Assembly: GCA_964658305.1 (NCBI GenBank)
Contig: OZ210885.1
Coordinates: forward strand, 18,972,001-19,036,000
Reading direction: 5' to 3'
DNA: 64,000 nucleotides
Source: Leptogorgia sarmentosa
Taxonomy: Eukaryota
A program made the position numbers and the translations under genes. The number at the start of each line of letters is the position of its first letter. Within the stretch, counting starts at the first letter, position 1. The notes under the pieces are model-generated. The model made no database searches, was not told the DNA's origin, and was given only the letters and a program-made list of their open reading frames with translations. Shown here piece after piece: positions 1-64,000 of this stretch.

Positions 1-1989
1 ATGGCTTCGACATCACAGGAAAACGCAATCGGGAACTGCCGAAACCTCAATAGGACGCCAAGTAGACAATTTATCTGGTCGGAGCCTTGCAGCAGGTGTT
101 GATTCAATGATTCGCCGCGATAACTGGCGCTGCAGTCGAATACGACGCGAAGCTTCTTAGGCTTCTGAGGGTGATAAACCCCGTGATGTGGGATGTACCA
201 TGTGTGGTTGACTTCGTTCTTCGACCCAACATCGGGAACTGGTTCCGCATGACCCTTTTCTAGGAGCTCGTTCATGAATGAGGTGTATTGTTCATGATAA
301 CGTTTGTCTTTCTGCAATCGGCTTCTAAGTCTGTTCAGGCGACTCAGTGCAGATAATCTGTTGTTTGGCAGTTCTGGTGTAGCATTTCGAAAGGGTAATG
401 GCATCTCGTAGTGACCATTAAGAGCCTCGTGTATCCCGTTTTGTAGCTGTTCCATGAACTTCATATCATCCTGGGAGACTGGGTTATCGCCTTCGCTTCG
501 TTCTGAGAAATCTAATTCCATCATGCGTCTCACTTCCTGAGGGTTAATGACTTCCTTGGCAGTCGTGGTCGTGCGAAAGGTGCACGTCCTGGCGGGATCT
601 CGAGCAGCAGTTACTGGTAGAGTTACGATTCTATGCACAACAGATCTCTTGTCATCGGTGTCAGGCTCGTTGGTGTTTACGGATCCAATTATTCCCCATC
701 CCAACTCAGTTTGCTGGGCGTAGGGTTCGTTGCCTTGACCTGGTACAACTCTTCGAGGTACTATCGCACGTGGACAGTTCGCACCAATTAATAGTCCGAC
801 CTCGATATCGTTGTCGTACGGTGCTAATTCGGCCGCGATCGTTGTCAGATGATTCCATTCCATTGCCATCTCGGGACGTGGGATCTGAAATCTTCGCACT
901 GGAATATCCGGGCACGAAAATGCTTGCGGCAGAGGTATCTGAGTGCTGCGATTGAAGTCGCTAACCACGAGGCCATTGATCTTGGTAGTTTGGACAACTT
1001 CATTTGCGGCGTGCATGGTCGAAAGAGAAATTTGTGTCACATGCCCCTTGATCCCCAGTTCTTCGAGAATGTCCTGTGAAACAAACGTGGCGTCAGATTG
1101 TTCGTCGAGTACAGCGTAGACAGGTATGGCTTCGGCTTCCTCATTACCGCGGTACAGCCAAACGGGAACAATCATCGAGCTAACGGCACCGTTGCATTTA
1201 GTGCTGGTAGATTTGCAAACGACCTCCTTCGGTTCCTCCGAAGATTTTGTTTCAGAGGGTTTGTTATTCTTGCGCACGTTCTTCGTGTCTCCATGCAGTG
1301 ATGTAGGGTGGGCCTTGTTGCAGCTAGCACATCTTTTCCGATTCTTGCATTCTCTGGATACATGTCCCTTTCCCAGGCATCCAAAGCACAAAGAGTTCAG
1401 TTTCGCAAACTCTTTCCTTGCCGGGACGTCCATGCTCATGTAAGTTTTGCACGACTCTAGTTCGTGAACCTCTTCGCACATAGCGCACACGGGGATCGCA
1501 GATTTGCTTGATCCGGTACTCTTGTCGACATTCGTTGCCATCGATCTAACAAATTCCTTGCCACTAGATCGTTGAAACGCATTTCGGGGTTTTCCAAAGT
1601 CTCTTGACTTTCGATACGCTTTCGGGTCGTCGTCCACAGGTGCCTTGCGCTGGGCAAGGTTGGTTGGATCGCACGCGATGTCTGCCTCCACAACGACGTA
1701 TCGGACGAACTCGGAAAATGGAGGATATTGTTTCTTCTCATTCTTCCATTTGTACACTGTCCTCGCCCATCTGGTGACAGCCCATTTCGGTAGCTTGAAA
1801 GACATCTTGTAGATCTCTTGATCATCGTTGAGAGCCTTTAAGCTGTCGACGGTGCTCATGGCCCTTTCGCATTGCACCAGGAAATCCGCATATGTTCGCA
1901 ATCCCAGGCTATCCTGCGCGGGAATCGGAGGCCACGTTTCTAACTTCTTGCGAAACGCTGAGGCAACTGCAAACGGGTCACCGAAACGT

Positions 1990-3264
1990 TTACGTAGCAT
2001 TTCCTTTGCCTTCGTCCATCAGCAGAAATCCATCTATTATGTGCTTAGCTTCACCACCTACGTATCGTCCCAAAAAGTGTAACTTTTCGGTCGCACTAAT
2101 CACGCGTGTCTCAATTAATGTCTCGAAGGCCTTGAGCCAAATCGGAAACTTTAAGGGGTCGCCACTAAATACTTCGGGTTGTGGAAGTGGCAATCGATTT
2201 TGGGTTTGACTTTCTACAAGCTTATTCAACGCATCAACGTGAGCCTGTATTATGTTTAGGTCCTCTCGGTTGTGTGTGGCGCTACTTGTTTGGGTGTCTG
2301 TCGCAGTGTTATCGTTTGCAGCCGGTGGTGCATATTGGCAAGCGTTGGCGTTTAGCGTGGAGACATGCGGTGTATTGGCTGGCGTCTCTACAACTGATGC
2401 GGATGTTGTACGTTGATTGCATCCACTGTGGTCAAGCGTTTCCGGTTCTCTTGGTTCCTGCAGGTCTCGCGCTGACTGGGACTGGAAGTAGCGTTCGATG
2501 CGATCGGTTCCAGTATCATCGCAGGGGATCTCATCGATCGTCTTGAAAGCTTCCTCATCTTCCTCATATCTGGCGCATACTTCTATTCGAGCTTCGGTTT
2601 CGGCGAGTTCCTCTCTAATCTTAAACCTTTCGTTCGAAGTGAGTATCTGCTCCTTGACCTTCTGCTCTTCCCTTCGAGTTTCTTGTATTTTGTGCTCAAT
2701 TTGTTCTAGGAGCAGCTGATTTTCCTTATCGACGTTTTCTCTCTCACAGGCAATGCGTATCTTGGCCTTCAGAACAGCAGCGTCCTCTTCCAATTGTTGT
2801 CTTCTTTGTCTGCTCGATGACGTAGTGCTGGCTCTTGAAGCACCAGACAGGCGGCTTTGACCGGATTTAGAAGACGAGTGACTTCGGTTGGATCTTCGAG
2901 ATTTGACTGACTGATTGTCTCCTGCATCCGATTTTAAGTCTCTGATTGCCTGATGAGCGTGTTGTAAAATGTTGCTGTTTTCTTTACTAATGTCCTCAAA
3001 TTTCCCGAACAGAGTAAATTTCTCAACAGAAGACTCGAGTGAATTTTCAAACTCTTCGTATGCTGTTGTTAGCTCTTTCATGCAATTTTCAAGATCGCAG
3101 CATTCGTTTTGCAGAGATGCGATATCCGTACAATTTACCAATTTACCTTGCGCGTGATTGGCCTGTTTTCTCCATGTCTTGATTTTATTATGAAAAATGT
3201 CTTGAAGATCAATTTTCCCAGAATGCTCGCTCGTTTCGAGAAATTCGGCGGTATTTTCTGCCAT
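1990..3264 (-). pseudogene. BEL/Pao gag N-terminal ORF (coiled-coil plus DUF1759-like capsid region); frameshifts into the rest of gag-pol
   Basis: 424-aa ORF with S/R-rich and coiled-coil segments, ending in the PEVFSGDPLKFPIWLKAFETLI motif typical of BEL gag. Confidence 0.85.
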
Positions 3265-3420
3265 TTTCGACGTTTTCCGACGTATTTTCGAAGTGCCGCC
3301 GACGTCGTTCCGGTCGTGATCCGATTACGTGCTCATTCCAGATGGCGACCGCAAATACACGACGTTCAGCGTACGTTTTTAACTTTGCCCGACTCGTCAA
3401 TCGCAGTGGAAATCGTTTAC

Positions 3421-3780
3421 TGTAACTCCCGCACACTTCGCACCAGGGACTCTTGGAGTTTTTCGTTCTAACTGACACCCAGCACAACACAAATTCACCG
3501 CAGGAAACGCAAGTTCAACTTTATGAATATGTATTATGACTGATCGATGTGACGTAAACTAAAAGTGATACAATCTCAATATAATAACAACAACAAATAG
3601 GACTCAAAGTCAAATGTTAGCCTACCGATTTTTCCCAATATAGTCCCCAGACGCACTAGTACAAATAACAGTATAGTTCAGATTAATGTTCGCTACCGAC
3701 GCTACGCACAACTCGTGTCAACTCGTGTCCGCCAGAAAACTGGCACTAATTTTATAGCCGCTGTGCCAAGGGCACTTACA
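3421..3780 (-). repeat. Putative 5' LTR of the first BEL element (360 bp)
   Basis: Bounded by tgtaa...ttaca (TG..CA with short inverted ends), immediately upstream of gag. The partner LTR is outside the window. Confidence 0.7.
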
Positions 3781-5470
3781 GATGTCATTAAAAACTACTG
3801 GTCTAGAGTATTAAAGGCACAGTGTTTTATTGAAATCACATGATTTTTTTAGATTCAAAACAACAAATTGTTTTCTGACATATTCCTTGCAGTTTGTTGA
3901 AATACAATGTATACACCACTTAAATTAGCTGTAGATTACTTCAGATCATTACGCGATGCAGCACAGTTGATACTCTCTTCATCATCACCACTCTCATTGT
4001 CTTCAGCTGCTTCTTCTTGAACATTCCAGTCTAGGTCATTATCCATTTCAGAGGAATCCTCAACCGATATATCACTTGCACTGTCTGATGGGCAGTCGAT
4101 TTCAGCATCACTTAATTCAGGTGTGCTGTCGCTGTCTGATCCTGATGCTGATGCTGTACCGTCTGTTGAGGATGTTTGAATTAAGTCAGTCAGTTGCTTG
4201 ACAAAAAAAGAAACAGTATAATTTGAAAAAGGAGTGGACAGTTGAGTGGCATCTGTACTTTTCTATTTCTAGTCTATAGACAATTGTTTACCTTCTGCAT
4301 TTGTTTATTCATGTTTCTTAGTTTCCGAACTTCTACTTGCAAAATATACTGTCTTTTCTTCAATTTCCTGTGAGCATCTTAGGCTTGTTTTAATCTATGT
4401 GAATACTGGTCGCATTTATCGAATTTCTCCTCTGAGAATTGCTCATCTTCTGGTGCATTGTTGTCACAGGCCTGTTTCGTAGAAGCATTTTCTTGTGGGA
4501 ATATGTCAATATTGTTATCATGGATGGCATCTTCCAAATCTACTGTCCGTATGGAGCAAGATTCTTGTTTCTCAGCAGCACAGATAGTCTATGATGAAAA
4601 CCACAAAGAACAAAATGAAAGGACACGATAGATGCCCGCAAAAAATTCAATATAACGATAGCTAATTTTTTTCCAATACGGCGATGTAAATGTAGTGTAC
4701 AGTAGTCGTACTTACTATTCTTTGTTTCCGCGATGAAATCCGAACATCGTTGTCCACAAGACCTGCACAGTCAATAGTAGGAACTGCATCTTTGGTTAAC
4801 CACCTCCTTGACTTAAAACTGGAAACATTTTTCGTCTCTGCCAAATTTAAATCCGGCCTGTGCTCGAAGCAAGATGGTTGGAAATGTGTCGAACAAAGTA
4901 CCAATGTCGCTGAAGGTTGCCATTTCGATCTATGTCGCTGTACAAACCGTGTCCATTGGTCTCTGCGAGCTTGGTTTTTCGGAAAAGTATGCATTGAAAT
5001 GCCTTCAGTTTTTGAGCTGTTGTTACAGCTAACATTTTGTGGACCTCCTGCGACGCAGAATTTACCTGAAACTCTCTTTTTTGTTTGTTTTTGTGTGCTA
5101 GGTTCACGCTCCATTGCTCATGCACAAAGGGCCGAATTATGAATACACAACCAGTGATGTCACATGCCTGTTTTGACCGCGTACAAAATGGCGGACATTT
5201 CGGCCAGGCATAGCCAACTTTAATTGCTGAATGCTGCAGCTCAAGCGAAACGATTCGTAAAAACAAAAATATGACGATGTAAGAAAGAGGCAGAACAACA
5301 TGGAAAAAGGAAAAAATCTAACCAAAAAATTTCGTTTCATAAGCACTTTAATAATGATGGTTTATTGTGCAACAAGGAACATCACCTCTCAGCAAAAGCT
5401 GAGTGTTATGCACATTTTACATTTCAGAAATCACAAGGAAAACTCATTGTTTTTGAACATTAACCATCCT
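3781..5470 (-). mobile_element. 5' end of a Kolobok-like DNA transposon carrying a THAP exon, interrupted by the BEL element
   Basis: THAP exon at 4662-5114, downstream acidic exons and a degraded E.K.FVVFES-like motif near 3850. The element ends ...catcct|TTAA at 5470/5471-5474, matching Kolobok RR..YY termini and TTAA target. Confidence 0.55.
4662..5114 (-). pseudogene. THAP zinc-finger exon (transposase N-terminus)
   Basis: C2CH THAP signature: FCVAGG..SCNN...MHTFP...W...LCSTHF...LTKDAVPTI. Confidence 0.85.
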
Positions 5471-5609
5471 TTAATTTATTTTAATTTACTTTAATTTACT
5501 TTAAATTTCTCAACCTGAACTTGCAAGTTTAAAATATCAATGGATTGTATAATTAGTATAAATGCATAATAACCTTGTAATGCATAACCTTCATGTTAGT
5601 CATAGATTA

Positions 5610-6190
5610 ACTATTATTATTATTTATTTCAAATAATTCAAGAGTTTTGATTGGTCAAGAGCAGTGCAATAAATCCTCATATACGACATTATGACGTAAT
5701 TATGTCGTATATTGAAAATTATATGACATTATGACGTCGACTAATTTATTCTGCATATCCCAAAAGCAGGAAAATTGTGGAAAATACAAATGGCTTCCTC
5801 AAAGGAAAGGTTCTTGCATATGTGTATATTGAGTTGAAATAAATTTGTTTGATTTAATTTTTGTTTAGCTATGTTGAATTGCTCTGACTGCGACCTTGAA
5901 AATGTACAACAGCTATAAGAACATTTCTCTTGTAGTCTGATTGGCTTATTCAGTCTTGCGAACACTATATTATTGTTCTATTTCCAGTACCTTGCAATTG
6001 CGTGTTTTTGCAAGCGCTATATACAAATAAATAATAAAAAAATTATTGAATTCGGTCCTCGTAGGATATGGCAATTATTCAGGCCTCGGTTTGTGTTATC
6101 TGCCTCAGCCTTCGGCTTCGGCAGATAACACAAACCTCAGCCTGAATAATTCCTCATATCCTACTCGGCCTCATTCAATAATTGTTTAAT
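5610..6190. mobile_element. Non-autonomous element with a long terminal imperfect hairpin (6041-6183)
   Basis: ~143-bp fold-back centred on agcc-TTC-ggct (6107-6117). TGATTGG motif near the other end. Outer boundaries approximate. Confidence 0.6.
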
Positions 6191-6434
6191 ATTACTTCAA
6201 TTATGTTTTATATAATACTAATGGTTGTATGAAGGTCAGATTTTGAGTTTTTTCCAGTTCACACTGTATGAATATTGAGAAATATGAAATGGTATGAAAG
6301 AGATATTATGAAGCTCAAATCTTTAATAGCTGGTCTGGTAGTTGCTCAAAAAATTGTCCACTATTTGTGATTAGCTGATTTTCATACAACCATCACTATT
6401 TTTAACAAGTTGAAGCTTAGTTGAAGCTAAGCTC

Positions 6435-7976
6435 TTGTTAGGTGCGGAGGAAGACAGAGTTTATGCAGGTCAAGGTTTGGTTGCAGATGAACTGTCTGTC
6501 GAACGAGGGGTGAATTATCTACTGCAGGTTGCAAATGGATTGACTGCTAAGGAGAGATTAGATGGAGTGTTTCAGTTGCTTGCCTGGACAAGGGAAAATA
6601 TTGTTGATGGTGGAGCTTTGTTTACACCCTGTTTGTTATGCAGCAATCTCCAGTCTTCATCATTGCATTTCTCTGCAAACTATGGAATAATTATATATGC
6701 CTAAATACATTGTTCTTACTAGTTTCTCATTCTTTATAGGTAGCGTTTGATCACTTCTATAACACTGGTGCTCCAAATGATAAATGCACAATGTTTGCAG
6801 ACCGGAACCTTGTGAATAGAAGAAATGTTGTGGAGGATGTAAAAAAAAAGTTCAGTGCGTGTCAAGAGTTTTTCCTGATGGCCCTTGAGACAAGAGTTGT
6901 GGCAGCAACTCTCAAAGTCCTTGGTCTTGATTCTATAGATGGAGAACCAGATGAAGTATCAATGCCTTTGTCTTTATGGACTCATCTACAGTTGCGAAGA
7001 AAACATTTCTAAATAGTCTGTCTGATTTTACAGTCTTTGAATGCAGAAGTATTTGCATGTCTCACCAGATTGTCAGGAGGCTGGCTTTTCCACTGGGTTG
7101 AAGTCTATCATTGCCCATGCATTTAGAAAACATTCCTAAATAGTCTGTCTTTAGATGTGGCCGACAAGTATGTTTTGCACCAGGAGCAGATGGACAGGAT
7201 TATTGCTGGTGCTGAAAAAGAGAAGCAAGCTGATGTTGGCATTCTAGAAGAAATCCTTCGCGCATGACGGCAAGCGTAGGGAGGCACATGAGAAAACCCA
7301 TGGAAACCCTCTGACGACATGTACAATTACCAACTACCACTACTTGAGTATGGAATGTTGTACAAAAACTTCTGTGACGCTGTATCTGAAGGTGATGGGG
7401 GACGCTCAGTCCGTTGTTGCAAATATTTCCTAATGATAATGAAAAAAGATGGTTCATGCAGCCGAAAGTATGCACTAGAAAGCTTAAATTTGCTGTGTCA
7501 AATTTACGCTATACTTTCCCCTAAGAGATGCTCATTGATTGGTATGGAATCGGTCGGTGAAGGCAAAGTATGGTGCTGCAGCTAACATTCCACTTGACCT
7601 GGCACTGGAGCATTATAATCGGGTGCTCAAAGAAGTAATTAAAAAATGGGACCAAATGCTTCCGAAGAAAAAGCGGTAAAAAGATTTTGCAAGGCAATTC
7701 CAACAAACAAGCAATTAATGGACAATTTTGACTATACCAGTAAAGTTCTACGACGATCTGGAAAACATGTTAAAACAATAGCATCAAATGATTTTAACAA
7801 GATTGTCAAGGAACTTATGAAATTTGATGCCTTTACACAGAATACACAACGCAAGCTTATGAAGTTCCACAACTGTGGGCCAAGTGTATTGACAAATTTT
7901 GATTTGCATTCCATGTTCAAATGGATAAATTAATGAACACAGAAGTTCTATTTATCTGCATAAGACAGCACGTTAA
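6435..7976 (+). pseudogene. AcademH (DUF6589-like) transposase, C-terminal part, disrupted
   Basis: Motifs ADELSVER..ANG.T..ERLDG, NRRNV, YNYQ..LLEYGMLY.NF.DAVSEGDG.R, RKYALE, WNRSV, NIPLDLALEHYN across several frames. Confidence 0.75.
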
Positions 7977-8091
7977 TCTTGGTGAAAAGCAAATAACATT
8001 TTACCTGAATTACATTATTGTTGATTTTCCTTGTAAATAATGCATGCACATTTCATTAGGTTATAATATACAACATAAAACAAATGTTAGG

Positions 8092-9132
8092 TTATTTGCT
8101 GGTGTCCATAGCTTCCATGTGGATATTGCATGAAGCTTCCATTGCAAATGCACTCAATATGCCACTTGTATTAACATGTTCGTCATCAGACTGATCAATC
8201 ACATTCATAGCCATATCAATGTCCAACAGATTAATAGTGTCATTAAGTGATATATTTACACTTGAGTCATCACGAACAGATGCCCAATCTGAACCAATAG
8301 TGGTGTCTAAATCATCCATGTCGTCCAAATGGTCAAAATTAAGGTCAACTGAGTCTATGTCATTAAAAATTTCTGAAAGAACAGTTAATATCTGCTGAGC
8401 ATATTCTGATCTCCAGATTTCTACACAATTGCATACATCTACTATTGAAAATAAGTGTGTGCAGTCTTCCAACACCTGAGAAATATGGAAAACATTAAAT
8501 TCAAAATGAACATTTGGAAACAAGACAGGCTTTTTACAGTTATGCCTTATTTTGTGCACATATTCCAACAATTTTGATTTGAGTAGTTCTTTTTGTTGTC
8601 CAGTAACCACTCTTGACTTGGTAAAAGTGTGTTGACTACATTCTTCATAAATAGTGAGGGGAAATTTCAATGCACAATCACCAACAATTCCACTGCATTT
8701 ACACCCACTTGCACAAGTATCACAACATTCGCATCCACTTTTATTTAATTTACTCGAACTGGAAAATTGCTTCAACAGTTGTTGCCTTCGACATTTGTCT
8801 CCAGCAATGTACTCACACATGTCAGAAGAACAGTTACTAGACAAGAATCCATTGTGGAGCAAAATACAAATGCTGTCTTCCCCATCACGACCAGCTCTTC
8901 CACATTCCTGCATATATGATTCAATATTTAAGGAAGGCACAAAATAAATCACACGATGAACTCCCTTACAATTCACTCCCATTCCAAATGCCACAGTGCA
9001 TATTAGGATCCTGATATGACCATCGTGTTGTAAAATATTTTCAAGGATCAGACTCTTTGTTGAATCAGGGGTACCAGCATGGAACATTTGTACTAAATAA
9101 TTACTCTGTGATTCTCTGCCATATGCATAAAA
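8092..9132 (-). pseudogene. RecQ-like SF2 helicase, C-terminal part (HelicC, Cys-rich Zn region, acidic tail)
   Basis: MFHAGT...ILICTVAFGMGVN...YMQECGRAGRDG...CRRQQLL...CECCDTC. Confidence 0.9.
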
Positions 9133-9137
9133 GTGTC

Positions 9138-9358
9138 TGTAAGATTTTAGGCTAAATTCTAAGAGACTCTTATCGTTGATTCACTTCTGTTTCTTTCCAC
9201 TGGTTCCGAATCTGCTCTATTCACTAGGATCACACAGGATTCATAACAAAATTGTAATATAAAAACGAAAGTACAATATTTAACAACAACAACCCTCATT
9301 CCTATTCCATGTGCTCTAGCGTTACGTCATGACGTGCTTTATTACGTCATGTCTTACA
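9138..9358 (-). repeat. 3' LTR of the second BEL element
   Basis: tgtaaga...tcttaca; matches 14833-15053 with two substitutions seen by eye. Confidence 0.97.
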
Positions 9359-12300
9359 CTCCCCACATTCACCAGTACACGCAATGAACTGGTTAACAAA
9401 TAAAACTCAAACCTTTACCAAACTTTACATAAACTTAATGTCCTCGTTGTAATACGTCTCTAAATTGTCAAAGTTTACTTAGCTAACTTGAAGCTCCTCA
9501 ATCCATCTTCTTCGTTGCTCTTCTCCATGTTTGGCCGCTGCACGTTTCGGTCGTTCGGTTGGTGCTTCGCAGCTTCTCTTTCGTCATTCGCATCTTCGTT
9601 GTCTTTCAAAGCAGACTTGATTTCTAATGGATACAACAGTTGTACGGGTCTCCTTATGATCGTTGAGCGTCTTCCCCTTTTGGCGACTCTAACGGCTGCT
9701 CCTCTCGCGTTTCCATCTGTTCCGATTACCAACTGCTCGACTCTTCCTAATCTCCAAAGTCCCCTTGGTTGACACTCGTCATGCACTACCACCACGTCGC
9801 CCGTGTCGATAAAGCTTCCTCCACTAGCCCCTTTTGTACGATGAGAATTACGCAGTTCCAGTAAATACTCGTCTCGCCAACGAGTCCAGAACTGATTCAT
9901 CACTGTGCGCAGATGTTTCATTCGTCAGGTCAATTCGGCTTCATTCAGTGAAAATTCGGGATCTAATGTATCGCTACTCATGCTCCCCTCGGGTAAGCTT
10001 AGTAGTCGTCGACCTGTTAGTAGGTGGGAAGGAGTGAGTGGTTCTTCTAAGTCTTCACTGGATACGTATGATAGTGGTCAGGAATTTAGGATCATTTCTA
10101 CCTCCACTACAACCGTGAACAGTTCTTCGTAGGTAAGGTGGGCTACTCCGATCGTCTTCTTTAAACATCTCTTGGTAGACTTGACAAGTCACTCGAAAAA
10201 GCCGCCCCACCAAGGCGCCTTTGCTAAGTTAAACGACCATGAAATCTTCATGTTACTAAAGAAATGCTTTACGTTGGGATGGCTCATGATTGCCTTAATT
10301 TCACACGCTCCAGATTTAAACGTTCCACCATTATCTGACACGACCGTAGCTGGGATTCCTCTTCTTGCCGTAAATCTCTGGAAACTTCTCATAAACCCCT
10401 CGGTAGATAGGTTTGGCACCACATCCAAATGAACAGCTCTGACGACACAACATGTGTACAGACAAATCCAAACCTTTTGGCTCTTATCGTTCATTCTCAC
10501 AAAAATGGGACCAAGGAAGTCTACTCCTGTGGCAGTGAAGGGTGGTGCTTCCTTTATTCGAAATTCTGGTAAAGGAGGTGCTGTTGGAGGTTGATAAGGT
10601 TTGCCTTCATATCGTTGACAGATAGAACATCTCCCGATTAGCGCTCGCACGAATTGCCTCCCGCGGACAATCCAGTATTCTGCTCTTATCTGCGTCAAAG
10701 TCTCTTTGACTCCGTTATGCATCACTCTTTGGTGGCTATCGTGGACTATCAAGGTTGCTAGATGATGCTCTTTGTCCACAAGAATGGGATGCTTTGTCGA
10801 AAGAGGTAGATTCGCCTTCTCCAGTCTGCCTCCACATCTCCAGATGCCTTTCTCATCAGGGTAAAGACCAAATTGAAACTTCCATTGGCTGAATGCTTTC
10901 TTATCGGGTAAACGCTGTTGCATTTCCTTTATCCATAGGTCTCTGCTTTCTTGGATTTCTCCTGCTGTTAAATCGGGTTCTGGCGCTTTGTCAGATTTCG
11001 TGATTTCGTCAGCTTCCTTGATTTTCACCTTTAGCTTCTGACTGAAGCACCGGACATAGGCTGTGACACGTAAAAGTCTAGTGAGGGCTCCAAAGTCTTC
11101 GATGTTCATAATCTCGCCTACACCTTGGGGTGTTACGGGTACTGCCAGGGTTAAAGCTCTTGGTCTGGTACTTCGGCTTTCAAGAAGGCATTCCTCCGGC
11201 GGTATAGGGTCCTCCTTCGGTTGTGCGGGGTATCCCTTTGCATCAGTTAACCATTCGGGGCCGTGTCTCCACATTTCGCTGCCTTCTAGCTCGGTAGGTT
11301 TAATACCTCTGGAGGGAATATCGGGGGGATTATCTCGGCCTGGGCAATGTCTCCAGGTAGTGGCGGTTGTGAGGCTTCGTATCTCATTGACCCGATTCTG
11401 AACAAATTGTTTCCAATCCTTGCCATTGGTGGTGATCCAGAAGAGGGCTACCTTCGAATCAGTCCAACAGACGGGCTCGTCTAACTTGATTTCCTGCTGC
11501 AAAGTGTTCTGAACGTTGGTCAATAGCCTCGACAGAATCAAGTGCGATAAAAGCTCCATCCGAGGAATCGTTAAGGCCTCGTCATTTGTTGAAGTTCTGT
11601 GATCAATTTATTCCATTTTATCTTCAGGTCGTGTGGGATCGCCTTGTCCCAGGCGGCCTTCCGTTCACACAGCCTTTGAAATAACATCTTGAACTGCACC
11701 GTTATGGGCGACATAAACCCAACCGGATCATAAAACTTTGCCAAAAGACGCACAACATTTCTCTTCGTCGGTTCGGATTTAGTGGCTAGTTCGGCCAAGA
11801 TCAAATATGAGCTTATCTTCGATGAAGTTCCAGGTGACACCAAGAACCTTGTGTTCCTCGTTAGAGGATTCGTTAAATGTTCCGAGCATGGTATTTGAAT
11901 ATGTTTCGTCCTCTTCATCAATGACATCGATCGCTTGCTGACCTCCTTGACGTACCGAATCTGGCTTACCGTGGTGAAATTTTGCTCGTGCTCAATAGTT
12001 TTCCTCAGTTCAGGCGAATTGGTCACAAACTTTTGCAGATTGAATCCACCCTCAGCTAGTCTTAGTCTCGCCTTCCTGTACAGATTGTAAACGGACGTGT
12101 CGTCGTTTCCACCCGTGTTTAGATCATCCACATAAATGGCATGATTGAAAGCCTCTACGAAGTCTGGGTCTTCAGTGCGATACTGTTCGATATGATGATT
12201 GATGGTGGCGTTCAGCAAAAACGGGCTTGATGACACTCCGAACATCACTCGTGCAAACCTGAGAATTATAACCTTTGGTTTGTCATCGAATACATTGTCA

Positions 12301-14815
12301 AACCACAAGAACCGTAGTAGGACATTTCGATCATCTTCTGAAACTGCGACCATCAAGAACGCCTTTTCTATGTCACCCGATTGTGACTCCGGAATCGAAG
12401 AATTATGTCCATTATGTTCTGAGTCATAGCCGGACCTTTATAGAGGCTGTCGTTAAGGGAGGTCCCAGCAGACTTGGCCGATGCATCGTATACTAGTCTT
12501 AACTTAGTCGTCTCCTTATCACGTCTAATTACTGCATGGTGTGGGATGTAATGGACCTTTCCAACCTCTCCGACGTCTTCTTCGCCGACGACCTCGACTA
12601 TTCCCCTGTTGAGCTGATCCTTAATCACAGCATCATTTTCCTTTAAGATATCTGGGTCTCGTTGCAACCGTTCACGTAGGTTCCATAGACGTTTCTGGCT
12701 TAACTCATAGTTGTCTGGCAATAATGGGTGTTGCTCCTTCCAGGGTAATTTCACCTCGTACCTTCCTTCTTTAAAGCTTATGCTGCTCTTGAATTCTTCT
12801 GTAACTGACTTCTCCTCTTTTGCTATTCCCAGTGACTCTAAGTCCCAAAATCGTAGCAGTTCTTGGTCCGTCGAATCGCAGCTCATTGGGCAACCTGCAG
12901 CTCCTAGTCGTAGAACATGAGTGATGGATACATTGACGGCATGTTCATGCTTTGGTCGTGAGCAATTCTCGACTGGTCCTGAAAGGACCCATCCGAGCTT
13001 CGTTTTGATGGCCGTTGGACCATGTCTTCCTCTACGAATTTCTCCCGTCACTATCTCCCAATACTGGTCACATCCAATGAGAATGTCAACATCGGAATCT
13101 TGTTCTCCATTTGACGCGTCTGCTAGCGTTAGATTGCCTAGATGGTGGTAACTTTCGCAGGCTTGTGAAGTCAGCTGATACTGCAGCGGTTCACAGATAT
13201 TCAGCACAACAAATGCAGATAAGGGCAATCATGCTCAATCAAGGTGGCTTTTTAGGATGAACTTAACCGTGTCGCATGTAGTCAGCTTCTCTTCTTCCAA
13301 ACCAAACGTCTTGATCAGCAGTGACTCGGTATTCACTGTAGATAGACCTAATAAATCTCGTACTCGGTGGGTGATGTAAGATCGCTGACTTCCACTGTCT
13401 AGGATAACTCTTACAACGGCTCCTTTCCCGTTGTTCTCCACAGGGAGGATCGTGGCTTGAGCCGTTTGAAGGAGGAGGGGTGTCTTGGAATTCACGAACA
13501 GTGTCCTTGTTTCGTTATCTGACTGTTGACTCAATTTGTTTCCCGCTACGTTCGGCAGTTTTCCTTCCTGTTTCTGTGATTGTTGTTGCGACTTGAGTTC
13601 CGAAATTGGAGCACATAGGGATTGTCTTGGTTTGTTGTCAGTGTTCTTCTTTGTGCATATCAGCATATGATGGTTACCGTTGCATTTATAACAGCGAGAT
13701 CTCGAGCTACAGTCTCGACTTAAGTGATTCTTCCTCAAACAGAAAACATCGTCCCGTTTTTCGTAAGATGTCTATTCGTGCTGTGAAGTTGGATACGACC
13801 GTGCAACTGTTAGATGTATGTGATTGCTGGCAGTATGTACATGTTGGTGGTGTTCCTCCTGTGTGCAGGGCTGCAATTGAAGGCGGTTGCTTGGTAGGGT
13901 TTCTGATCTGACTGGGTTGCTTTGTATCTCTATTGGTATTCGCAGTTGCTCTTTCTCGGGCTTCTAGCTCGCGTTCTACCAAACGTAGCAACTGTTCCAA
14001 GTTCCACACCTCACCCTGTACTTCTCGACTCACAAGTACACATAGTTCCTGAAGTAATTTATTGAGCAGCATTGAACATAGAAGGTTACCATAAGACTCT
14101 GGTTGTACTCCCAGTGATGTAAGGGCTCTGATGTGTGATTCTACTGTATCATAGAGTGTACGAAGTCCCTTAAGATTGTATATAGATGTAACTGCTTGTA
14201 GGTTTAGGAGAATATCCATGTGTTTGTTGATTGCAAGCTGTTTGTTGGCAAACCGCTTCTTTAATATTTTGAGGGCTTCTTCGTAATTTGCATTTGTAAG
14301 TGTTAATCCTGCTACTGAATCTGCTGCTGCACCCTCAAGAAGTGAGGAAAGGTAGTTAAACTTATCAATGCTTGACAAGTTGGGATTCTTGTGAATGGAT
14401 GACTCGAATGTATCCCAAAATGTTGTCCAAGATGTGGGGTCACCTCTAAATTTCTTGAGGTTCAACTTTGGTAGCTTCACTGTTGGAGTGGTTGAGCTGG
14501 TCGAGGTATTGACGGTTGGTTTCGAGGGTTCGATTGGCGTGTTGATGTCGTCTGGGTTGCTACTACTTTTGGTTATGGGACTACCTTCGGACGCTGGTAG
14601 CGGTGAGCTTGTGGGGGTTGTCAGCTTATGCTCAGCGTTCACATTTACAACAGGTGGAGCGGGCCTTTCATATTTTTCTAATGTCATCTGTATTTGAATT
14701 ATAACCGACTGAATGCTTTCCTGGACAATATCAGACATTATTCCAATTTTACTCACGTATTCAGATGATAGAATTTCAATATGGCGACTGACTCTTTCAA
14801 ACTTTCGTCTTTTAA

Positions 14816-14832
14816 TCCGGCTCGAAGGACCA
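14816..14832 (-). promoter_or_regulatory. Primer-binding site complementary to tRNA-Tyr
   Basis: Minus strand reads TGGTCCTTCGAGCCGGA directly after the 5' LTR, complementary to the 3' end of eukaryotic tRNA-Tyr (…UCCGGCUCGAAGGACCA). Confidence 0.85.
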
Positions 14833-15053
14833 TGTAAGATTTTAGGCTAAATTCTAAGAGACTCTTATCGTTGATTCACTTCTGTTTCTTTCCGCTGGTT
14901 CCGAATCTGCTCTATTCACTAGGATCACACAGGATTCATAACAAAATTGTAATATAAAAACGAAAGTACAATATTTAACAACAACAACCCTCATTCCTAT
15001 TCCATGTGCTCTAGCGTTACGTCATGATGTGCTTTATTACGTCATGTCTTACA
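14833..15053 (-). repeat. 5' LTR of the second BEL element
   Basis: Direct repeat of 9138-9358, adjacent to the PBS. Confidence 0.97.
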
Positions 15054-15058
15054 GTGTC

Positions 15059-15755
15059 CTCCCAGTTGGTAATTTTAAGATTGCACATTGTTTTCTGGTC
15101 TGACAATATACAATAGTCCAACAAGTTGACTCGTTCTTGTCTTTTACCTCGTTGATAATTTGACTAAAAATGACACTGAAGTCCAAGCTGTTATCAACAT
15201 ACTGGATGCAGTATTTGAGGTTTCCATGCTCAGGGCTCATTTCAACAACAAAGGTATCATGGCTGAGGCATAGCACATCAAAAATATGTCTTTTGGCCGT
15301 GGAGGTAGCTGTTGCTGTACAAACAACAAATGATACGCTTCCTAGTAAGGATCGCAGTTCCCCAAGGTTGCCATACCAATGTCTGAATGGTACTGATTTT
15401 GCCCCAGGTAAACCCCTATGTATGTGAACAATAAATTCTAATACAAATTAAGAATTGTGATACAAAAACTTAAGATAACATAAAATATTATTTACTGAAT
15501 TTAAATTGAACTGACCATTGGCTGATACAATGCGCTTCATCCACAGCTACGACTACACAGTGCTCCTCGAAGGTTGGTGATTCTAACATTTTTCGCCAGC
15601 GTTGATGAGACAACATGGACTCTGGTGATATATACACATGAGAATAGATCCCTTCTTCAACCTCTTCTAATACCTTCGGATCTTGATCAGCATACACAGC
15701 TACAGCGTTAATACCAAGAGATTGTAAATGAGCAACTTGATCAAGCATCAGTGAG
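15059..15755 (-). pseudogene. RecQ-like helicase, middle exons (DEAH box region)
   Basis: SLMLDQV..L...YISPE...VAVDEAHCISQW, an intron, then TATATST and TIVYCQTRKQC. Continues at 9132 across the BEL TSD. Confidence 0.88.
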
Positions 15756-15868
15756 GTTTAAATTTTTTGGCAGCAAAAAATTTTATTGGTGATATTAAAT
15801 CTAGGTATGATTCCTGGCATATCGGTGAAAAAATTTTTCAATTTATGGCGGTTTAAAAATGGCTTTCA

Positions 15869-16832
15869 ATGGACCTTGTCCGTGGTAACAAGGAGTCTGA
15901 GTCTAGTCCTATTTCTGACGTCACGCAAGGTAGTCGGCATTTAACTTTGATCCAGGCGCTTATTATTATAAGCGTCCTGATCGACTCCAAAGTCCGATCA
16001 AGAAACAGAACAGCTAGAGCAAGAAGAAAAGCTAAGGAGCCGACTGGATGGTTCTGTTGAAGTGAGCGAGTGGTAAGTACTAAGTCGATAAAACATGTGT
16101 TTGTTGCAGATTTATATGACAAACTTTTTTATTTCTCATCTATAAACTTCGAATTTTTTCTCTCCTTCATCGCAGGTGCAGTTGTGGGAACTGTGATATA
16201 ACTCTGCTGACAAATAATAGCGAATGTTATTGTTGTTTTGAACTGGAGGGATGCGGGGAATCCATGCAATGCGAAGAAGTTCTACTGGATCTGAAAGCCG
16301 AAGGCGTGCAAAATGCTAAGTGTGTAACACAGCACCCAGGATTCAACCCCGTATGCCTTCAAAAGTGGAGTTTGAAGATGGCTGCTGACAAATATAAAAC
16401 AAAAAACAAAAGCAGATACAGTCAAACGTCAACAGAGAAATGTGTTGTTAAATTTTTCTCTGTTTCCAAAGAGAAAATATTACTAAATATTAACAAAAAT
16501 AGATTACATTACTATATTATAATTATTTACTATAAAAGCAGATAAGATTTTGCTAAATAGAATTATGGAGAAAGTAAATTTATACCTTTGTAATTGAGGA
16601 CTATGATTGCAGGCAACCCTGGTTCACATAATGACAAAACTTGAAATTATATTTATTTTGTTTTAGCTTTCTATGCAGTATCTCCTATAGAGAGTTTACA
16701 AGGATGATGTATGGAGTTCTTGGCAACAGAAGAATCCCACTGCCTGCATGTGCCTACATGGCAATAAGAAATACATTTCCCATCATGGAAAAGGAAGGAC
16801 AGTTTACTGGATATTCTGACGACTCAGACTAG
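15869..16832 (+). pseudogene. KolX-like Cys-rich protein related to the P2X7 C-terminal 'ballast' domain (3 exons)
   Basis: WCSCGNC...SECYCCFEL (exon starting 16176), CVTQHPGFNPVCL, YREFTRMMYGVLGNRRIPLPACAYMAIRNTFP...FTGY. Confidence 0.8.
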
Positions 16833-18430
16833 TTTATTTATTTAAATATATTTAAATATACACCTAAGGCCTAGGTTCCTGTCTGTTTTTTGGGCAATCC
16901 ATATTTTTAACATGTCCCTTCATTGGATGTCCACATGTTTGACAATGGCGTTTCAGTGGACCTTCCTTATTGTTCTTTGCCTCTTTTTGTTGCCTAAGTT
17001 GTTTCGTATGTTGCATTACTACATAAAATTGATAACTAACTTTAGTCCAACTTCTGACAAGTAAAAAACAGGGGAGGGGGTGATTTAAGCAAACAAAAGA
17101 CAACAGATTTTAGAAAGTATTACATACCAGGAATACTGGGTGGAACATCTTCAATAGACATTTGACTCCTGTCATTTCTTTTTTTCACTGCCTCCTCCTT
17201 TGTTTATTCAGCATTGTGTTCATAGGAGGGGGGCACATTTCCTTCAATTCAGCTTCCTCATTACCAAGGTCTCTCTCAGACACTGACAAGAAAGTCTCGT
17301 AGATTTCTTGTACATAATCTGTAGAAAAAATTTACATAATTGAATCATAAAATATAAATAACCAAATATAAGACAGCATTTACATTTGCAGATAGACAGA
17401 AACCTACCAAAATTCTGAGCAACCCTAACACTTCGAATTGTCGCCTCTCCATTCTTGAATTTGGGGTAGCTGACCTTAATTCTTTCAGAATTGTCAGAAT
17501 TGGGTTTTTTCTCCCTCTGAAGGTTGCTGTTGAAGTGTATTACAGCTAGAATATGCCTAATTACCAAAAAAATATATATTAATTCCATTTGCTCTCTTGA
17601 AGAATGTATTCTTCACCAATCAAAGTAATGAACATTTCAATTAGAGGACATTCTGACCTGCAGTATTGTCCAACATAAGAGTATGAAATCATCTTGGGTG
17701 CAAAGTGATTGAGCACACTATGAAAGCCCTCTAGACAGCTGGTTTGTGCCAGTGGAGAAGCTTTCTTAATGCCATCTACCAGCCTCTTGTTTCTTAGTGC
17801 AGCACACACTTTTATGGAGGGGTGAATCTATAGGAAAGGAATGTTAATAACTAAACAGTTTCCATCCATGTGTAAATATTTTATTGTGAATATATTCTGA
17901 TGAGGCAAACAAGCTACAACTAGAAATTGGGGTGTTATAACTTGTACACTGTAAACTATATGCCATCATAGACATAAAAGTGAAATGTTTTACATACCAA
18001 TGGTCAACCACTTTCTGGCTGGAATGTTGCTTCCATGGGCACACTTGTCAAACAATGGATCACTGTGTCCTGAGTGGATGTTGACAATATGTTGTAGAAA
18101 GGACTTGAATTTTGCCCAAATTACCAAACCATTGCCATCATATGTTGAGGAAGCACTCCAATGCAGGTGATTTTCACATGGTCGGATCCATTCATTCAAT
18201 GCTTCACAGTCTTTCTCTTTGGCAATTTTGAAAAGCACTTTCCTTATTTCTGCAAGCAATAAAATTTTCAAGCAGAAAAAAATGTCAACAAGAATAGAAG
18301 GAGAATAGTGGAATAGTGAAGGCTGATTCAGGTTAATAATTATTAATCATCTCATCAGTAATTCAGTTCTGTTTATAGTTCAGTGGTTCAGTTGTTTCTA
18401 ATCCTATATTTGGAGTCTGGGCATTAGCAT

Positions 18431-21002
18431 TAGTGATGGGCGATACCGGGATTTTTGATTCGATACCGATACCGATACTTTGAAGATCGGTATCGGCCGA
18501 TACCGATACCTATTTCGATACCAAAATAAACTCAAAAATCACATTTTCGATACCGGAAATTACAACTTATTTTGTTGGTATCGGCTACTTTCGATACCAA
18601 ATGATTGCAAAATTTCAACATTACCATTAGACGTAAATGAAAATTTCAACAAATAAGTCTTTAATTAACTTTCATTTTACAAATTATTGTTCAGGAATAG
18701 AAGTGTGTTAATGTTTGAGGGCTTTAGGTTCGACCTTTTTTTTGGAAACCAGTTCACCAGCTTTGGAAAATGCTCTTTCTGATGGAACAGATGTTGCGGG
18801 AATGCATAGGTACTTCTTCAATAACTGCGTTAAGTGTGGGTAAGTTGATGCGTGCTCCTTCCACCACGTTAACAGATCTTCTTGTCGAGGAATATTTTTC
18901 TCTTGTAAGTATCGTCTAATTTCTACGGCAGATTCTACAGAATTTGTACAATGTGAAGATGCCTCGGCAACCTTCTTATCGAAGCTTCCCCACAAATCAC
19001 TTTCATGGACAGACTGTTGTGTACTCGGTGTCACAGCGTTCACTCTGACTCTTTCACCAGTATCATCCGGAATTATGTCACAGATTTCCCCAGAAATTCT
19101 CTCTATAGACCGTTCTGCAGTATCCGCACTGGAAAACGCAATTTTTTTGAAACGAGGATCTAAAATAGTTGAAGCTGAAAGAGTATGATTAGATTCTAAT
19201 TGGGAAAACCTTCTTTTCAATTGACGCTTCAGCTCTGCTTTGAGTCTAAATTCCAGTGACTGGGGCTCATCAACAGTTGGAGTTGCACTAACGCCAAGAG
19301 AACATTGCAGTAAATGGACCAGAGGAATTATTTTTGACAATGAGATAAATGACTCACTTGACATCTCTCGTGTTGCCTTCTCAAATGCCCCGAGCACAGT
19401 GACAATTTGCTGCATCGAATCAAATTCAGAGTTAGTAAGACATAGATCATTCTTCCCACTTAAGCACAAGGCAGTTGTCACAGCTTCCCTGAGCTTAAGC
19501 AACCGTTCCATCATGTAAAAGGTGGAGTTCCACCGTGTCTCAACATCTTGCTTAAGTTTCAATGCCTTTGTACTTGTGTTTGCCTGAGACTGTATAGACA
19601 GCAACTTCTCTGTTGCTTTTGAACTGCGATGAAAGTAACTCACAATGTCCTTGCACTTCTGCTGAAGACTTACTAGTCCATTGACAGTTTTCAAGAATCC
19701 TGAACAATAAGGTTGAGGGTGTGTGCAAAGCAAGGCAAATGACGCCATGCAAGCAAGTTAATAGCAGCTACAATGTTAGCAGCATTATCTGTAATAATGC
19801 AACATATCTTCTCAGTTATTTCCCATTCTTGAGCAATCTTTTTTCAACTCTTCTGCAAGGTTGTGTGCAGTGTGGTCTCTCTGTACATACAATGTTTCAA
19901 GGACCTTTGAACATAATTGCATTTCTTGATTAATGAAATGGCAGGTGAGTGTGAGATAACTTAAAGTTTGATTTGAAGTTCACAGATCTGTTGTTAAAGC
20001 AACATGCTTTACTTGTGCCAGCTCAAGTTTTACATCATCTTTTAGTCTTTCATACTTTTTTGGAAGCAATGACCTTGTTATTGTGGAACGACTGGGTAGC
20101 TGATACCGTGGATCTAACACCTTCACTAATTCAATAAATCCTTCATTCTCAACAACAGAAAGAGGCTGCATATCCTAACAAAATAATCAACAAGACAATA
20201 TTGTCTTATTGGCCATAATATAATAACAATTGGCCACAATATAATAACAATATAGAAATAACGTTGTTTAAAAATTTAATACATTTTACTATTATACCTT
20301 GGCAATCATTCCCACCAATAATTCTGTTATGTCTCCCCACCGTTTCGAAGAAGAAGGATACATTGTTCCTCTTTCAAGTGCCGTTTGCATGGTCATTTGT
20401 TTTGGAGTAGCCTTTCTCTTGTTTGCCAGTGACTTTTCCTGTTCCTTCTTCTCTGCGTCTACCAATTTGTACTCCGAATCATGTTTACATTTCAGGTGCT
20501 TGAACAAGTTTGATGTGTTATTTGCACGCTTTAAAACTTCTCCGCAAATGGTGCAAGAGACTTGACTTGTGTCACTGCCAGACTCTTCGTCTTGATCAAA
20601 ATATCGCCAGACAGCACTCCTTTTCATCATGAATATTTAGGTGGCGGTAACCAACAACAGGTTACCTTTGGCGCATTATTAAATAATGGCGGGAATTAAC
20701 CAGAATTAACGAATTATACTGTTGGTCAGCGGAAAAAGTAGGTTATACTTTATGCAAACCAAGTAACCAACAGCAATGGAGAGACTTGCCACGCTACATT
20801 AATGAAGTTATCTTATCGGGTATTTTTTCTTTTGAAAAGACTCAGAAAGAAAAATATGAAGAAAAATTAAAATTCTATCGAGAAAGAGCTCCGAAAAAGA
20901 GGTGCAAGTATCGAACGATACCAGGTCAGTAATCGATACCGATACCGCTGAACATGGTATCGCTGGTATCGATTACCAAGTACTCGGTATCGCCCATCAC
21001 TA
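18431..21002 (-). mobile_element. hAT (Ac/ZBED-like) transposon inserted in a Kolobok intron
   Basis: 17-bp TIR TAGTGATGGGCGATACC, 8-bp TSD ATTAGCAT (18423-18430 and 21003-21010), subterminal GATACC repeats. Confidence 0.96.
18690..20630 (-). pseudogene. hAT transposase (BED finger, DDE, dimerisation domain), one intron, disrupted
   Basis: RSAVWRYF..C.IC..HLK.KH, ALTTDL*, QDVETRWNST, LDPRFK, PATSVPSERAFS. Confidence 0.92.
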
Positions 21003-22379
21003 ATTAGCATGAATAATTATTTGAAAAATGGAAATATTCTCACTTTTCTTCAAGTGCCACACATCAAAATAGTGGATAATGTTCTTCAAAACTTGCCGCA
21101 TATACTTTGCAATTGAAGTATGCCTGTCTGATATGAATGTGGTAGTGGTGAGGCCATAGTTGATAAGGTAGTCCATGCATAACTTGAAAGACATAAACTC
21201 CATTGCTGGACTACTTCCTGCTTGATTCCTCTACAAGAAAGAAAAATGTTGCAATGACAGTTGTGTCAAAAAAATAATTCAATAGGTAGTAACTAGTATG
21301 TGAAGCTACAATACTATTATTACATACCTGCACAAGATTAAAATGAATTATTTGTGCAAAAGTACAACAAAAAATTGTATATGCACAGAACTTGGCAGAA
21401 TGACCCATGCTGTCATGCTGGCCGTCCCCAGCCAGGACAACACCATTACTAACATCCTTAGCTTTTTGCAACAACAATGACCGGTACTTCTTCCAATGAA
21501 GGAAGATAGTGGGGAATAACACAGTCTAAAGTACAACATTTTTTATGAATGATTTAGTTCAAATATATTGCATCAATCAATGCATGTTTGTTTTGAGAAG
21601 TGTGTTTCATTTCCTTCAGATATACATATATGAGGTAAGAAGTACTGCAAATATTACTTTTTAGTTTATAAGAAAATGCTCTTTCTTACCCTCGGATAAC
21701 GGAAGTATGTTGTATGGGAGACACATCCGAGACCCATATGTTCAAAGATTTGTCTTATTTTGGTAAAAGAGCCACCACCGAGCAAGACTGCCATGCACAA
21801 CAGAAAGTTTCCAGCACGTGCTGTTCTACGTCCAGGTGTTAGAGGCTGACTGTACCAAGTTGTTATTTTTTTAGGACAATTTGGGTTGTGCCATGTTGAG
21901 GTCACAACAGCAGCAGTTCCAACAGCCTTTGCTTCCACTAGTGGGTTATCAGCTTTGCATGAATGGCAAAAGATGAAAAGCAGCAAGATGAAAAGCAGCA
22001 GAAGCTGTGATAGAAACACAATGTGCTTTGGTTCTGTTTGTCGATTTCCATTGTGTTGCAACAACCTGAAACAAGTAATTTAAATGCAACAGTATAATAG
22101 TGCACAATAGTTATTACAAAATGTTATACGAAAAAGAGAGAACACATCAAATAACCCAAGGTATTCAATTACTCACCCTATATCTTCTTCCATGAACTCT
22201 TCTTCATCTTCTTCCATGTCTGTTTCATCTACCTCATAGGCCAGATCACGTTCATCAGACAGATTCTCTTCCTCTGATTCTTCATCTTCACTGTCAACAT
22301 TGCCAACTTCCATTTCAGGTTCTTCAACGCCCTTCTTCACTGACTTTTCCTCCAAACGTTGTTCAAGCTGGAAAAGCAA

Positions 22380-22624
22380 AAAAATATTGATTGGTATACA
22401 AGTGATTTCCCGTATCCCGTTCCTGCACTAAAATACACACCCTTTCCTCGAAAGAAAGCTTGTATACACTGTATTTGCTCTTTGTGAAGACTTTTCACAA
22501 AAAGTGGCAAATAACATCTGTTGCACTTTGGACGCCATATTCTTCGCGAAAATATTATGTGTAATTTATGTATAAAATATGCATAATTACCAAAGTCTTT
22601 CCCTGCTTTTTGGGGGAAATCCAT
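22380..22624 (-). pseudogene. RecQ-like helicase N-terminal exon (Q motif and Walker A)
   Basis: LHKEQIQCIQAFFRGKGVYFSAGTGYGKSLVYQ, next to the Academ-like terminus. Confidence 0.8.
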
Positions 22625-22808
22625 GTGACCAGAACAAGCATTCGGCCGCTGATTCGCAGTCTCTACATAAACCTTTTGTTTAATTTGATTGTTTAATTTG
22701 ATCCCGTAGTTTCCCCGACCCCGTTGAGACTGCGCGCAGGCTATGTTAGACCTACTTGCACACAGAATTAAGATCTATATATTATATTTGAAATACTACT
22801 TTTTCAGG

Positions 22809-23215
22809 AACCACAAAAGATTGTTCTTGGAAAGTACCATGTGAAGAAGAGAAGAGGAAACAGGTTAAAAGATGTTGGAGTGACAGATGATGCTCATTAT
22901 GTACCAAGTATACAGCAATTGCTCAATGATTTCTGAGGTACTCTGTGCACAAATAGTAGACATTTGTTTTTACATAAAAGTTGGCCTAGTATCACTAATC
23001 AGATAGATGGAATACACCATAGCAAGTAAAAGCTGTGAAAAACAGGTTTATTAACAGGTGGAAAACCCCACATTGCAGGGAAGATGAGCTTATATGTGAT
23101 TTTTGTGACAGCGAATGCTTCAAGCAATACCCCCATTTCAGCAATGATCCAACTTCACTGCAGATTCGTCTATATTTTATGAAGTGGAAGTGTGTAAATA
23201 AGCATAAACTAGGTT
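22809..23215 (+). pseudogene. EnSpm/CACTA-like (CMC) transposase fragment
   Basis: YVP..QQLLND, then DFCDSECFKQYPHFSNDPTSLQIRLY..EVEVC..KHKLG (degraded). Confidence 0.55.
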
Positions 23216-23573
23216 GGTGAACTTGTCAGAATCAATCGTTTCATTATCCATTATTTTTTAAGTCTCCCCTTTACACATACGATTTTTTTGAAATGAGATG
23301 GAGTAAATCTGATGCATTACATGTGAACACACTCACTACTAACCTTTTAGTGTGCCCCCAAATGTACTGTAGCATAACAAATCGCACTCAATCAACTTAA
23401 ATCGAGATCATATTACTATTTGACGAACTTCAAATAATTTACATATAAAATTTGCATACACAAATATTCTAAATAAATCTATTAAAAATTCTTACTTAAC
23501 ACGGATATTAGGCCCAGATCTTTTAATTTGACTCTTGGGGAACTGCAGTTTGGAAAATTTGCACACTCGCAGC

Positions 23574-26168
23574 CAGGGCTCTCATTTTTAAGGAAATTTC
23601 CTTAAACTGAGGAAATTTTGACCTTTTTAAGGAGATTTTTAAGGAAATAGAATTTCTAAGGAAGTTTTAAGGAATTTTGAGTTAAGTACACAGAACTGCA
23701 GATTCTTGATTGAAACACTTTATATTCTTCAGAAACTGCTGAATAATGACATCCTTGAAACAACTCCAAAGCAAAATTGATTAAAACGTAAAACGAACCC
23801 ACTTAATACACATACTGATTGTTATACCTATATAAACGTTCATACTCTGTTCGAGTTCGTGTAATTAATATGTTCGCCTTTCGCATACCCCCCGTCGCAA
23901 TCATAGCGAAGGCACTTTTGTTGCATTTTTTCACAACAGGTGTAGTATTAGTTTCTAGTCATCAATCAAAAGTTTTTCAGCTATGTGCTTGTGAGCCTCG
24001 CTGTCAGTAGCATCACTCTTAACATCTTTCACCATGCGAAGGAATTCTGCATCTAGTTTCATCTGGTGCGCGTGAGTGTCGTGTGCTTTCATGCCCTCAT
24101 GAGTGTGCATCAGCCCAACAAGTGTCTCTCTTTTCAAGGCATTTCTCGAATGGGTCTTTATTAAATTCAGCAGACTGAAAACTCTCTCCACGGAAGCATT
24201 TGAGAATGGTAAAGACATCATGCAAGCGACAACTTTACGAAGGTTCGGATACTTCAGAGATCCGTTGATGGCCTTTGCGTTCAGTCGTTTCTGCCAGAAA
24301 ACAATGGATGATTCATCTGGCAATAATTCTGCGGACTCTTCCAGCGACTGTTTCCTCCATTCCAAATCAGCACTAATAACATTTGCCACCTCTGCCAGGT
24401 ATGGAAACGTTGAGAAAAGCTCGTGCAGTGATGTAGGTGAACATTTGACGGCATTGCTTGGAATAAGGAACTCAACCAATCTAAATATTGGGGACTTCAT
24501 GTCAAACCGTGATCTAATTTGCTTTATCAGTTCAACGAGGAAATCTAGACAACTCTGTTTAACCCGTAGTACGGAAGCTGGGTCATTCTTCAGTTCGTTT
24601 AATGTTGTCGTTGCAAGGATTCCCACATATACTTTTTCCAAAGGCACTCTAATTTCTGCGCGGTCTACATCAATGATGAAGGGATCTTGTTTTCTGACCA
24701 CATCCAAAATTATAAAATCACTCAGGATATCTCGCAGTAACTTTCCAACTTCTTCTCTGAGATGATGCAGCATGGGTTCTGTTGTTTGAAACTTGGTATT
24801 AAACTCGTTAAGTCGACGCAGCTGAGCACTTAAAAACTCTAATTGAGCAAGAACAAATTTATTGTTCAAGCCATTCAGAATGCTCTCTGTCGTGTAAGAG
24901 GGATCTTTCTTCTCTGCCACAAAACTAACGAAATACAGACGAAGGGCCTCCCATTGCTCTAAAAGTCTTGTCACGCAGCTCTCTAACGATAACCATCTTG
25001 TCTGCGATAATTTCAACAATTTGTGAGGTTGCACTTCGACAAACTCTTGAAATTGCTCAAAATCTTTTTGTCTCAGAGCTGACCGGCTGAAGTGGGAGTA
25101 GATGTTTCTACACAAATCTTCGAGGGTTGTAGACAACTTCAAGCATGCGTAAGATGCGCAGAGATGAATCATATGACAACTGCATTTAATGGTGGCAACA
25201 TGTGACAAATCTTTCTTCAGAAGAGTTGCAACTCTTAAATTTTCCCCATACATAACATTGCAGGTATCTGAAGAATACCCAATGATGTTGGAAAGAGGTA
25301 TTGATTTTTCTTGAAGCGAGACTTTCATTGATTGATACAGTCCTTGTGCTCCTGTATCAATGGCCTCGACAATATCGAGAAACCTATTGACTGGTTTTAG
25401 GTCATCATCGACATACATAACGCAAATCGCCAACTGCTTTGCTGTTGATACATCTGTTGTCTCGTCTGGTATGATGCTGAATCGCCTTTGTCTTAGTATC
25501 TCGACCAATTCTTTCGCATAAAAAAGTCCGACGCCTTGGCGGACTATGTTTGTGCACTTGGTAGCTCCCAGCTTCATTTCTTGAAGGGATTTAGCTTCCT
25601 GGATATTCTGTGGTGCTCTTGATTTTAGCAGCTCGAGAAGGGGTGCACTGATAGTAAGAGATAGATTGTGTTCGGCGATGAAAGCAGCCAATTGAACTGT
25701 AGTGGTCTCTTTGTATGAGCTGGTATTCTTTTGCTTTTGAAGACTTGCTTGAATGTTGACCTGATTCGATGCACTAGAGGAAGCTTGCTTGTGCTGAGCT
25801 GATTCCCGGTGTCTTTGGAGCGCAGTTTTCGAACACGAAATTTTCTTTTGGCAAACCTTGCACGATGGATCGTCGTTCGCATTCATTGGTGCCACAAGCC
25901 AATGCTTAAAATCAAGATCTTTTAACCACTCTGCACGAAATTTTTGTTTATACCTTTTGCGTATAATTTTAGCTTTTTTTGGCGCGCTCAACTCGGCATC
26001 ATTATCAGATGAATCCATTGATGAATCAAAGTCCGCCATTTTCCAATATTTTCCCGCCTTTTCTAGCCACCTCGGAAACTGGGGCGAGTCTAAGGAATTT
26101 TTTGTCGATCTAAGGAAATTTTAACGCTCAATGTAAGGAATTTTTAGTGTGCCGTTCTGAGAGCCCTG
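23574..26168 (-). mobile_element. Apparently intact autonomous hAT transposon
   Basis: TIR CAGGGCTCTCA, 8-bp TSD CTCGCAGC (23566-23573 and 26169-26176), subterminal (T)AAGGAA(A)TTT repeats at both ends, uninterrupted ORF. Confidence 0.96.
23955..26039 (-). CDS. hAT transposase (ZNF862/ZMYM-like subgroup), 694 aa
   Basis: CKVC..H....H finger, IIPDETTDVS, YSSDTCNVM, CSCH (C(2)H), QTRWLS, LPFSNASVERVFS. Confidence 0.93.
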   Translation of the reverse strand: MADFDSSMDSSDNDAELSAPKKAKIIRKRYKQKFRAEWLKDLDFKHWLVAPMNANDDPSCKVCQKKISCSKTALQRHRESAQHKQASSSASNQVNIQASLQKQKNTSSYKETTTVQLAAFIAEHNLSLTISAPLLELLKSRAPQNIQEAKSLQEMKLGATKCTNIVRQGVGLFYAKELVEILRQRRFSIIPDETTDVSTAKQLAICVMYVDDDLKPVNRFLDIVEAIDTGAQGLYQSMKVSLQEKSIPLSNIIGYSSDTCNVMYGENLRVATLLKKDLSHVATIKCSCHMIHLCASYACLKLSTTLEDLCRNIYSHFSRSALRQKDFEQFQEFVEVQPHKLLKLSQTRWLSLESCVTRLLEQWEALRLYFVSFVAEKKDPSYTTESILNGLNNKFVLAQLEFLSAQLRRLNEFNTKFQTTEPMLHHLREEVGKLLRDILSDFIILDVVRKQDPFIIDVDRAEIRVPLEKVYVGILATTTLNELKNDPASVLRVKQSCLDFLVELIKQIRSRFDMKSPIFRLVEFLIPSNAVKCSPTSLHELFSTFPYLAEVANVISADLEWRKQSLEESAELLPDESSIVFWQKRLNAKAINGSLKYPNLRKVVACMMSLPFSNASVERVFSLLNLIKTHSRNALKRETLVGLMHTHEGMKAHDTHAHQMKLDAEFLRMVKDVKSDATDSEAHKHIAEKLLIDD

Positions 26169-26429
26169 CTCGCAGCACAATGTCGCCTGTAGATTTTATA
26201 CAGCGCAGCTTTCCTTCAGTGATAAATTTATATTTATCACATTGTTGCTTAGTCATTCTTTTCTGTCTTTCTAAAGCACTGTCTGATACAGGTTTCAATT
26301 TTTGATGGCCAAGTTTGATTGTTGGGGCACAGTCAATATCGTCCTCATCATATAACTGATTTACTTGGACAACCTGCAACAACAGTCATTCCTTCTATAA
26401 TACATCAGTCGAAATATGTTGCCTAGAGA

Positions 26430-27006
26430 CCATAATTCACCAATGATTTTCGAAATGAAACAAAACAAACATTTTTGATCCTGTCTGAACGGTTGAAACA
26501 GTGATATACTGCACAACAACTTGGCACTTTAAAATCATTTAATGTTCCCATCACTGCTCTTGCTGGAACAGCAAACATTGGATTGCATTAAGAATACCCT
26601 TCACATGATCAACCGGAAGATTATTAGACTGCCATGCAGAAGACATATTCTTGCATATTCTGTTGTAATAAAAAAAGACAAAGCCAAGAAACAAGTATCG
26701 GCCATTATTGCAACAGAGCATTGTGCTACACTCAAGCAGAGTCAGTTGAAATGGCATACAATTTCGAAAGAGCAAGGAATCACAGCCACTTTCTACCATG
26801 CAGGTTTGGATAGTGGAGAACGTGCACAAAACGTTTTACCCTGGCTTAATGGCATTGTGAATGTGATATGTTGCACTAATGCATTTGGAATGGGAATAGA
26901 CAAACCAGATGTGCAGTTTGTAATACATCTAACAGTTCCGTCATCTATTGAAGATTATGTGCAAGAATCTGGGAGAGGTGGACGCGATGGCGATAATACG
27001 AGTTAA
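26430..27006 (+). pseudogene. Second RecQ-family helicase fragment
   Basis: PITALAGT, FYHAGL, ICCTNAFGMGIDKPDV.FVIH..P.SIEDYVQESGRGGRDG. Confidence 0.85.
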
Positions 27007-27159
27007 TAGTTAGTATCTGACTACACAGTCCAGTTAGTTTACTACACAGTGAGAAATAAAGCAAAGCACACCGTGTGCAATGTCCTGACCTAATTACTTG
27101 TAATAGTGAAATTAAATAGCATATATTGGTTAAGGTTTTTGTTTGTATTGAATGTACTT

Positions 27160-28138
27160 TAGGACGTAGCTGTACAGTGTCACAGAACGTGCAATAAGTG
27201 TGGTGTTCTTGAAAACAAGAACATGACTACGGGAATTTATGGCTGGGGGCAAAGCATAAACTGCAGCTTATCAGGACTGAATTGGACAGCTCCAAGAAAT
27301 ATGTGCCTAAGCAAGGTAATTTCTATTTTTGTATTCTTGAAATTAGATATTAGGAAAAGATGTGCAGGCTAAATTCAGGATATTCACCATGCAATGAGGG
27401 TGGCCAGGATAGTCAGACGGTGTTGGAGTTTGCATTCTAAATAATGTGCCATAAAGGGTGTTTACTTTTCAGGGTTTGCTATATCTAGTAGGGCTTAAAC
27501 AAAGCAGCGCATGAAGCTGTTTGTGTTTGCCATTGATTGTGTGTAAACTTGTAAAAGTGAGTAGGTGGGTTATAAACATAATAATCTAATAACCAATTTC
27601 TTTTTGGTTAATGAATTCATCATGAGAGTGATGGCATGAATACAATGGCCACAAGTAGCACTACTGTGATTGATGATGACTGCCAAGATTTACAATGTGA
27701 TCACGAATACATGCCAAGTGACCCATGTGAAGAATCTGAAAGTAATATTGAAGATGATCAGATGTATGAGACAGAGGCAAATGAAGGTTGCACAACCACT
27801 GACATGGACACAGATACTGAGCAGCCAAGAAGGTAAAAATTGTATCTGGTGGATAAGAATTATTTTTTAGTAGACTTATTGATTTACATTACTGGCCAAA
27901 CTGAAGTGGAGTTGAATAAATCACCCCAGTGGTAAATGACTGGTAGGAATGGCATTCTACCTTTTGGTGTTTACTGAACTATACAATAAGACATGCTCTA
28001 TTTATTTTGTGAATATGAAGTAATATTATAGATTAAATTGAGTTTATTTTCCCCTGCAGAGTTTACAACAAAGATACCAATATTATAATAACAGAGCCAA
28101 AATTTATTATCTTCTACACTGAACTATTGGCTCTTTTC
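27160..28138 (+). pseudogene. Probable 5' exons of a plus-strand Kolobok transposase
   Basis: Acidic exon (27636-27832) and an EPKFIIFYTELLALF motif ending at the IS3EU junction, in the same exon order as the first Kolobok. Confidence 0.5.
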
Positions 28139-28338
28139 TACGATGGCCGAGAAGGGCCATTACTATTTTCATGTCATTTTTCCGCAGTGATTGAATTTCA
28201 CACTGTCATTTTTTTCTGCGTTGTCATTTTTTTCGCCACGAGTAAAATTTCACAATGTCATTTTTTCATTCGACGTGGGCATGTTCATTTTTCATTCTTT
28301 TAGTTATATTGCTGTCAATAGATTGATATTGCCATGTC

Positions 28339-29607
28339 ATGTTTATCATGTGTTTCGTTTCTTTTAGGTTTGTAGTAGTTGTGCTTGCGACGTTTGTCTG
28401 CCAAGGCAGCTGTGTTTTGCCAAACTATACCCCAGCTTTGCAACACAATCAAAATGATATAGTAGCCATAATAACAGATTATTTTAAACAAGGATACAGT
28501 AACGCAGAAATTTTGGGATTTCTTGGACTTACTCATGGGGTTGCTATTGGCATGTGTACCTTAAAACGCTGGCTGAACATATTAGGGTTGAAAAGGCAAA
28601 GAAGAGGAGAAGAAGCTCAGTTAGAGGAAATAGTGTCAGCCATATTAAAAGAAATGAACGAATATGTTGGATCTCGTGTTGAGTACAGGGAAATGACCAG
28701 GAGACTGAGAATAAAACATGGGCTAAAAGTAACACGTGACACTGTCATGCGTGCTATGAGGGTGATCGACTCTGATGGGGCTCAAAATCGGAGGCGGCAC
28801 CGTCTGCAAAGAAGGCGATACTCTACACCTGGACTGAACTTTGTTTGGCATCTGGATGGCTGGGACAAACTCAAGCCATATGGCTTCTGCGTCCATGGCT
28901 GTGTTGACGGTTTTTCAAGGAGAATTCTTTGGCTCGAAGTAGCGTCTTCCAACAAAGATCCGAAAGTAGTTGCCGACTATTTTTTAACCACTGTACAACC
29001 ACTGCTTATCCGGTCAGATAAGGGAACAGAAAATACATGGATTGCTGTACTACAGAAGATGTTTAGAATGAATGATAGGGATGGGATTGCAGGACCAAGT
29101 AGCAACATCCAAGGAAAAAGTACTGCAAATCAGAGGATAGAAGCATTCTGGTCTAAGCTAAAACAAGGTGGTGGTGGATGGTGGGTGAACTTTTTCAAGG
29201 ACTTAAGAGACAGTGGGATTTATAGAGACCACAACCCACTTCATAGAGAATGCCTAAAATTGTGTTTTATGAATGTTTTAAGGCAAGAACTATATTCAGT
29301 GGCAAAGTTGTGGAATACCAAGCGACTTGAAGTGAAAAGAAACGAAGTGGATGTATTTGGCGGAAAACCTGACGTGATGTTCTTCCTCCCTGCTGTATAT
29401 TTAACCAGAAGTTATTTAGTCAAAACTGACGAAGGAGACATGCGAATATGTAAAGACTTGTACACCCAACAACGGCGTGATTATTCAGTTGAAATTGAGG
29501 ACCTCGTAGCGGTCATCGTGCCTGGCTACAGAATTCCTGCTGATTCAGGAGAGGCATTACACCTTTTTGTTAGAATTACAACTGAGCTGGATCGCCTGGA
29601 GTTATAA
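28339..29607 (+). CDS. IS3EU-like integrase-core transposase (HTH + DDE), 422 aa; may lack a few residues before the second Asp
   Basis: WHLDGWDKLKPYGFCVHGCVDGFSRRILWL, IRSDKGTEN, GKSTANQRIEAFWS. Confidence 0.85.
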   Translation: MFIMCFVSFRFVVVVLATFVCQGSCVLPNYTPALQHNQNDIVAIITDYFKQGYSNAEILGFLGLTHGVAIGMCTLKRWLNILGLKRQRRGEEAQLEEIVSAILKEMNEYVGSRVEYREMTRRLRIKHGLKVTRDTVMRAMRVIDSDGAQNRRRHRLQRRRYSTPGLNFVWHLDGWDKLKPYGFCVHGCVDGFSRRILWLEVASSNKDPKVVADYFLTTVQPLLIRSDKGTENTWIAVLQKMFRMNDRDGIAGPSSNIQGKSTANQRIEAFWSKLKQGGGGWWVNFFKDLRDSGIYRDHNPLHRECLKLCFMNVLRQELYSVAKLWNTKRLEVKRNEVDVFGGKPDVMFFLPAVYLTRSYLVKTDEGDMRICKDLYTQQRRDYSVEIEDLVAVIVPGYRIPADSGEALHLFVRITTELDRLEL

Positions 29608-30160
29608 TCTAGTTGTGTTTTCTTATACCAAACTAAATATGTAAATGCTGATTTTAAGATTGGTGCACTAACCTTCATGCAATGGTAACATCGATGGACC
29701 TCAACCTAGTGGTAGGGTGTAACACGTAAAAGCGTCGCGTTTTACGTTATAGCACGGGCAAAGTAATCCAAATAAACATCGACGTTACCAATCAAGGTCA
29801 CAGCACCTTGTTCTTTTTTCTTTTAATTATTTTTAAAAGGTTAGATCATAATTTAAAGGGATTAGACAGTTTCCCATTTTAAGTTTTGAACCGCCTACAG
29901 TAAATGCAAAAATAATAAAACTTATTAAAACACAACTCTCCAAATCCATATTTTCATAATTTTAAACATAATATAAACAAATGGTTATTTCTGTATAAAT
30001 TGAACTGTAGTTACATGTTGATACAGTACATTCTATGTTTGAAACGTTTGGAAAATTAACTGTTCAAGAAACAGAATATCTAACTACAACAAGTATATAA
30101 CTGTTTTATTTCTAGTCTAGAATATTTAGTTTGTTTTACACTGTATGTAATTGTTTTCAT

Positions 30161-32282
30161 TTACAAATACTTAAGAATGTTAATGGCATCTGGCCTTTCT
30201 GAAGCATTATAATCAAAACACTTGACAAGAATGTCTTTAACACGTACAGTCTCTGGAGAAAATTGCTGCAAAGCTTTTGGATGCTCTTTTGCTTTCAAGC
30301 AATGATAGATCGCACCACAGCCCGGGGGTACACTCTCATCTTCATGTTCGTCATCTTCATTCTCGACATCCGAATCTTCTAATTGTCCCCAGCAGTCTTT
30401 ACCGGTAAACAATTCAACAAGAGTGCACACCAGTGACCACACATCCACTTTCGTAGTTGGTTTCATCTTTTGGAGAAGGCATTTGGGAGACATGTAATTC
30501 GGTGTACCTGCAACGCTCGCAATCGAAACATGAGTCCCATATCGCATAGCTTTGTAATATACGATCCAATTGCCACTAGGACATTGGCAGGTTTAATGTC
30601 CCTGTGCAGAATGGGTGGTTTTAAATTGTGCAGATATGCCACTGCTTGAGTTATCTGCTGACCCATGAATGGTTTCTTGTCATCAGTTATGGTGAATGCT
30701 CGTGTGTCATCTTCATCACTTGAGAAAAGCAGTTCATCCAAGTTTGAACCGTCAACTAGTTCCGAAACAATGTAGACAGCACTCTTTCCCATCGCCACTG
30801 CCATAATCTGCACAATATTTGGATGTCGTATCTTGCTGTGTACATGAATCTCTGACTGAATAACAGACTTCATCATCTTCATCTGTCTCACTTTCATCTG
30901 TTTTACTGCAATAGCAGTGCCGGCCCAAGATGCCTTGTAGACAGCTCCGAATGTTCCCCTCCCAATCTCGTCCAGTTTCGGATCGTATTGTAGATCCTGT
31001 CTGTCAATGAAAGGAACACCATATGAAACTGTATCAGCGGATGGTTTCCTTAGTAACACCACTTTATCTTCTTCGTTACCACTAGCAGACTTCCTTCGTT
31101 CCTTAGCTCCAGCAGTAGACACAACTGACAAAATATAGCACTTGACAATCTGTACTGCCGCAGAGGTTTGTTCTTGGTTACCACACTGCACTTTTACACT
31201 GTACTCGCCTTCTTCATTTACAGCTAAACAGCACAAATTGGGGCCCTCGTTGCACACACTACCGTCCTGGTACCATGTATACATTGCACAATCGGGAAAT
31301 TATGTGATGACTGCAAGTATAAGTTGATTATTATCGTATCCCCATATCTCCAAAGGATGGTGCAAGATCAAAGAGGCTTGCCGTATGTCAGCCATAGGGA
31401 ACTTGTAGGTGCTGGAAAGCTGAGAAGCTTGATCGTTATTCATGTCTTGAATGTCAGCTTCAATTTCTCTTACAACTTTTCTAAAATACTGTTTTTCTCC
31501 CTTTGAAATGCTGCTAATGGTAAAATTCGACTCAGGGGGTTGAAATTCTGCCAGCGGTGTATCTAGTAGGGTGAAGTCGTTTGTAGACACGATTTCGTAG
31601 CAATGCTGCCTGGAAAAAGATGAAATAATGACAGATTGGCCAGAGTAAGATGAACGAGATGAAAACTCATATTGGATGAGCAGGCTATGATTATCCAGCC
31701 ACTGGCAAGTGCACGCTTTTATTTTCCCCGTCACAGCAAAAGGCAATAACACTTGGTTTTCAGAAAACGATACCATTGACGAGCTTGATCGCGACTGGTC
31801 TGGGCCATCGGAACTCCTTGCTAGCACCACATTCTTGACAACCACATTATCATCCTCAGTAAACAGTTGTGACTCACTGGCAAGTGATTGATCGACATTG
31901 TTTACAGTCTTTGCAGTTGTCATCAAATACAGGTGGGTATGGCTGGAGTACAGCCCGTATGACTTGAGGTACTCGGGATAGGTAACTTCATTTCCGTCGC
32001 GATCGTAAAATGACTCGATTGGCCTTGTTGAAAATTACCTAATCCTACTTTCATTTCTGAAAGGGATCCACACTTTGACTTTCCTCCAGGGAAAAACAGC
32101 TCCTTTGCCCTGTCCAGTAAGAAGTCAGCTGTCACAACCTCATTTGAGTACTCAATTCTTCGTAGTCCCCCGCCATTATTAAGTTTAACTCGCTTGTACT
32201 TTGAACTTTTATCTGGTCTATGCAACCAACCAATGATTACTTTGTAGCTCTTCCTGGTTGCCTTTTCATTATGCTTTGATCT
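30161..32282 (-). pseudogene. Cargo gene: GWLH/GGG-motif domain, possible Ig-like segment and a Ser/Thr (TKL-like) protein kinase, frameshifted
   Basis: IGWLH..KYKRV...GGGLRR...KELFFPGG (31923-32240), YTWYQDG..EGEYSVKVQC, IGRGTFGAVY, AVK, HRDIKPANVL, KLCDMGL, AGTPNYMSP, DVWS, ERP. Confidence 0.85.
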
Positions 32283-34248
32283 CTGATAAAATGCAATTTA
32301 AACCTTAGTATAAGTGTTCGTCAATCGTCGTCATTTATAATTCTAAATATTCACTGTGGGTCATGTTGTTTTGACAACTACAAACATAAGGCTGAATATT
32401 TCTTATAATTCATACAAGTCCATATAAACAGAATTGCTACAGTAAACTCTATATATATCACCTCAAGGACAAGCAAAAATGTAAAGAAACTGGAGACTGT
32501 GCCCAATAAAAGTATCAATGAAAGAGTTGGGCACAGTCTTGCCCCCAAAAGGGTTAAAATGGAAATATTTCACTACCCTAAAGTTTTACGAACTTGGTCT
32601 TCATATAATATTACAATACAATTATTATACATAAACATGGATGTAATTAATAAAATGACTGGATCATTAGGGAACATGGTCATACAAACTGCTGAAAAAT
32701 TTGCAAGTCGCAAGTGAATGTACCTTAGAAACGGGTACATCAGCATTCATAGCTATTTTTTCTTTTGTCCTTATCTTGGATACTAGATGTTGTATATATT
32801 TTGCTCGTTCTGCTGTAACAAAAGTATGAATAGATTAACTGCCACGATAGGATGGTAAAATATATTAATAATTGTTACAAGGAAATATAGGAAATCATTT
32901 TGTTGGTACTTCTCTATAAAAAATACTCGCTTCAATTATGGTGTAAAACCATTGTGTAAAACGACTTAAAGACAAAATATCTGCCATAGTGAAACGTTAC
33001 CGTTGCCATAGTAACGATAGTTGCATGACAATTCGATAAAAAATTCTACTGGCTCATGTTGTTTTCTTGAAAATATCATAATAGTTTTCCAATAGAATTA
33101 TATTGAGAGCCAAGTTAAAATATTATTAATGTCTTTATGCTCACCATCTGATTGATGATTGTCACAATTACTACGGCCACATGGTTCCTAGCAAACAAGA
33201 AAGACTTCTGTCGTCAATAAATTATAAATAGTAATACATCAGTGTGGCAATGATTAATACGGGACCATAATCATAAATTCGCCAATATTTAGTTTACTGG
33301 ATTCTAGACACCGACGTATTAACATAAAAAACCCATAAACGCAATGAGTTGAACGTAATGGTAGAGGGCTGCCATCAGGTTGTATTTGCTCACTTTGATG
33401 ATATTACATAAGTTCCAAATCAAATGCAAAAGACGACGAAAACAATTGCGTAAATCATCAAACTAAGACAGCCATGGCCTTATACACGATAGACCTTAAA
33501 ATAAGGCCTTTAAACACAATATTATAAAGCATATATTAGATTTAATACGTAAGTACATTTAACAGGGCATTGAAGCACATGGGGATGGCATGTATTTCAT
33601 TGTGAACATTGTAAGTAAATTGCATAAGGGTTTTAGTAGGTGTTGCACTGGCAAATTGTTAATTTGCAAAACCTAATAAGTCTGTAAATAGGCAGAGGAG
33701 TTTTCAAAACAATTGTCTATTATATGTGTAGAAAAAACTGTATCCTGCAATGCTGATATACTGGAAAGAGTATCAAGCAAAGATGATTGAAAAAGAAAAG
33801 GCCTCTGAAAATCCTTTGACCATTGCTGGGGATGGAAGATATGATTCCATGGGGCACAGTGCCAAGTACTGCGCATATACAACACTCTGCTGAACAGTAC
33901 CTCAAATTATCCACTTTTATCTTGTGCAGGTACAGTTAATGCATGGTATTCAAACAAAATTGCACAATTCCTGTAACCACTGCAAAATAATAAGTCAAAT
34001 CTTTCTATCCTATCCTCTTTCGAAACCAATTAATATATAAAGTTCCAATGTTTATTACAGTCTTTTTGTATCTCCAAATGACTGTGATTGATTGTTCCTG
34101 TTATTCAGTTATTGCTCCTTTAGTCCTTTTCATACGAAACTGATCATTTTATCATAATGATTTTAAATAAATAATGTTTACATGTACAGTATGTACACAT
34201 ATATGAAAATTTGGATTTGCCTCAACATTTCGTTTCCTGCTTCAAATA

Positions 34249-35834
34249 CAGGGTGTATAAAAAAAAGGTAATGCAATTTTGGCGTCTTATTGCGCCGTAG
34301 ATATGTTTATCGATAATTTTTTTTCACAGGAATAAAATTCAAGCCTTTAGCTTCTTACTGAACCATAACTTTGTCCCTTTTCGCGAAAATTAGACTTCAG
34401 GCAAGACAAATAAAAATTGACACTGAAAGTAAATCCCAAAGGGACTTTGAATAAATGAATTCTAATTAATTTGACGCCCTTATTAATTTATTTGCGAGTG
34501 CGCACGCAATGGTTCAACTAGCAAAAGAACAAAGAACGTTTCTAATAAAAAATATTACAAAACTAGGAGCTTGGAAAGAACCTGCGACTTGTTCAGGGAA
34601 CGTTTCCCTGATAGGCATCCTCTGGCATTGAAAACGATTTGGGCAAATGTGCTTAAGTTTGAAGTGCATGGTACCACCCTAAACAGAAACAAGAGAAACT
34701 CTGGCAGACGGTGAACCGGACGATCTGAGGAAAATATTGAAGCTGTAAGACAACTGGCAAACCATCCAACAGGTACAAGTTTGAGACGAAATGGACTCGG
34801 CCTCCCTTCTGCTACCTTCAATCAAATAACAAGACTTGATCTGAGCATGTATCCATACCGAATGCATATCCATCATCAACTCTTGCCTCAGGACTTTATT
34901 CGTCGAATGCGTTTTGCAAGATGGTTAATCAACCATTGCCAAAGAAATGAAGTGTTTCTCCGTTCCATTGTTGTTGGTGACGAGGCGGCTTTTGCCATGA
35001 ATGGGCAGGTAAATACGTGGAATGTACGTGAATACGCACCAGCCAGGCAACTACCAGAGTTCAATTTTGACTTGAATATCAGCCAGCAAAAGGTGACAGT
35101 ATGGTTGGCACTAAGTGGACATGGCGAGGTTTTTCTTCGAAAGAAATGTCAATGGGGCAAATTATCTGCAGATGATTAACAATGAGGTTGTCCCACAACT
35201 TCTGCAGCACTTCCAAATGCAAGCTGGCGGAGCCTTTCAACATCTCTGGTGGCTTCAGGATAGCGCACCTGCACACCGCCTCATTGCTGTTCAAGATCGT
35301 TTGCGAGAATTGTTTGACCATGGTGTCATCGCTCTCGGCCATAACATGGAATGGTCGCCAGGGTCTCCTGACCTCACACCGTGCGATTTTTTCCTTTGGG
35401 GTCATTTGAAAACAAGGTGTTTGCAACTCCGCCAAATGATATCTACGGCCAGAGGATCTGCATTCGCCGTGACATTGAGACGCTGAGGAATAATCCCACT
35501 ATGGTGAGAAGAACGGTTCAAGCAATGCTCAGTAGAACTCAGCTTTGTGTTGAGAGAGGCGGGGTCATGTTGAAGGCGTCGGAGCATAATTAGCAATAGT
35601 TTAATCTATGCACTGATAACCGAGTTCTTGTATAAATTCCTGTATAAATCATTAAAGTGTTGTGACCGGCTTTTAAGTCTATTTCCAGTTGTCGTTTTTA
35701 CTCTGAGAGTTTCATAAAAGCACTGATATGGCAACTGACTATATAACTGTGAAAATTTGAAATAGTCATCTCTTAACGAACGCTAACACGTTAAATTCGC
35801 TAAATTTGCATTACCTTTTTTTTTATACACCCTG
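34249..35834 (+). mobile_element. Tc1/mariner element of the maT (DD37D)-like group
   Basis: TIR CAGGGTGTATAAAAAAAAGGTAATGCAA and TA TSD (34247-48, 35835-36). Confidence 0.93.
34509..35593 (+). pseudogene. maT/DD37D-like transposase, with stops and frameshifts
   Basis: VVGDEAAF, WWLQDSAPAH, WSPGSPDLTPCDFFLWGHLK. Confidence 0.88.
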
Positions 35835-36648
35835 TATATTAAGCTATATAACTGTGCTTCTTTTTTAGAGAAATGAATTTGGAAACAGTACTGGAATGGA
35901 GTTTGAGGGCTTCCGGAGATCAATGGATTAACTTGAATCTCAGAAAGTCTCTGTTGCTACCTTGATTACCGACAGACATTCTAAAATTGCCAAGCATGTG
36001 AGAGAGACACTAACATTAAGCACTACTTTGACCTTTGGCACTTGACAAAAAGTAATTACTTTACTTTCTTTAATTGGGTCATATTACAACTCTTGGTTTA
36101 TGTAGTTACCTAGTATTGGAATCCATTGTACTGGAGTGCCACAACAACACTCACTGGGAATGGCAATAATGCTATTGTGGCCAAGTTTAAGTCTTTTTTA
36201 GGTCATGTCAAGAATCAACATAGTGGATTCACAGACCGCTTGTTTGAAAAATGTGCTCATGGTCTTATTATCCAGCCTCAGAAATGGTTAAATGAAGGTT
36301 AGCACTTAGAAGCTTGTTGCAACAATTTAATTTAGCTGCGAAGTAGATTATTCTGACCGCTAACTTGTAAAATAGAAGGATCAGTACTAGCTGTATTTAT
36401 GAGTTATTTTTGTTCTTTTTATTAGATTTGGTGGCATACAATAAGATGTATACTGGCCTAACTAAACTTAGATTGATTAGTGGGATCATGAAAGCATCTC
36501 TCATGGCCCAAACAAGCTCATTAGAAGAGTTTCACTCTGTGGTCAACCAGTTCTTGCCCAAAATGATTGGCTACTCTTTTCCTGGGATGTTTTGCAGGTA
36601 TGTATTAAAACTACAAATATAAAAACATTTCTACCAAGCTTTACGAAA

Positions 36649-37152
36649 TGACAGCCAAGCAACTGGATGAAGAAATTGGCAAATAACAAACCCGGTTTGG
36701 TTCGAAAATAAGCCGCTTCAAGTAAACAAGATAAATTATGGCAGATATTAGCCGCGAAGCTGGTTTATCAATGGTTTACACAAACCACAGTGTTCGAGCA
36801 ACAGCCATTACTGTTTGGTCAAATGCAGGCATCCCAAATCGTCATATCAATTTCGGGCTATAGAAATGAGCAAAGTCTTGTTCATTACAATGTGCGACCT
36901 TCCTCCTTGCAGCTTCGCAACTGTAGTGATGTGCTGTCTCGTTCGCTCGGTTCCGATCACCTTACTGCTGTTCCTTCTTGTTCAACTGAAAACCATCCAC
37001 CAACTGATGAAAGTGCTGGTATTTCTGTTGCATTAAGCTCCACAAGATCGACTTCAAGCACACAGTTAAAGAATTTCACTGTAGCTGGCAGCATGTTTAG
37101 TTCTTGTTCGATTGGCAGTGTACAGATCGTGTTTAAATCGGACAGCGATTAG
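36649..37152 (+). pseudogene. Crypton-type tyrosine recombinase (DUF3504-like), internally deleted C-terminal remnant
   Basis: PVWFENKPL, MADISREAGLSMVYTNHSVRATAIT (HxxR), ISGYRNEQSLVHY (degenerate GH..Y). Confidence 0.75.
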
Positions 37153-37890
37153 CTTTTTAATTTGTATAAATAATATTTGTATTTTTGTTATATCGCGAAA
37201 TTTTCAAACATATTCGAATAATATTAAAACTAAAAATGCATGCATAAAAACACTTGACTTTTTTGCCTTTGCTTAGCTGAAGGGCTTTGTTGTTGCTTGG
37301 CAACATTCGAGAACAAGCATTGTACATGTAAGGAGAATTGTACTTTCGATCTCCACAATAAAGTTGTTTATTGCGTTAATAATATTCGTGTTCATGCGGC
37401 CTCATGTTTCATGAGATTCTCTCGTATTCTCCCAACATTCCCCTTGTGCATTATAACAGCATAGTGGCACGCAACTCGTTATCTATTTCTTAACTACCCT
37501 AAGTTCAAAAATGGTGAAGCTGTTGTTCAAAATGTAAAAGTTGCTCAGAATTTTGGTAAGAGAGGTTTTAGCTGCGGCAATACAACCTGATACTGCAGTA
37601 TATATCAGTTGTTGTGAAGACAGAGTTTGCAGCATTCTTTGTTATTTTAAATTGGTATTTGGACAATGCATGTTTGATACAAAAAGTGTTGAAAATATGT
37701 TAAACTTGCTTGATGCGAAACAGTGAACAACTGCAAGTTCAATGTATTGTGCAATAATTGACCCATGAATGACTGTGCCTCATATATATGTAGACTTATG
37801 CACTAGGATATGTTGAGGACATCTACCAAACTAAATGTGACACACTGCTCAAAGAACCAAAAGTAGATACTGAAATAATTTATGAGATGC

Positions 37891-38366
37891 AATAATAATA
37901 ATAATGATTTATTTCCAGCTTATCTACAGAGTAGCTATACATCTGGATCCTAACTAATAATAATAATGTCAGTGTAATGTAGAATTATATAGACTTAATT
38001 CAGGTGATTTAAAGGTAAATTAAAAGTTACTATTTACAGTTGGGAAAAAGAAAACTATTGTCATGAACAGTGAATCTGTGCTTCTGCTCTCTCCTTTAAA
38101 ATTTTTTTGACTTGACGGATGTAGGATGGTAACTCCCTGCATGACCGTATGTCAGCAGGCAGCTCATTAAATAGCCGGGATATCGAGTCCTGAAATGTTC
38201 CTTTTGTTAATGGTATCACTAGTAGTGGCGCTTTGTTTGATCTTAACAATCTTTTTGGCTCACGTTTGTCTACTCTCAAATATTCAGGCCACGACGGATT
38301 ATACATGGCCTGGTAGGTTCCAATAAATTCGCAAAGATGTAAGATTTTACAAATCAATCTCTTCAT
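37891..38366 (-). mobile_element. 5'-truncated LINE (CR1/L2 group) 3' end with (TTA)n tail
   Basis: ...PEYL...LRS...TFQDSISRLFNELPADIR, with AATAATAATAATAAT at 37892-37906. Confidence 0.65.
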
Positions 38367-38367
38367 A

Positions 38368-38575
38368 GCCCATTGAAAGTTTATCTAATTGCATGGTATG
38401 CACAAGCTGGCAGTGGAATTCTTTTATCCCAGAGAATGCCGTGGACCACCCATTCCCAGTTTTCTAACCAAGATTCATCTGCCAGTGGTTCGTAATGAAT
38501 CAAATAATGGATCAAAGCATTAACCTTCAAGTCCTGTCACACACTGCAATTTCTCTTGCAACACAATTCTAAACT
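38368..38575 (-). pseudogene. Second KolX/P2X7-ballast-like remnant, convergent with the plus-strand Kolobok transposase
   Basis: Reverse strand reads LQCVT...DKRIPLPACAYHAIR*TF, matching RRIPLPACAYMAIRNTF of the first KolX. Confidence 0.7.
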
Positions 38576-38999
38576 CAGGATATGTTAATTAGTAAACCTA
38601 AGATTGTTTGATATCTGAAGAATACATCAGCAAACTGAAGATGCGCATTTGACAATTTGACAAGTTTACATCTCACAAAAGCAGGGGCGGATAAACCCAG
38701 TAGGCTATCAGGCCTTGCCCTTTGGACCCTAGTTTTTAGGGCCCCTATTGCATAGTTTAGGGGGTCTTCATTGATAATCAACTATAAATATATACTATCA
38801 ATCCAATAAGAAAAGTGCCTTCAGGATATACAAATTACTAGAAATACATACATGCAGCAACCCCTCGCCTTACTCCCAAAAAAATGCAACTATATTTTTG
38901 GAACATGAAGTACTTTAAAGCCGCCTGAGTTTGTTGTCATGGCAACACGATCGGAATTCATATTTGTATATTTTTTTGAAAACACTCAAAATATCAGCT

Positions 39000-39750
39000 T
39001 TTATTTTTTTCCGGTCCGTAACTCCCGGTCCGTAACCTAAATAGAGCTTTCTGATTGGTTGCCGAGCGGTCCGTAACCTACTTTACGGACCGCTAGCATG
39101 CATTCTCGTAGATTTAATACAAATATAGTCAATGTTTTTGTTTTTTAAAACTGAATGACCGCTTATTAAAATATTCAAAACGAATTTAGGCGATAAAGAA
39201 CACCTGAAAGTCCATTTTATTATGGTACGGGATATTTTATGGGGTATTTACAGCGACAAAAACAAAAGACAAAAGTCTCGTCAGTATCAACAAAACAAAA
39301 CAAAACATTCTCGGCGAAATATTTCGGTGTCTAAAGCGTATTTTAACCATGTTTCTATCGTGAAACGACCGGGAAAATAAATAATCTTAACAAGTTTACC
39401 TTTTTCATCGTAATGTTGAGTGGAAATGCGTGAATATGGAAGAAAGTGCGTCAATATTGAAGGGTCTTTCCTCACTTCGTCTTGGCTGTTTAGCAGCCAT
39501 ACTTGCAATAGAGTAGCAAAGTAAACAAACAAACTGATCTCAAAATCTAGTTCACAACACTGGAAGTTTTGACGAATTTTATCATAACATCGAGGAGGAA
39601 AAAAAAAAAAAAGTTATTCACCATTTAGGTCGGTCCGTACTGGAAAATATTTTGTCTCGGTCTCAAAAACGTCCCTCGGCCTTCGGCCGTTTTTGAGACC
39701 TTGACAAAATATTTTCCCGTACGGACCTCCCAGCTGGTAAATAACATATA
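39000..39750. mobile_element. Second non-autonomous element with a terminal imperfect hairpin (39613-39745)
   Basis: Fold-back centred on ggcc-TTC-ggcc. GGTCCGTA repeats and CTGATTGG near the other end. Confidence 0.6.
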
Positions 39751-40481
39751 TTTATATTTGTTTTATTGGATTTTTTTTAATTTGGAGAACCATTTGTTAA
39801 CGGTACGTTATTAGGACTAATATAAACTTGAATTTGGTGCGAAATACTACATTTATTTGCATAAAACGGTTTAATTAAGTCAGTCTTTGATATGAAACAA
39901 TTTCCAGCCAGACTCCAGTGTTCGCTCGTGTTCTTTTGATTAAAGGTGGGTTACAGTCCCTTCTGCGCATGTGCGCTGAGTTTGTTATGAGTAGGTTACT
40001 CATGTTACAATCATAACAAGTTCCCAGTCCTACACAGTAATAACAACACACGCGGCCGCCTAAATGTTTTCACTGTCGTGGGCTGCAAGAAGCGATGGCT
40101 GATTCAGGCGCGTCAAGTTCCGCAAAAAACCTTCAAATACTAAGCGTTGTTGCATATCTGACGCTAGAAAGGTATATGACAAGAAAAGAGACGCATCTTT
40201 CGAGCGGTGGAGAGCGTTCAAACAAGAACGTAGCCTGAAGACTGACCAGAATGTGGCAGATTTTCTGCTCGATCATTTAATACGCACGGAGAAACACGTT
40301 ATGGTGAGTGTGTTGATAATATAACTAAACCTTCGACCTTTTATGATGATTTTACGCTTTTGGCCTTTGTCTTCACAAGAACAATCAACCCTTATTTGTA
40401 ATTCATATATTTTGCTAAAAAGCTTTAACGAATATTGAATAAGTTTTGGGGTATTCTTACAAATACAAATTGACATGTAAT

Positions 40482-40538
40482 GACTTGGGGGCGAAACGAC
40501 TTGGGGCGAATCGACTTGGGGGCGAAACGACTGGATTC
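40482..40538. repeat. Short tandem array GACTTGGGGGCGAAAC x3
   Basis: Three near-identical 15-16-bp units at the centre of the foldback element. Confidence 0.8.
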
Positions 40539-40923
40539 CACACCGAATACATATAAAATATGTAAAGGGAAGTACATTATTAAAGCGTAAAATCATCATA
40601 AAAGGTCAAAGGTTTAGTTATATTATCAACACACTCACGATAAGGTGTTTCTGCGTGTGTAAATTATCGAGCAGAAAATCTGCCACATTCTGGTTAGTCT
40701 TCAGGTTGCATTCTTGTTTGAACGCTCTCCACCTCTCGAAAGCATTGAATAAAAAGATCTTAGATGCGTCGTCTCTTTTCTTGCACTTACAATTTGAAGG
40801 GTTTTTTGCAGAATTTGACGCGCCTGAATCAGCCATCGCTCCTTGCAGCCCACGACAGTGAAAACATTAGGTGGCCGCGTGTGTTGTTATTACTCTGTAG
40901 GACTGGGAACTTGTTATGATTGT

Positions 40924-41126
40924 TGTTGAAGTTATAGTATATTGTTCGGCCATAAACGATCAAAGCGAGTGAAACGACTACATGTTAAGACAAAACAGTA
41001 ATGTAATAAAATATAAATACATGTGTTGACTTTAGTCACATGACTTGATCACTGACTTATATGTTTACAAGATAACTGGACTACAGTTCAGTGTTTTGCA
41101 TGACGCACGGTCAAATATCCTCAACA
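40924..41126. mobile_element. Solo LTR (203 bp) inserted in the right arm of the foldback element
   Basis: TGTTGA...TCAACA ends with 5-bp TSD ATTGT. The left arm shows the empty site (catgttacaatcataacaag). Confidence 0.85.
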
Positions 41127-42794
41127 ATTGTAACATGAGTAGCCTACTCATAACAAACTCAGCGCACATGCGCAGAAGGGACTGTAACCCACCTTTAAAG
41201 TTTGTAAATATTTTGTGAAGTCTTGCATTTAAAAACATGAACCTATACTCTGGAATTGAGCCGTGAATTGATTAAACGCGGCTACGGCCGGCGACCTTTC
41301 ATGAAAATAGTAAATATACGCAAAACAAAAGTTCACTGCCGACAATATAATATATAGACAAACTTATCCTGTGCTTCAATCCATAGTTGTTTCGTCCCAT
41401 TTCTCAGAGTTTTATATCATCTAAGGGGGGGTTTCAAGTCTTACGCACAGATCTTGTCTTTGTTTCCCCTTTCCAAAGCTTTAAGAAGCTCCTTGAAAGC
41501 TCTAAAAAGCTTCGGCTATTCATGATAGTCCGCTATCTTTTAGAGATCAGTGATGACCTACGATGCACGATGACCCAAAATGGCGGCCAAAACAAGCAAC
41601 TTTGGACTCCGCTAAGCGGAATTATTACCCTTGCCCCGGGCTAACACCCGGACGGCGCTTTGCGCCGTGGCTCGGGGAAAAATAGTTACGATCAGAATCT
41701 GATAAGAGGAAAACTTGAATAGTGCATTTATATTATCAACAGTGCATCAATTCTCCCCCACCAATTTTAGCTATATAATTTTGGAAAACCTTTAAAAAAG
41801 AGGAAAGCCCGAACTCGCTGACGACGCTAATCCGCCCCTGCTCAATAGAAAGGATAACACTTTGTAAGAGAAATTGTACAATACAGACATGGTAGAAAAT
41901 TTCTAAATCTCTTTGATCTACTATGAGGATGAGAGTTTGTGAGAGTTGCAATTCTCGTAAGTATTTAACCGCTAAACTCTCAACAACTCTCCTCGACTCT
42001 GAACTGGTTCAGATTTTGATGAGAGTTTATTAGATTGTGTGCAATTGACCAGTCATGGGAGTTGATAAGAGTTGCAAAGAACTACAAGCTCTGTTTGAGT
42101 AACCAGTAACATCTGGTGTGATCAATTCTCACTTGGTTTCACAAACTGTCTGGAATCAGTTTGTTCTACTCCATGAAATCTGATACCAGAGATCAGGAAA
42201 ACATTCATACAACTTGTGTGTAAAAGAGTCCTTGATCTTTTGCTTGCCTTTGGGAAGTATGTTAGAGGTTTTTAGGGATCTTCCTCCTGTCAATGGGATA
42301 GCTTCTATTTCACTTCATTTCTTATTTCGGTAATGCAGATTGCAATGAATGCCGAGATATGTAAAAAGCCGTCTTTGCTCATATGTGCACTTCTAATACA
42401 CTTGAGCATATCCAGGTTAGCCATCATCTTTTCACACATCTTTTGATCAATGCTTTTATGTAGGATCATGGTTGGTGAGGATGTGCAGGTTGATAAGTTT
42501 AATAGTGCCATAAAATGTAATAGTTTTTCTGAGTTTGATTTCTTGATTAACCATAGAACCAAATTTCTTTTCAAAATGTACCAGTAGAATTTGAACATGA
42601 TTTTCGTTTCTTCTTTTGTAAAAGGACCGGATGGCCTGACACGTTTGACTGGCAGAGAGTATTCAACTGCATCTAAATAATAAAAATAGGTTATCTTCTA
42701 CTGGAACTGTATCTTCTACATAATGCATGAAAGACTGTGGCATATGACATATTTGAATCGATGATGATATTCAGTGGTGTTAAGAGATGCTATA

Positions 42795-43494
42795 CAGGGT
42801 GTATCAAAAAAAAGTTTACTGATGAAAAACATTCTCTAAACTAACGAGCGCTCAAAATTTCCAAAAACTTTCGGTTAGCATGGGTAGTTTAACACCCTCT
42901 GGTATATCTAGCACTAAGTTAATTTAAAAAACACTACATAACTTTTTTAGAATGCAACCTGGTTTCTGGAAGGCCCATTAAAAACGGCTTGCGCGGAAAA
43001 AAAGTTTTCTTCACACAATTTGATTTAATCGGATGAAAATATGGAGTATGATATACAAGCTATTCAAGTTTTGAGAAATTTGGTGCATGCTGAGACGAAT
43101 GTGCGATGTCTGAAAACTGGATTTTCCGCAATTTCTTTGTGTAATTACGCACCTTTGGGAATTGGCTTGCAATTTGCATTGGTAATTAATGCAAATATCC
43201 AATTATGCATAAATTAATCGGTAATCAAGCAGGAAAGAACGCAAAATTTAAATCAAATCCGATTAAATCAAATTGCGTGAAGAAAACTTTTTTTTTCCGT
43301 GCAAGCCGTTTTGAACAGGCCTTTCAGTAACCACATTTCCCATTCTAAAAAAGTTTGTTTTTAAAATAAACTTAGTGCTAGATATACCAGAGGATGTTAA
43401 ACTACCCATGCTAACCGAAAGTTGTTGGAAATTTTGAGCACTCGTTAGTTTAGAGAATGTTTTTCATCAGTAAACTTTTTTTTTATACACCCTG
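42795..43494. mobile_element. Tc1/mariner-type MITE with long TIRs
   Basis: CAGGGTGTAT.AAAAAAAAGTTTACTGATG ends, TA TSD, inverted arms of roughly 240 bp. Confidence 0.93.
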
Positions 43495-43769
43495 TAGTGG
43501 AAAGGGTGGCCAGCAAAATGACCATAATATCTCTAACGTACCATCGGGCACAGATGTTTCACTTTGTGCAATAAGTTTGGGATCCGATTGCTGAAATCGC
43601 TTCGAAACTGGTTCATTTAGTTGCTTTGATATTGGGGAAAGACAGTACTTTCCCATATCTTGATAACACCCAGAGAAAAACTTCCAATATCTTCACCATC
43701 TGTTATTAACAAATAGAAATAACTAAATAAGATGACAATCGAAAAGTAAAAAGTATCAAAACCTACTAT

Positions 43770-44229
43770 ATATAATAATAATTTAATTGTGCTTTTTACA
43801 TACAATGATCCAAAGCGCATTACAATACACTCTTTTATACATGCAACTATTAATAATCTTAAATATATACATTTAATGGAGGCTAAAAGCTAGCTCTCTT
43901 TTCAGAGAGGAATTAAAAATTGAAAGAGAACTGATACTCCAAAGGCTTAGAGGAAGTGCATTCCAGAGTGTTGGCGCAGCCACACTAAAAGATCTGTCTC
44001 AGAATGATTTTAACATCTTCCCCACTGGATGTGAGATGATAATACCCGAATTGGAACGGAACGAGTACCATTCCCTAATATACTCTGGTGTCAAGCCGTT
44101 AAGAGCTTTGAAAGTTAAGAGTAAGATCTTAAAATGAATCCTATACCTAACTGGCAACCAGTGTAGTTCCTGTAAAACAGGCGTAATATGGCTGTACTTG
44201 CTAGTAGACGTTAGCAGCCTGGTCGCAGC
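43770..44229 (-). mobile_element. 3' end of an L2/CR1-group LINE (continues at 56230, 57674-58500 and 61530-61905)
   Basis: AATRLLT...HITPVLQELHWLPVRYRIHFKILLLTFKAL...RSFSVAAPTLWNALP, and an L2-like tail with TTA repeats. Confidence 0.85.
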
Positions 44230-44233
44230 CAGG

Positions 44234-47200
44234 AACGCGTATTGGTTGTTGTTATGCTGTGCCCTTAACAAAAATTCCGGTTATTTCTTCATTATTAACC
44301 AAGGCAAGCACGCTTGCCTTTACGATGATAATTCAGCTATTGCCCACGCGCTAAGTCAACTTTCGCGGTCTGCTATTCGAGGAATATAGGCGAACTGCAA
44401 GCGGCGCTTCTAAGGAAGGCCGCTCCATTGCCAATTGGTCAACTATCAATCCTAACATGTTTGTTATATGATACTTTCAGTACTAGCTTTCGCAATTCAA
44501 ATACCAATTAATAGTATTGACTCTGATCTTTGCATATTGTGGAGTGAATTAACTTGCAGTAGTTCTTGCCTTCATGTATTACTGAATTTTATGAAAGCAT
44601 TTTGAATCAGAAGATAAGGTTTGTATTTAAGCTTTAGGGCATCATTCTCTAGTGTATTCGAATATACATATATATGCACGTCATTTATTTGCGACTCAAA
44701 CGCGCATACAAATTGTATACTTGTATAATTGTATTCTAGAGCTCTCGTAACCTAAAATATTCGCTAACTGCCCAAGCCCAACTGATATCCACAAGTAAAT
44801 CTAACATTATATATACTATCTACTATATAGTAAACACCTAAACAATCTTCGGGTATTAGCATGCAAACTGCGGCAGTAGAGAGTAGCAGCATAGTTCGCG
44901 CATTTACAATAATACAACAAAAAATTGGCGCGCATATTTGATGACATCATTTGCATATATGTGCGTCATATATTGCGTGATATATGTACAAAGTGCTAAT
45001 GCGCCATGACATCAAATGTTCAAAATAGCGGTCGCAAAATAGGGTAGTGCCAATTTAATGCAGTGCTAGAAAAGTCCGATGACATGTTTAGAAAAGACGA
45101 GTATGTGGTAAGGAGTAGGTAATTTACGTAAGTAGAACCGCTCCTATACAAGCCACTCCTGAGCGGCAAAGATATATAACGGACAAAATTTCTACTTCTT
45201 CACATGTAAAAAAAACTAGTAGTGCAAAGTGTGATTACCGTCGTATACCCAAAATATATGAAATGAACACCTGTCTCGTGGAATTGTTGCTTTCTCGTCC
45301 TTTTGGATCCCGACGATTCTCAGAGAAAAAAGAAATTGTTGAAAGAGGACGCCCAACTCCCGAGATCCCAGAATTACACACAACATCGAAACGTGGCAGT
45401 AAAGTTTTTGTTCGAAGTTTTCAGACATCAAATTATGAAAAGTACAAGTGGCTTGCTGGTTCTACTAAACTCAATAAACTATTTTGCTGGCCATGCCTTT
45501 TGTTCAATCCCACAGACAATACTGTATGGAATAAGAAAGGATACAGCGATTTGGGGAATTTGTCTAATGCTATCAGTAGACACGAGAAAACCAAAAGTCA
45601 TTTGTCAAGTTGTTTGATGAATGCTGCTTTTGGTCGAGCCCGCATCGATTTGCAACTAGACGAGCAAACACGTCAGCATATATCAGCGCATAATCTGGCA
45701 GTGCATAAGAATAGAGAGATACTTCGCCGTTTTATTGATGTCGTTTGTTTCCTTGGCAAACAGGAACTTTCCTTTAGAGGACGGGTGGAGGTCCAAGAAT
45801 CAGCCAAATGTGGCAATTACGTGGAATTGGTGAAGCTGGTCAGTATATACGATTCCTCGCTGGAGCAACATCTTCAGACGGCTACTGTGTTTTCTGGAAT
45901 GTCGAATCATATTCAGAACGATTTGATCATTTCTGTTAAAAATGTCATAACCAAAGCAATTATGGACGAAGTGTTTAGCAGCCCATTCGTCGCGATTTCC
46001 ATGGACGAAACCTCCGACATTAAAACTTTGTCTCAGTTAACCACTATTATTCATTATGTAAACTCTGATGGCAAACCTGTGGAGCGTTTTCTTGGATTCA
46101 CCGACGTAAGCGAAGACAGAACAGCAGCGAGATTGAAACAAGAGGTTGACGGTACTTTGGAGGAGTACGGATGTGGTGGAAAATTGATTGCGCAAACATA
46201 TGATGGAGCGAGCGTTATGTCGGGGCAACTAACCGGTTTGCAAGCTCGTGTTAGAGAGGACTATCCACATGCCTTGTTTATCCACTGTTGTGGACATGCC
46301 TTGAATTTAGTGTTGGTCCAAGCAGTGTCGTCAACCAAAGAGTGCAGAGTATTTTTCAAGACTGTCAGTGGCCTTTCACGTCTCATCCAAGAGAACGCAT
46401 TTGTTAGACACGATTGTTGGTAGACGAATTCCCACTGGTACTGCTGTCCGATGGCATTATCACGCAAGACTAATCCATGCAATACTGGAGACGCGGGAGA
46501 AGCTGGTGGAAGTTTTCGAATACATCGTGGAACACGACGATGAATTCGAAGGTACTGTGCTAAACGAAGCTCGTGGCTACCGCAATATTCTCACAGATTT
46601 CCAGTTTGTGTTCTGCCTAAACATATTCTCACCTTTGTTCGGACTCACAACTATTCTCTACGATATTGTCCAAAGCAAGCAGTTTGATATTGCGTATTGC
46701 ATCAACAAAGTTCAGGAAACGAAAAGCAGAATTCAAGAATTACGGGACAATTTTGAATCGTATTGGAATTCTACTTTAGAAGTTGCGGATATACCGAAGA
46801 GACGAGGGCAAACTGAACAACAAGTTAAAGCGTCATTCCGTCGAATGTTTTTCTCTGTCGTTGACACCGCGGTCATGCAGATTGATGTCAGGTTCGAAAG
46901 TCTGAACAGCATGAAATTTGTTTCCTTGCTTGACCATTCAAAACACGAGTTGTATAGTAGAGATTTCCCAGAAGAAGAATTACATTCCTTGGAAGCCACC
47001 TATGGCTCATTTTTCAATATCCTTGCCTTAAAAAGTGAACTAACTGTTGTTTATGCATCTGCTCAACTTAAATCAAAACCTGTTTTTGCCATGATTAAAA
47101 AAATTGTTGAACTTGACTTACAAAATTGCTTTCCGGAAGTTTATCGTTTATGCCAACTGATCCTAACAATGCCAAGTACCTCGGCCTCGGCTGAGAGATC

Positions 47201-47762
47201 GTTTTCAGCGCTCAAGCACATCAAGACATACCTTTGAAGCACCCAAGGACAAGATCGGTTGTCAGCATTGGCTACCATCTCTATTGAGAAAGAACTTTTG
47301 ACTTGTTTGCAGGGGAAACCAGAGTTTTATGACAACGTTATAAAGAAGTTTTGTGCGAAAGAAAGAAGAATGGAATTTACATTTAAATAGTTTCATTAAA
47401 CCTTTTATATACATTTTTTATAATGCTTATGAGTTATGATGTAGTCATATAGACTGAGGAAATATATATAACATATTTATATCCCTAACTACAGACATGC
47501 ATTTACTGACATTACAGACATTTGAAGATATTTTTGCCTCGTGTATTTACTTTATTTTAGTAGTGATTTTAGTCATTAACTACAGGTGAAACAAACACTA
47601 ATTCGTTGTCATTTGCCGCTGAAATCGCCGTAAATGCCATCCCAGAGCTTTGCAATTTCAAAAATTTTCTGGGGGAGAATCCCCCCAGACCCCCCTTCAG
47701 GGTGTTCGCAGCTTCGCCGCGAACACCACTTGCCTACTACATTTGTTCACCGCACGCCACTG
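44234..47762 (+). mobile_element. hAT (ZMYM1/Tip100-like) transposon, left end deleted
   Basis: Right end ...CACGCCACTG at 47762 (CAGTGGCG-type hAT terminus). No matching left terminus seen. Confidence 0.75.
45263..47390 (+). pseudogene. hAT transposase (TTF-type finger, DUF4371-like, dimerisation domain); one frameshift near 46370 and a stop at 47235-47237
   Basis: KWL...LFCWPCLLF, SMDETSD, QTYDGASVMSG, IHCCGH.LNL, PSTSASAERSFS.LK.IKTYL*STQGQDRL. Confidence 0.92.
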
Positions 47763-47806
47763 GGTCGCACTACGACCGCAATGCATTTTTTTGCGTTTTC
47801 TTCAAG

Positions 47807-50800
47807 ATGGCGGATTTTGAACAACAAGACAGGTAAGTTTCGAATTGATTTTCTATTTATATTCAAGGTTTCTGCTTAAGAATTCTGATTAAAAAGAATA
47901 CTCCAAAACTAGTCTTCGTGTTGTCATACTTTTTGAGTCATCAAGGTTTAGAATTCTATCAAAATATCATGTCATTTGAAACACTTGTATTTTGGCAGGT
48001 TTCAAATATGTCTTTACATTCACATATACCAGGTTATATGTGCAAGTACTATGTTAAATTTTGCATTGAATGTGTTCTTTGATAGTTATTTTTTGCCTTT
48101 ATATGATCGCGCCGCGTAGCGCCCCTTGAATTTATCCTTTTTTTGGCACTTCATTTCGTGCTATTTTCAGGTTGGATTTTAGGTCTTCTTGCGAAGATTT
48201 ATCGAGTTCTACCGCCATATTGGGAAAGCGGTCATGCATTCCAGAGGGAAATACGTCTGGGAAAAACAAAACTAAGATAAAGAGGAGCGGAGAAGGCTGT
48301 ACAGCGAAAAAGTCGCTTTTTGATAATGAGAAAAAACAGGGGGAGATTAACAGAAAGTCTTGCAGTTGGGCGACTGCAGAATTGGCTGCATTGGTTCAAC
48401 ACATATGCCTGTACTGGGATGGTGCACACACTGAAAAATGGCCAACAACAAAAGACATGAAATTTTGGAATGAGTGTGCAATATCTGTCAATAAAATGTG
48501 TAATTCTTCTCGCACAGGTTGGCTACATTTATTAATTTCCATATTCCACCATCCACCAACAGAAAATTAGATAGTAGGCCTATATTGCAAGTTCCTACAT
48601 ACTGTGTACTGTTTTCTGTATACTACTCAACAGGGAGGGAAAGTTAAACTTGTTTGTTGTTTGGTGCTAAATTATTATTTTTTTCATAGGCTCATCATGT
48701 AGGACTAAAGTCACTAAATTTTTGGTCAAGGAGTTTGCAACGTTATCTGATGCAGAGGAATTTTATGAAATTGACTATGTTACCAGTGTAACTGACTTCA
48801 AAGAATCGTCCACTTCAACTCCAGCAAAGCCAACCACTAGTGATGTGAATGTATGCTTATCACCGATTTTTAGGTGTTCACCCCAGAAAGCAGCAAAGAT
48901 AACATTGGGTGATACAATTCAAAACTTTGTCTCTGCCTTTCAGTGTTCAATGTCTGAACGTCTGCGAAAGCAATTAATACAACATTTGTTTCAGCAGTTA
49001 GTCATCAGTTGTGGCGGGCATTCATTTAATTCATTTGTCCAACATGATTTCATTGACACAAGTCTTTCAGCAATGAAAGTGTTATATGATAAAGGCAAGC
49101 ATAACCTTGTTTACCATATCTCCAGGTGTTTTAATTGTGAGGGTGAAAGAGCAGAAACTCGAATGCCAATTGACAGGATGCCATTTGGTTTAATTGATTA
49201 CAATGTTCGATTTTTTTCATCGCCATCATCACAGAAACTAGGTATTGAGAATCATTATGCTATCTGGCTTGAAACCATGCTTGCCCATTTTGGTCAAAAG
49301 TGGCTGTGTCTGTTCAGAGGGCCCTTCTGGCAATATGAAATGCAAGAATATGCAGATGCATCTCTGCATTCCAGTACCAGTCAGGAGTCATGTGATGTTA
49401 ATGCAGGGATGGAGTCTATCATTGAAACTGCTCTGCAAGAATGTTCATTGAATTTAAATGAATACCAAGGACCTGTAGGTGAAATAACAAGCACATCAGG
49501 ATTGAGTGAACAAGTAGCATCATTACAGATATTAAATGATGTCAATATTGAAGAAATTGTTATTGATCATAATTCAGGAGTTGAAATTTTGGACTGGACT
49601 GAATCAGATCAATCTGTATCAGCGAAAGGGGAAAGCAGACAAGGCTTAATCGAAGTCATTTATGGGCACAGATAAACAATGAAGATCGTCAAGCTATTGA
49701 GAATGAGCAGATCTTGCCTGAATGCATGGAGGAGCACCACAGCATACATCCTATCTCCAACAAGAGAAGGGAAGTGAACCCCAACATATACAATCCACTG
49801 CAGGTCTGTATTGTATATATATATATATATATATATATGAGTGACAATAAAAATATTGAATGTTGAATCATATATGAATAGAGTGCTCAATACAAAAAGC
49901 AGAGCTTGTATAGAAGACAAACTTGAGATTTTGTTTAAAACATTTATTCACATTATATATATATATATATGACACTCTGTTTCAGGCCAAAGTAAATGTA
50001 GCTGCAATAGGAGTACGTCAGATTCAGAAAAACATTGCTCGTTCTGGCTTTGTAAAATCTGCTAACATCCAGGTATGAAAATTCATATTTTATCATTTTT
50101 GGAATTTTCAATCACTAATTCTCATCTTTTAATAGGCAATTCGTCACAACACAAACAGTTATTTATCACTTACTATATGATTGTATATGGTATTCCCCGT
50201 CCCACAAAAAAATTGTTTTTGTGTCATCATCTGTGGCTATTCCCAACATGTTTTCAATCAGTAAATAGGCAGGCACCATTTCTAAATGCCCAGTTTAAAT
50301 GCCACAACGAATATTAGCAAGTATTTAATCACTAAAAAGAACTTAATTCGTTCAAGTGTAGTTTAAATAGTGTTATACTTATTGTAAGTGTTTTTATAAG
50401 GTATTCCTCCCCAGACTTTTCCCCTTTAAAGTTTAAACAGAATTAAAACACTCTTTTGAGAAAGATCTAGACTAAAACGAATTTAAAACCTCTGTCTTGT
50501 TTTTAGGTGAAAGCTCTGCAAGATGCGAAGGCCAGCAACCCAAACGGTCGTTGGTGGATTAAAGCAGATGCGTGTGATGTTCGTGATGGTCTACGAGAGA
50601 GTGTGCATGGGATATGGTCTGGCGATGAAGATTTTGGCGATGGTTCTGTGGAAAGTCTTCATGCCGAGTATGCATCAAAATGTAATACTTTTAAAAGGCT
50701 ATTTGCTCAATAACACTCTAGTGTGTCAATGGATGATCTCAAAACATTGGTTGACGAGTTTGTTGATGACACAGAGTTCCTCAAAGATGGTATGGCCAGT

Positions 50801-53039
50801 GCAAAAGAAAAGTATGAGAAAAAACTAACTAATTCTCGGTGTTCAGATGACCTGCTTATGAAGTTGGCATGGGATGTTGTTGGATTTGAGCAACTTCTAA
50901 AGCAGGCAAATGAATTCAAGAATGAACTTGAACTCATGATTAACGATTTAAAGCTTTGTCTTCAAAATGTAGCAGTCGCGCGTCTACGAAACTTACAGGG
51001 AAGCATCATGCAGTACTACAAGGACCTCTACAGCAAGAAAAGATCTCCTGCAAGTCACTTGCTTGTATTCATGCTTGCTGACGAACTTTGCAATGTTAAG
51101 CCATATGCAGTTCCAATACAGTTTCTACCGATTAAGTCTATCACTGATGATCAGATCCGCCAGCTAGAACACGAGATTGAAGCTTTAATGAAAACCAATG
51201 GAATGGTTACAGTTGGTATGTAATTAGAACTAATAACGTGTGTCTAATTACAGGTAAATTCATTTACGATTTTATATTACTGAACAACATTGCCACAAAA
51301 TATTTACAGGATTCACCAGATGGAGAATTCAACTCGTTACGAACAATGGGGAGCAAACGTCCAATCTCTATCATTGAGGTCATCCGAAACGCCAAGGCAG
51401 AAGCCCGCAAAATGGGGGCAAAAACGATTTTGAAATATTTTACATTGAATCCAAATGGTATGTATGTTAGAATTTGTATTCAAACTATCCAGTTTTATTA
51501 TGATTTGTACATAATTATCAAAAATTCAGGCCTATTATAATGCAGCCTTAGTGGTTAAAATGTGTGAAAGGATGGAGGCTCATTATTTTCATAATCATAT
51601 TTTCAGGTAGTTCCACTGTTGAGGAACATCCTGCGGTTCCACTGGAAAGTATTTTGTGGTTGCACGATTACATGAATGAAAATGATGAAGCTAGACCAAT
51701 TGAGCAGGCTCTCTACATTCTAAGAAGGACGTTATTTCCTTTCTGTTAGGATCCATATCCATTCGTGGAAGGTAATGTTCAGTATCAAACAGGCAGTGTG
51801 CGGAAGAGAAACATTGTCAATTTTACAAAAAGTGTGTTGATTTTTTTACAGGTAGAAAGGAAACCAGGGCTGAGCTGTTAATGTCCATCATGGCCATATT
51901 TTTATTCCGTTGGAAAGTTCAGAAATTGAAAGAGTTACTAGTTGACCCTGCAAATTTCAATGACTTTCTCTACCAACCTGAGAAAGACGAGGATACCAAC
52001 GAATATATCCATCACCGTGAAGATCATAATCACATGTTGAAAAGATTGGTGAATTGCTTACGAGAAGGTTTAATACCCGGTATTGACCTCTGCTACTTCA
52101 GGGATGCATTACACAATCCAAAAACTGGATTAACATACGAGTCGCTCACAGGAAAGAATAAACAGTCTGTACCAGATTGCGAAAGGTTGATTTCTCCAGC
52201 CGTCGTTTCCTTCCTTAGAGAAAAGGGAGATATAAAAGGAGCCAATATTTTGTCAGTTATTTGCAATTGGCATAAAGCTGTTGACGGGAGAGGTCTTAGC
52301 GAAGAGGAACGTTCGTCCCATCTGACTGATATGAAGAACTGGCTACTCGATGATTGGATGCCCTGGCACAGATTCAATAAAGATTATTCGACAATTGACG
52401 TCAACAGGTCGGTAACACTGTATACAAATATGCATAATACTTTTTGACGTTCTCATTATGTTCAACTCGTATGTTAAAACAATATCTGGGCTATGTATGT
52501 AGTATATAATCGATTTGCATTGGGAATTATATTTTACTGCAGACCCATCAAAGGGTATATGTGGCCTGACCCGAGAGTTGGTGATTGCCCTCGTTGCAAA
52601 CTTGGAAAGCCGGGAAATTCGCAGGGCCGTGTATCAGAGAAGAGAAATGAAGCCAGAACACCCACGAGCATCATCTAGTGATGATGTAGAAGGGTTCTTC
52701 TCTCTACTCCATGGCATGTTGGGACCTGTGTTCGACCTGAAACAATTTTACGACGAGTCTCGGAAGATTTTGAACGAATATTCAAAACGAATCGACTCAG
52801 AACTACCATTCTTTCACTGGTCAGGCAAGAATGAGAGATACAGGGATTTCGAACTTCCCAGTTTTAATAAACCAAGCGGAAGTGGCGTTATCGAGAGGCT
52901 GGATAAACTGAAGGTATCGCGGCGGGGTGACCCAGGTGTATTCGTAGCCAATAGGGCTTCGCTTCCCCAAAAAGGTCAGCTAACATGCCGTGCAACGTTC
53001 CACAAAGCACCTGTTGCACTTCCACCATTGGGCAATTAA
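47807..53039 (+). pseudogene. Multi-exon P-element-like DDE transposase with an N-terminal Myb/SANT-like segment; contains in-frame stops
   Basis: ATG at 47807 and about 9 GT-AG exons. Motifs SWATAELAALV...KFWNECA...CRTKV, WWIKADACDV, LLVFMLADE, DGEFNSLR, EDHNHMLKR (D(2)H), GKNKQSVPDCERL, RASSSDDVEGFFS. Confidence 0.7.
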
Positions 53040-53238
53040 AAACAGACATTTTACAGCAGGTGCACAAGTACAACGGTATATCTGTATAAATAAATGTAAA
53101 TACGTAAACTACCAATTCATAAGAATCAATGCACACTTATAACCGTTATTCACCATGATAATTTTTAATGCAGAAACGTTTAAGTAAATTTTACATTGTT
53201 CTTCACTATGAATTGAAATAGATTGTTATAACTCAGTT

Positions 53239-53994
53239 CTATATTACATTTTTACTTGCTGCGACAACAGCATTGTCCCAAAGTCCTGTTTTTGTAATAT
53301 TTATCATGAGATAAAATCCGACACGCAGATAGTTTGTTCTAAAGCGAATATTCTTCACAGAGACTTCAATGTTACCTGCTTCTAAAAGTGGATGTATGAA
53401 ACAGGTTAATTCCCGTGGTATATATCCAACCTTTTCAAAGTCATTGTCTGACATTAGGTATACAGCTATTGCATTTGGGTCATATGTGTTATCAGGATCA
53501 GGCTCAAGGTCAACAAAAACATGTCTATTGTTAGTTATGTATTCATATGCAGTCTCTAAAATAGTCTGTCTCTCCTTTGACATGCAGGTTCCGAGAACTT
53601 TGAATGGGAGGGTATGTTTTTCTTGATTGGAAAACTCATTGGTTAAACCAGCAGGTTTAGCAGTTTTTTCTGGTACATTTAAGGATTCGTTTAATGTACC
53701 TATAGAAGCAGAAGGTTTCAGTTCCCATAAAACAATGTATTCTTCCTTGTTTTGCAATGTAATAGTACAATACTTTGTGCAAGTATATTTTCTTCGTCCG
53801 ATAATTTCAGCACTATTTACCAGGCCAGTGATATCCTTGTCCCCTTGTTTGAATGTAACTTCATTAAAGTTTATTGTGACCACAGGAAAGCATGGGATAG
53901 TCCAAGGCAATATGACTTTTTTGATACTCAAGATTTCAATTTCCAGTGGGGCAACTGTTGTGTCGACTGTAACTTCTATATAAGACAATACCAT
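53239..53994 (-). CDS. HIRAN-domain ORF (probably the terminal exon of the nuclease gene)
   Basis: FKVLGT...VDLEPDPDNTYDPNAIAV.....KVGYIPREL, the HIRAN signature (EPxNxYDxNAIxV...GYxP). Confidence 0.8.
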   Translation of the reverse strand: MVLSYIEVTVDTTVAPLEIEILSIKKVILPWTIPCFPVVTINFNEVTFKQGDKDITGLVNSAEIIGRRKYTCTKYCTITLQNKEEYIVLWELKPSASIGTLNESLNVPEKTAKPAGLTNEFSNQEKHTLPFKVLGTCMSKERQTILETAYEYITNNRHVFVDLEPDPDNTYDPNAIAVYLMSDNDFEKVGYIPRELTCFIHPLLEAGNIEVSVKNIRFRTNYLRVGFYLMINITKTGLWDNAVVAASKNVI

Positions 53995-54113
53995 AACTTG
54001 TAATGCAAGTCAATGCAACTGGATATCCTTACTGAAAGATAACTGCATTTACTATATATTATATTCAAATTACAATAAGCCAAGCTACAGTATACATTTT
54101 CTACATGTATTAC

Positions 54114-56084
54114 CATGTGTTTTCATATCACCACCCTCCTCTTGACCTTCCTCATCTTCACACATACAAGGATTAGGTACCTTCAAAAAAAACATAACAA
54201 ATTACACACTATTCTGTGCAAATAAAAATATATATATATATATGTTACATATAATTTGAAGAGGCTTGTAAACCCCTTCAAATAAATACTACTTAGCTGC
54301 TTGAATTACAGATTACTATGCACAACTATACACTGTTTTTATTTCCTTTTTCACATTATTAGAATGAATTTACCTGTCTCATTGGTACATGATCAAATGA
54401 CCCCTTCTTTACCTGGTCTTTGGGATCAATATTTCCTGCAGCCAAATCTAAGACAAAAGGCTTAGGTAATAAGCTAAACACTGTTGTTAAGGATAAATAT
54501 TCTACCAGAAAAACAGAAGTCAGTAGAACAATGAATATTGCAACTACAAAAAGATACTCTCCACAAATGGTTTGGAGTTCATTATCTATAATGACATCAT
54601 TATTTAACGGGAGTGTCTCACACACACTAGGATCATTGACTGTTTGGTGATTGAAAACCAGACAAGCTTGTTCAAAACCCTTAGTGTAGTCAGCTGGAGC
54701 ATACTTCAATGATTGCAACACATTTAAATAAGCCTTGTTCTCGCAAACAATTCTCTTGGCCTTATTAATGCCAACTCCTTTAATATTGTCGAGGTAGTCA
54801 CAGCCTGCTGCAATGCACATGTCTGTGAACTTATCTGCACTCAGGCTTAAATGTTTCAGGACCATTTTTAGCTCTACAAGGTCACCTGTGCCATTTCTTT
54901 CCAGCTTAAACAACACCTGCAATATGATAAAAGATAATTTATTTGATGGAAAACAGCATTGATTAAGCCATAAAGCTTTTAACTCCCAAATATGTATGGG
55001 CAAAACTTTGTTTGCTCCCTACCCATTTGCCACCTCCTACCCCATAAATAATGACCACTGATGACTGACTCCCTAGTGTAATACCAAATTTGCAGAAGCT
55101 ACAAGCTGGTCAGCTGCTAGTGAGCAATATATACACGTATAAATACCTTGTTACACTGATAGGCAAGCAAATCCGAGTCTTCTGACAAAGCAAAATCAGC
55201 ATAACCCTTTTTAAGAAGAAAGGCAATCTGGGCATCTGCTTCATATGGTGCCATTATATATGGTATGTCTCTTTCACAGCAAATCTAAATGACAAACCAT
55301 TTAACCATTTACAATTGGTGAAGACCTTACTTCACTTTTCATGTGAAAATACGAACTCAAAATCTGCAGGGTATATATTCTAGAATCGCTTATTACAGCG
55401 CCTGGTTTAAACAATTATGACATACCTTCACCAGCTTTCTTACTATTTCATAATTAATCTTGACCGATCTAGCCAAGGCTTTCTTTGCAGCCACATCATC
55501 ACCCAGTAAGGAAAAATATGAGGCGTTTTCATGCTCTTTGCTCCTCTTTCTACAATAATAATAGACAATTTTGAAATTTTCCTCCAAGAGCAACTACTAT
55601 AATATATCTATAATTTATTAAGAGGAATCTATATCACAAACAAATTTTATTTAATGTAATTAAAGGTTTTTAAACAATATAAAGGAGTTATTCTTACCTG
55701 GAACGCTTTTCGTTTACTCGTTGTTTCGCGGGAAGAGGCATGCTGTCGAACACAATATATGGCTTCACGCCATTTGCCGTCAAGAGACTCCTGAACGAGT
55801 CACATATATCAATGACCCTTGAAAAATTTGCATACTAATTAAAATAAACATTGTATAGATTGCTCATTTACAAATTTAGCGACTAAACAATACACAAATT
55901 ATAAGGCATACTGTTAAAACAATTATACAAACCTGCGATCATTGCCAAATTCTTTGTAGCTTACAGCCAACGCTTTGTGAAGCCAACACAACACATCGAC
56001 TGCACATACCTGGCCAGCGAAGTCTTTTATATGTACCTTGACAGTAGCTTCTTTCACAAAAGGCAAAAGGTTTTTTATTCCCAT
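54114..56084 (-). CDS. EXO1/XPG(FEN1)-family 5' nuclease, about 7 exons, transposon-borne
   Basis: MGIKNLLPFVK...AVDVLCWLHKA (N domain), PYIVFDSMPLPAK, YIMAPYEADAQIAFL...SEDSDLL (I domain), CIAAGCDYLDNIKGVGINKA (H3TH), GNIDP. Confidence 0.85.
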
Positions 56085-56871
56085 TGTTTTAAGAAAAAAT
56101 ATGCCTGGGTTCGTGATCTTTAACCTTCCATCACTTCGTTTCACCCTTTCGCTTCAGCAATCAGAGCACAACTGAGCGAAATTTTTATTTGCGCATGATG
56201 CATTGCGGTCGTAGTGCGACCACCGCCTGGGTCGCAGCATTCTGATCAAGGAAATCAAAATAATGGATCAACCTGACAAACTCACAGACACACGACTTAT
56301 AAACATACTAAACACAAACGACAAACTTGATCAACTACAAATTGATGCCCTGTCCTTGATAAGGAGTGGAAGGACTAACAACGATCAAACCAACAACGAC
56401 ATACACAACACACAAACACCAACGCACACTGACAGCAACACTGGCCTACAAAACCTGACCCAAAAAACACACCCGATAAAACAAACGACGACGATGAACT
56501 TATACCTCCACATACGGAAGAGACTAGAGCACCCTCCTCAACCTACAAACTCCTTTCCGACCTCCCTATACACCTACACACCACACTACATACCCTGAAC
56601 AACCTAAACGAAAAACAAATAAAAACACAAAATACCCTGGAAAACCTGACAACGCACAAAACCGATGTTACGCTACTCAACAGCCTAAACAAAACGACTA
56701 TTCACTAAAGTTATGTGAATTAGTTTATACATCTAACTGACAATATGGCTGGAAGATATGGGCTACCATGCAATACATCATTTTTTGTTTTTTTCTGTAA
56801 ACTGGTTAATCCATAACACACCCACCATCCTCATATACACAAAACTAAAAAGAACAACAACCAACAGAAAA

Positions 56872-57156
56872 GCCCCTACTGATGAAGGTCTTACACGGCA
56901 AAAAATGATCAACCTGTTCGGGGTTGATGAAAACAGGATTGAACAATGTTTTGCTGCCCACATTGTTCAGTGTTGTCAACAATATTGAACAACATTGTTA
57001 CACCCGAGTGCAGGCTTATTTAGGCTCAACAATGTTGTTCAATATTGTTGACAACACTGAACAATGTGGGCAGCAAAACATTGTTCAATCCTGTTTTCAT
57101 CAACCCCGAAAAGGTTGATCATTTTTTGCCATGTAGGACCGAAACACGTCGAGGGC
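56872..57156 (+). ncRNA. Minimal type I hammerhead ribozyme (Penelope-type) with a MITE in loop II
   Basis: Removing the MITE gives GCCCCT A CTGATGA A GGTCT-TA-GGACC GAAAC AC GTC G AGGGC: core boxes, stem II, a short stem III and a closing stem I. Confidence 0.7.
56894..57133. mobile_element. Palindromic MITE (240 bp) with TA TSD
   Basis: CACGGCAAAAAATGATCAACC...GGTTGATCATTTTTTGCCATG, with arms covering most of the element. Confidence 0.92.
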
Positions 57157-57189
57157 CAAAAAATTACATTACCAAACAAGGCTTGTCCG

Positions 57190-57600
57190 CCATAATATCG
57201 CCAATATTCTTCAAAAGTAAGGTCTATTCATCCTAGACTCTTTGAATTATATGATGGCCTCAACATACATAGATATTTCACATCTGACCTATACAACCAT
57301 ATCCACAATCTCTTCCTCTCACCTTTTACAGTTTTTAATGCATTGATTCTAGCTTTATTTTTCACGTTTTTAAATTGTGTGCAGTGGAATGTGTATATAT
57401 GTGTGTATTCGCGCCATATGCGTATCTTCCTATAAAAACACCTTGCAGGACGGTCTTATAATATAGACCCTGCGCGAATATCGTGTTTTGCCATGCAACA
57501 GCTATACAACAGATGAGATCAAACAATACCTACAACATCAGTTAAAGGAAAGTCCAATAGGACCCTTTGAATTTCAGTTCAACAATGAACGTTCCCTAGG
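57190..57600 (+). repeat. Dispersed repeat, copy 1 (other copies at about 62987-63440 minus and 63496-63885 plus)
   Basis: Shared blocks such as ctagctttatttttcacgttttt, gtcttataatatagaccctgcgcgaatatcgtgtttt and aaaggaaagtcca.tagg. Confidence 0.85.
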
Positions 57601-57673
57601 GACCCTATGAGTACCACATTAACCACCGAAAACGCCCCATGGAGGTCCATTTACCTATCTTTATAATTGCATA

Positions 57674-58500
57674 TCATCGGCAAAAACCATGGGCATCAGG
57701 GAGATGTGCTTGAACAATCTCAAAAAGATTTGAAGCATACATAACAAAGAGAAGTGGCCCAAGGCAACTCCCTTGTGGGACCCAGAAGCGCACATCACAA
57801 CTGTCTGATGTAACTCGGTCAAACACGATGCGATGGCTACGCCCTGACAAATATGAAGAAAACCACTCTAGAGCCTTTCCCTGAATACCAAAACTCGAAG
57901 ACAAGCATGACAGTAAAATCTCATGATACACTGTATTGAATGCAGCGCTTAAATCCAAAAGGACAAGTAACATAACACTTTGCAAGTTCATATTCATAAG
58001 AATATCGTTAGCAAACTTGAGTAGCGCTGTCTCTGTGCTATGGTACTGACAATAAGCTGATTGTAGTAGAGGATAAAGACCTGACTGAACCAAGTGGTCA
58101 TAAATCTGATTAAATACAGCATGCTCAATGAGGGTAGAGATAAGCTAAATAACTAACAGGACACAAGTTCATAAACAGCTGGTCAAGGCCCAGTTTCTTT
58201 AACAGTGGTTTGACTGCGGCCACTTTCCAGTCCTCAGGGAAAACTCCTGATTCCAATGAGGTGTTAATTATTTTAGTGATTACTGGTGGTGTGGGGACAG
58301 GATCAAGAGAGCAGGATGTGAATTTAGAGTTGGCAATGAGTATGCGCACATCGTCCCCCATCAGCAACGCAATTATTCAAAAACAGATGGAGTCGGTGGG
58401 TCAGGTATAGTGCTACTATAATCCGGGACATTGTTCGTAGTCGCGATACCCAAATCGAGCTCATCTCGAATCCGAATAACTTTCTGCACAAAATACATCC
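57674..58500 (-). pseudogene. L2/CR1-group RT fragment (same element as 43770-44229)
   Basis: SCSLDPVP, WKVAAVKPLLKK, STETALLK, LDLSAAF, VPQGSCLGPLLF. Confidence 0.85.
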
Positions 58501-61500
58501 CTAGATAGATAGATAGTTTATTAACTAAAACATTGCAGCCATAGGCTGAATTACGTTAAGTTTACAAAATTATTATAGCTACTAAGATATAGGTGATAAA
58601 TATAAAATGTGACAAATCTAATTATTGAAGACATGACTAAAGATAAAACTGTTCTTGCAACGTTCAGTCTTGCATTTTGGTAGTTTATATGATCTTTGAC
58701 TCCTAAGAGAGTACATAGGTATGTTCTTTTCAGGCAAAAGTGAGTACAATTTATGGTCTTTGTTTGCTTGGATCTCGGCGAAGAGCTTGGAGGAGATATC
58801 TTCTCTTCTTTCAGATAGTGTGGGTAAACCAGACGCGCAGATGGATTCAGCATAAGACAAATCAGAGTAGATGATCCGAAGAGCACGTCTTTGGAGACGT
58901 TCCAGGTCATCACTCAGATAGGCTGGCAGAGCACAGTGGAAAACTGGGCTGGCATATTCCAAAATCGACCTGATACACGTACAGTAGAATAGAATGAGTT
59001 CTTCCAGGCCAACTCTCCATCTCTTGAGCTGCTTTAAACAAAGACGAGAAGAAGCTTTCTTTACCAGTTCAGATATATGAACGTTCCACTTGAGATCATT
59101 ACTAATGATCAGTCCCAAGATTTTAGCACTGGACACAACTTCAAGGGGCTTGCCATTTACTTCTACTGGGTCATTAGTAGGCTGTTTCTTTGCAAAACAA
59201 ATCCTGATCTCTTTGCACTTGCTTTCGTTAAGTTGGAAGTCGTTAGAGAGAGACTGTCTAGAAAGACAGTCTACAGCAGCTTGAATGTTACTGGTTTGGC
59301 CTTTCTCTTGCACCTCTAAAATTGTGGTGTCGTCGACGTATTTCCACATAGATACTCCTTGAACTCTGAGGTCGTTGATCATTATTAGAAAGAGCCACGG
59401 GCCCAGTTTGGTCCTTTGGGGCACCCCAGCAGGAACAGAAATCCATTCTGAATAGCAGTCGTTCGCAAGCTTGACACGTTGCTTTCGTTTCATCAGAATG
59501 TCTATGATCCAATATAGTACTTGTTGTGGGATGTCATACGCGGACATTTTCTGCATTAGGATGTTGTGGTTAATCAGATCAAAAGCCTTGCGAAAGTCAA
59601 ACAATACAACATGGTTCGTAGCTCTGTTTCCATCAGTAGTCACGTAAAGCTTGTGCGTTATGTTAAGGGCATGCGTTGTACTCGATTTAGGGATCGTGCC
59701 AAATTGGTGAACGTCGATTTTGTTAAGGACAGCAGGTTTTACATAGCTTTCCACGACGTGGTCCTCTGCAATCTTGGAGATAATTGGTGTAAGTGAGATT
59801 GGGCGAAGATGTTTATTTATGTCTTGAATTGGTCTTTGCTTGGGGACCGGGACGACATCTGCTTCTTTCCAGGCAGGGGGTAATCGCCCTTCTCGATAGG
59901 AACAGTTGAGAATATCACATATTGGACAAGCCAGAAGATCGGCATTTTCTTTCAGGAGCCATGCTGGGATTGCGTCAGGGCCTTGCGCTTTAGTTGGATT
60001 GAGCGTCACGAGTTTCTTAAGAGTAGACATTTCAGTCATAAGTGGAAATTCATCAGTGAGGTCCCCCGGTACAGCATGTTGTTGGAGAGGGTTGCAGGTG
60101 AGTAGTTCAAGGTTTTCCATTGGAGTAAAAAAACTTGTATTGATAAAGTTGGCGCAAATCCACATATCACTCAGTTTCTTTACCTCTTTCCACCAGCTAG
60201 ACGGCGAACACTTAAGGTGTTCAACTTTACATTCGTAGTACTTCGCCCGGCAGGTCTTGCGTTCGCGATTAACTCTATTCCTCAGGTGACGAAACTCCTC
60301 TAGATTTCCCTGACTGAGTGCTGATTGACGCTTTCGAATCAGGATTTTTAAGGAGCAGTTGATCCATGGTGGTTTCGGTTGTATGCAAAACTTTCGATTG
60401 CAAGGGTGAAATAAAGTCAAGTCCACTTTTGATGATCGTTTTAAGCAGGGATGTTTTATCTTCACAAGAGTTTGCAGTGTTGATGGTATCGGTGACGTTC
60501 ACTTGATCAAGATACGTCCGCATTGCTAGTCGATTACTGGGTCTCAGATCTCTGAATAGAACAGGGTGTTTAACTTGAGAAGATTTAGGTCGTTGCTTTG
60601 GCTGTACTTCAGCAGAACAGTGATCTGAGAGTCCAAATGCAGGACGCTTGATCAGTGGGTCGTAGTAGGTCTTCAAGTTGGTTAGGATTTTGTCCAATGT
60701 GTTCCCACCGCGAGTTGGAAAGTGAATGATTTGCTTCAAATCAAAATTTGATTTTAACCGCAAATCATTGAGTTGATTTAAGTCGCCTAGTAAGATTATA
60801 CCGCTGTTCGGGTGTTTGGATCGATATCTGATAAACAGCTAATGAGATAGTCAAACATTACAGAGTTGTTTGTTGTTGGTGGATGGTAAACGAGGCCGAT
60901 TATAATATCGGAGATTCCCCTAGGGAGTCGATGTGGTCTTATTTTGATCCATAGCACTTCCAAACCATCGGTCTTATCAGTGAGATCGTCTAAACCGGTG
61001 AAATGGATTAGTTCATTTAGGTATATACATACACCTCCATGGACTGTGGAACTCCTGTCAAGACGAATTAAGTTGTAGCCTTGTATATCCACTGCAGAGT
61101 CTGGAATGTGTTTTTGTAGCCAAGTCTCCGTAATACAAACAATGTAGAAATTTGCATTTATAACAGAGTATGCAAGTTCGTCGATTTTAGGAGCCAGAGA
61201 CATCACGTTAGAGAGGAACATCGATGGGACAAAGTGCTTGTCCTGTCGAACACTTTTATTGGGCTTGCTAGGAATGATATACATGTAGTTTGCAGGATTG
61301 CGAGAGCGGCGATGAACTTTTCCTTTCAAGTTACGCTTCGCTTGGTTTGGTTGAACATGGCGGATTACATAGCATTTAGAAACTTCTCACACTTTCCAGC
61401 TGTTTTCCCTCTGTAACGTTGCCACAGCGTTTTCTTAGCAGTAAAAACATTCTTGATAGTTAAAACTAATGATTGGATAAGTAAGAAGTATAAAATTAAA

Positions 61501-61530
61501 CGTTATTTACAGAGCGCCTGAAACATGCTG
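58501..61530 (-). mobile_element. CR1-group LINE (APE + RT), near full-length ORF2, nested in the L2; (CTAT)n tail
   Basis: APE (SNVMSL..KIDEL, CITETWL, GGVC, YHPP, LGDLN, PTRG.NTLD, SDH) and RT (RPISLT, DFRKAFD, GVPQ.TKLGP, KYVDD) in ORFs 60796-61329, 60275-60763 and 58618-60465. TAGATAGATAGATAG at 58502-58516. Confidence 0.9.
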
Positions 61531-61905
61531 CCATGCGAGGCACATACAAAATTAATGAAACTTGTTTACCAGTGCTGTTGTATCAGTATAGCCAGAGAAA
61601 CATTGCATGTTCCTCTCAACCAAAAGGTTTTTCACAGCTTGAAATAATTTGCCTTGATTGTCCGCATTTTGATGAATGAAGTCAGTGAGAAATTCCGATT
61701 TAGCTACTCTTAGCAAATATGAGTTACACGATTTTTGTTCCTCTTGAATAACTCAAAATCAGCAGCAGTCCCAGAAGACCTCTATTTCCTTTCAGCTCGT
61801 TGATGCTCTCTCTTCGCTACACAAACTTCCTCTGAATACCAAGGCACTTGAGGTCTAATGGTAAAAGTCTTGGTTTTGAGAGGAGCATGGTGATCCAATA
61901 AATCT
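61530..61905 (-). pseudogene. Upstream fragment of the L2-type ORF2
   Basis: LLDHHAPLKTKT...PWYSEEV...AERK, typical of the region between APE and RT. Confidence 0.7.
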
Positions 61906-62130
61906 GCTAGTAATAATAATAATATAAAAACTTTATTAATAGAACATTTATAGATATATACAATTGTAAATCTCACTTCTTGAGGTAACCTACAATTGAC
62001 TACTTGAATCACTTATACATGCATGGTTATAATCTTATACAGGGTGTCTCAAAAAAAAGGTAATCGAACTTTGGCATGCCATTGTGCGTTAATTACTGGG
62101 TGTACGAACGTGATTTTTGCATGGTCATAA

Positions 62131-62290
62131 TGTATCAGTCAAATCCAAGCGTGCCCATCCCCCCGGGCTACTGCGGGGCATTTTCCTGTCAAGCACGTCC
62201 CCGGGGTTGGGCATTTGAACACAAACATTTGCCCGGGGGTGGGGCATTTGAACACAAAATTTGCCCGGGGGTGGGGCATTTGAAACTAAA
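62131..62290. repeat. MITE-like end with CCCGGGG(G)T(G)GGGCATTTGAA repeats
   Basis: Follows TAA, begins TGTATCAGTCAAATCC, three GC-rich direct repeats. No partner end seen. Confidence 0.5.
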
Positions 62291-62986
62291 GATTGAAGGT
62301 TTTACAACCATTGAGGCTGGATAACTTTCTTTGTAGAGCGATCTAGAGCCATAAACCGGGAAAACTAGCTTGTATAAAACAAGTAGTTTTACATTGCCAG
62401 TGTTTATCATAGTTCTTGGAATTGAGTTTCAATTTAATAATATGACGTGCTGTTCGTCCGGCAATTTTATCTTTTACCCCAAAATACCCTTTCCCTAATC
62501 CTAAATATCCCTAATTTTATCCCTAATTTTATCCGTAAATATCCCTGGAATTGCCTATAGCCACTTTGTTAAAGTGCTACTGAATCGAAATTTTGGGTAT
62601 GCGTTTTTTTACATAATCGAATAGTTCAATCTTTCCTGATCAGTATGGTATATTTTTTATAATAATTGAAGAACGGGAACACGGATAATTTTCGCTTCAA
62701 AGTTGGGCTATGCATGCGAATTTTTTCTCTTGAAATATGATGCCGGTGTGACGTAATTAAAAGGACGGAAGTCGATGTATGAGCAAGCTTTGCTATATAT
62801 TTTGTTAGTGTTTTTGTGTATGTTCATGAATAAACACGAGTTTATCGAGCAGAGAAAGCGAACGGAGTTTGGATAACGAGAACTCTGATGCGTGTAGTGA
62901 AAATTTACATACGGATTCGAGCGATGAGGAAACATTGGTCGTGAATTCCGTTGTGAATCCGTATGAAAACGAGCCGCTCGCAAAGC

Positions 62987-63885
62987 CCTATTGGACTTTC
63001 CTTTGAATGATGTTGTAGGTATTTTAGATCTGCTGTATAGCTATGATCATGTATTGTGGGTATTAGGCTTTAGTCCTTTTTGTTATATAGTCTAGGTGTT
63101 TAAAATGTCCAGTCCGTGTTGTAGTGTGGCTAAAAACACGATATTCGCGCAGAGTCTATATTATAAGACTGCCCTACGAGGTGCTTTTTAGGAAGACACG
63201 CATATAGCACAGATACACACATATACATATAAGTTTATACATTCCACGTGCACACAATTAAAAACGTGAAAAATAAAGCTAGAATTAATGTATTAAAAAC
63301 TGTGAAAGGTGCATGGGAGGAAGGTATTGTGGGTATGGTTGTCTAAGTCAAGTGTGAAATATCTATGTATGTATGTTGAGGCCATCATATAATTCAGAGA
63401 GTCTAGGATTACTAGACCTTACTTTTGAAGTATATTGGCGAGAGTTATTTGAGTATAGATACAATCATCCGTGGATAAGTTTTGTATAGTAATGTCACCT
63501 TTTACAGTTTTTAATACATTAATTCTAGCTTTATTTTTCACGTTTTTAATTGTGTGCACGTGGAATGTATAAACTTATATGTATATGTGTGTATCTGTTC
63601 TGTGCTATATGCGTGTCTTCCTAAAAAGCACCTCGTAGGACAGTCTTATAATATAGACCCTGCGCGAATATCGTGTTTTGGCCATTTACAACATACGACG
63701 ACACACTACAACACGGACTGGACATTCTAAACACTTAGAGTCCTAGACTATTTAACAAAAAGGACTAAAGCGTAGTACTCAAAATACATGATCATAGCTA
63801 TACAGCAGATCTAAAATACCTACAACAACATTCAAAGGAAAGTCCATTAGGACTCTTTGATTATCAGTTCAACAATGAACGGGTC
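62987..63885. repeat. Two inverted copies of the dispersed repeat, forming a large palindrome
   Basis: About 62988-63312 is the reverse complement of about 63496-63850, with a spacer of roughly 185 bp. Confidence 0.85.
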
Positions 63886-64000
63886 CCTATTGTGAGTTAC
63901 AGTTTGTCTTATATTAATACGTTGAGGATGTTGCAGCCCTCTTCGAGAGTTTTATGACGCTAAATGTGGTTCACTTTCGTGCGCAGCTTGGTTTTCCTAA

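Follow-up and report, generated by a model that had tools for sequence, protein, structure and literature searches.

An EXO1-like nuclease gene lies between the inverted repeats of a P-like DNA transposon in Leptogorgia sarmentosa, which raises the question of whether the gene belongs to the element and, if so, what it does there. The window, that is, the whole stretch of 64,000 nucleotides analysed, contains a damaged copy of a P-superfamily cut-and-paste transposon of ~8.5 kb proper. The initial annotation had taken 44230..56229 for one transposon; a P-like element is indeed there, but the interval also contains a nested hAT. The features are as follows:

44221..44229, no strand: left target-site duplication (TSD), GGTCGCAGC, within the part of an old minus-strand LINE fragment that codes for the C-terminus
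44230..44233, plus strand: CAGG, leftover of the outer left terminal inverted repeat (TIR), from the window sequence and intact left ends elsewhere
44234..47762, plus strand: nested hAT transposon encoding DUF4371 and a hAT dimerisation domain, with a frameshift near 46376; its right end reads ..CGCCACTG
47763..47786, plus strand: left TIR, inner 24 bp (positions 9-32)
47807..53039, plus strand: P-fold DDE transposase gene (fold from homolog P0017), ~1215 codons in 9 exons: 47807-47832, 48171-48517, 48690-49803, 49986-50072, 50507-51215, 51310-51457, 51607-51771, 51852-52407, 52543-53039
53239..56084, minus strand: accessory gene, 598 codons without a stop in 8 exons: 56084-55933, 55817-55698, 55549-55426, 55284-55147, 54916-54558, 54473-54374, 54180-54114, 53975-53239; protein with an EXO1-like XPG nuclease (~aa 1-320), a predicted OB fold (~aa 355-445), an acidic linker and HIRAN (~aa 470-598)
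56198..56229, minus strand: right TIR, 32 bp, inward reading CAGGCGGTGGTCGCACTACGACCGCAATGCAT
56230..56238, no strand: right TSD, GGTCGCAGC, then a few further LINE bases

The perfect 24-bp inverted repeat first noticed (47763-47786 / 56198-56221) is present, but contigs from other runs extend the TIR to 32 bp with CAGG…CCTG ends. In other copies the left end, where intact, has the sequence CAGGCGGT-GGTCGCAC.., and TIR positions 5-8, the left target duplication of the hAT and the hAT left end are missing at the 44230..44233 junction, probably through a deletion. At the right end, 3/3 contigs in X1 leave the window exactly behind 56229 into unrelated flanks, and 3/4 in X2 (same sample as X1) leave at the same position, the fourth being the window's own junction; X6 had no contig at this end. 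Flank agreement of the departing contigs was 0.57, approximately the value for three random sequences, the three other flanks being merged into one consensus. Since these contigs fix the ends at CAGG/CCTG, as had been proposed, the TSD measures 9 bp in the single insertion for which both flanks are available. Here GGTCGCAGC occurs exactly twice in the 64-kb window (44221-44229 and 56230-56238), the 13-mer of TSD plus CAGG has an expectation of 0.00015 occurrences per 64 kb, and the LINE reads in frame again (..QNAATRLLTSTSKYSHITPVLQELHWLPV..) once the insert is taken out, bearing out the earlier description of a duplication that splits LINE codons. Such a length is less unusual than that description held, given 8/9-bp TSDs reported for the Drosophila buzzatii P element and BuT5 (PMC3698922). 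A 7-bp TSD (GTCGCAG) with CCAGG..CCTGG ends, or a duplication merely coincidental with the hAT target GGTCGCAC, is improbable: the symmetric reading fits the window letters equally, one X8 contig matches one base further (56230), C precedes CAG in loci L008 and L036 and both flanks are known for a single insertion, but the contigs of X1 and X2 depart behind 56229, the common left end of L014 and L037 begins at CAGG preceded by T, and it is the 9-bp reading that restores the LINE frame. A hairpin inside the TIR did not stand out from shuffled sequences (z -1.5 to +1.2, 8 strands), and an Rfam scan of 43000-58000 returned only three sub-threshold miRNA matches, on a palindromic MITE.

The 3.5-kb segment at 44234-47762 is a separate hAT and no part of the P-like element. 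It matches DUF4371 (E 8e-20) and Dimer_Tnp_hAT (1e-7) in Pfam, its contig depth is far higher, and contigs of its family end near 44235-44255. The hAT broke the left TIR, so only CAGG (44230-44233) remains of the true outer left end. A hAT left end at 44230 was rejected, as this position matches the hAT right end poorly and no hAT contig ends further out than about 44235.

Between the TIRs, both convergent spliced genes of the initial annotation were found, with all 8+7 introns GT-AG. The accessory gene is intact in the window copy, but the transposase is dead, with three frame switches (near 49440-49650, 51316 and 52553) and two stops (50711 and 51747). Its motifs ADACD, DGEFNS, EDHNH, KQSV, WHKAVDG and SDDVEGF are still legible, and D(A/G)xD, TDGE, EDHxH and DDVE are conserved throughout the family alignment, suggesting catalytic roles for the DDE/DxxH motifs. 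The AF2 model of homolog P0017 matched Drosophila P transposase (6p5a) with Z 25.9 and rmsd 3.2 over 319 aligned residues (chain 201-565), keeping the P catalytic and insertion domains, and the next structural match had Z 10.3. Foldseek also placed 6p5a/6pe2 first (E 3e-3/8e-3), and ESM Atlas neighbours of P0041 were P/THAP9 clusters at 0.81-0.88, which serves as a lead only. Other insertion-domain transposases scored far lower against the P0017 model (Transib Z 10.1, Hermes 9.5, ISCth4 8.9), and a hAT, MuDR or Transib identity was rejected on this basis. A family profile found no transposase, P transposase included, among PDB sequences, and PF21787 gave only sub-threshold Pfam matches in the window exons and 14 homologs. 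No THAP domain was detected in the same exons and homologs, and a weak Myb/SANT-like N-terminal domain appeared in 2/14 homologs scanned (P0032, E 8e-4; P0041, E 0.016). The absence of a THAP match places the family outside the THAP-bearing P/1360/Galileo families, although the models support a catalytic core that is P-like. The P-like transposase of the initial annotation is supported by fold. Pattern searches recovered no transposase relatives among 37 matches in viral contigs or 31 in prokaryote genomes.

The accessory gene encodes a nuclease followed by HIRAN, as first described, with a further domain between them. XPG_N (E 3.6e-7), XPG_I (1.9e-15) and HIRAN (2.1e-12) were all above Pfam cut-offs, and the best PDB sequence match of the nuclease was human EXO1, to which two motif regions align. 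XPG_N, XPG_I and H3TH with an acidic active site mark the protein as a putative EXO1/FEN1/XPG 5' nuclease. Acidic residues D30, D75, E147, D149, D168, D170 and D218 are present, as are K82 and R89, nine residues that have a role in EXO1, and the EAD/EDSD/GCD motifs are retained in relatives whose sequence reaches them. The intervening domain, absent from the initial annotation, is a predicted OB fold: its model matched PriB with Z 8.8 (near the caution level of 8), rmsd 2.5 and 79 aligned residues, and OB folds make up most of the top 50 structural matches, over aa 1-92 of the model. The HIRAN model matched lp_0118 (Z 10.9) and HLTF (Z 9.0). A weak word-based protein search for the full-length nuclease-OB-HIRAN protein (434-2000 aa) found none among 939 candidates, and an H3TH-exon query of the same weak kind found one EXO1-like protein (32%) among 179. 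The OB-HIRAN alignment was too variable for pattern scanning of viral contigs and prokaryote genomes.

Linkage of the two genes was counted on metagenome loci. Nuclease and/or OB-HIRAN accompany the transposase exon in 14/51 loci, convergently in all 14, and an accessory gene is found in 12/32 clusters (90% DNA identity) and in 11/15 loci whose sequence runs on for 1300 nt or more past the transposase. The remaining four long-enough loci (L001, L016, L043 and L051) have none, which counts against the element-borne reading; two of them have relatives (98.8%, 91.6%) carrying the gene, and a right TIR was seen in none. Transposase copies lacking the nuclease were named at the outset as a refuting finding, and complete elements without it may exist. 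A TIR matrix run on the 51 loci identified left ends in L008, L014, L037 and, weakly, L036, no right end, and both TIRs in 0/51. Among 10 elements, each transposase clade with support of 93+ reappears in the accessory tree, and transposase and accessory distances are correlated (Mantel rho 0.68, p 0.0004). The accessory gene has a dN/dS of ~0.19-0.20 in three unsaturated divergent pairs and 0.45 in one close pair. Co-occurrence, tree congruence and purifying selection (dN/dS ~0.2) together support the nuclease-OB-HIRAN gene as a long-kept partner of the transposase rather than the host EXO1, in line with the initial assignment of nuclease and HIRAN to the element.

What the partner does is less certain. 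Our preferred reading, held tentatively and at slightly under an even chance, is a P-type transposon family with a co-inherited EXO1-like nuclease, predicted OB fold and HIRAN that resects the donor break after excision. Its firm ground is the anatomy, the P-type fold of the family member's model, the linkage of the two genes with their parallel divergence, and purifying selection; resection or homologous gap repair is a proposed role of the accessory enzyme. If the transposase cuts like Drosophila P, excision would leave long 3' single-stranded tails with the 5' end recessed. The OB fold and HIRAN may then keep hold of the tail and of its 3' end during digestion of the 5' strand by the nuclease, diverting repair from end joining to copying the element back off the sister chromatid; each jump would thereby gain one copy. 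P cleavage gives 17-nt 3' extensions and the donor break is repaired through homologous recombination or non-homologous end joining (PMC7776569), and the HIRAN of HLTF recognises the 3'-hydroxyl of single-stranded DNA (PMC7804152). Rad5 HIRAN binds single-stranded DNA with no preference for the 3'-hydroxyl, which counts against this scheme, since the presence of a HIRAN domain does not by itself imply reading of the 3' end. EXO1 is also supplied by the host, which makes the need for a further resection enzyme less than obvious.

A possible but less probable alternative makes the nuclease a core part of the cut: the transposase would nick the transferred strand only, and the EXO1-like enzyme would cut or digest the non-transferred strand (or trim the product of strand transfer), thereby generating the 3' tail for which Drosophila P needs no second enzyme. 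The very constant linkage and co-divergence suit an essential function, in Academ elements the accessory enzyme seems to be linked with the length of the TSD (PMC10045372), and how and in what order P cleaves the two strands is not known (PMC7776569). The P GTP-contact F443/D444/N447 also seems to correspond to W-H-K/E-A-x-D here, a comparison of motifs rather than aligned structures. Over 319 residues, the model nevertheless has both the catalytic and the insertion domain of P, alongside a P-like 32-bp TIR and 9-bp TSD, and P-type cleavage by the transposase is therefore the parsimonious reading. Indirect help, for example at gaps or stalled forks (with HIRAN acting as in HLTF/Rad5), in choosing or opening target sites, or in timing transposition to replication, is unlikely; HIRAN and OB are fork- and ssDNA-binding modules and P insertions are enriched at replication origins (PMC7776569), but a 5' nuclease that appears catalytically intact is explained no better than by end processing. 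A passenger captured from the host, or host EXO1 beside a transposon by chance, is very improbable and largely refuted, for although EXO1 is the best PDB match and the nuclease gene is intact beside the dead transposase of this copy, its convergent position is conserved in 12 distinct clusters, trees are congruent, selection is purifying, identity between element copies is 30-54%, five nuclease-bearing loci (L008, L021, L022, L042 and L050) share one dataset prefix, and the gene lies between TIRs that occur at several unrelated flanks.

Beyond break resection, we consider it plausible, with similar reserve, that the family is an undescribed THAP-less P-superfamily branch extending from corals to lancelets, acorn worms and brittle stars, a two-gene system whose dedicated EXO1-OB-HIRAN enzyme is needed for processing transposition ends. 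If so, no earlier P-type element would be known to bring its own resection machinery, and DNA transposons would have recruited a 5' nuclease independently one more time. P elements consist of a single gene and leave the repair of their unusual 3'-tailed break to the host, with second-strand cutting still open (PMC7776569). A P-fold family keeping its own 5' nuclease and two predicted ssDNA-binding modules would allow a direct test of whether transposons steer donor-site repair or split cleavage between two enzymes, and the compact three-domain protein is a candidate for use in shifting double-strand-break repair to homologous recombination.

Compared with the P superfamily (Drosophila P element, 1360/Hoppel, Galileo and THAP9), the element shares the transposase fold (Z 25.9), DDE with DxxH, CA..TG ends and a similar TIR length (32 bp here versus 31 bp); superfamily TSDs are 7-8 bp, with 9 bp, as here, in the D. 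buzzatii P element and BuT5 (PMC3698922). It differs in having no THAP match and a weak Myb/SANT-like N-terminus in some homologs, a transposase of ~1200 aa whose model contains a long insert of helices (aa 543-673), and a second convergent nuclease-OB-HIRAN gene, undescribed for P elements in the available parts of PMC7776569 and PMC3698922. A search of the literature, as distinct from Repbase and Dfam, found no P-type element with XPG/EXO1 or HIRAN, and a Repbase entry with this layout may exist. ISL2EU/Harbinger-type elements with an accessory exonuclease (YqaJ) likewise pair a transposase with their own 5' nuclease, often in convergent orientation, but the transposase is of another superfamily. 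AcademX is also a DNA transposon with a second nuclease gene, of the XPG family, but its transposase is Academ-type, where the fold search here points to P, and we know of no OB-HIRAN fusion in it. AcademX TSDs of 3-4 bp (PMC10045372) against 9 bp here speak against membership. The XPG_N/XPG_I/H3TH core is closest to host EXO1 and the HIRAN fold is that of HLTF. To our knowledge EXO1 has no OB-HIRAN tail and HLTF no nuclease, whereas nuclease, OB and HIRAN are here combined in one predicted protein inside a transposon.

The P-like element makes a 9-bp target-site duplication (TSD) at the one insertion seen here. As the initial annotation had it, GGTCGCAGC flanks the element; its two occurrences in the window start at 44221 and 56230, with CAGG directly after the left occurrence and CCTG directly before the right; from composition, 0.00015 occurrences of the 13-mer GGTCGCAGC+CAGG are expected in the window. 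Excising 44230-56238 rejoins the minus-strand reading QNAATRLLTSTSKYSHITPVLQELHWLPVRYRIHFKILLLTFKAL, confirming the split LINE codons; Pfam gave no relevant match for this reading, which we take to be the C-terminal region of ORF2 from a LINE of L2/CR1 type. The 24-bp perfect inverted repeat also stands (47763-47786 and 56198-56221), but the full terminal inverted repeat (TIR) is 32 bp, because left-end contigs of other copies (public sequencing runs X1, X2 and X8) match all of 56198-56229. Contigs from public runs were placed on 56090-56262; X1 and X2 share a sample, and X8 has a different organism code. Divergence from the window came exactly after 56229 in 3/3 X1 and 3/4 X2 contigs, with mutually unrelated flanks; the fourth X2 contig is the window's own junction and possibly derives from the source of the window DNA, the match of the sole X8 contig at the right end runs one base further, and X6 had no contig over this interval. 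Left ends of the distant relatives L008, L014 and L037 (metagenome loci) begin CAGGTGGTGTGCG, and L014 and L037 have a common end in different flanks. Because contigs leave the window after 56229 and distant relatives start likewise, the element ends are CAGG..CCTG and the duplication is therefore 9 bp, as first read; a 7-bp TSD, equally allowed by the window letters, is unlikely given these ends in other-run contigs. The LINE target GGTCGCA(GC) at 44221-44227 is identical to TIR positions 9-15, GGTCGCA(C) at 47763-47769, which is also the target of a nested hAT element; this may be chance, or TIR-like targets may be preferred.

Repeats in and around the P-like element
44234-47762: separate hAT (by Pfam, DUF4371 plus a hAT dimerisation domain; contig depth)
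39940-41198, 42793-43496, 62984-63854 and 57674-61386: several long-TIR MITEs and two more LINE fragments (RT, endonuclease ORFs)

Originally read as one element, 44230..56229 thus includes a separate hAT at 44234-47762, and the P-like element proper is therefore ~8.5 kb. The hAT lies within the left TIR, after TIR position 8, and its contig depth is several times that of the rest of the interval; a common, high-depth derivative lacking 44985-47562 is present in three runs. Outside the hAT only CAGG survives of the outer left TIR, and hAT-family contigs terminate near 44235-44255; we infer a later deletion of the outer TIR remainder and the hAT left end. X8 contigs, ~3-5% divergent, span both genes of the P-like element, with zero depth over the hAT coding region and both flank bins adjoining the P-like element. 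Compared with other-run contigs, the window hAT lacks 11 bp near 46376. Over 47975-56194, other copies in X1/X5 carry internal deletions (49583-50526, 51789-51986, 52971-53324 and 54838-54891), and the 52970-53325 joint brings transposase and HIRAN together on one contig. Beyond the right end, an A/C-rich degenerate coding stretch (56247-57200; ends CTGATGAAGG..GACCGAAACACGTC) is interrupted by a 254-bp palindromic MITE (56887-57140). By motif, the stretch is presumably Penelope-like and includes a candidate hammerhead core; Rfam gave no hammerhead match for it.

The transposase gene has 9 exons, introns that are all GT-AG and ~1215 codons; the window copy is interrupted by three frame switches and two stops. 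One exon retrieved 479 clusters at 50% identity (E up to 0.001). The relatives with a name belong to Paramuricea (65%), Dendronephthya, Porites, Branchiostoma, Glandiceps and Amphiura, which makes a cnidarian host likely. The motifs first noted are kept throughout the family alignment. Pfam matches to PF21787 were sub-threshold only, THAP was found neither in the window exons nor in the 14 homologs scanned, and Myb/SANT matched weakly in 2/14 homologs. The P-like assignment was borne out by structure: the homolog P0017 is full-length (47% over the query exon), and its AF2 model (pLDDT in the core mostly >85) aligned with the transposase of Drosophila P over 319 residues (Z 25.9, rmsd 3.2), vs Z 8.9-10.1 for Transib, Hermes, RAG and ISCth4. 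Foldseek with this model also ranked P top, yet at E 3e-3. Between the first two catalytic motifs, the RNase H domain of P0017 holds a long four-helix insert (aa 543-673) that matched only talin/vinculin-like bundles and no transposase by name. Intron number and position differ among families (L004, L006, L007, L011, L014 and L028 vs L008, L022 and L037), and several loci have exons fused that are separate in the window.

The accessory gene is predicted to have 8 exons and 598 codons, stop-free using acceptor 54473; the nearer acceptor 54501 breaks the frame. XPG_N, XPG_I and HIRAN exceeded Pfam cut-offs and human EXO1 was the best PDB match of two exons, in agreement with the EXO1/XPG nuclease and HIRAN proposed at the outset; the acidic active-site motifs are intact in the window copy. 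Folded together with 11 relatives (pLDDT 77), the last exon gave two domains, a predicted OB fold followed by HIRAN. The 90-residue OB fold, undetected by Pfam in the accessory protein, is PriB/SSB/RPA/HIN-like (best Z 8.8, rmsd 2.5, 79 aligned), and OB folds made up most of the 50 rows in its structural search. The HIRAN model matched lp_0118 (Z 10.9) and HLTF (Z 9.0). For the HIRAN domain (window 53242-53620 and relatives, alignment A4), a Lactobacillus protein scored slightly ahead of HLTF, and several unnamed phage families also matched; a prokaryote-type origin of this domain is possible.

Among 51 metagenome loci retrieved with a transposase exon, 14 had nuclease and/or OB-HIRAN, in every case (14/14) beyond the transposase and in antisense orientation to it; these loci are spread over 12 of 32 clusters (90% DNA identity). 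Most of the 37 accessory-negative contigs were too short; with at least 1300 nt beyond the transposase end, 11/15 loci were positive, as were three shorter ones. No right TIR was found in any of the four long-enough negatives, two of which have positive relatives (98.8% and 91.6%) and one of which terminates within the transposase. The nuclease domain was reached in five loci and was EXO1-like in all; four also encode OB-HIRAN in identical order, and L050 is without it. No relative among the 51 loci had both TIRs on one contig. Trees were built from the window and 9/14 positive loci, leaving out two near-duplicates, two short fragments and L050. All transposase clades with support of at least 93 recur in the accessory tree (support there 71-100), the trees disagree only among the four closest elements, and the two genes covary over this set (Mantel rho 0.68, p 0.0004). 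OB-HIRAN exon dN/dS was ~0.19-0.20 for L003/L004/L008 pairs and 0.45 for L021/L028, most remaining pairs being saturated. That the accessory gene is a passenger is very unlikely.

Quite probably, taking all such roles together, the substrates of the accessory protein are DNA ends that transposition creates. Drosophila P cuts one strand at the 3' end and its partner 17 nt further in, which leaves long 3' extensions, and either HR or NHEJ repairs the donor break (excerpts of PMC7776569); the HIRAN of HLTF recognises 3'-OH and that of Rad5 does not (excerpts of PMC7804152). An end whose 5' strand is recessed behind a 3' tail would suit an EXO1-OB-HIRAN protein. As its most likely single role, tentatively, the protein may resect the donor site, which would favour sister-templated restoration. 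A close rival, possible if somewhat doubtful, is that the nuclease takes part in making the second-strand cut.

A search of published papers listed none on P-type elements that carry HIRAN or a nuclease of the XPG/EXO1 kind, and excerpts of PMC8616336 gave nothing more; an unnamed Repbase entry with this layout is quite possible. AcademX, set apart by TSD length in the initial annotation, makes TSDs of 3-4 bp (excerpts of PMC10045372), vs 9 bp here. The 9-bp TSD of the window insertion is less unusual than the 7-8 bp given there as normal for P elements would suggest: this length was already reported for BuT5 and for the P element of D. buzzatii (excerpts of PMC3698922). The THAP test separates the window element, which gave no match, from the animal P, 1360 and Galileo families; by its catalytic core it belongs with the P superfamily, and it probably works like it.

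What the first reader, a model, noticed from the sequence alone, without database searches (positions are those of the whole stretch)
53239..56084. Probable EXO1-like nuclease-HIRAN fusion protein
Seen in sequence: the nuclease exons keep the N, I and H3TH catalytic motifs (VFDS in place of VFDG). They lack the long MMR-interacting tail of host EXO1 and continue through a small acidic exon (54114-54180, VPNPCMCEDEEGQEE) with a GT donor. A TTTCAG acceptor near 54035 leads into the HIRAN ORF, and one frameshift near 53980 is needed to join them. Established knowledge: HIRAN in HLTF/Rad5 binds free 3'-OH ssDNA ends, and EXO1 is a 5'-to-3' exo/flap nuclease. Inference: a 3'-end-holding, 5'-resecting enzyme would suit the 3' overhangs that P-type transposases leave.
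Basis: partly seen in the sequence, partly recalled or inferred. Interest (0 to 1): 0.72.

Follow-up and report, generated by a model that had tools for sequence, protein, structure and literature searches.

The report
Transposon-borne EXO1-OB-HIRAN fusion nuclease
A P-element-like jumping gene, likely from a coral, carries a second spliced gene that joins a DNA-trimming EXO1-type enzyme to a HIRAN domain and a predicted OB fold; this gene stays beside the transposase in many related elements and likely helps the element get copied back into the gap it leaves.

Summary
The fusion is real and needs no frameshift. RNA-like contigs of a ~93% identical relative splice at the matching site, in frame (4 of 4 runs, one study). 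A second, distant family shows the same small-exon junction. Database proteins of a coral, lancelets and hemichordates have the same layout. A predicted OB fold lies between nuclease and HIRAN. The gene sits tail-to-tail with a broken P-like transposase inside an 8.5-kb element with inverted ends. Among loci fetched by the transposase alone, 14 of 15 with enough flank carry the OB-HIRAN exon (12 families besides this one), under purifying selection between families. It is therefore a conserved accessory gene of a P-like lineage. Best mechanism (inferred): it holds the 3' tail and resects the 5' strand at the excision site, favouring homologous gap repair that restores the element. Ten paper searches found no description; Repbase could not be checked. 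This scan noted EXO1-like partners in algal ISL2EU elements and HIRAN-like helpers in mariner/pogo elements, but not this fusion.

The parts
55933..56084 (-). EXO1-OB-HIRAN exon 1 (ATG at 56084; XPG_N, D30)
   Evidence: (XPG_N E 1.6e-7)
55698..55817 (-). exon 2 (VFDS motif, D75; basic arch residues K82, R89)
   Evidence: intron 2 removed in all 4 contig sets
55426..55549 (-). exon 3
55147..55284 (-). exon 4 (XPG_I; E147, D149, D168, D170)
   Evidence: (E 1.9e-15)
54558..54916 (-). exon 5 (H3TH, GCDY, D218)
   Evidence: human EXO1 E 3.6e-9, ahead of FEN1 E 3.7e-6
54374..54473 (-). exon 6 (end of nuclease domain); acceptor chosen by frame and homology
   Evidence: its donor is used in run X3; intron 5 is retained in those contigs
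54114..54180 (-). exon 7, 67-nt acidic linker exon, ends in phase 1
   Evidence: 64-nt counterpart in L020/L043
53239..53975 (-). exon 8: predicted OB fold (about model aa 364-441), flexible linker, HIRAN (about aa 473-595), stop
53976..54113 (-). intron 7 (138 nt, GT-AG, phase 1), the nuclease-to-OB-HIRAN junction
   Evidence: junction in 4 of 4 runs of a relative; unspliced in DNA run X5, record 17
47807..53039 (+). P-like DDE transposase gene, 9 predicted exons, broken in this copy (2 in-frame stops, 3 apparent frameshifts)
47763..47786 (+). left terminal inverted repeat, inner 24 bp; outer 8 bp missing where a hAT end abuts
56198..56229 (-). right terminal inverted repeat, 32 bp, beginning CAGG at 56229
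   Evidence: same tip upstream of the transposase in L004, L015, L030, L043; X5 record 19 leaves the window sequence after 56229
56230..56237 (+). 8 bp flanking the right tip; the same 8 bp recur at 44221-44228 (possible target-site duplication, unproven)

Best explanation
This is a spliced, in-frame gene for a 598-aa EXO1-type nuclease fused to a predicted OB fold and a HIRAN domain, carried tail-to-tail with the transposase in a P-like cut-and-paste transposon, and it likely resects the broken ends left at the excision site so that homologous repair would copy the element back. Shown: the exon frame, the junction in relatives, the domains, the element ends and the conserved linkage. Inferred, step by step: (1) the transposase cuts like Drosophila P and leaves 17-nt 3' single-stranded tails; (2) HIRAN caps the 3'-OH and the OB fold grips the tail; (3) the tethered nuclease trims the recessed 5' strand; (4) long 3' tails favour gap repair from the sister chromatid over end joining, so each jump adds a copy. 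The fused DNA-binding domains would replace the host-partner tail that this EXO1 lacks.
For: Frame: 598 aa with no stop. Junction 54114 to 53968 with one letter between, net skip 144 nt, in frame, in 4 of 4 runs of one study; one contig also joins exons 2-3 and 6-7. The 6-nt difference matches an 88% identical database protein that lacks the same two residues. DNA run X5 is unspliced there. Second family: L020 is spliced on both strands against genomic L043/L044, with a 64-nt exon joined in phase 1 to the OB exon. A phase-1 pyrimidine-rich acceptor lies near the exon start in 10 of 14 loci, and 6 of 14 have no in-frame Met before the domain. XPG and HIRAN both pass Pfam cut-offs in one chain in P0003, P0027, P0058, P0164 and P0172. 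Linkage: 16 of 56 transposase-fetched loci carry the OB-HIRAN exon, all tail-to-tail; 14 of 15 with a complete transposase end and at least 1.5 kb downstream; 7 of the 16 also show EXO1 exons; 12 families besides this one. dN/dS is 0.18-0.26 in the 5 of 21 family pairs without saturation. All seven acidic active-site positions and both arch basics are kept. The D94 equivalent is D in 69 of 71 rows. P leaves 17-nt 3' extensions and its donor break is repaired by HR or NHEJ (PMC7776569, passages). HLTF D94 reads the 3'-OH (PMC5773155, passage).
Against: No activity or substrate was tested, and the cut geometry is borrowed from Drosophila P although this transposase has no detectable THAP domain. 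No RNA of the window's own copy was seen. The in-frame acceptor scores weakly (2.5, against 5.7-14.1 for 14 training sites; the site at 54032 scores 4.3). The relative's copy has an inversion across exon 4 and retains introns 3 and 5, so a complete 8-exon mRNA was never seen. Dominant contigs of DNA runs X5 and X7 have 54-nt and 44-nt deletions in exons 5 and 4. pN/pS between the window and the relative is 0.76 (11 synonymous of 34 listed differences, p = 0.28), so these copies drift. The presumed Y72 position is M here and Y in only 27 of 80 rows; the Y93 position is Y in 21 of 71. OB matches have Z 7-8, which the tool calls middling, and a low-confidence Atlas model of a homologue's middle domain gave no OB hit. 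4 of 19 loci with at least 1 kb downstream lack the exon. Linkage to a transposase was not testable in lancelets and hemichordates.
Confidence: 0.5

Rival explanations
1. The protein works at the insertion site, not the donor site. After strand transfer it holds the target 3' end and trims 5' flaps or widens the gaps so that host polymerases can finish the insertion.
For: EXO1/FEN1-type folds cut flaps and gapped DNA (recalled). HIRAN grips primer 3' ends (PMC5773155, passage). The P review says repair at the target site has not been investigated. In Academ, the accessory enzyme is linked to TSD length (PMC10045372, passage).
Against: Host FEN1 and EXO1 should handle such gaps, and canonical P elements manage without a helper. 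An OB fold plus HIRAN suits a longer single-stranded tail (inference).
Confidence: 0.17
2. The nuclease is part of excision: it makes or trims the non-transferred strand cut, creating the 3' extension on the transposon end in place of the transposase's second cut.
For: Near-universal linkage, transposase and partner identities correlated across families (Spearman 0.73, 55 non-independent pairs), and the transposase is divergent and lacks THAP. Earlier AI notes on ISL2EU elements proposed the same for EXO1-like partners (untested).
Against: The transposase keeps P-type acidic motifs and D(2)H, and Drosophila P cuts both strands itself. A processive exonuclease would endanger the inverted repeat.
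Confidence: 0.15
3. It is captured host-gene cargo with no role in transposition, kept only by linkage or for a benefit to the host.
For: The intron-rich structure suggests capture at DNA level. Copies decay. A review notes that accessory and cargo genes can be hard to tell apart (PMC6431247, passage).
Against: Fixed position and orientation in 12 other families with transposases 47-82% identical, dN/dS near 0.2 between families, and intact catalytic motifs. Passive cargo would be lost or randomised.
Confidence: 0.1
4. EXO1-like and OB-HIRAN are two separate neighbouring genes, and the fusion is an artefact of gene prediction.
For: An in-frame ATG lies 19 nt upstream of the acceptor, exon 7 reads on to a stop at about 54087, the acceptor is weak, and most HIRAN-search hits are short single-exon pieces.
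Against: Spliced junctions in two families; one open frame from the end of the nuclease into the OB domain in L003; conserved phase-1 acceptors; 18 of 24 OB-HIRAN proteins of 300 aa or more carry an EXO1 part (that profile was partly built from them).
Confidence: 0.05

Closest known systems
Exonuclease 1 (EXO1; XPG/FEN1 5'-nuclease family; PDB 3QE9, 5UZV)
   Same: Best solved match for the nuclease: E 2.4e-67 for lancelet homologue P0003 against 1e-17 for FEN1/XPG; window exon 5 also prefers EXO1. Active-site positions kept.
   Different: Ends at about residue 331; the long C-terminal tail is replaced by a predicted OB fold and HIRAN; lies inside a transposon.
HIRAN domain of HLTF / Rad5 and lp_0118 (PDB 4XZF, 6KCS, 3K2Y)
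   Same: Pfam PF08797 above cut-off; VIA Z 11.3 (rmsd 3.0, 99 aligned) to 3K2Y and 8.9 (rmsd 3.7, 107 aligned) to 6KCS; N-x-x-D pocket motif conserved.
   Different: C-terminal and fused to a nuclease, not N-terminal to a SWI/SNF translocase; the two base-stacking tyrosine positions vary.
P superfamily transposons (Drosophila P element, THAP9)
   Same: Homologue P0012: Atlas feature score 0.94 (196 of 256), 10 of the 10 best family hits are P/THAP9, TM about 0.5 to THAP9 models. PF21787 recurs below cut-off (best E 3.5e-4). 32-bp terminus beginning CA against 31 bp in P.
   Different: 8.5 kb with two convergent genes; no THAP found; long helical insert in the RNase H N-part; second gene is a nuclease.
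DNA transposons with accessory nucleases: AcademX, KolobokE / D / P
   Same: A DDE transposase travelling with its own nuclease (PMC9587614 and PMC10045372, passages). That the AcademX nuclease is of the XPG family is recalled; the paper was not held.
   Different: Different transposase superfamily; the nuclease is EXO1-derived, on its own convergent gene, and fused to OB and HIRAN. 'HIRAN' and 'XPG' occur 0 times in PMC9587614.
OB-fold single-strand binders (PriB, SSB, RPA, HIN-200)
   Same: Model residues about 3-93 align to these in most rows; best Z 8.1 (rmsd 2.8, 77 aligned) to PriB 4FDB.
   Different: At most 14% identity; no sequence-family hit; DNA binding untested.

Membership tests
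EXO1 (XPG/FEN1 family) | XPG_N and XPG_I regions with H3TH | tested here: met
EXO1 (XPG/FEN1 family) | Seven acidic active-site residues and arch Lys/Arg (human D30, D78, E150, D152, D171, D173, D225, K85, R92; roles recalled) | tested here: met
   D30, D75, E147, D149, D168, D170, D218, K82, R89 in the model, mapped through P0003
EXO1 (XPG/FEN1 family) | Closer to EXO1 than to FEN1, XPG or GEN1 | tested here: met
   (similarity only; no tree with host EXO1 proteins was built)
Host EXO1 orthologue | Long C-terminal MLH1/MSH2-binding tail (recalled) | tested here: not met
   replaced by OB and HIRAN; so EXO1-derived, not the host orthologue
EXO1 (XPG/FEN1 family) | 5'-3' exonuclease / flap activity | not testable with these tools
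   needs purified protein
HIRAN | Pfam PF08797 and HIRAN fold | tested here: met
HIRAN | 3'-OH pocket: D94, with Y72 and Y93 pinching bases | tested here: inconclusive
   D519 (69 of 71) and Y518 present in the window; the Y72 position (mapping recalled) is M here and Y in 27 of 80
OB fold | Five-stranded barrel superposing on SSB/RPA/PriB | tested here: inconclusive
   confident model (pLDDT 92-97 over the domain); consistent OB rows but Z 6-8; Atlas model of a homologue gave no OB hit
P superfamily | P-type split RNase H transposase with three acidic residues and D(2)H | tested here: met
   Atlas 0.94, 10 of 10 P/THAP9; conserved D, TDGE, DHxHxxK, DDVEG motifs; Pfam PF21787 only below cut-off
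P superfamily | Terminal inverted repeats of about 30 bp | tested here: met
   24-bp perfect pair, 0 of 100 shuffles with 2 matches; 32-bp right end, tip shared with 4 loci
P superfamily | 8-bp target-site duplication | tested here: inconclusive
   left tip interrupted by a hAT; 8-bp match at 44221-44228 and 56230-56237; no fetched locus held both ends
Canonical P element / THAP9 | N-terminal THAP domain | tested here: not met
   no THAP hit in window exons 2 and 3 or in 13 locus ORFs; hence 'P-like lineage', not a canonical P element
Canonical P element / THAP9 | GTP dependence and 17-nt staggered cut | not testable with these tools
   described in PMC7776569 (passages)
AcademX | Academ transposase with nuclease, 3-4 bp TSD | tested here: not met
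   transposase groups with P/THAP9; ends begin CAG, whereas Academ ends begin TAG (recalled)

The most novel reading that the evidence does not exclude
An old P-like lineage of marine invertebrates (corals, and probably lancelets and hemichordates) built its own one-chain end-resection machine from a captured host EXO1, an OB fold and a HIRAN domain. It reads the P-type 3' overhang at the excision site and forces homologous gap repair, turning cut-and-paste into net copying: a transposon that steers the host's choice of repair pathway.
Probability: 0.4. Interest if true: 0.82.

Novelty: new variant of a known kind. Interest (0 to 1): 0.68.

Why it matters
How cut-and-paste transposons gain copies depends on how the host repairs the donor break, and elements are usually seen as passive in that step. 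A conserved EXO1-OB-HIRAN partner would show an element bringing its own repair-steering enzyme, and it makes the question testable with a two-gene system. It also adds the P group to the superfamilies with accessory nucleases, explains a set of 'exonuclease 1-like' gene models in lancelets, hemichordates and corals, and offers a compact natural resection enzyme of possible use for favouring homology-directed repair.

Tried and rejected
No whole genome is held, so copy number and a comparison of genomic copies were not possible. Contig depths over the element (about 40-230) against the hAT (about 280-1400) are no copy number. No listed holder is on record as RNA; I treat X1-X4 as RNA because of exact GT-AG joints and almost no cover of the flanking hAT. 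Alignment A1 was meaningless (P0005 is nuclease only) and was dropped. The AlphaFold model of the transposase was unusable (pLDDT 38), and PDB sequence searches with transposase profiles found no P transposase. Viral contigs: 0 relatives, 0 terminal-repeat matches. Metagenome contigs: 0 exact terminal-repeat matches. No long locus held both ends. Foldseek on the two-domain model gave no E below 0.001. The Atlas feature search on the middle domain gave no usable hit. Rejected: the acceptor at 54032 and the frameshift; a domesticated single-copy host gene in this organism (inside inverted repeats, drifting copies); Academ membership. Paper searches: for novelty (listings only; no title or abstract start described this element) and 85, 86, 88 for background. 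The AcademH paper, Yuan and Wessler 2011 and Kojima's 2019 review were not held. No supplements were read; those of the Kolobok paper, and Repbase, may hold such families.

Full report
VERDICT. The finding is real and larger than reported. It is an eight-exon gene for an EXO1-type nuclease fused to a predicted OB fold and a HIRAN domain, and it is a conserved second gene of a P-like DNA transposon lineage. My odds: fusion about 0.93, conserved transposon partner about 0.9, the specific mechanism about 0.5.

1. GENE MODEL. On the minus strand the exons are 56084-55933, 55817-55698, 55549-55426, 55284-55147, 54916-54558, 54473-54374, 54180-54114 and 53975-53239, all with GT-AG introns of 84-230 nt. 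They give 598 aa without a stop. Pfam finds XPG_N in exon 1, XPG_I in exon 4 and HIRAN in exon 8. Mapped through a lancelet homologue to human EXO1, the seven acidic positions and two arch basics are all kept (their catalytic roles are recalled). A weak point: a small matrix trained on the 14 other acceptors I assigned in the element scores the in-frame site 2.5, below all training sites and below the 54032 site (4.3).

2. THE JUNCTION IS SPLICED IN RELATIVES. Contigs of four runs (one study, a relative about 93% identical, RNA by guess) join 54114 to 53968 with one letter between, in 4 of 4 runs. That equals the 138-nt intron plus a 6-nt in-frame difference, and an 88% identical database protein lacks the same two residues. 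One 2,849-nt contig also removes introns 2 and 6. That copy has an inversion (54972-55236) through exon 4 and retains introns 3 and 5, so no complete mRNA was seen. A DNA run of a closer organism is unspliced across the junction (X5, 53347-54135), and its dominant contigs carry 54-nt and 44-nt deletions in exons 5 and 4. In a distant family (OB-HIRAN about 35% identical), contig L020 lacks the introns of genomic L043/L044 on both strands, including a 325-nt GT-AG intron that joins a 64-nt exon to the OB exon in phase 1; that copy is also broken. In L003 one open frame runs from the end of the nuclease into the OB domain. Of 14 loci examined, 10 have a pyrimidine-rich phase-1 acceptor near the expected exon start, one has phase 0, one is the spliced L020, and two aligned only from HIRAN on. 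Six have no in-frame Met before the domain.

3. FUSED PROTEINS ELSEWHERE. Searches with exon 8 returned long proteins that their sources name exonuclease 1-like, Rad2 nuclease or uncharacterized: Branchiostoma belcheri and B. floridae (604-624 aa), Ptychodera flava (635 aa and partial models), Glandiceps talaboti (626 aa) and the coral Desmophyllum pertusum (558 aa). XPG and HIRAN both reach Pfam cut-offs in P0003, P0027, P0058, P0164 and P0172; HIRAN is below cut-off in P0001, P0002, P0162 and P0170 and not found in P0052 and P0163. Of 24 OB-HIRAN proteins of 300 aa or more, 18 carry an EXO1 part (the profile was partly built from them). These are automatic gene models whose RNA support I did not see.

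4. A THIRD DOMAIN. AlphaFold on exon 8 with 80 sequences gave mean pLDDT 89: a beta domain (residues 10-87), a disordered linker and HIRAN (119-241). HIRAN aligns to lp_0118 (Z 11.3) and HLTF (Z 8.9). The beta domain aligns to OB folds (PriB, SSB, RPA, HIN) in most rows, at Z 6-8. The tool calls such Z middling, and a low-confidence Atlas model of a homologue gave no OB match, so the OB call is a prediction. In HIRAN the Asn and Asp of the pocket loop are kept in 69 of 72 and 69 of 71 rows; the tyrosine positions vary. D94 reads the 3'-OH in HLTF (PMC5773155, one passage read).

5. THE ELEMENT. A perfect 24-bp inverted repeat lies at 47763-47786 and 56198-56221. The right end extends to 56229; the same CAGG-type tip precedes the transposase in L004, L015, L030 and L043, and a DNA contig leaves the window sequence after 56229. 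The outer 8 bp of the left end are missing where a hAT abuts; the 8 bp beyond the right tip recur at 44221-44228, which may be the target duplication. A nine-exon plus-strand gene (47807-53039) has two stops and three apparent frameshifts. Its named homologues are from corals, hence my inference about the host. A homologue scores 0.94 against P/THAP9 clusters in the Atlas, 10 of 10 best hits; Pfam PF21787 recurs only below cut-off; no THAP domain was found. Both genes start just inside the ends and converge, with stops 200 bp apart.

6. CONSERVED PARTNERSHIP. I fetched 56 loci with the transposase alone. Sixteen carry the OB-HIRAN exon, always tail-to-tail and 0.3-1.4 kb from the transposase. 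Among loci with a complete transposase end, the counts are 15 of 19 with at least 1 kb downstream, 14 of 15 with 1.5 kb and 10 of 10 with 2 kb. Seven of the 16, plus L056, show EXO1 exons further out. One of the misses, L018, is 97% identical to a positive locus and diverges before the exon. The positives form 12 families besides this one, with transposases 47-82% and OB-HIRAN 24-67% identical between families. Between families dN/dS of the exon is 0.18-0.26 in the 5 of 21 unsaturated pairs, and nuclease motifs are intact. Between the window and its close relative pN/pS is 0.76 on 34 listed differences. Selection between families with drift among copies is what a gene needed for transposition should show.

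7. MECHANISM (inferred). Drosophila P transposase cuts 17 bp inside the element on one strand, leaving 17-nt 3' extensions, and the donor break is repaired by HR or NHEJ (PMC7776569, passages). It follows that the donor ends also keep 3' tails with recessed 5' strands. HIRAN on the 3'-OH, an OB fold on the tail and EXO1 on the 5' strand fit that geometry. Resection would favour repair from the sister chromatid, which restores the element and yields a net copy. Rivals are processing at the insertion site (0.17), a role in excision itself (0.15), passive cargo (0.10) and two separate genes (0.05).

8. COMPARISON AND NOVELTY. Accessory nucleases are known in Kolobok lineages (lambda-exonuclease-like, DEDDh, His-Me; PMC9587614, passages) and AcademX (PMC10045372, passage). 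Seven novelty searches (listings only) and a term search of PMC6431247 showed no P-like element with EXO1 and no EXO1-HIRAN fusion. Repbase, subscription papers and supplements were not seen. Earlier notes of this scan report EXO1-like partners in algal ISL2EU elements and HIRAN-like helpers in mariner/pogo elements (unchecked), but nothing like this sequence. I file it as a new variant of a known kind: EXO1-derived but not the host orthologue, in a P-like but not canonical element.

Noticed in passing
window 44230-47762: hAT element (DUF4371, hAT dimerisation) whose right end abuts the left inverted repeat of the P-like element; DNA runs show an internally deleted form joining 44984 to 47563.
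   Followed up: partly
window 44221-44228 and 56230-56237: The same 8 bp flank the hAT's far end and the P-like right tip, and they resemble the start of the inner repeat; nesting order unresolved.
   Followed up: partly
window 9138-15053: BEL/Pao-type LTR retrotransposon with 221-bp repeats 99% identical and DUF1759, Peptidase_A17 and integrase hits.
   Followed up: no
window 8092-9180, 26533-27006, 22337-22774: RecQ-like helicase pieces (Helicase_C in the first two) among transposon debris; may belong to helicase-bearing elements such as AcademH (recalled).
   Followed up: no
window 4662-5117, 18708-20636, 23955-26120, 28327-31299: THAP domain, two further hAT transposases, and an integrase-core ORF (rva_4) convergent with a protein kinase ORF; the last pair may be another two-gene element.
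   Followed up: no
window 52540-53239: Contigs of X3 and X4 run from the nuclease gene's last exon through the 200-bp gap to the start of the transposase's last exon, suggesting overlapping convergent transcripts; L020 is spliced on both strands.
   Followed up: partly
window 48171-48517: Transposase exon 2 has a Trp-spaced helical stretch that looks Myb/SANT-like by eye, in place of THAP; no Pfam hit.
   Followed up: partly
L056 1409-2141: EXO1 exons lie directly after a truncated transposase, with the OB-HIRAN exon and transposase end missing: an internal deletion.
   Followed up: no
protein P0105: 638-aa protein with four HIRAN repeats among the search hits.
   Followed up: no
window 57674-61386: Non-LTR retrotransposon pieces (RVT_1 at 58618-60498) and high-depth inverted-repeat elements at 56887-57140 and 62984-63854.
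   Followed up: no
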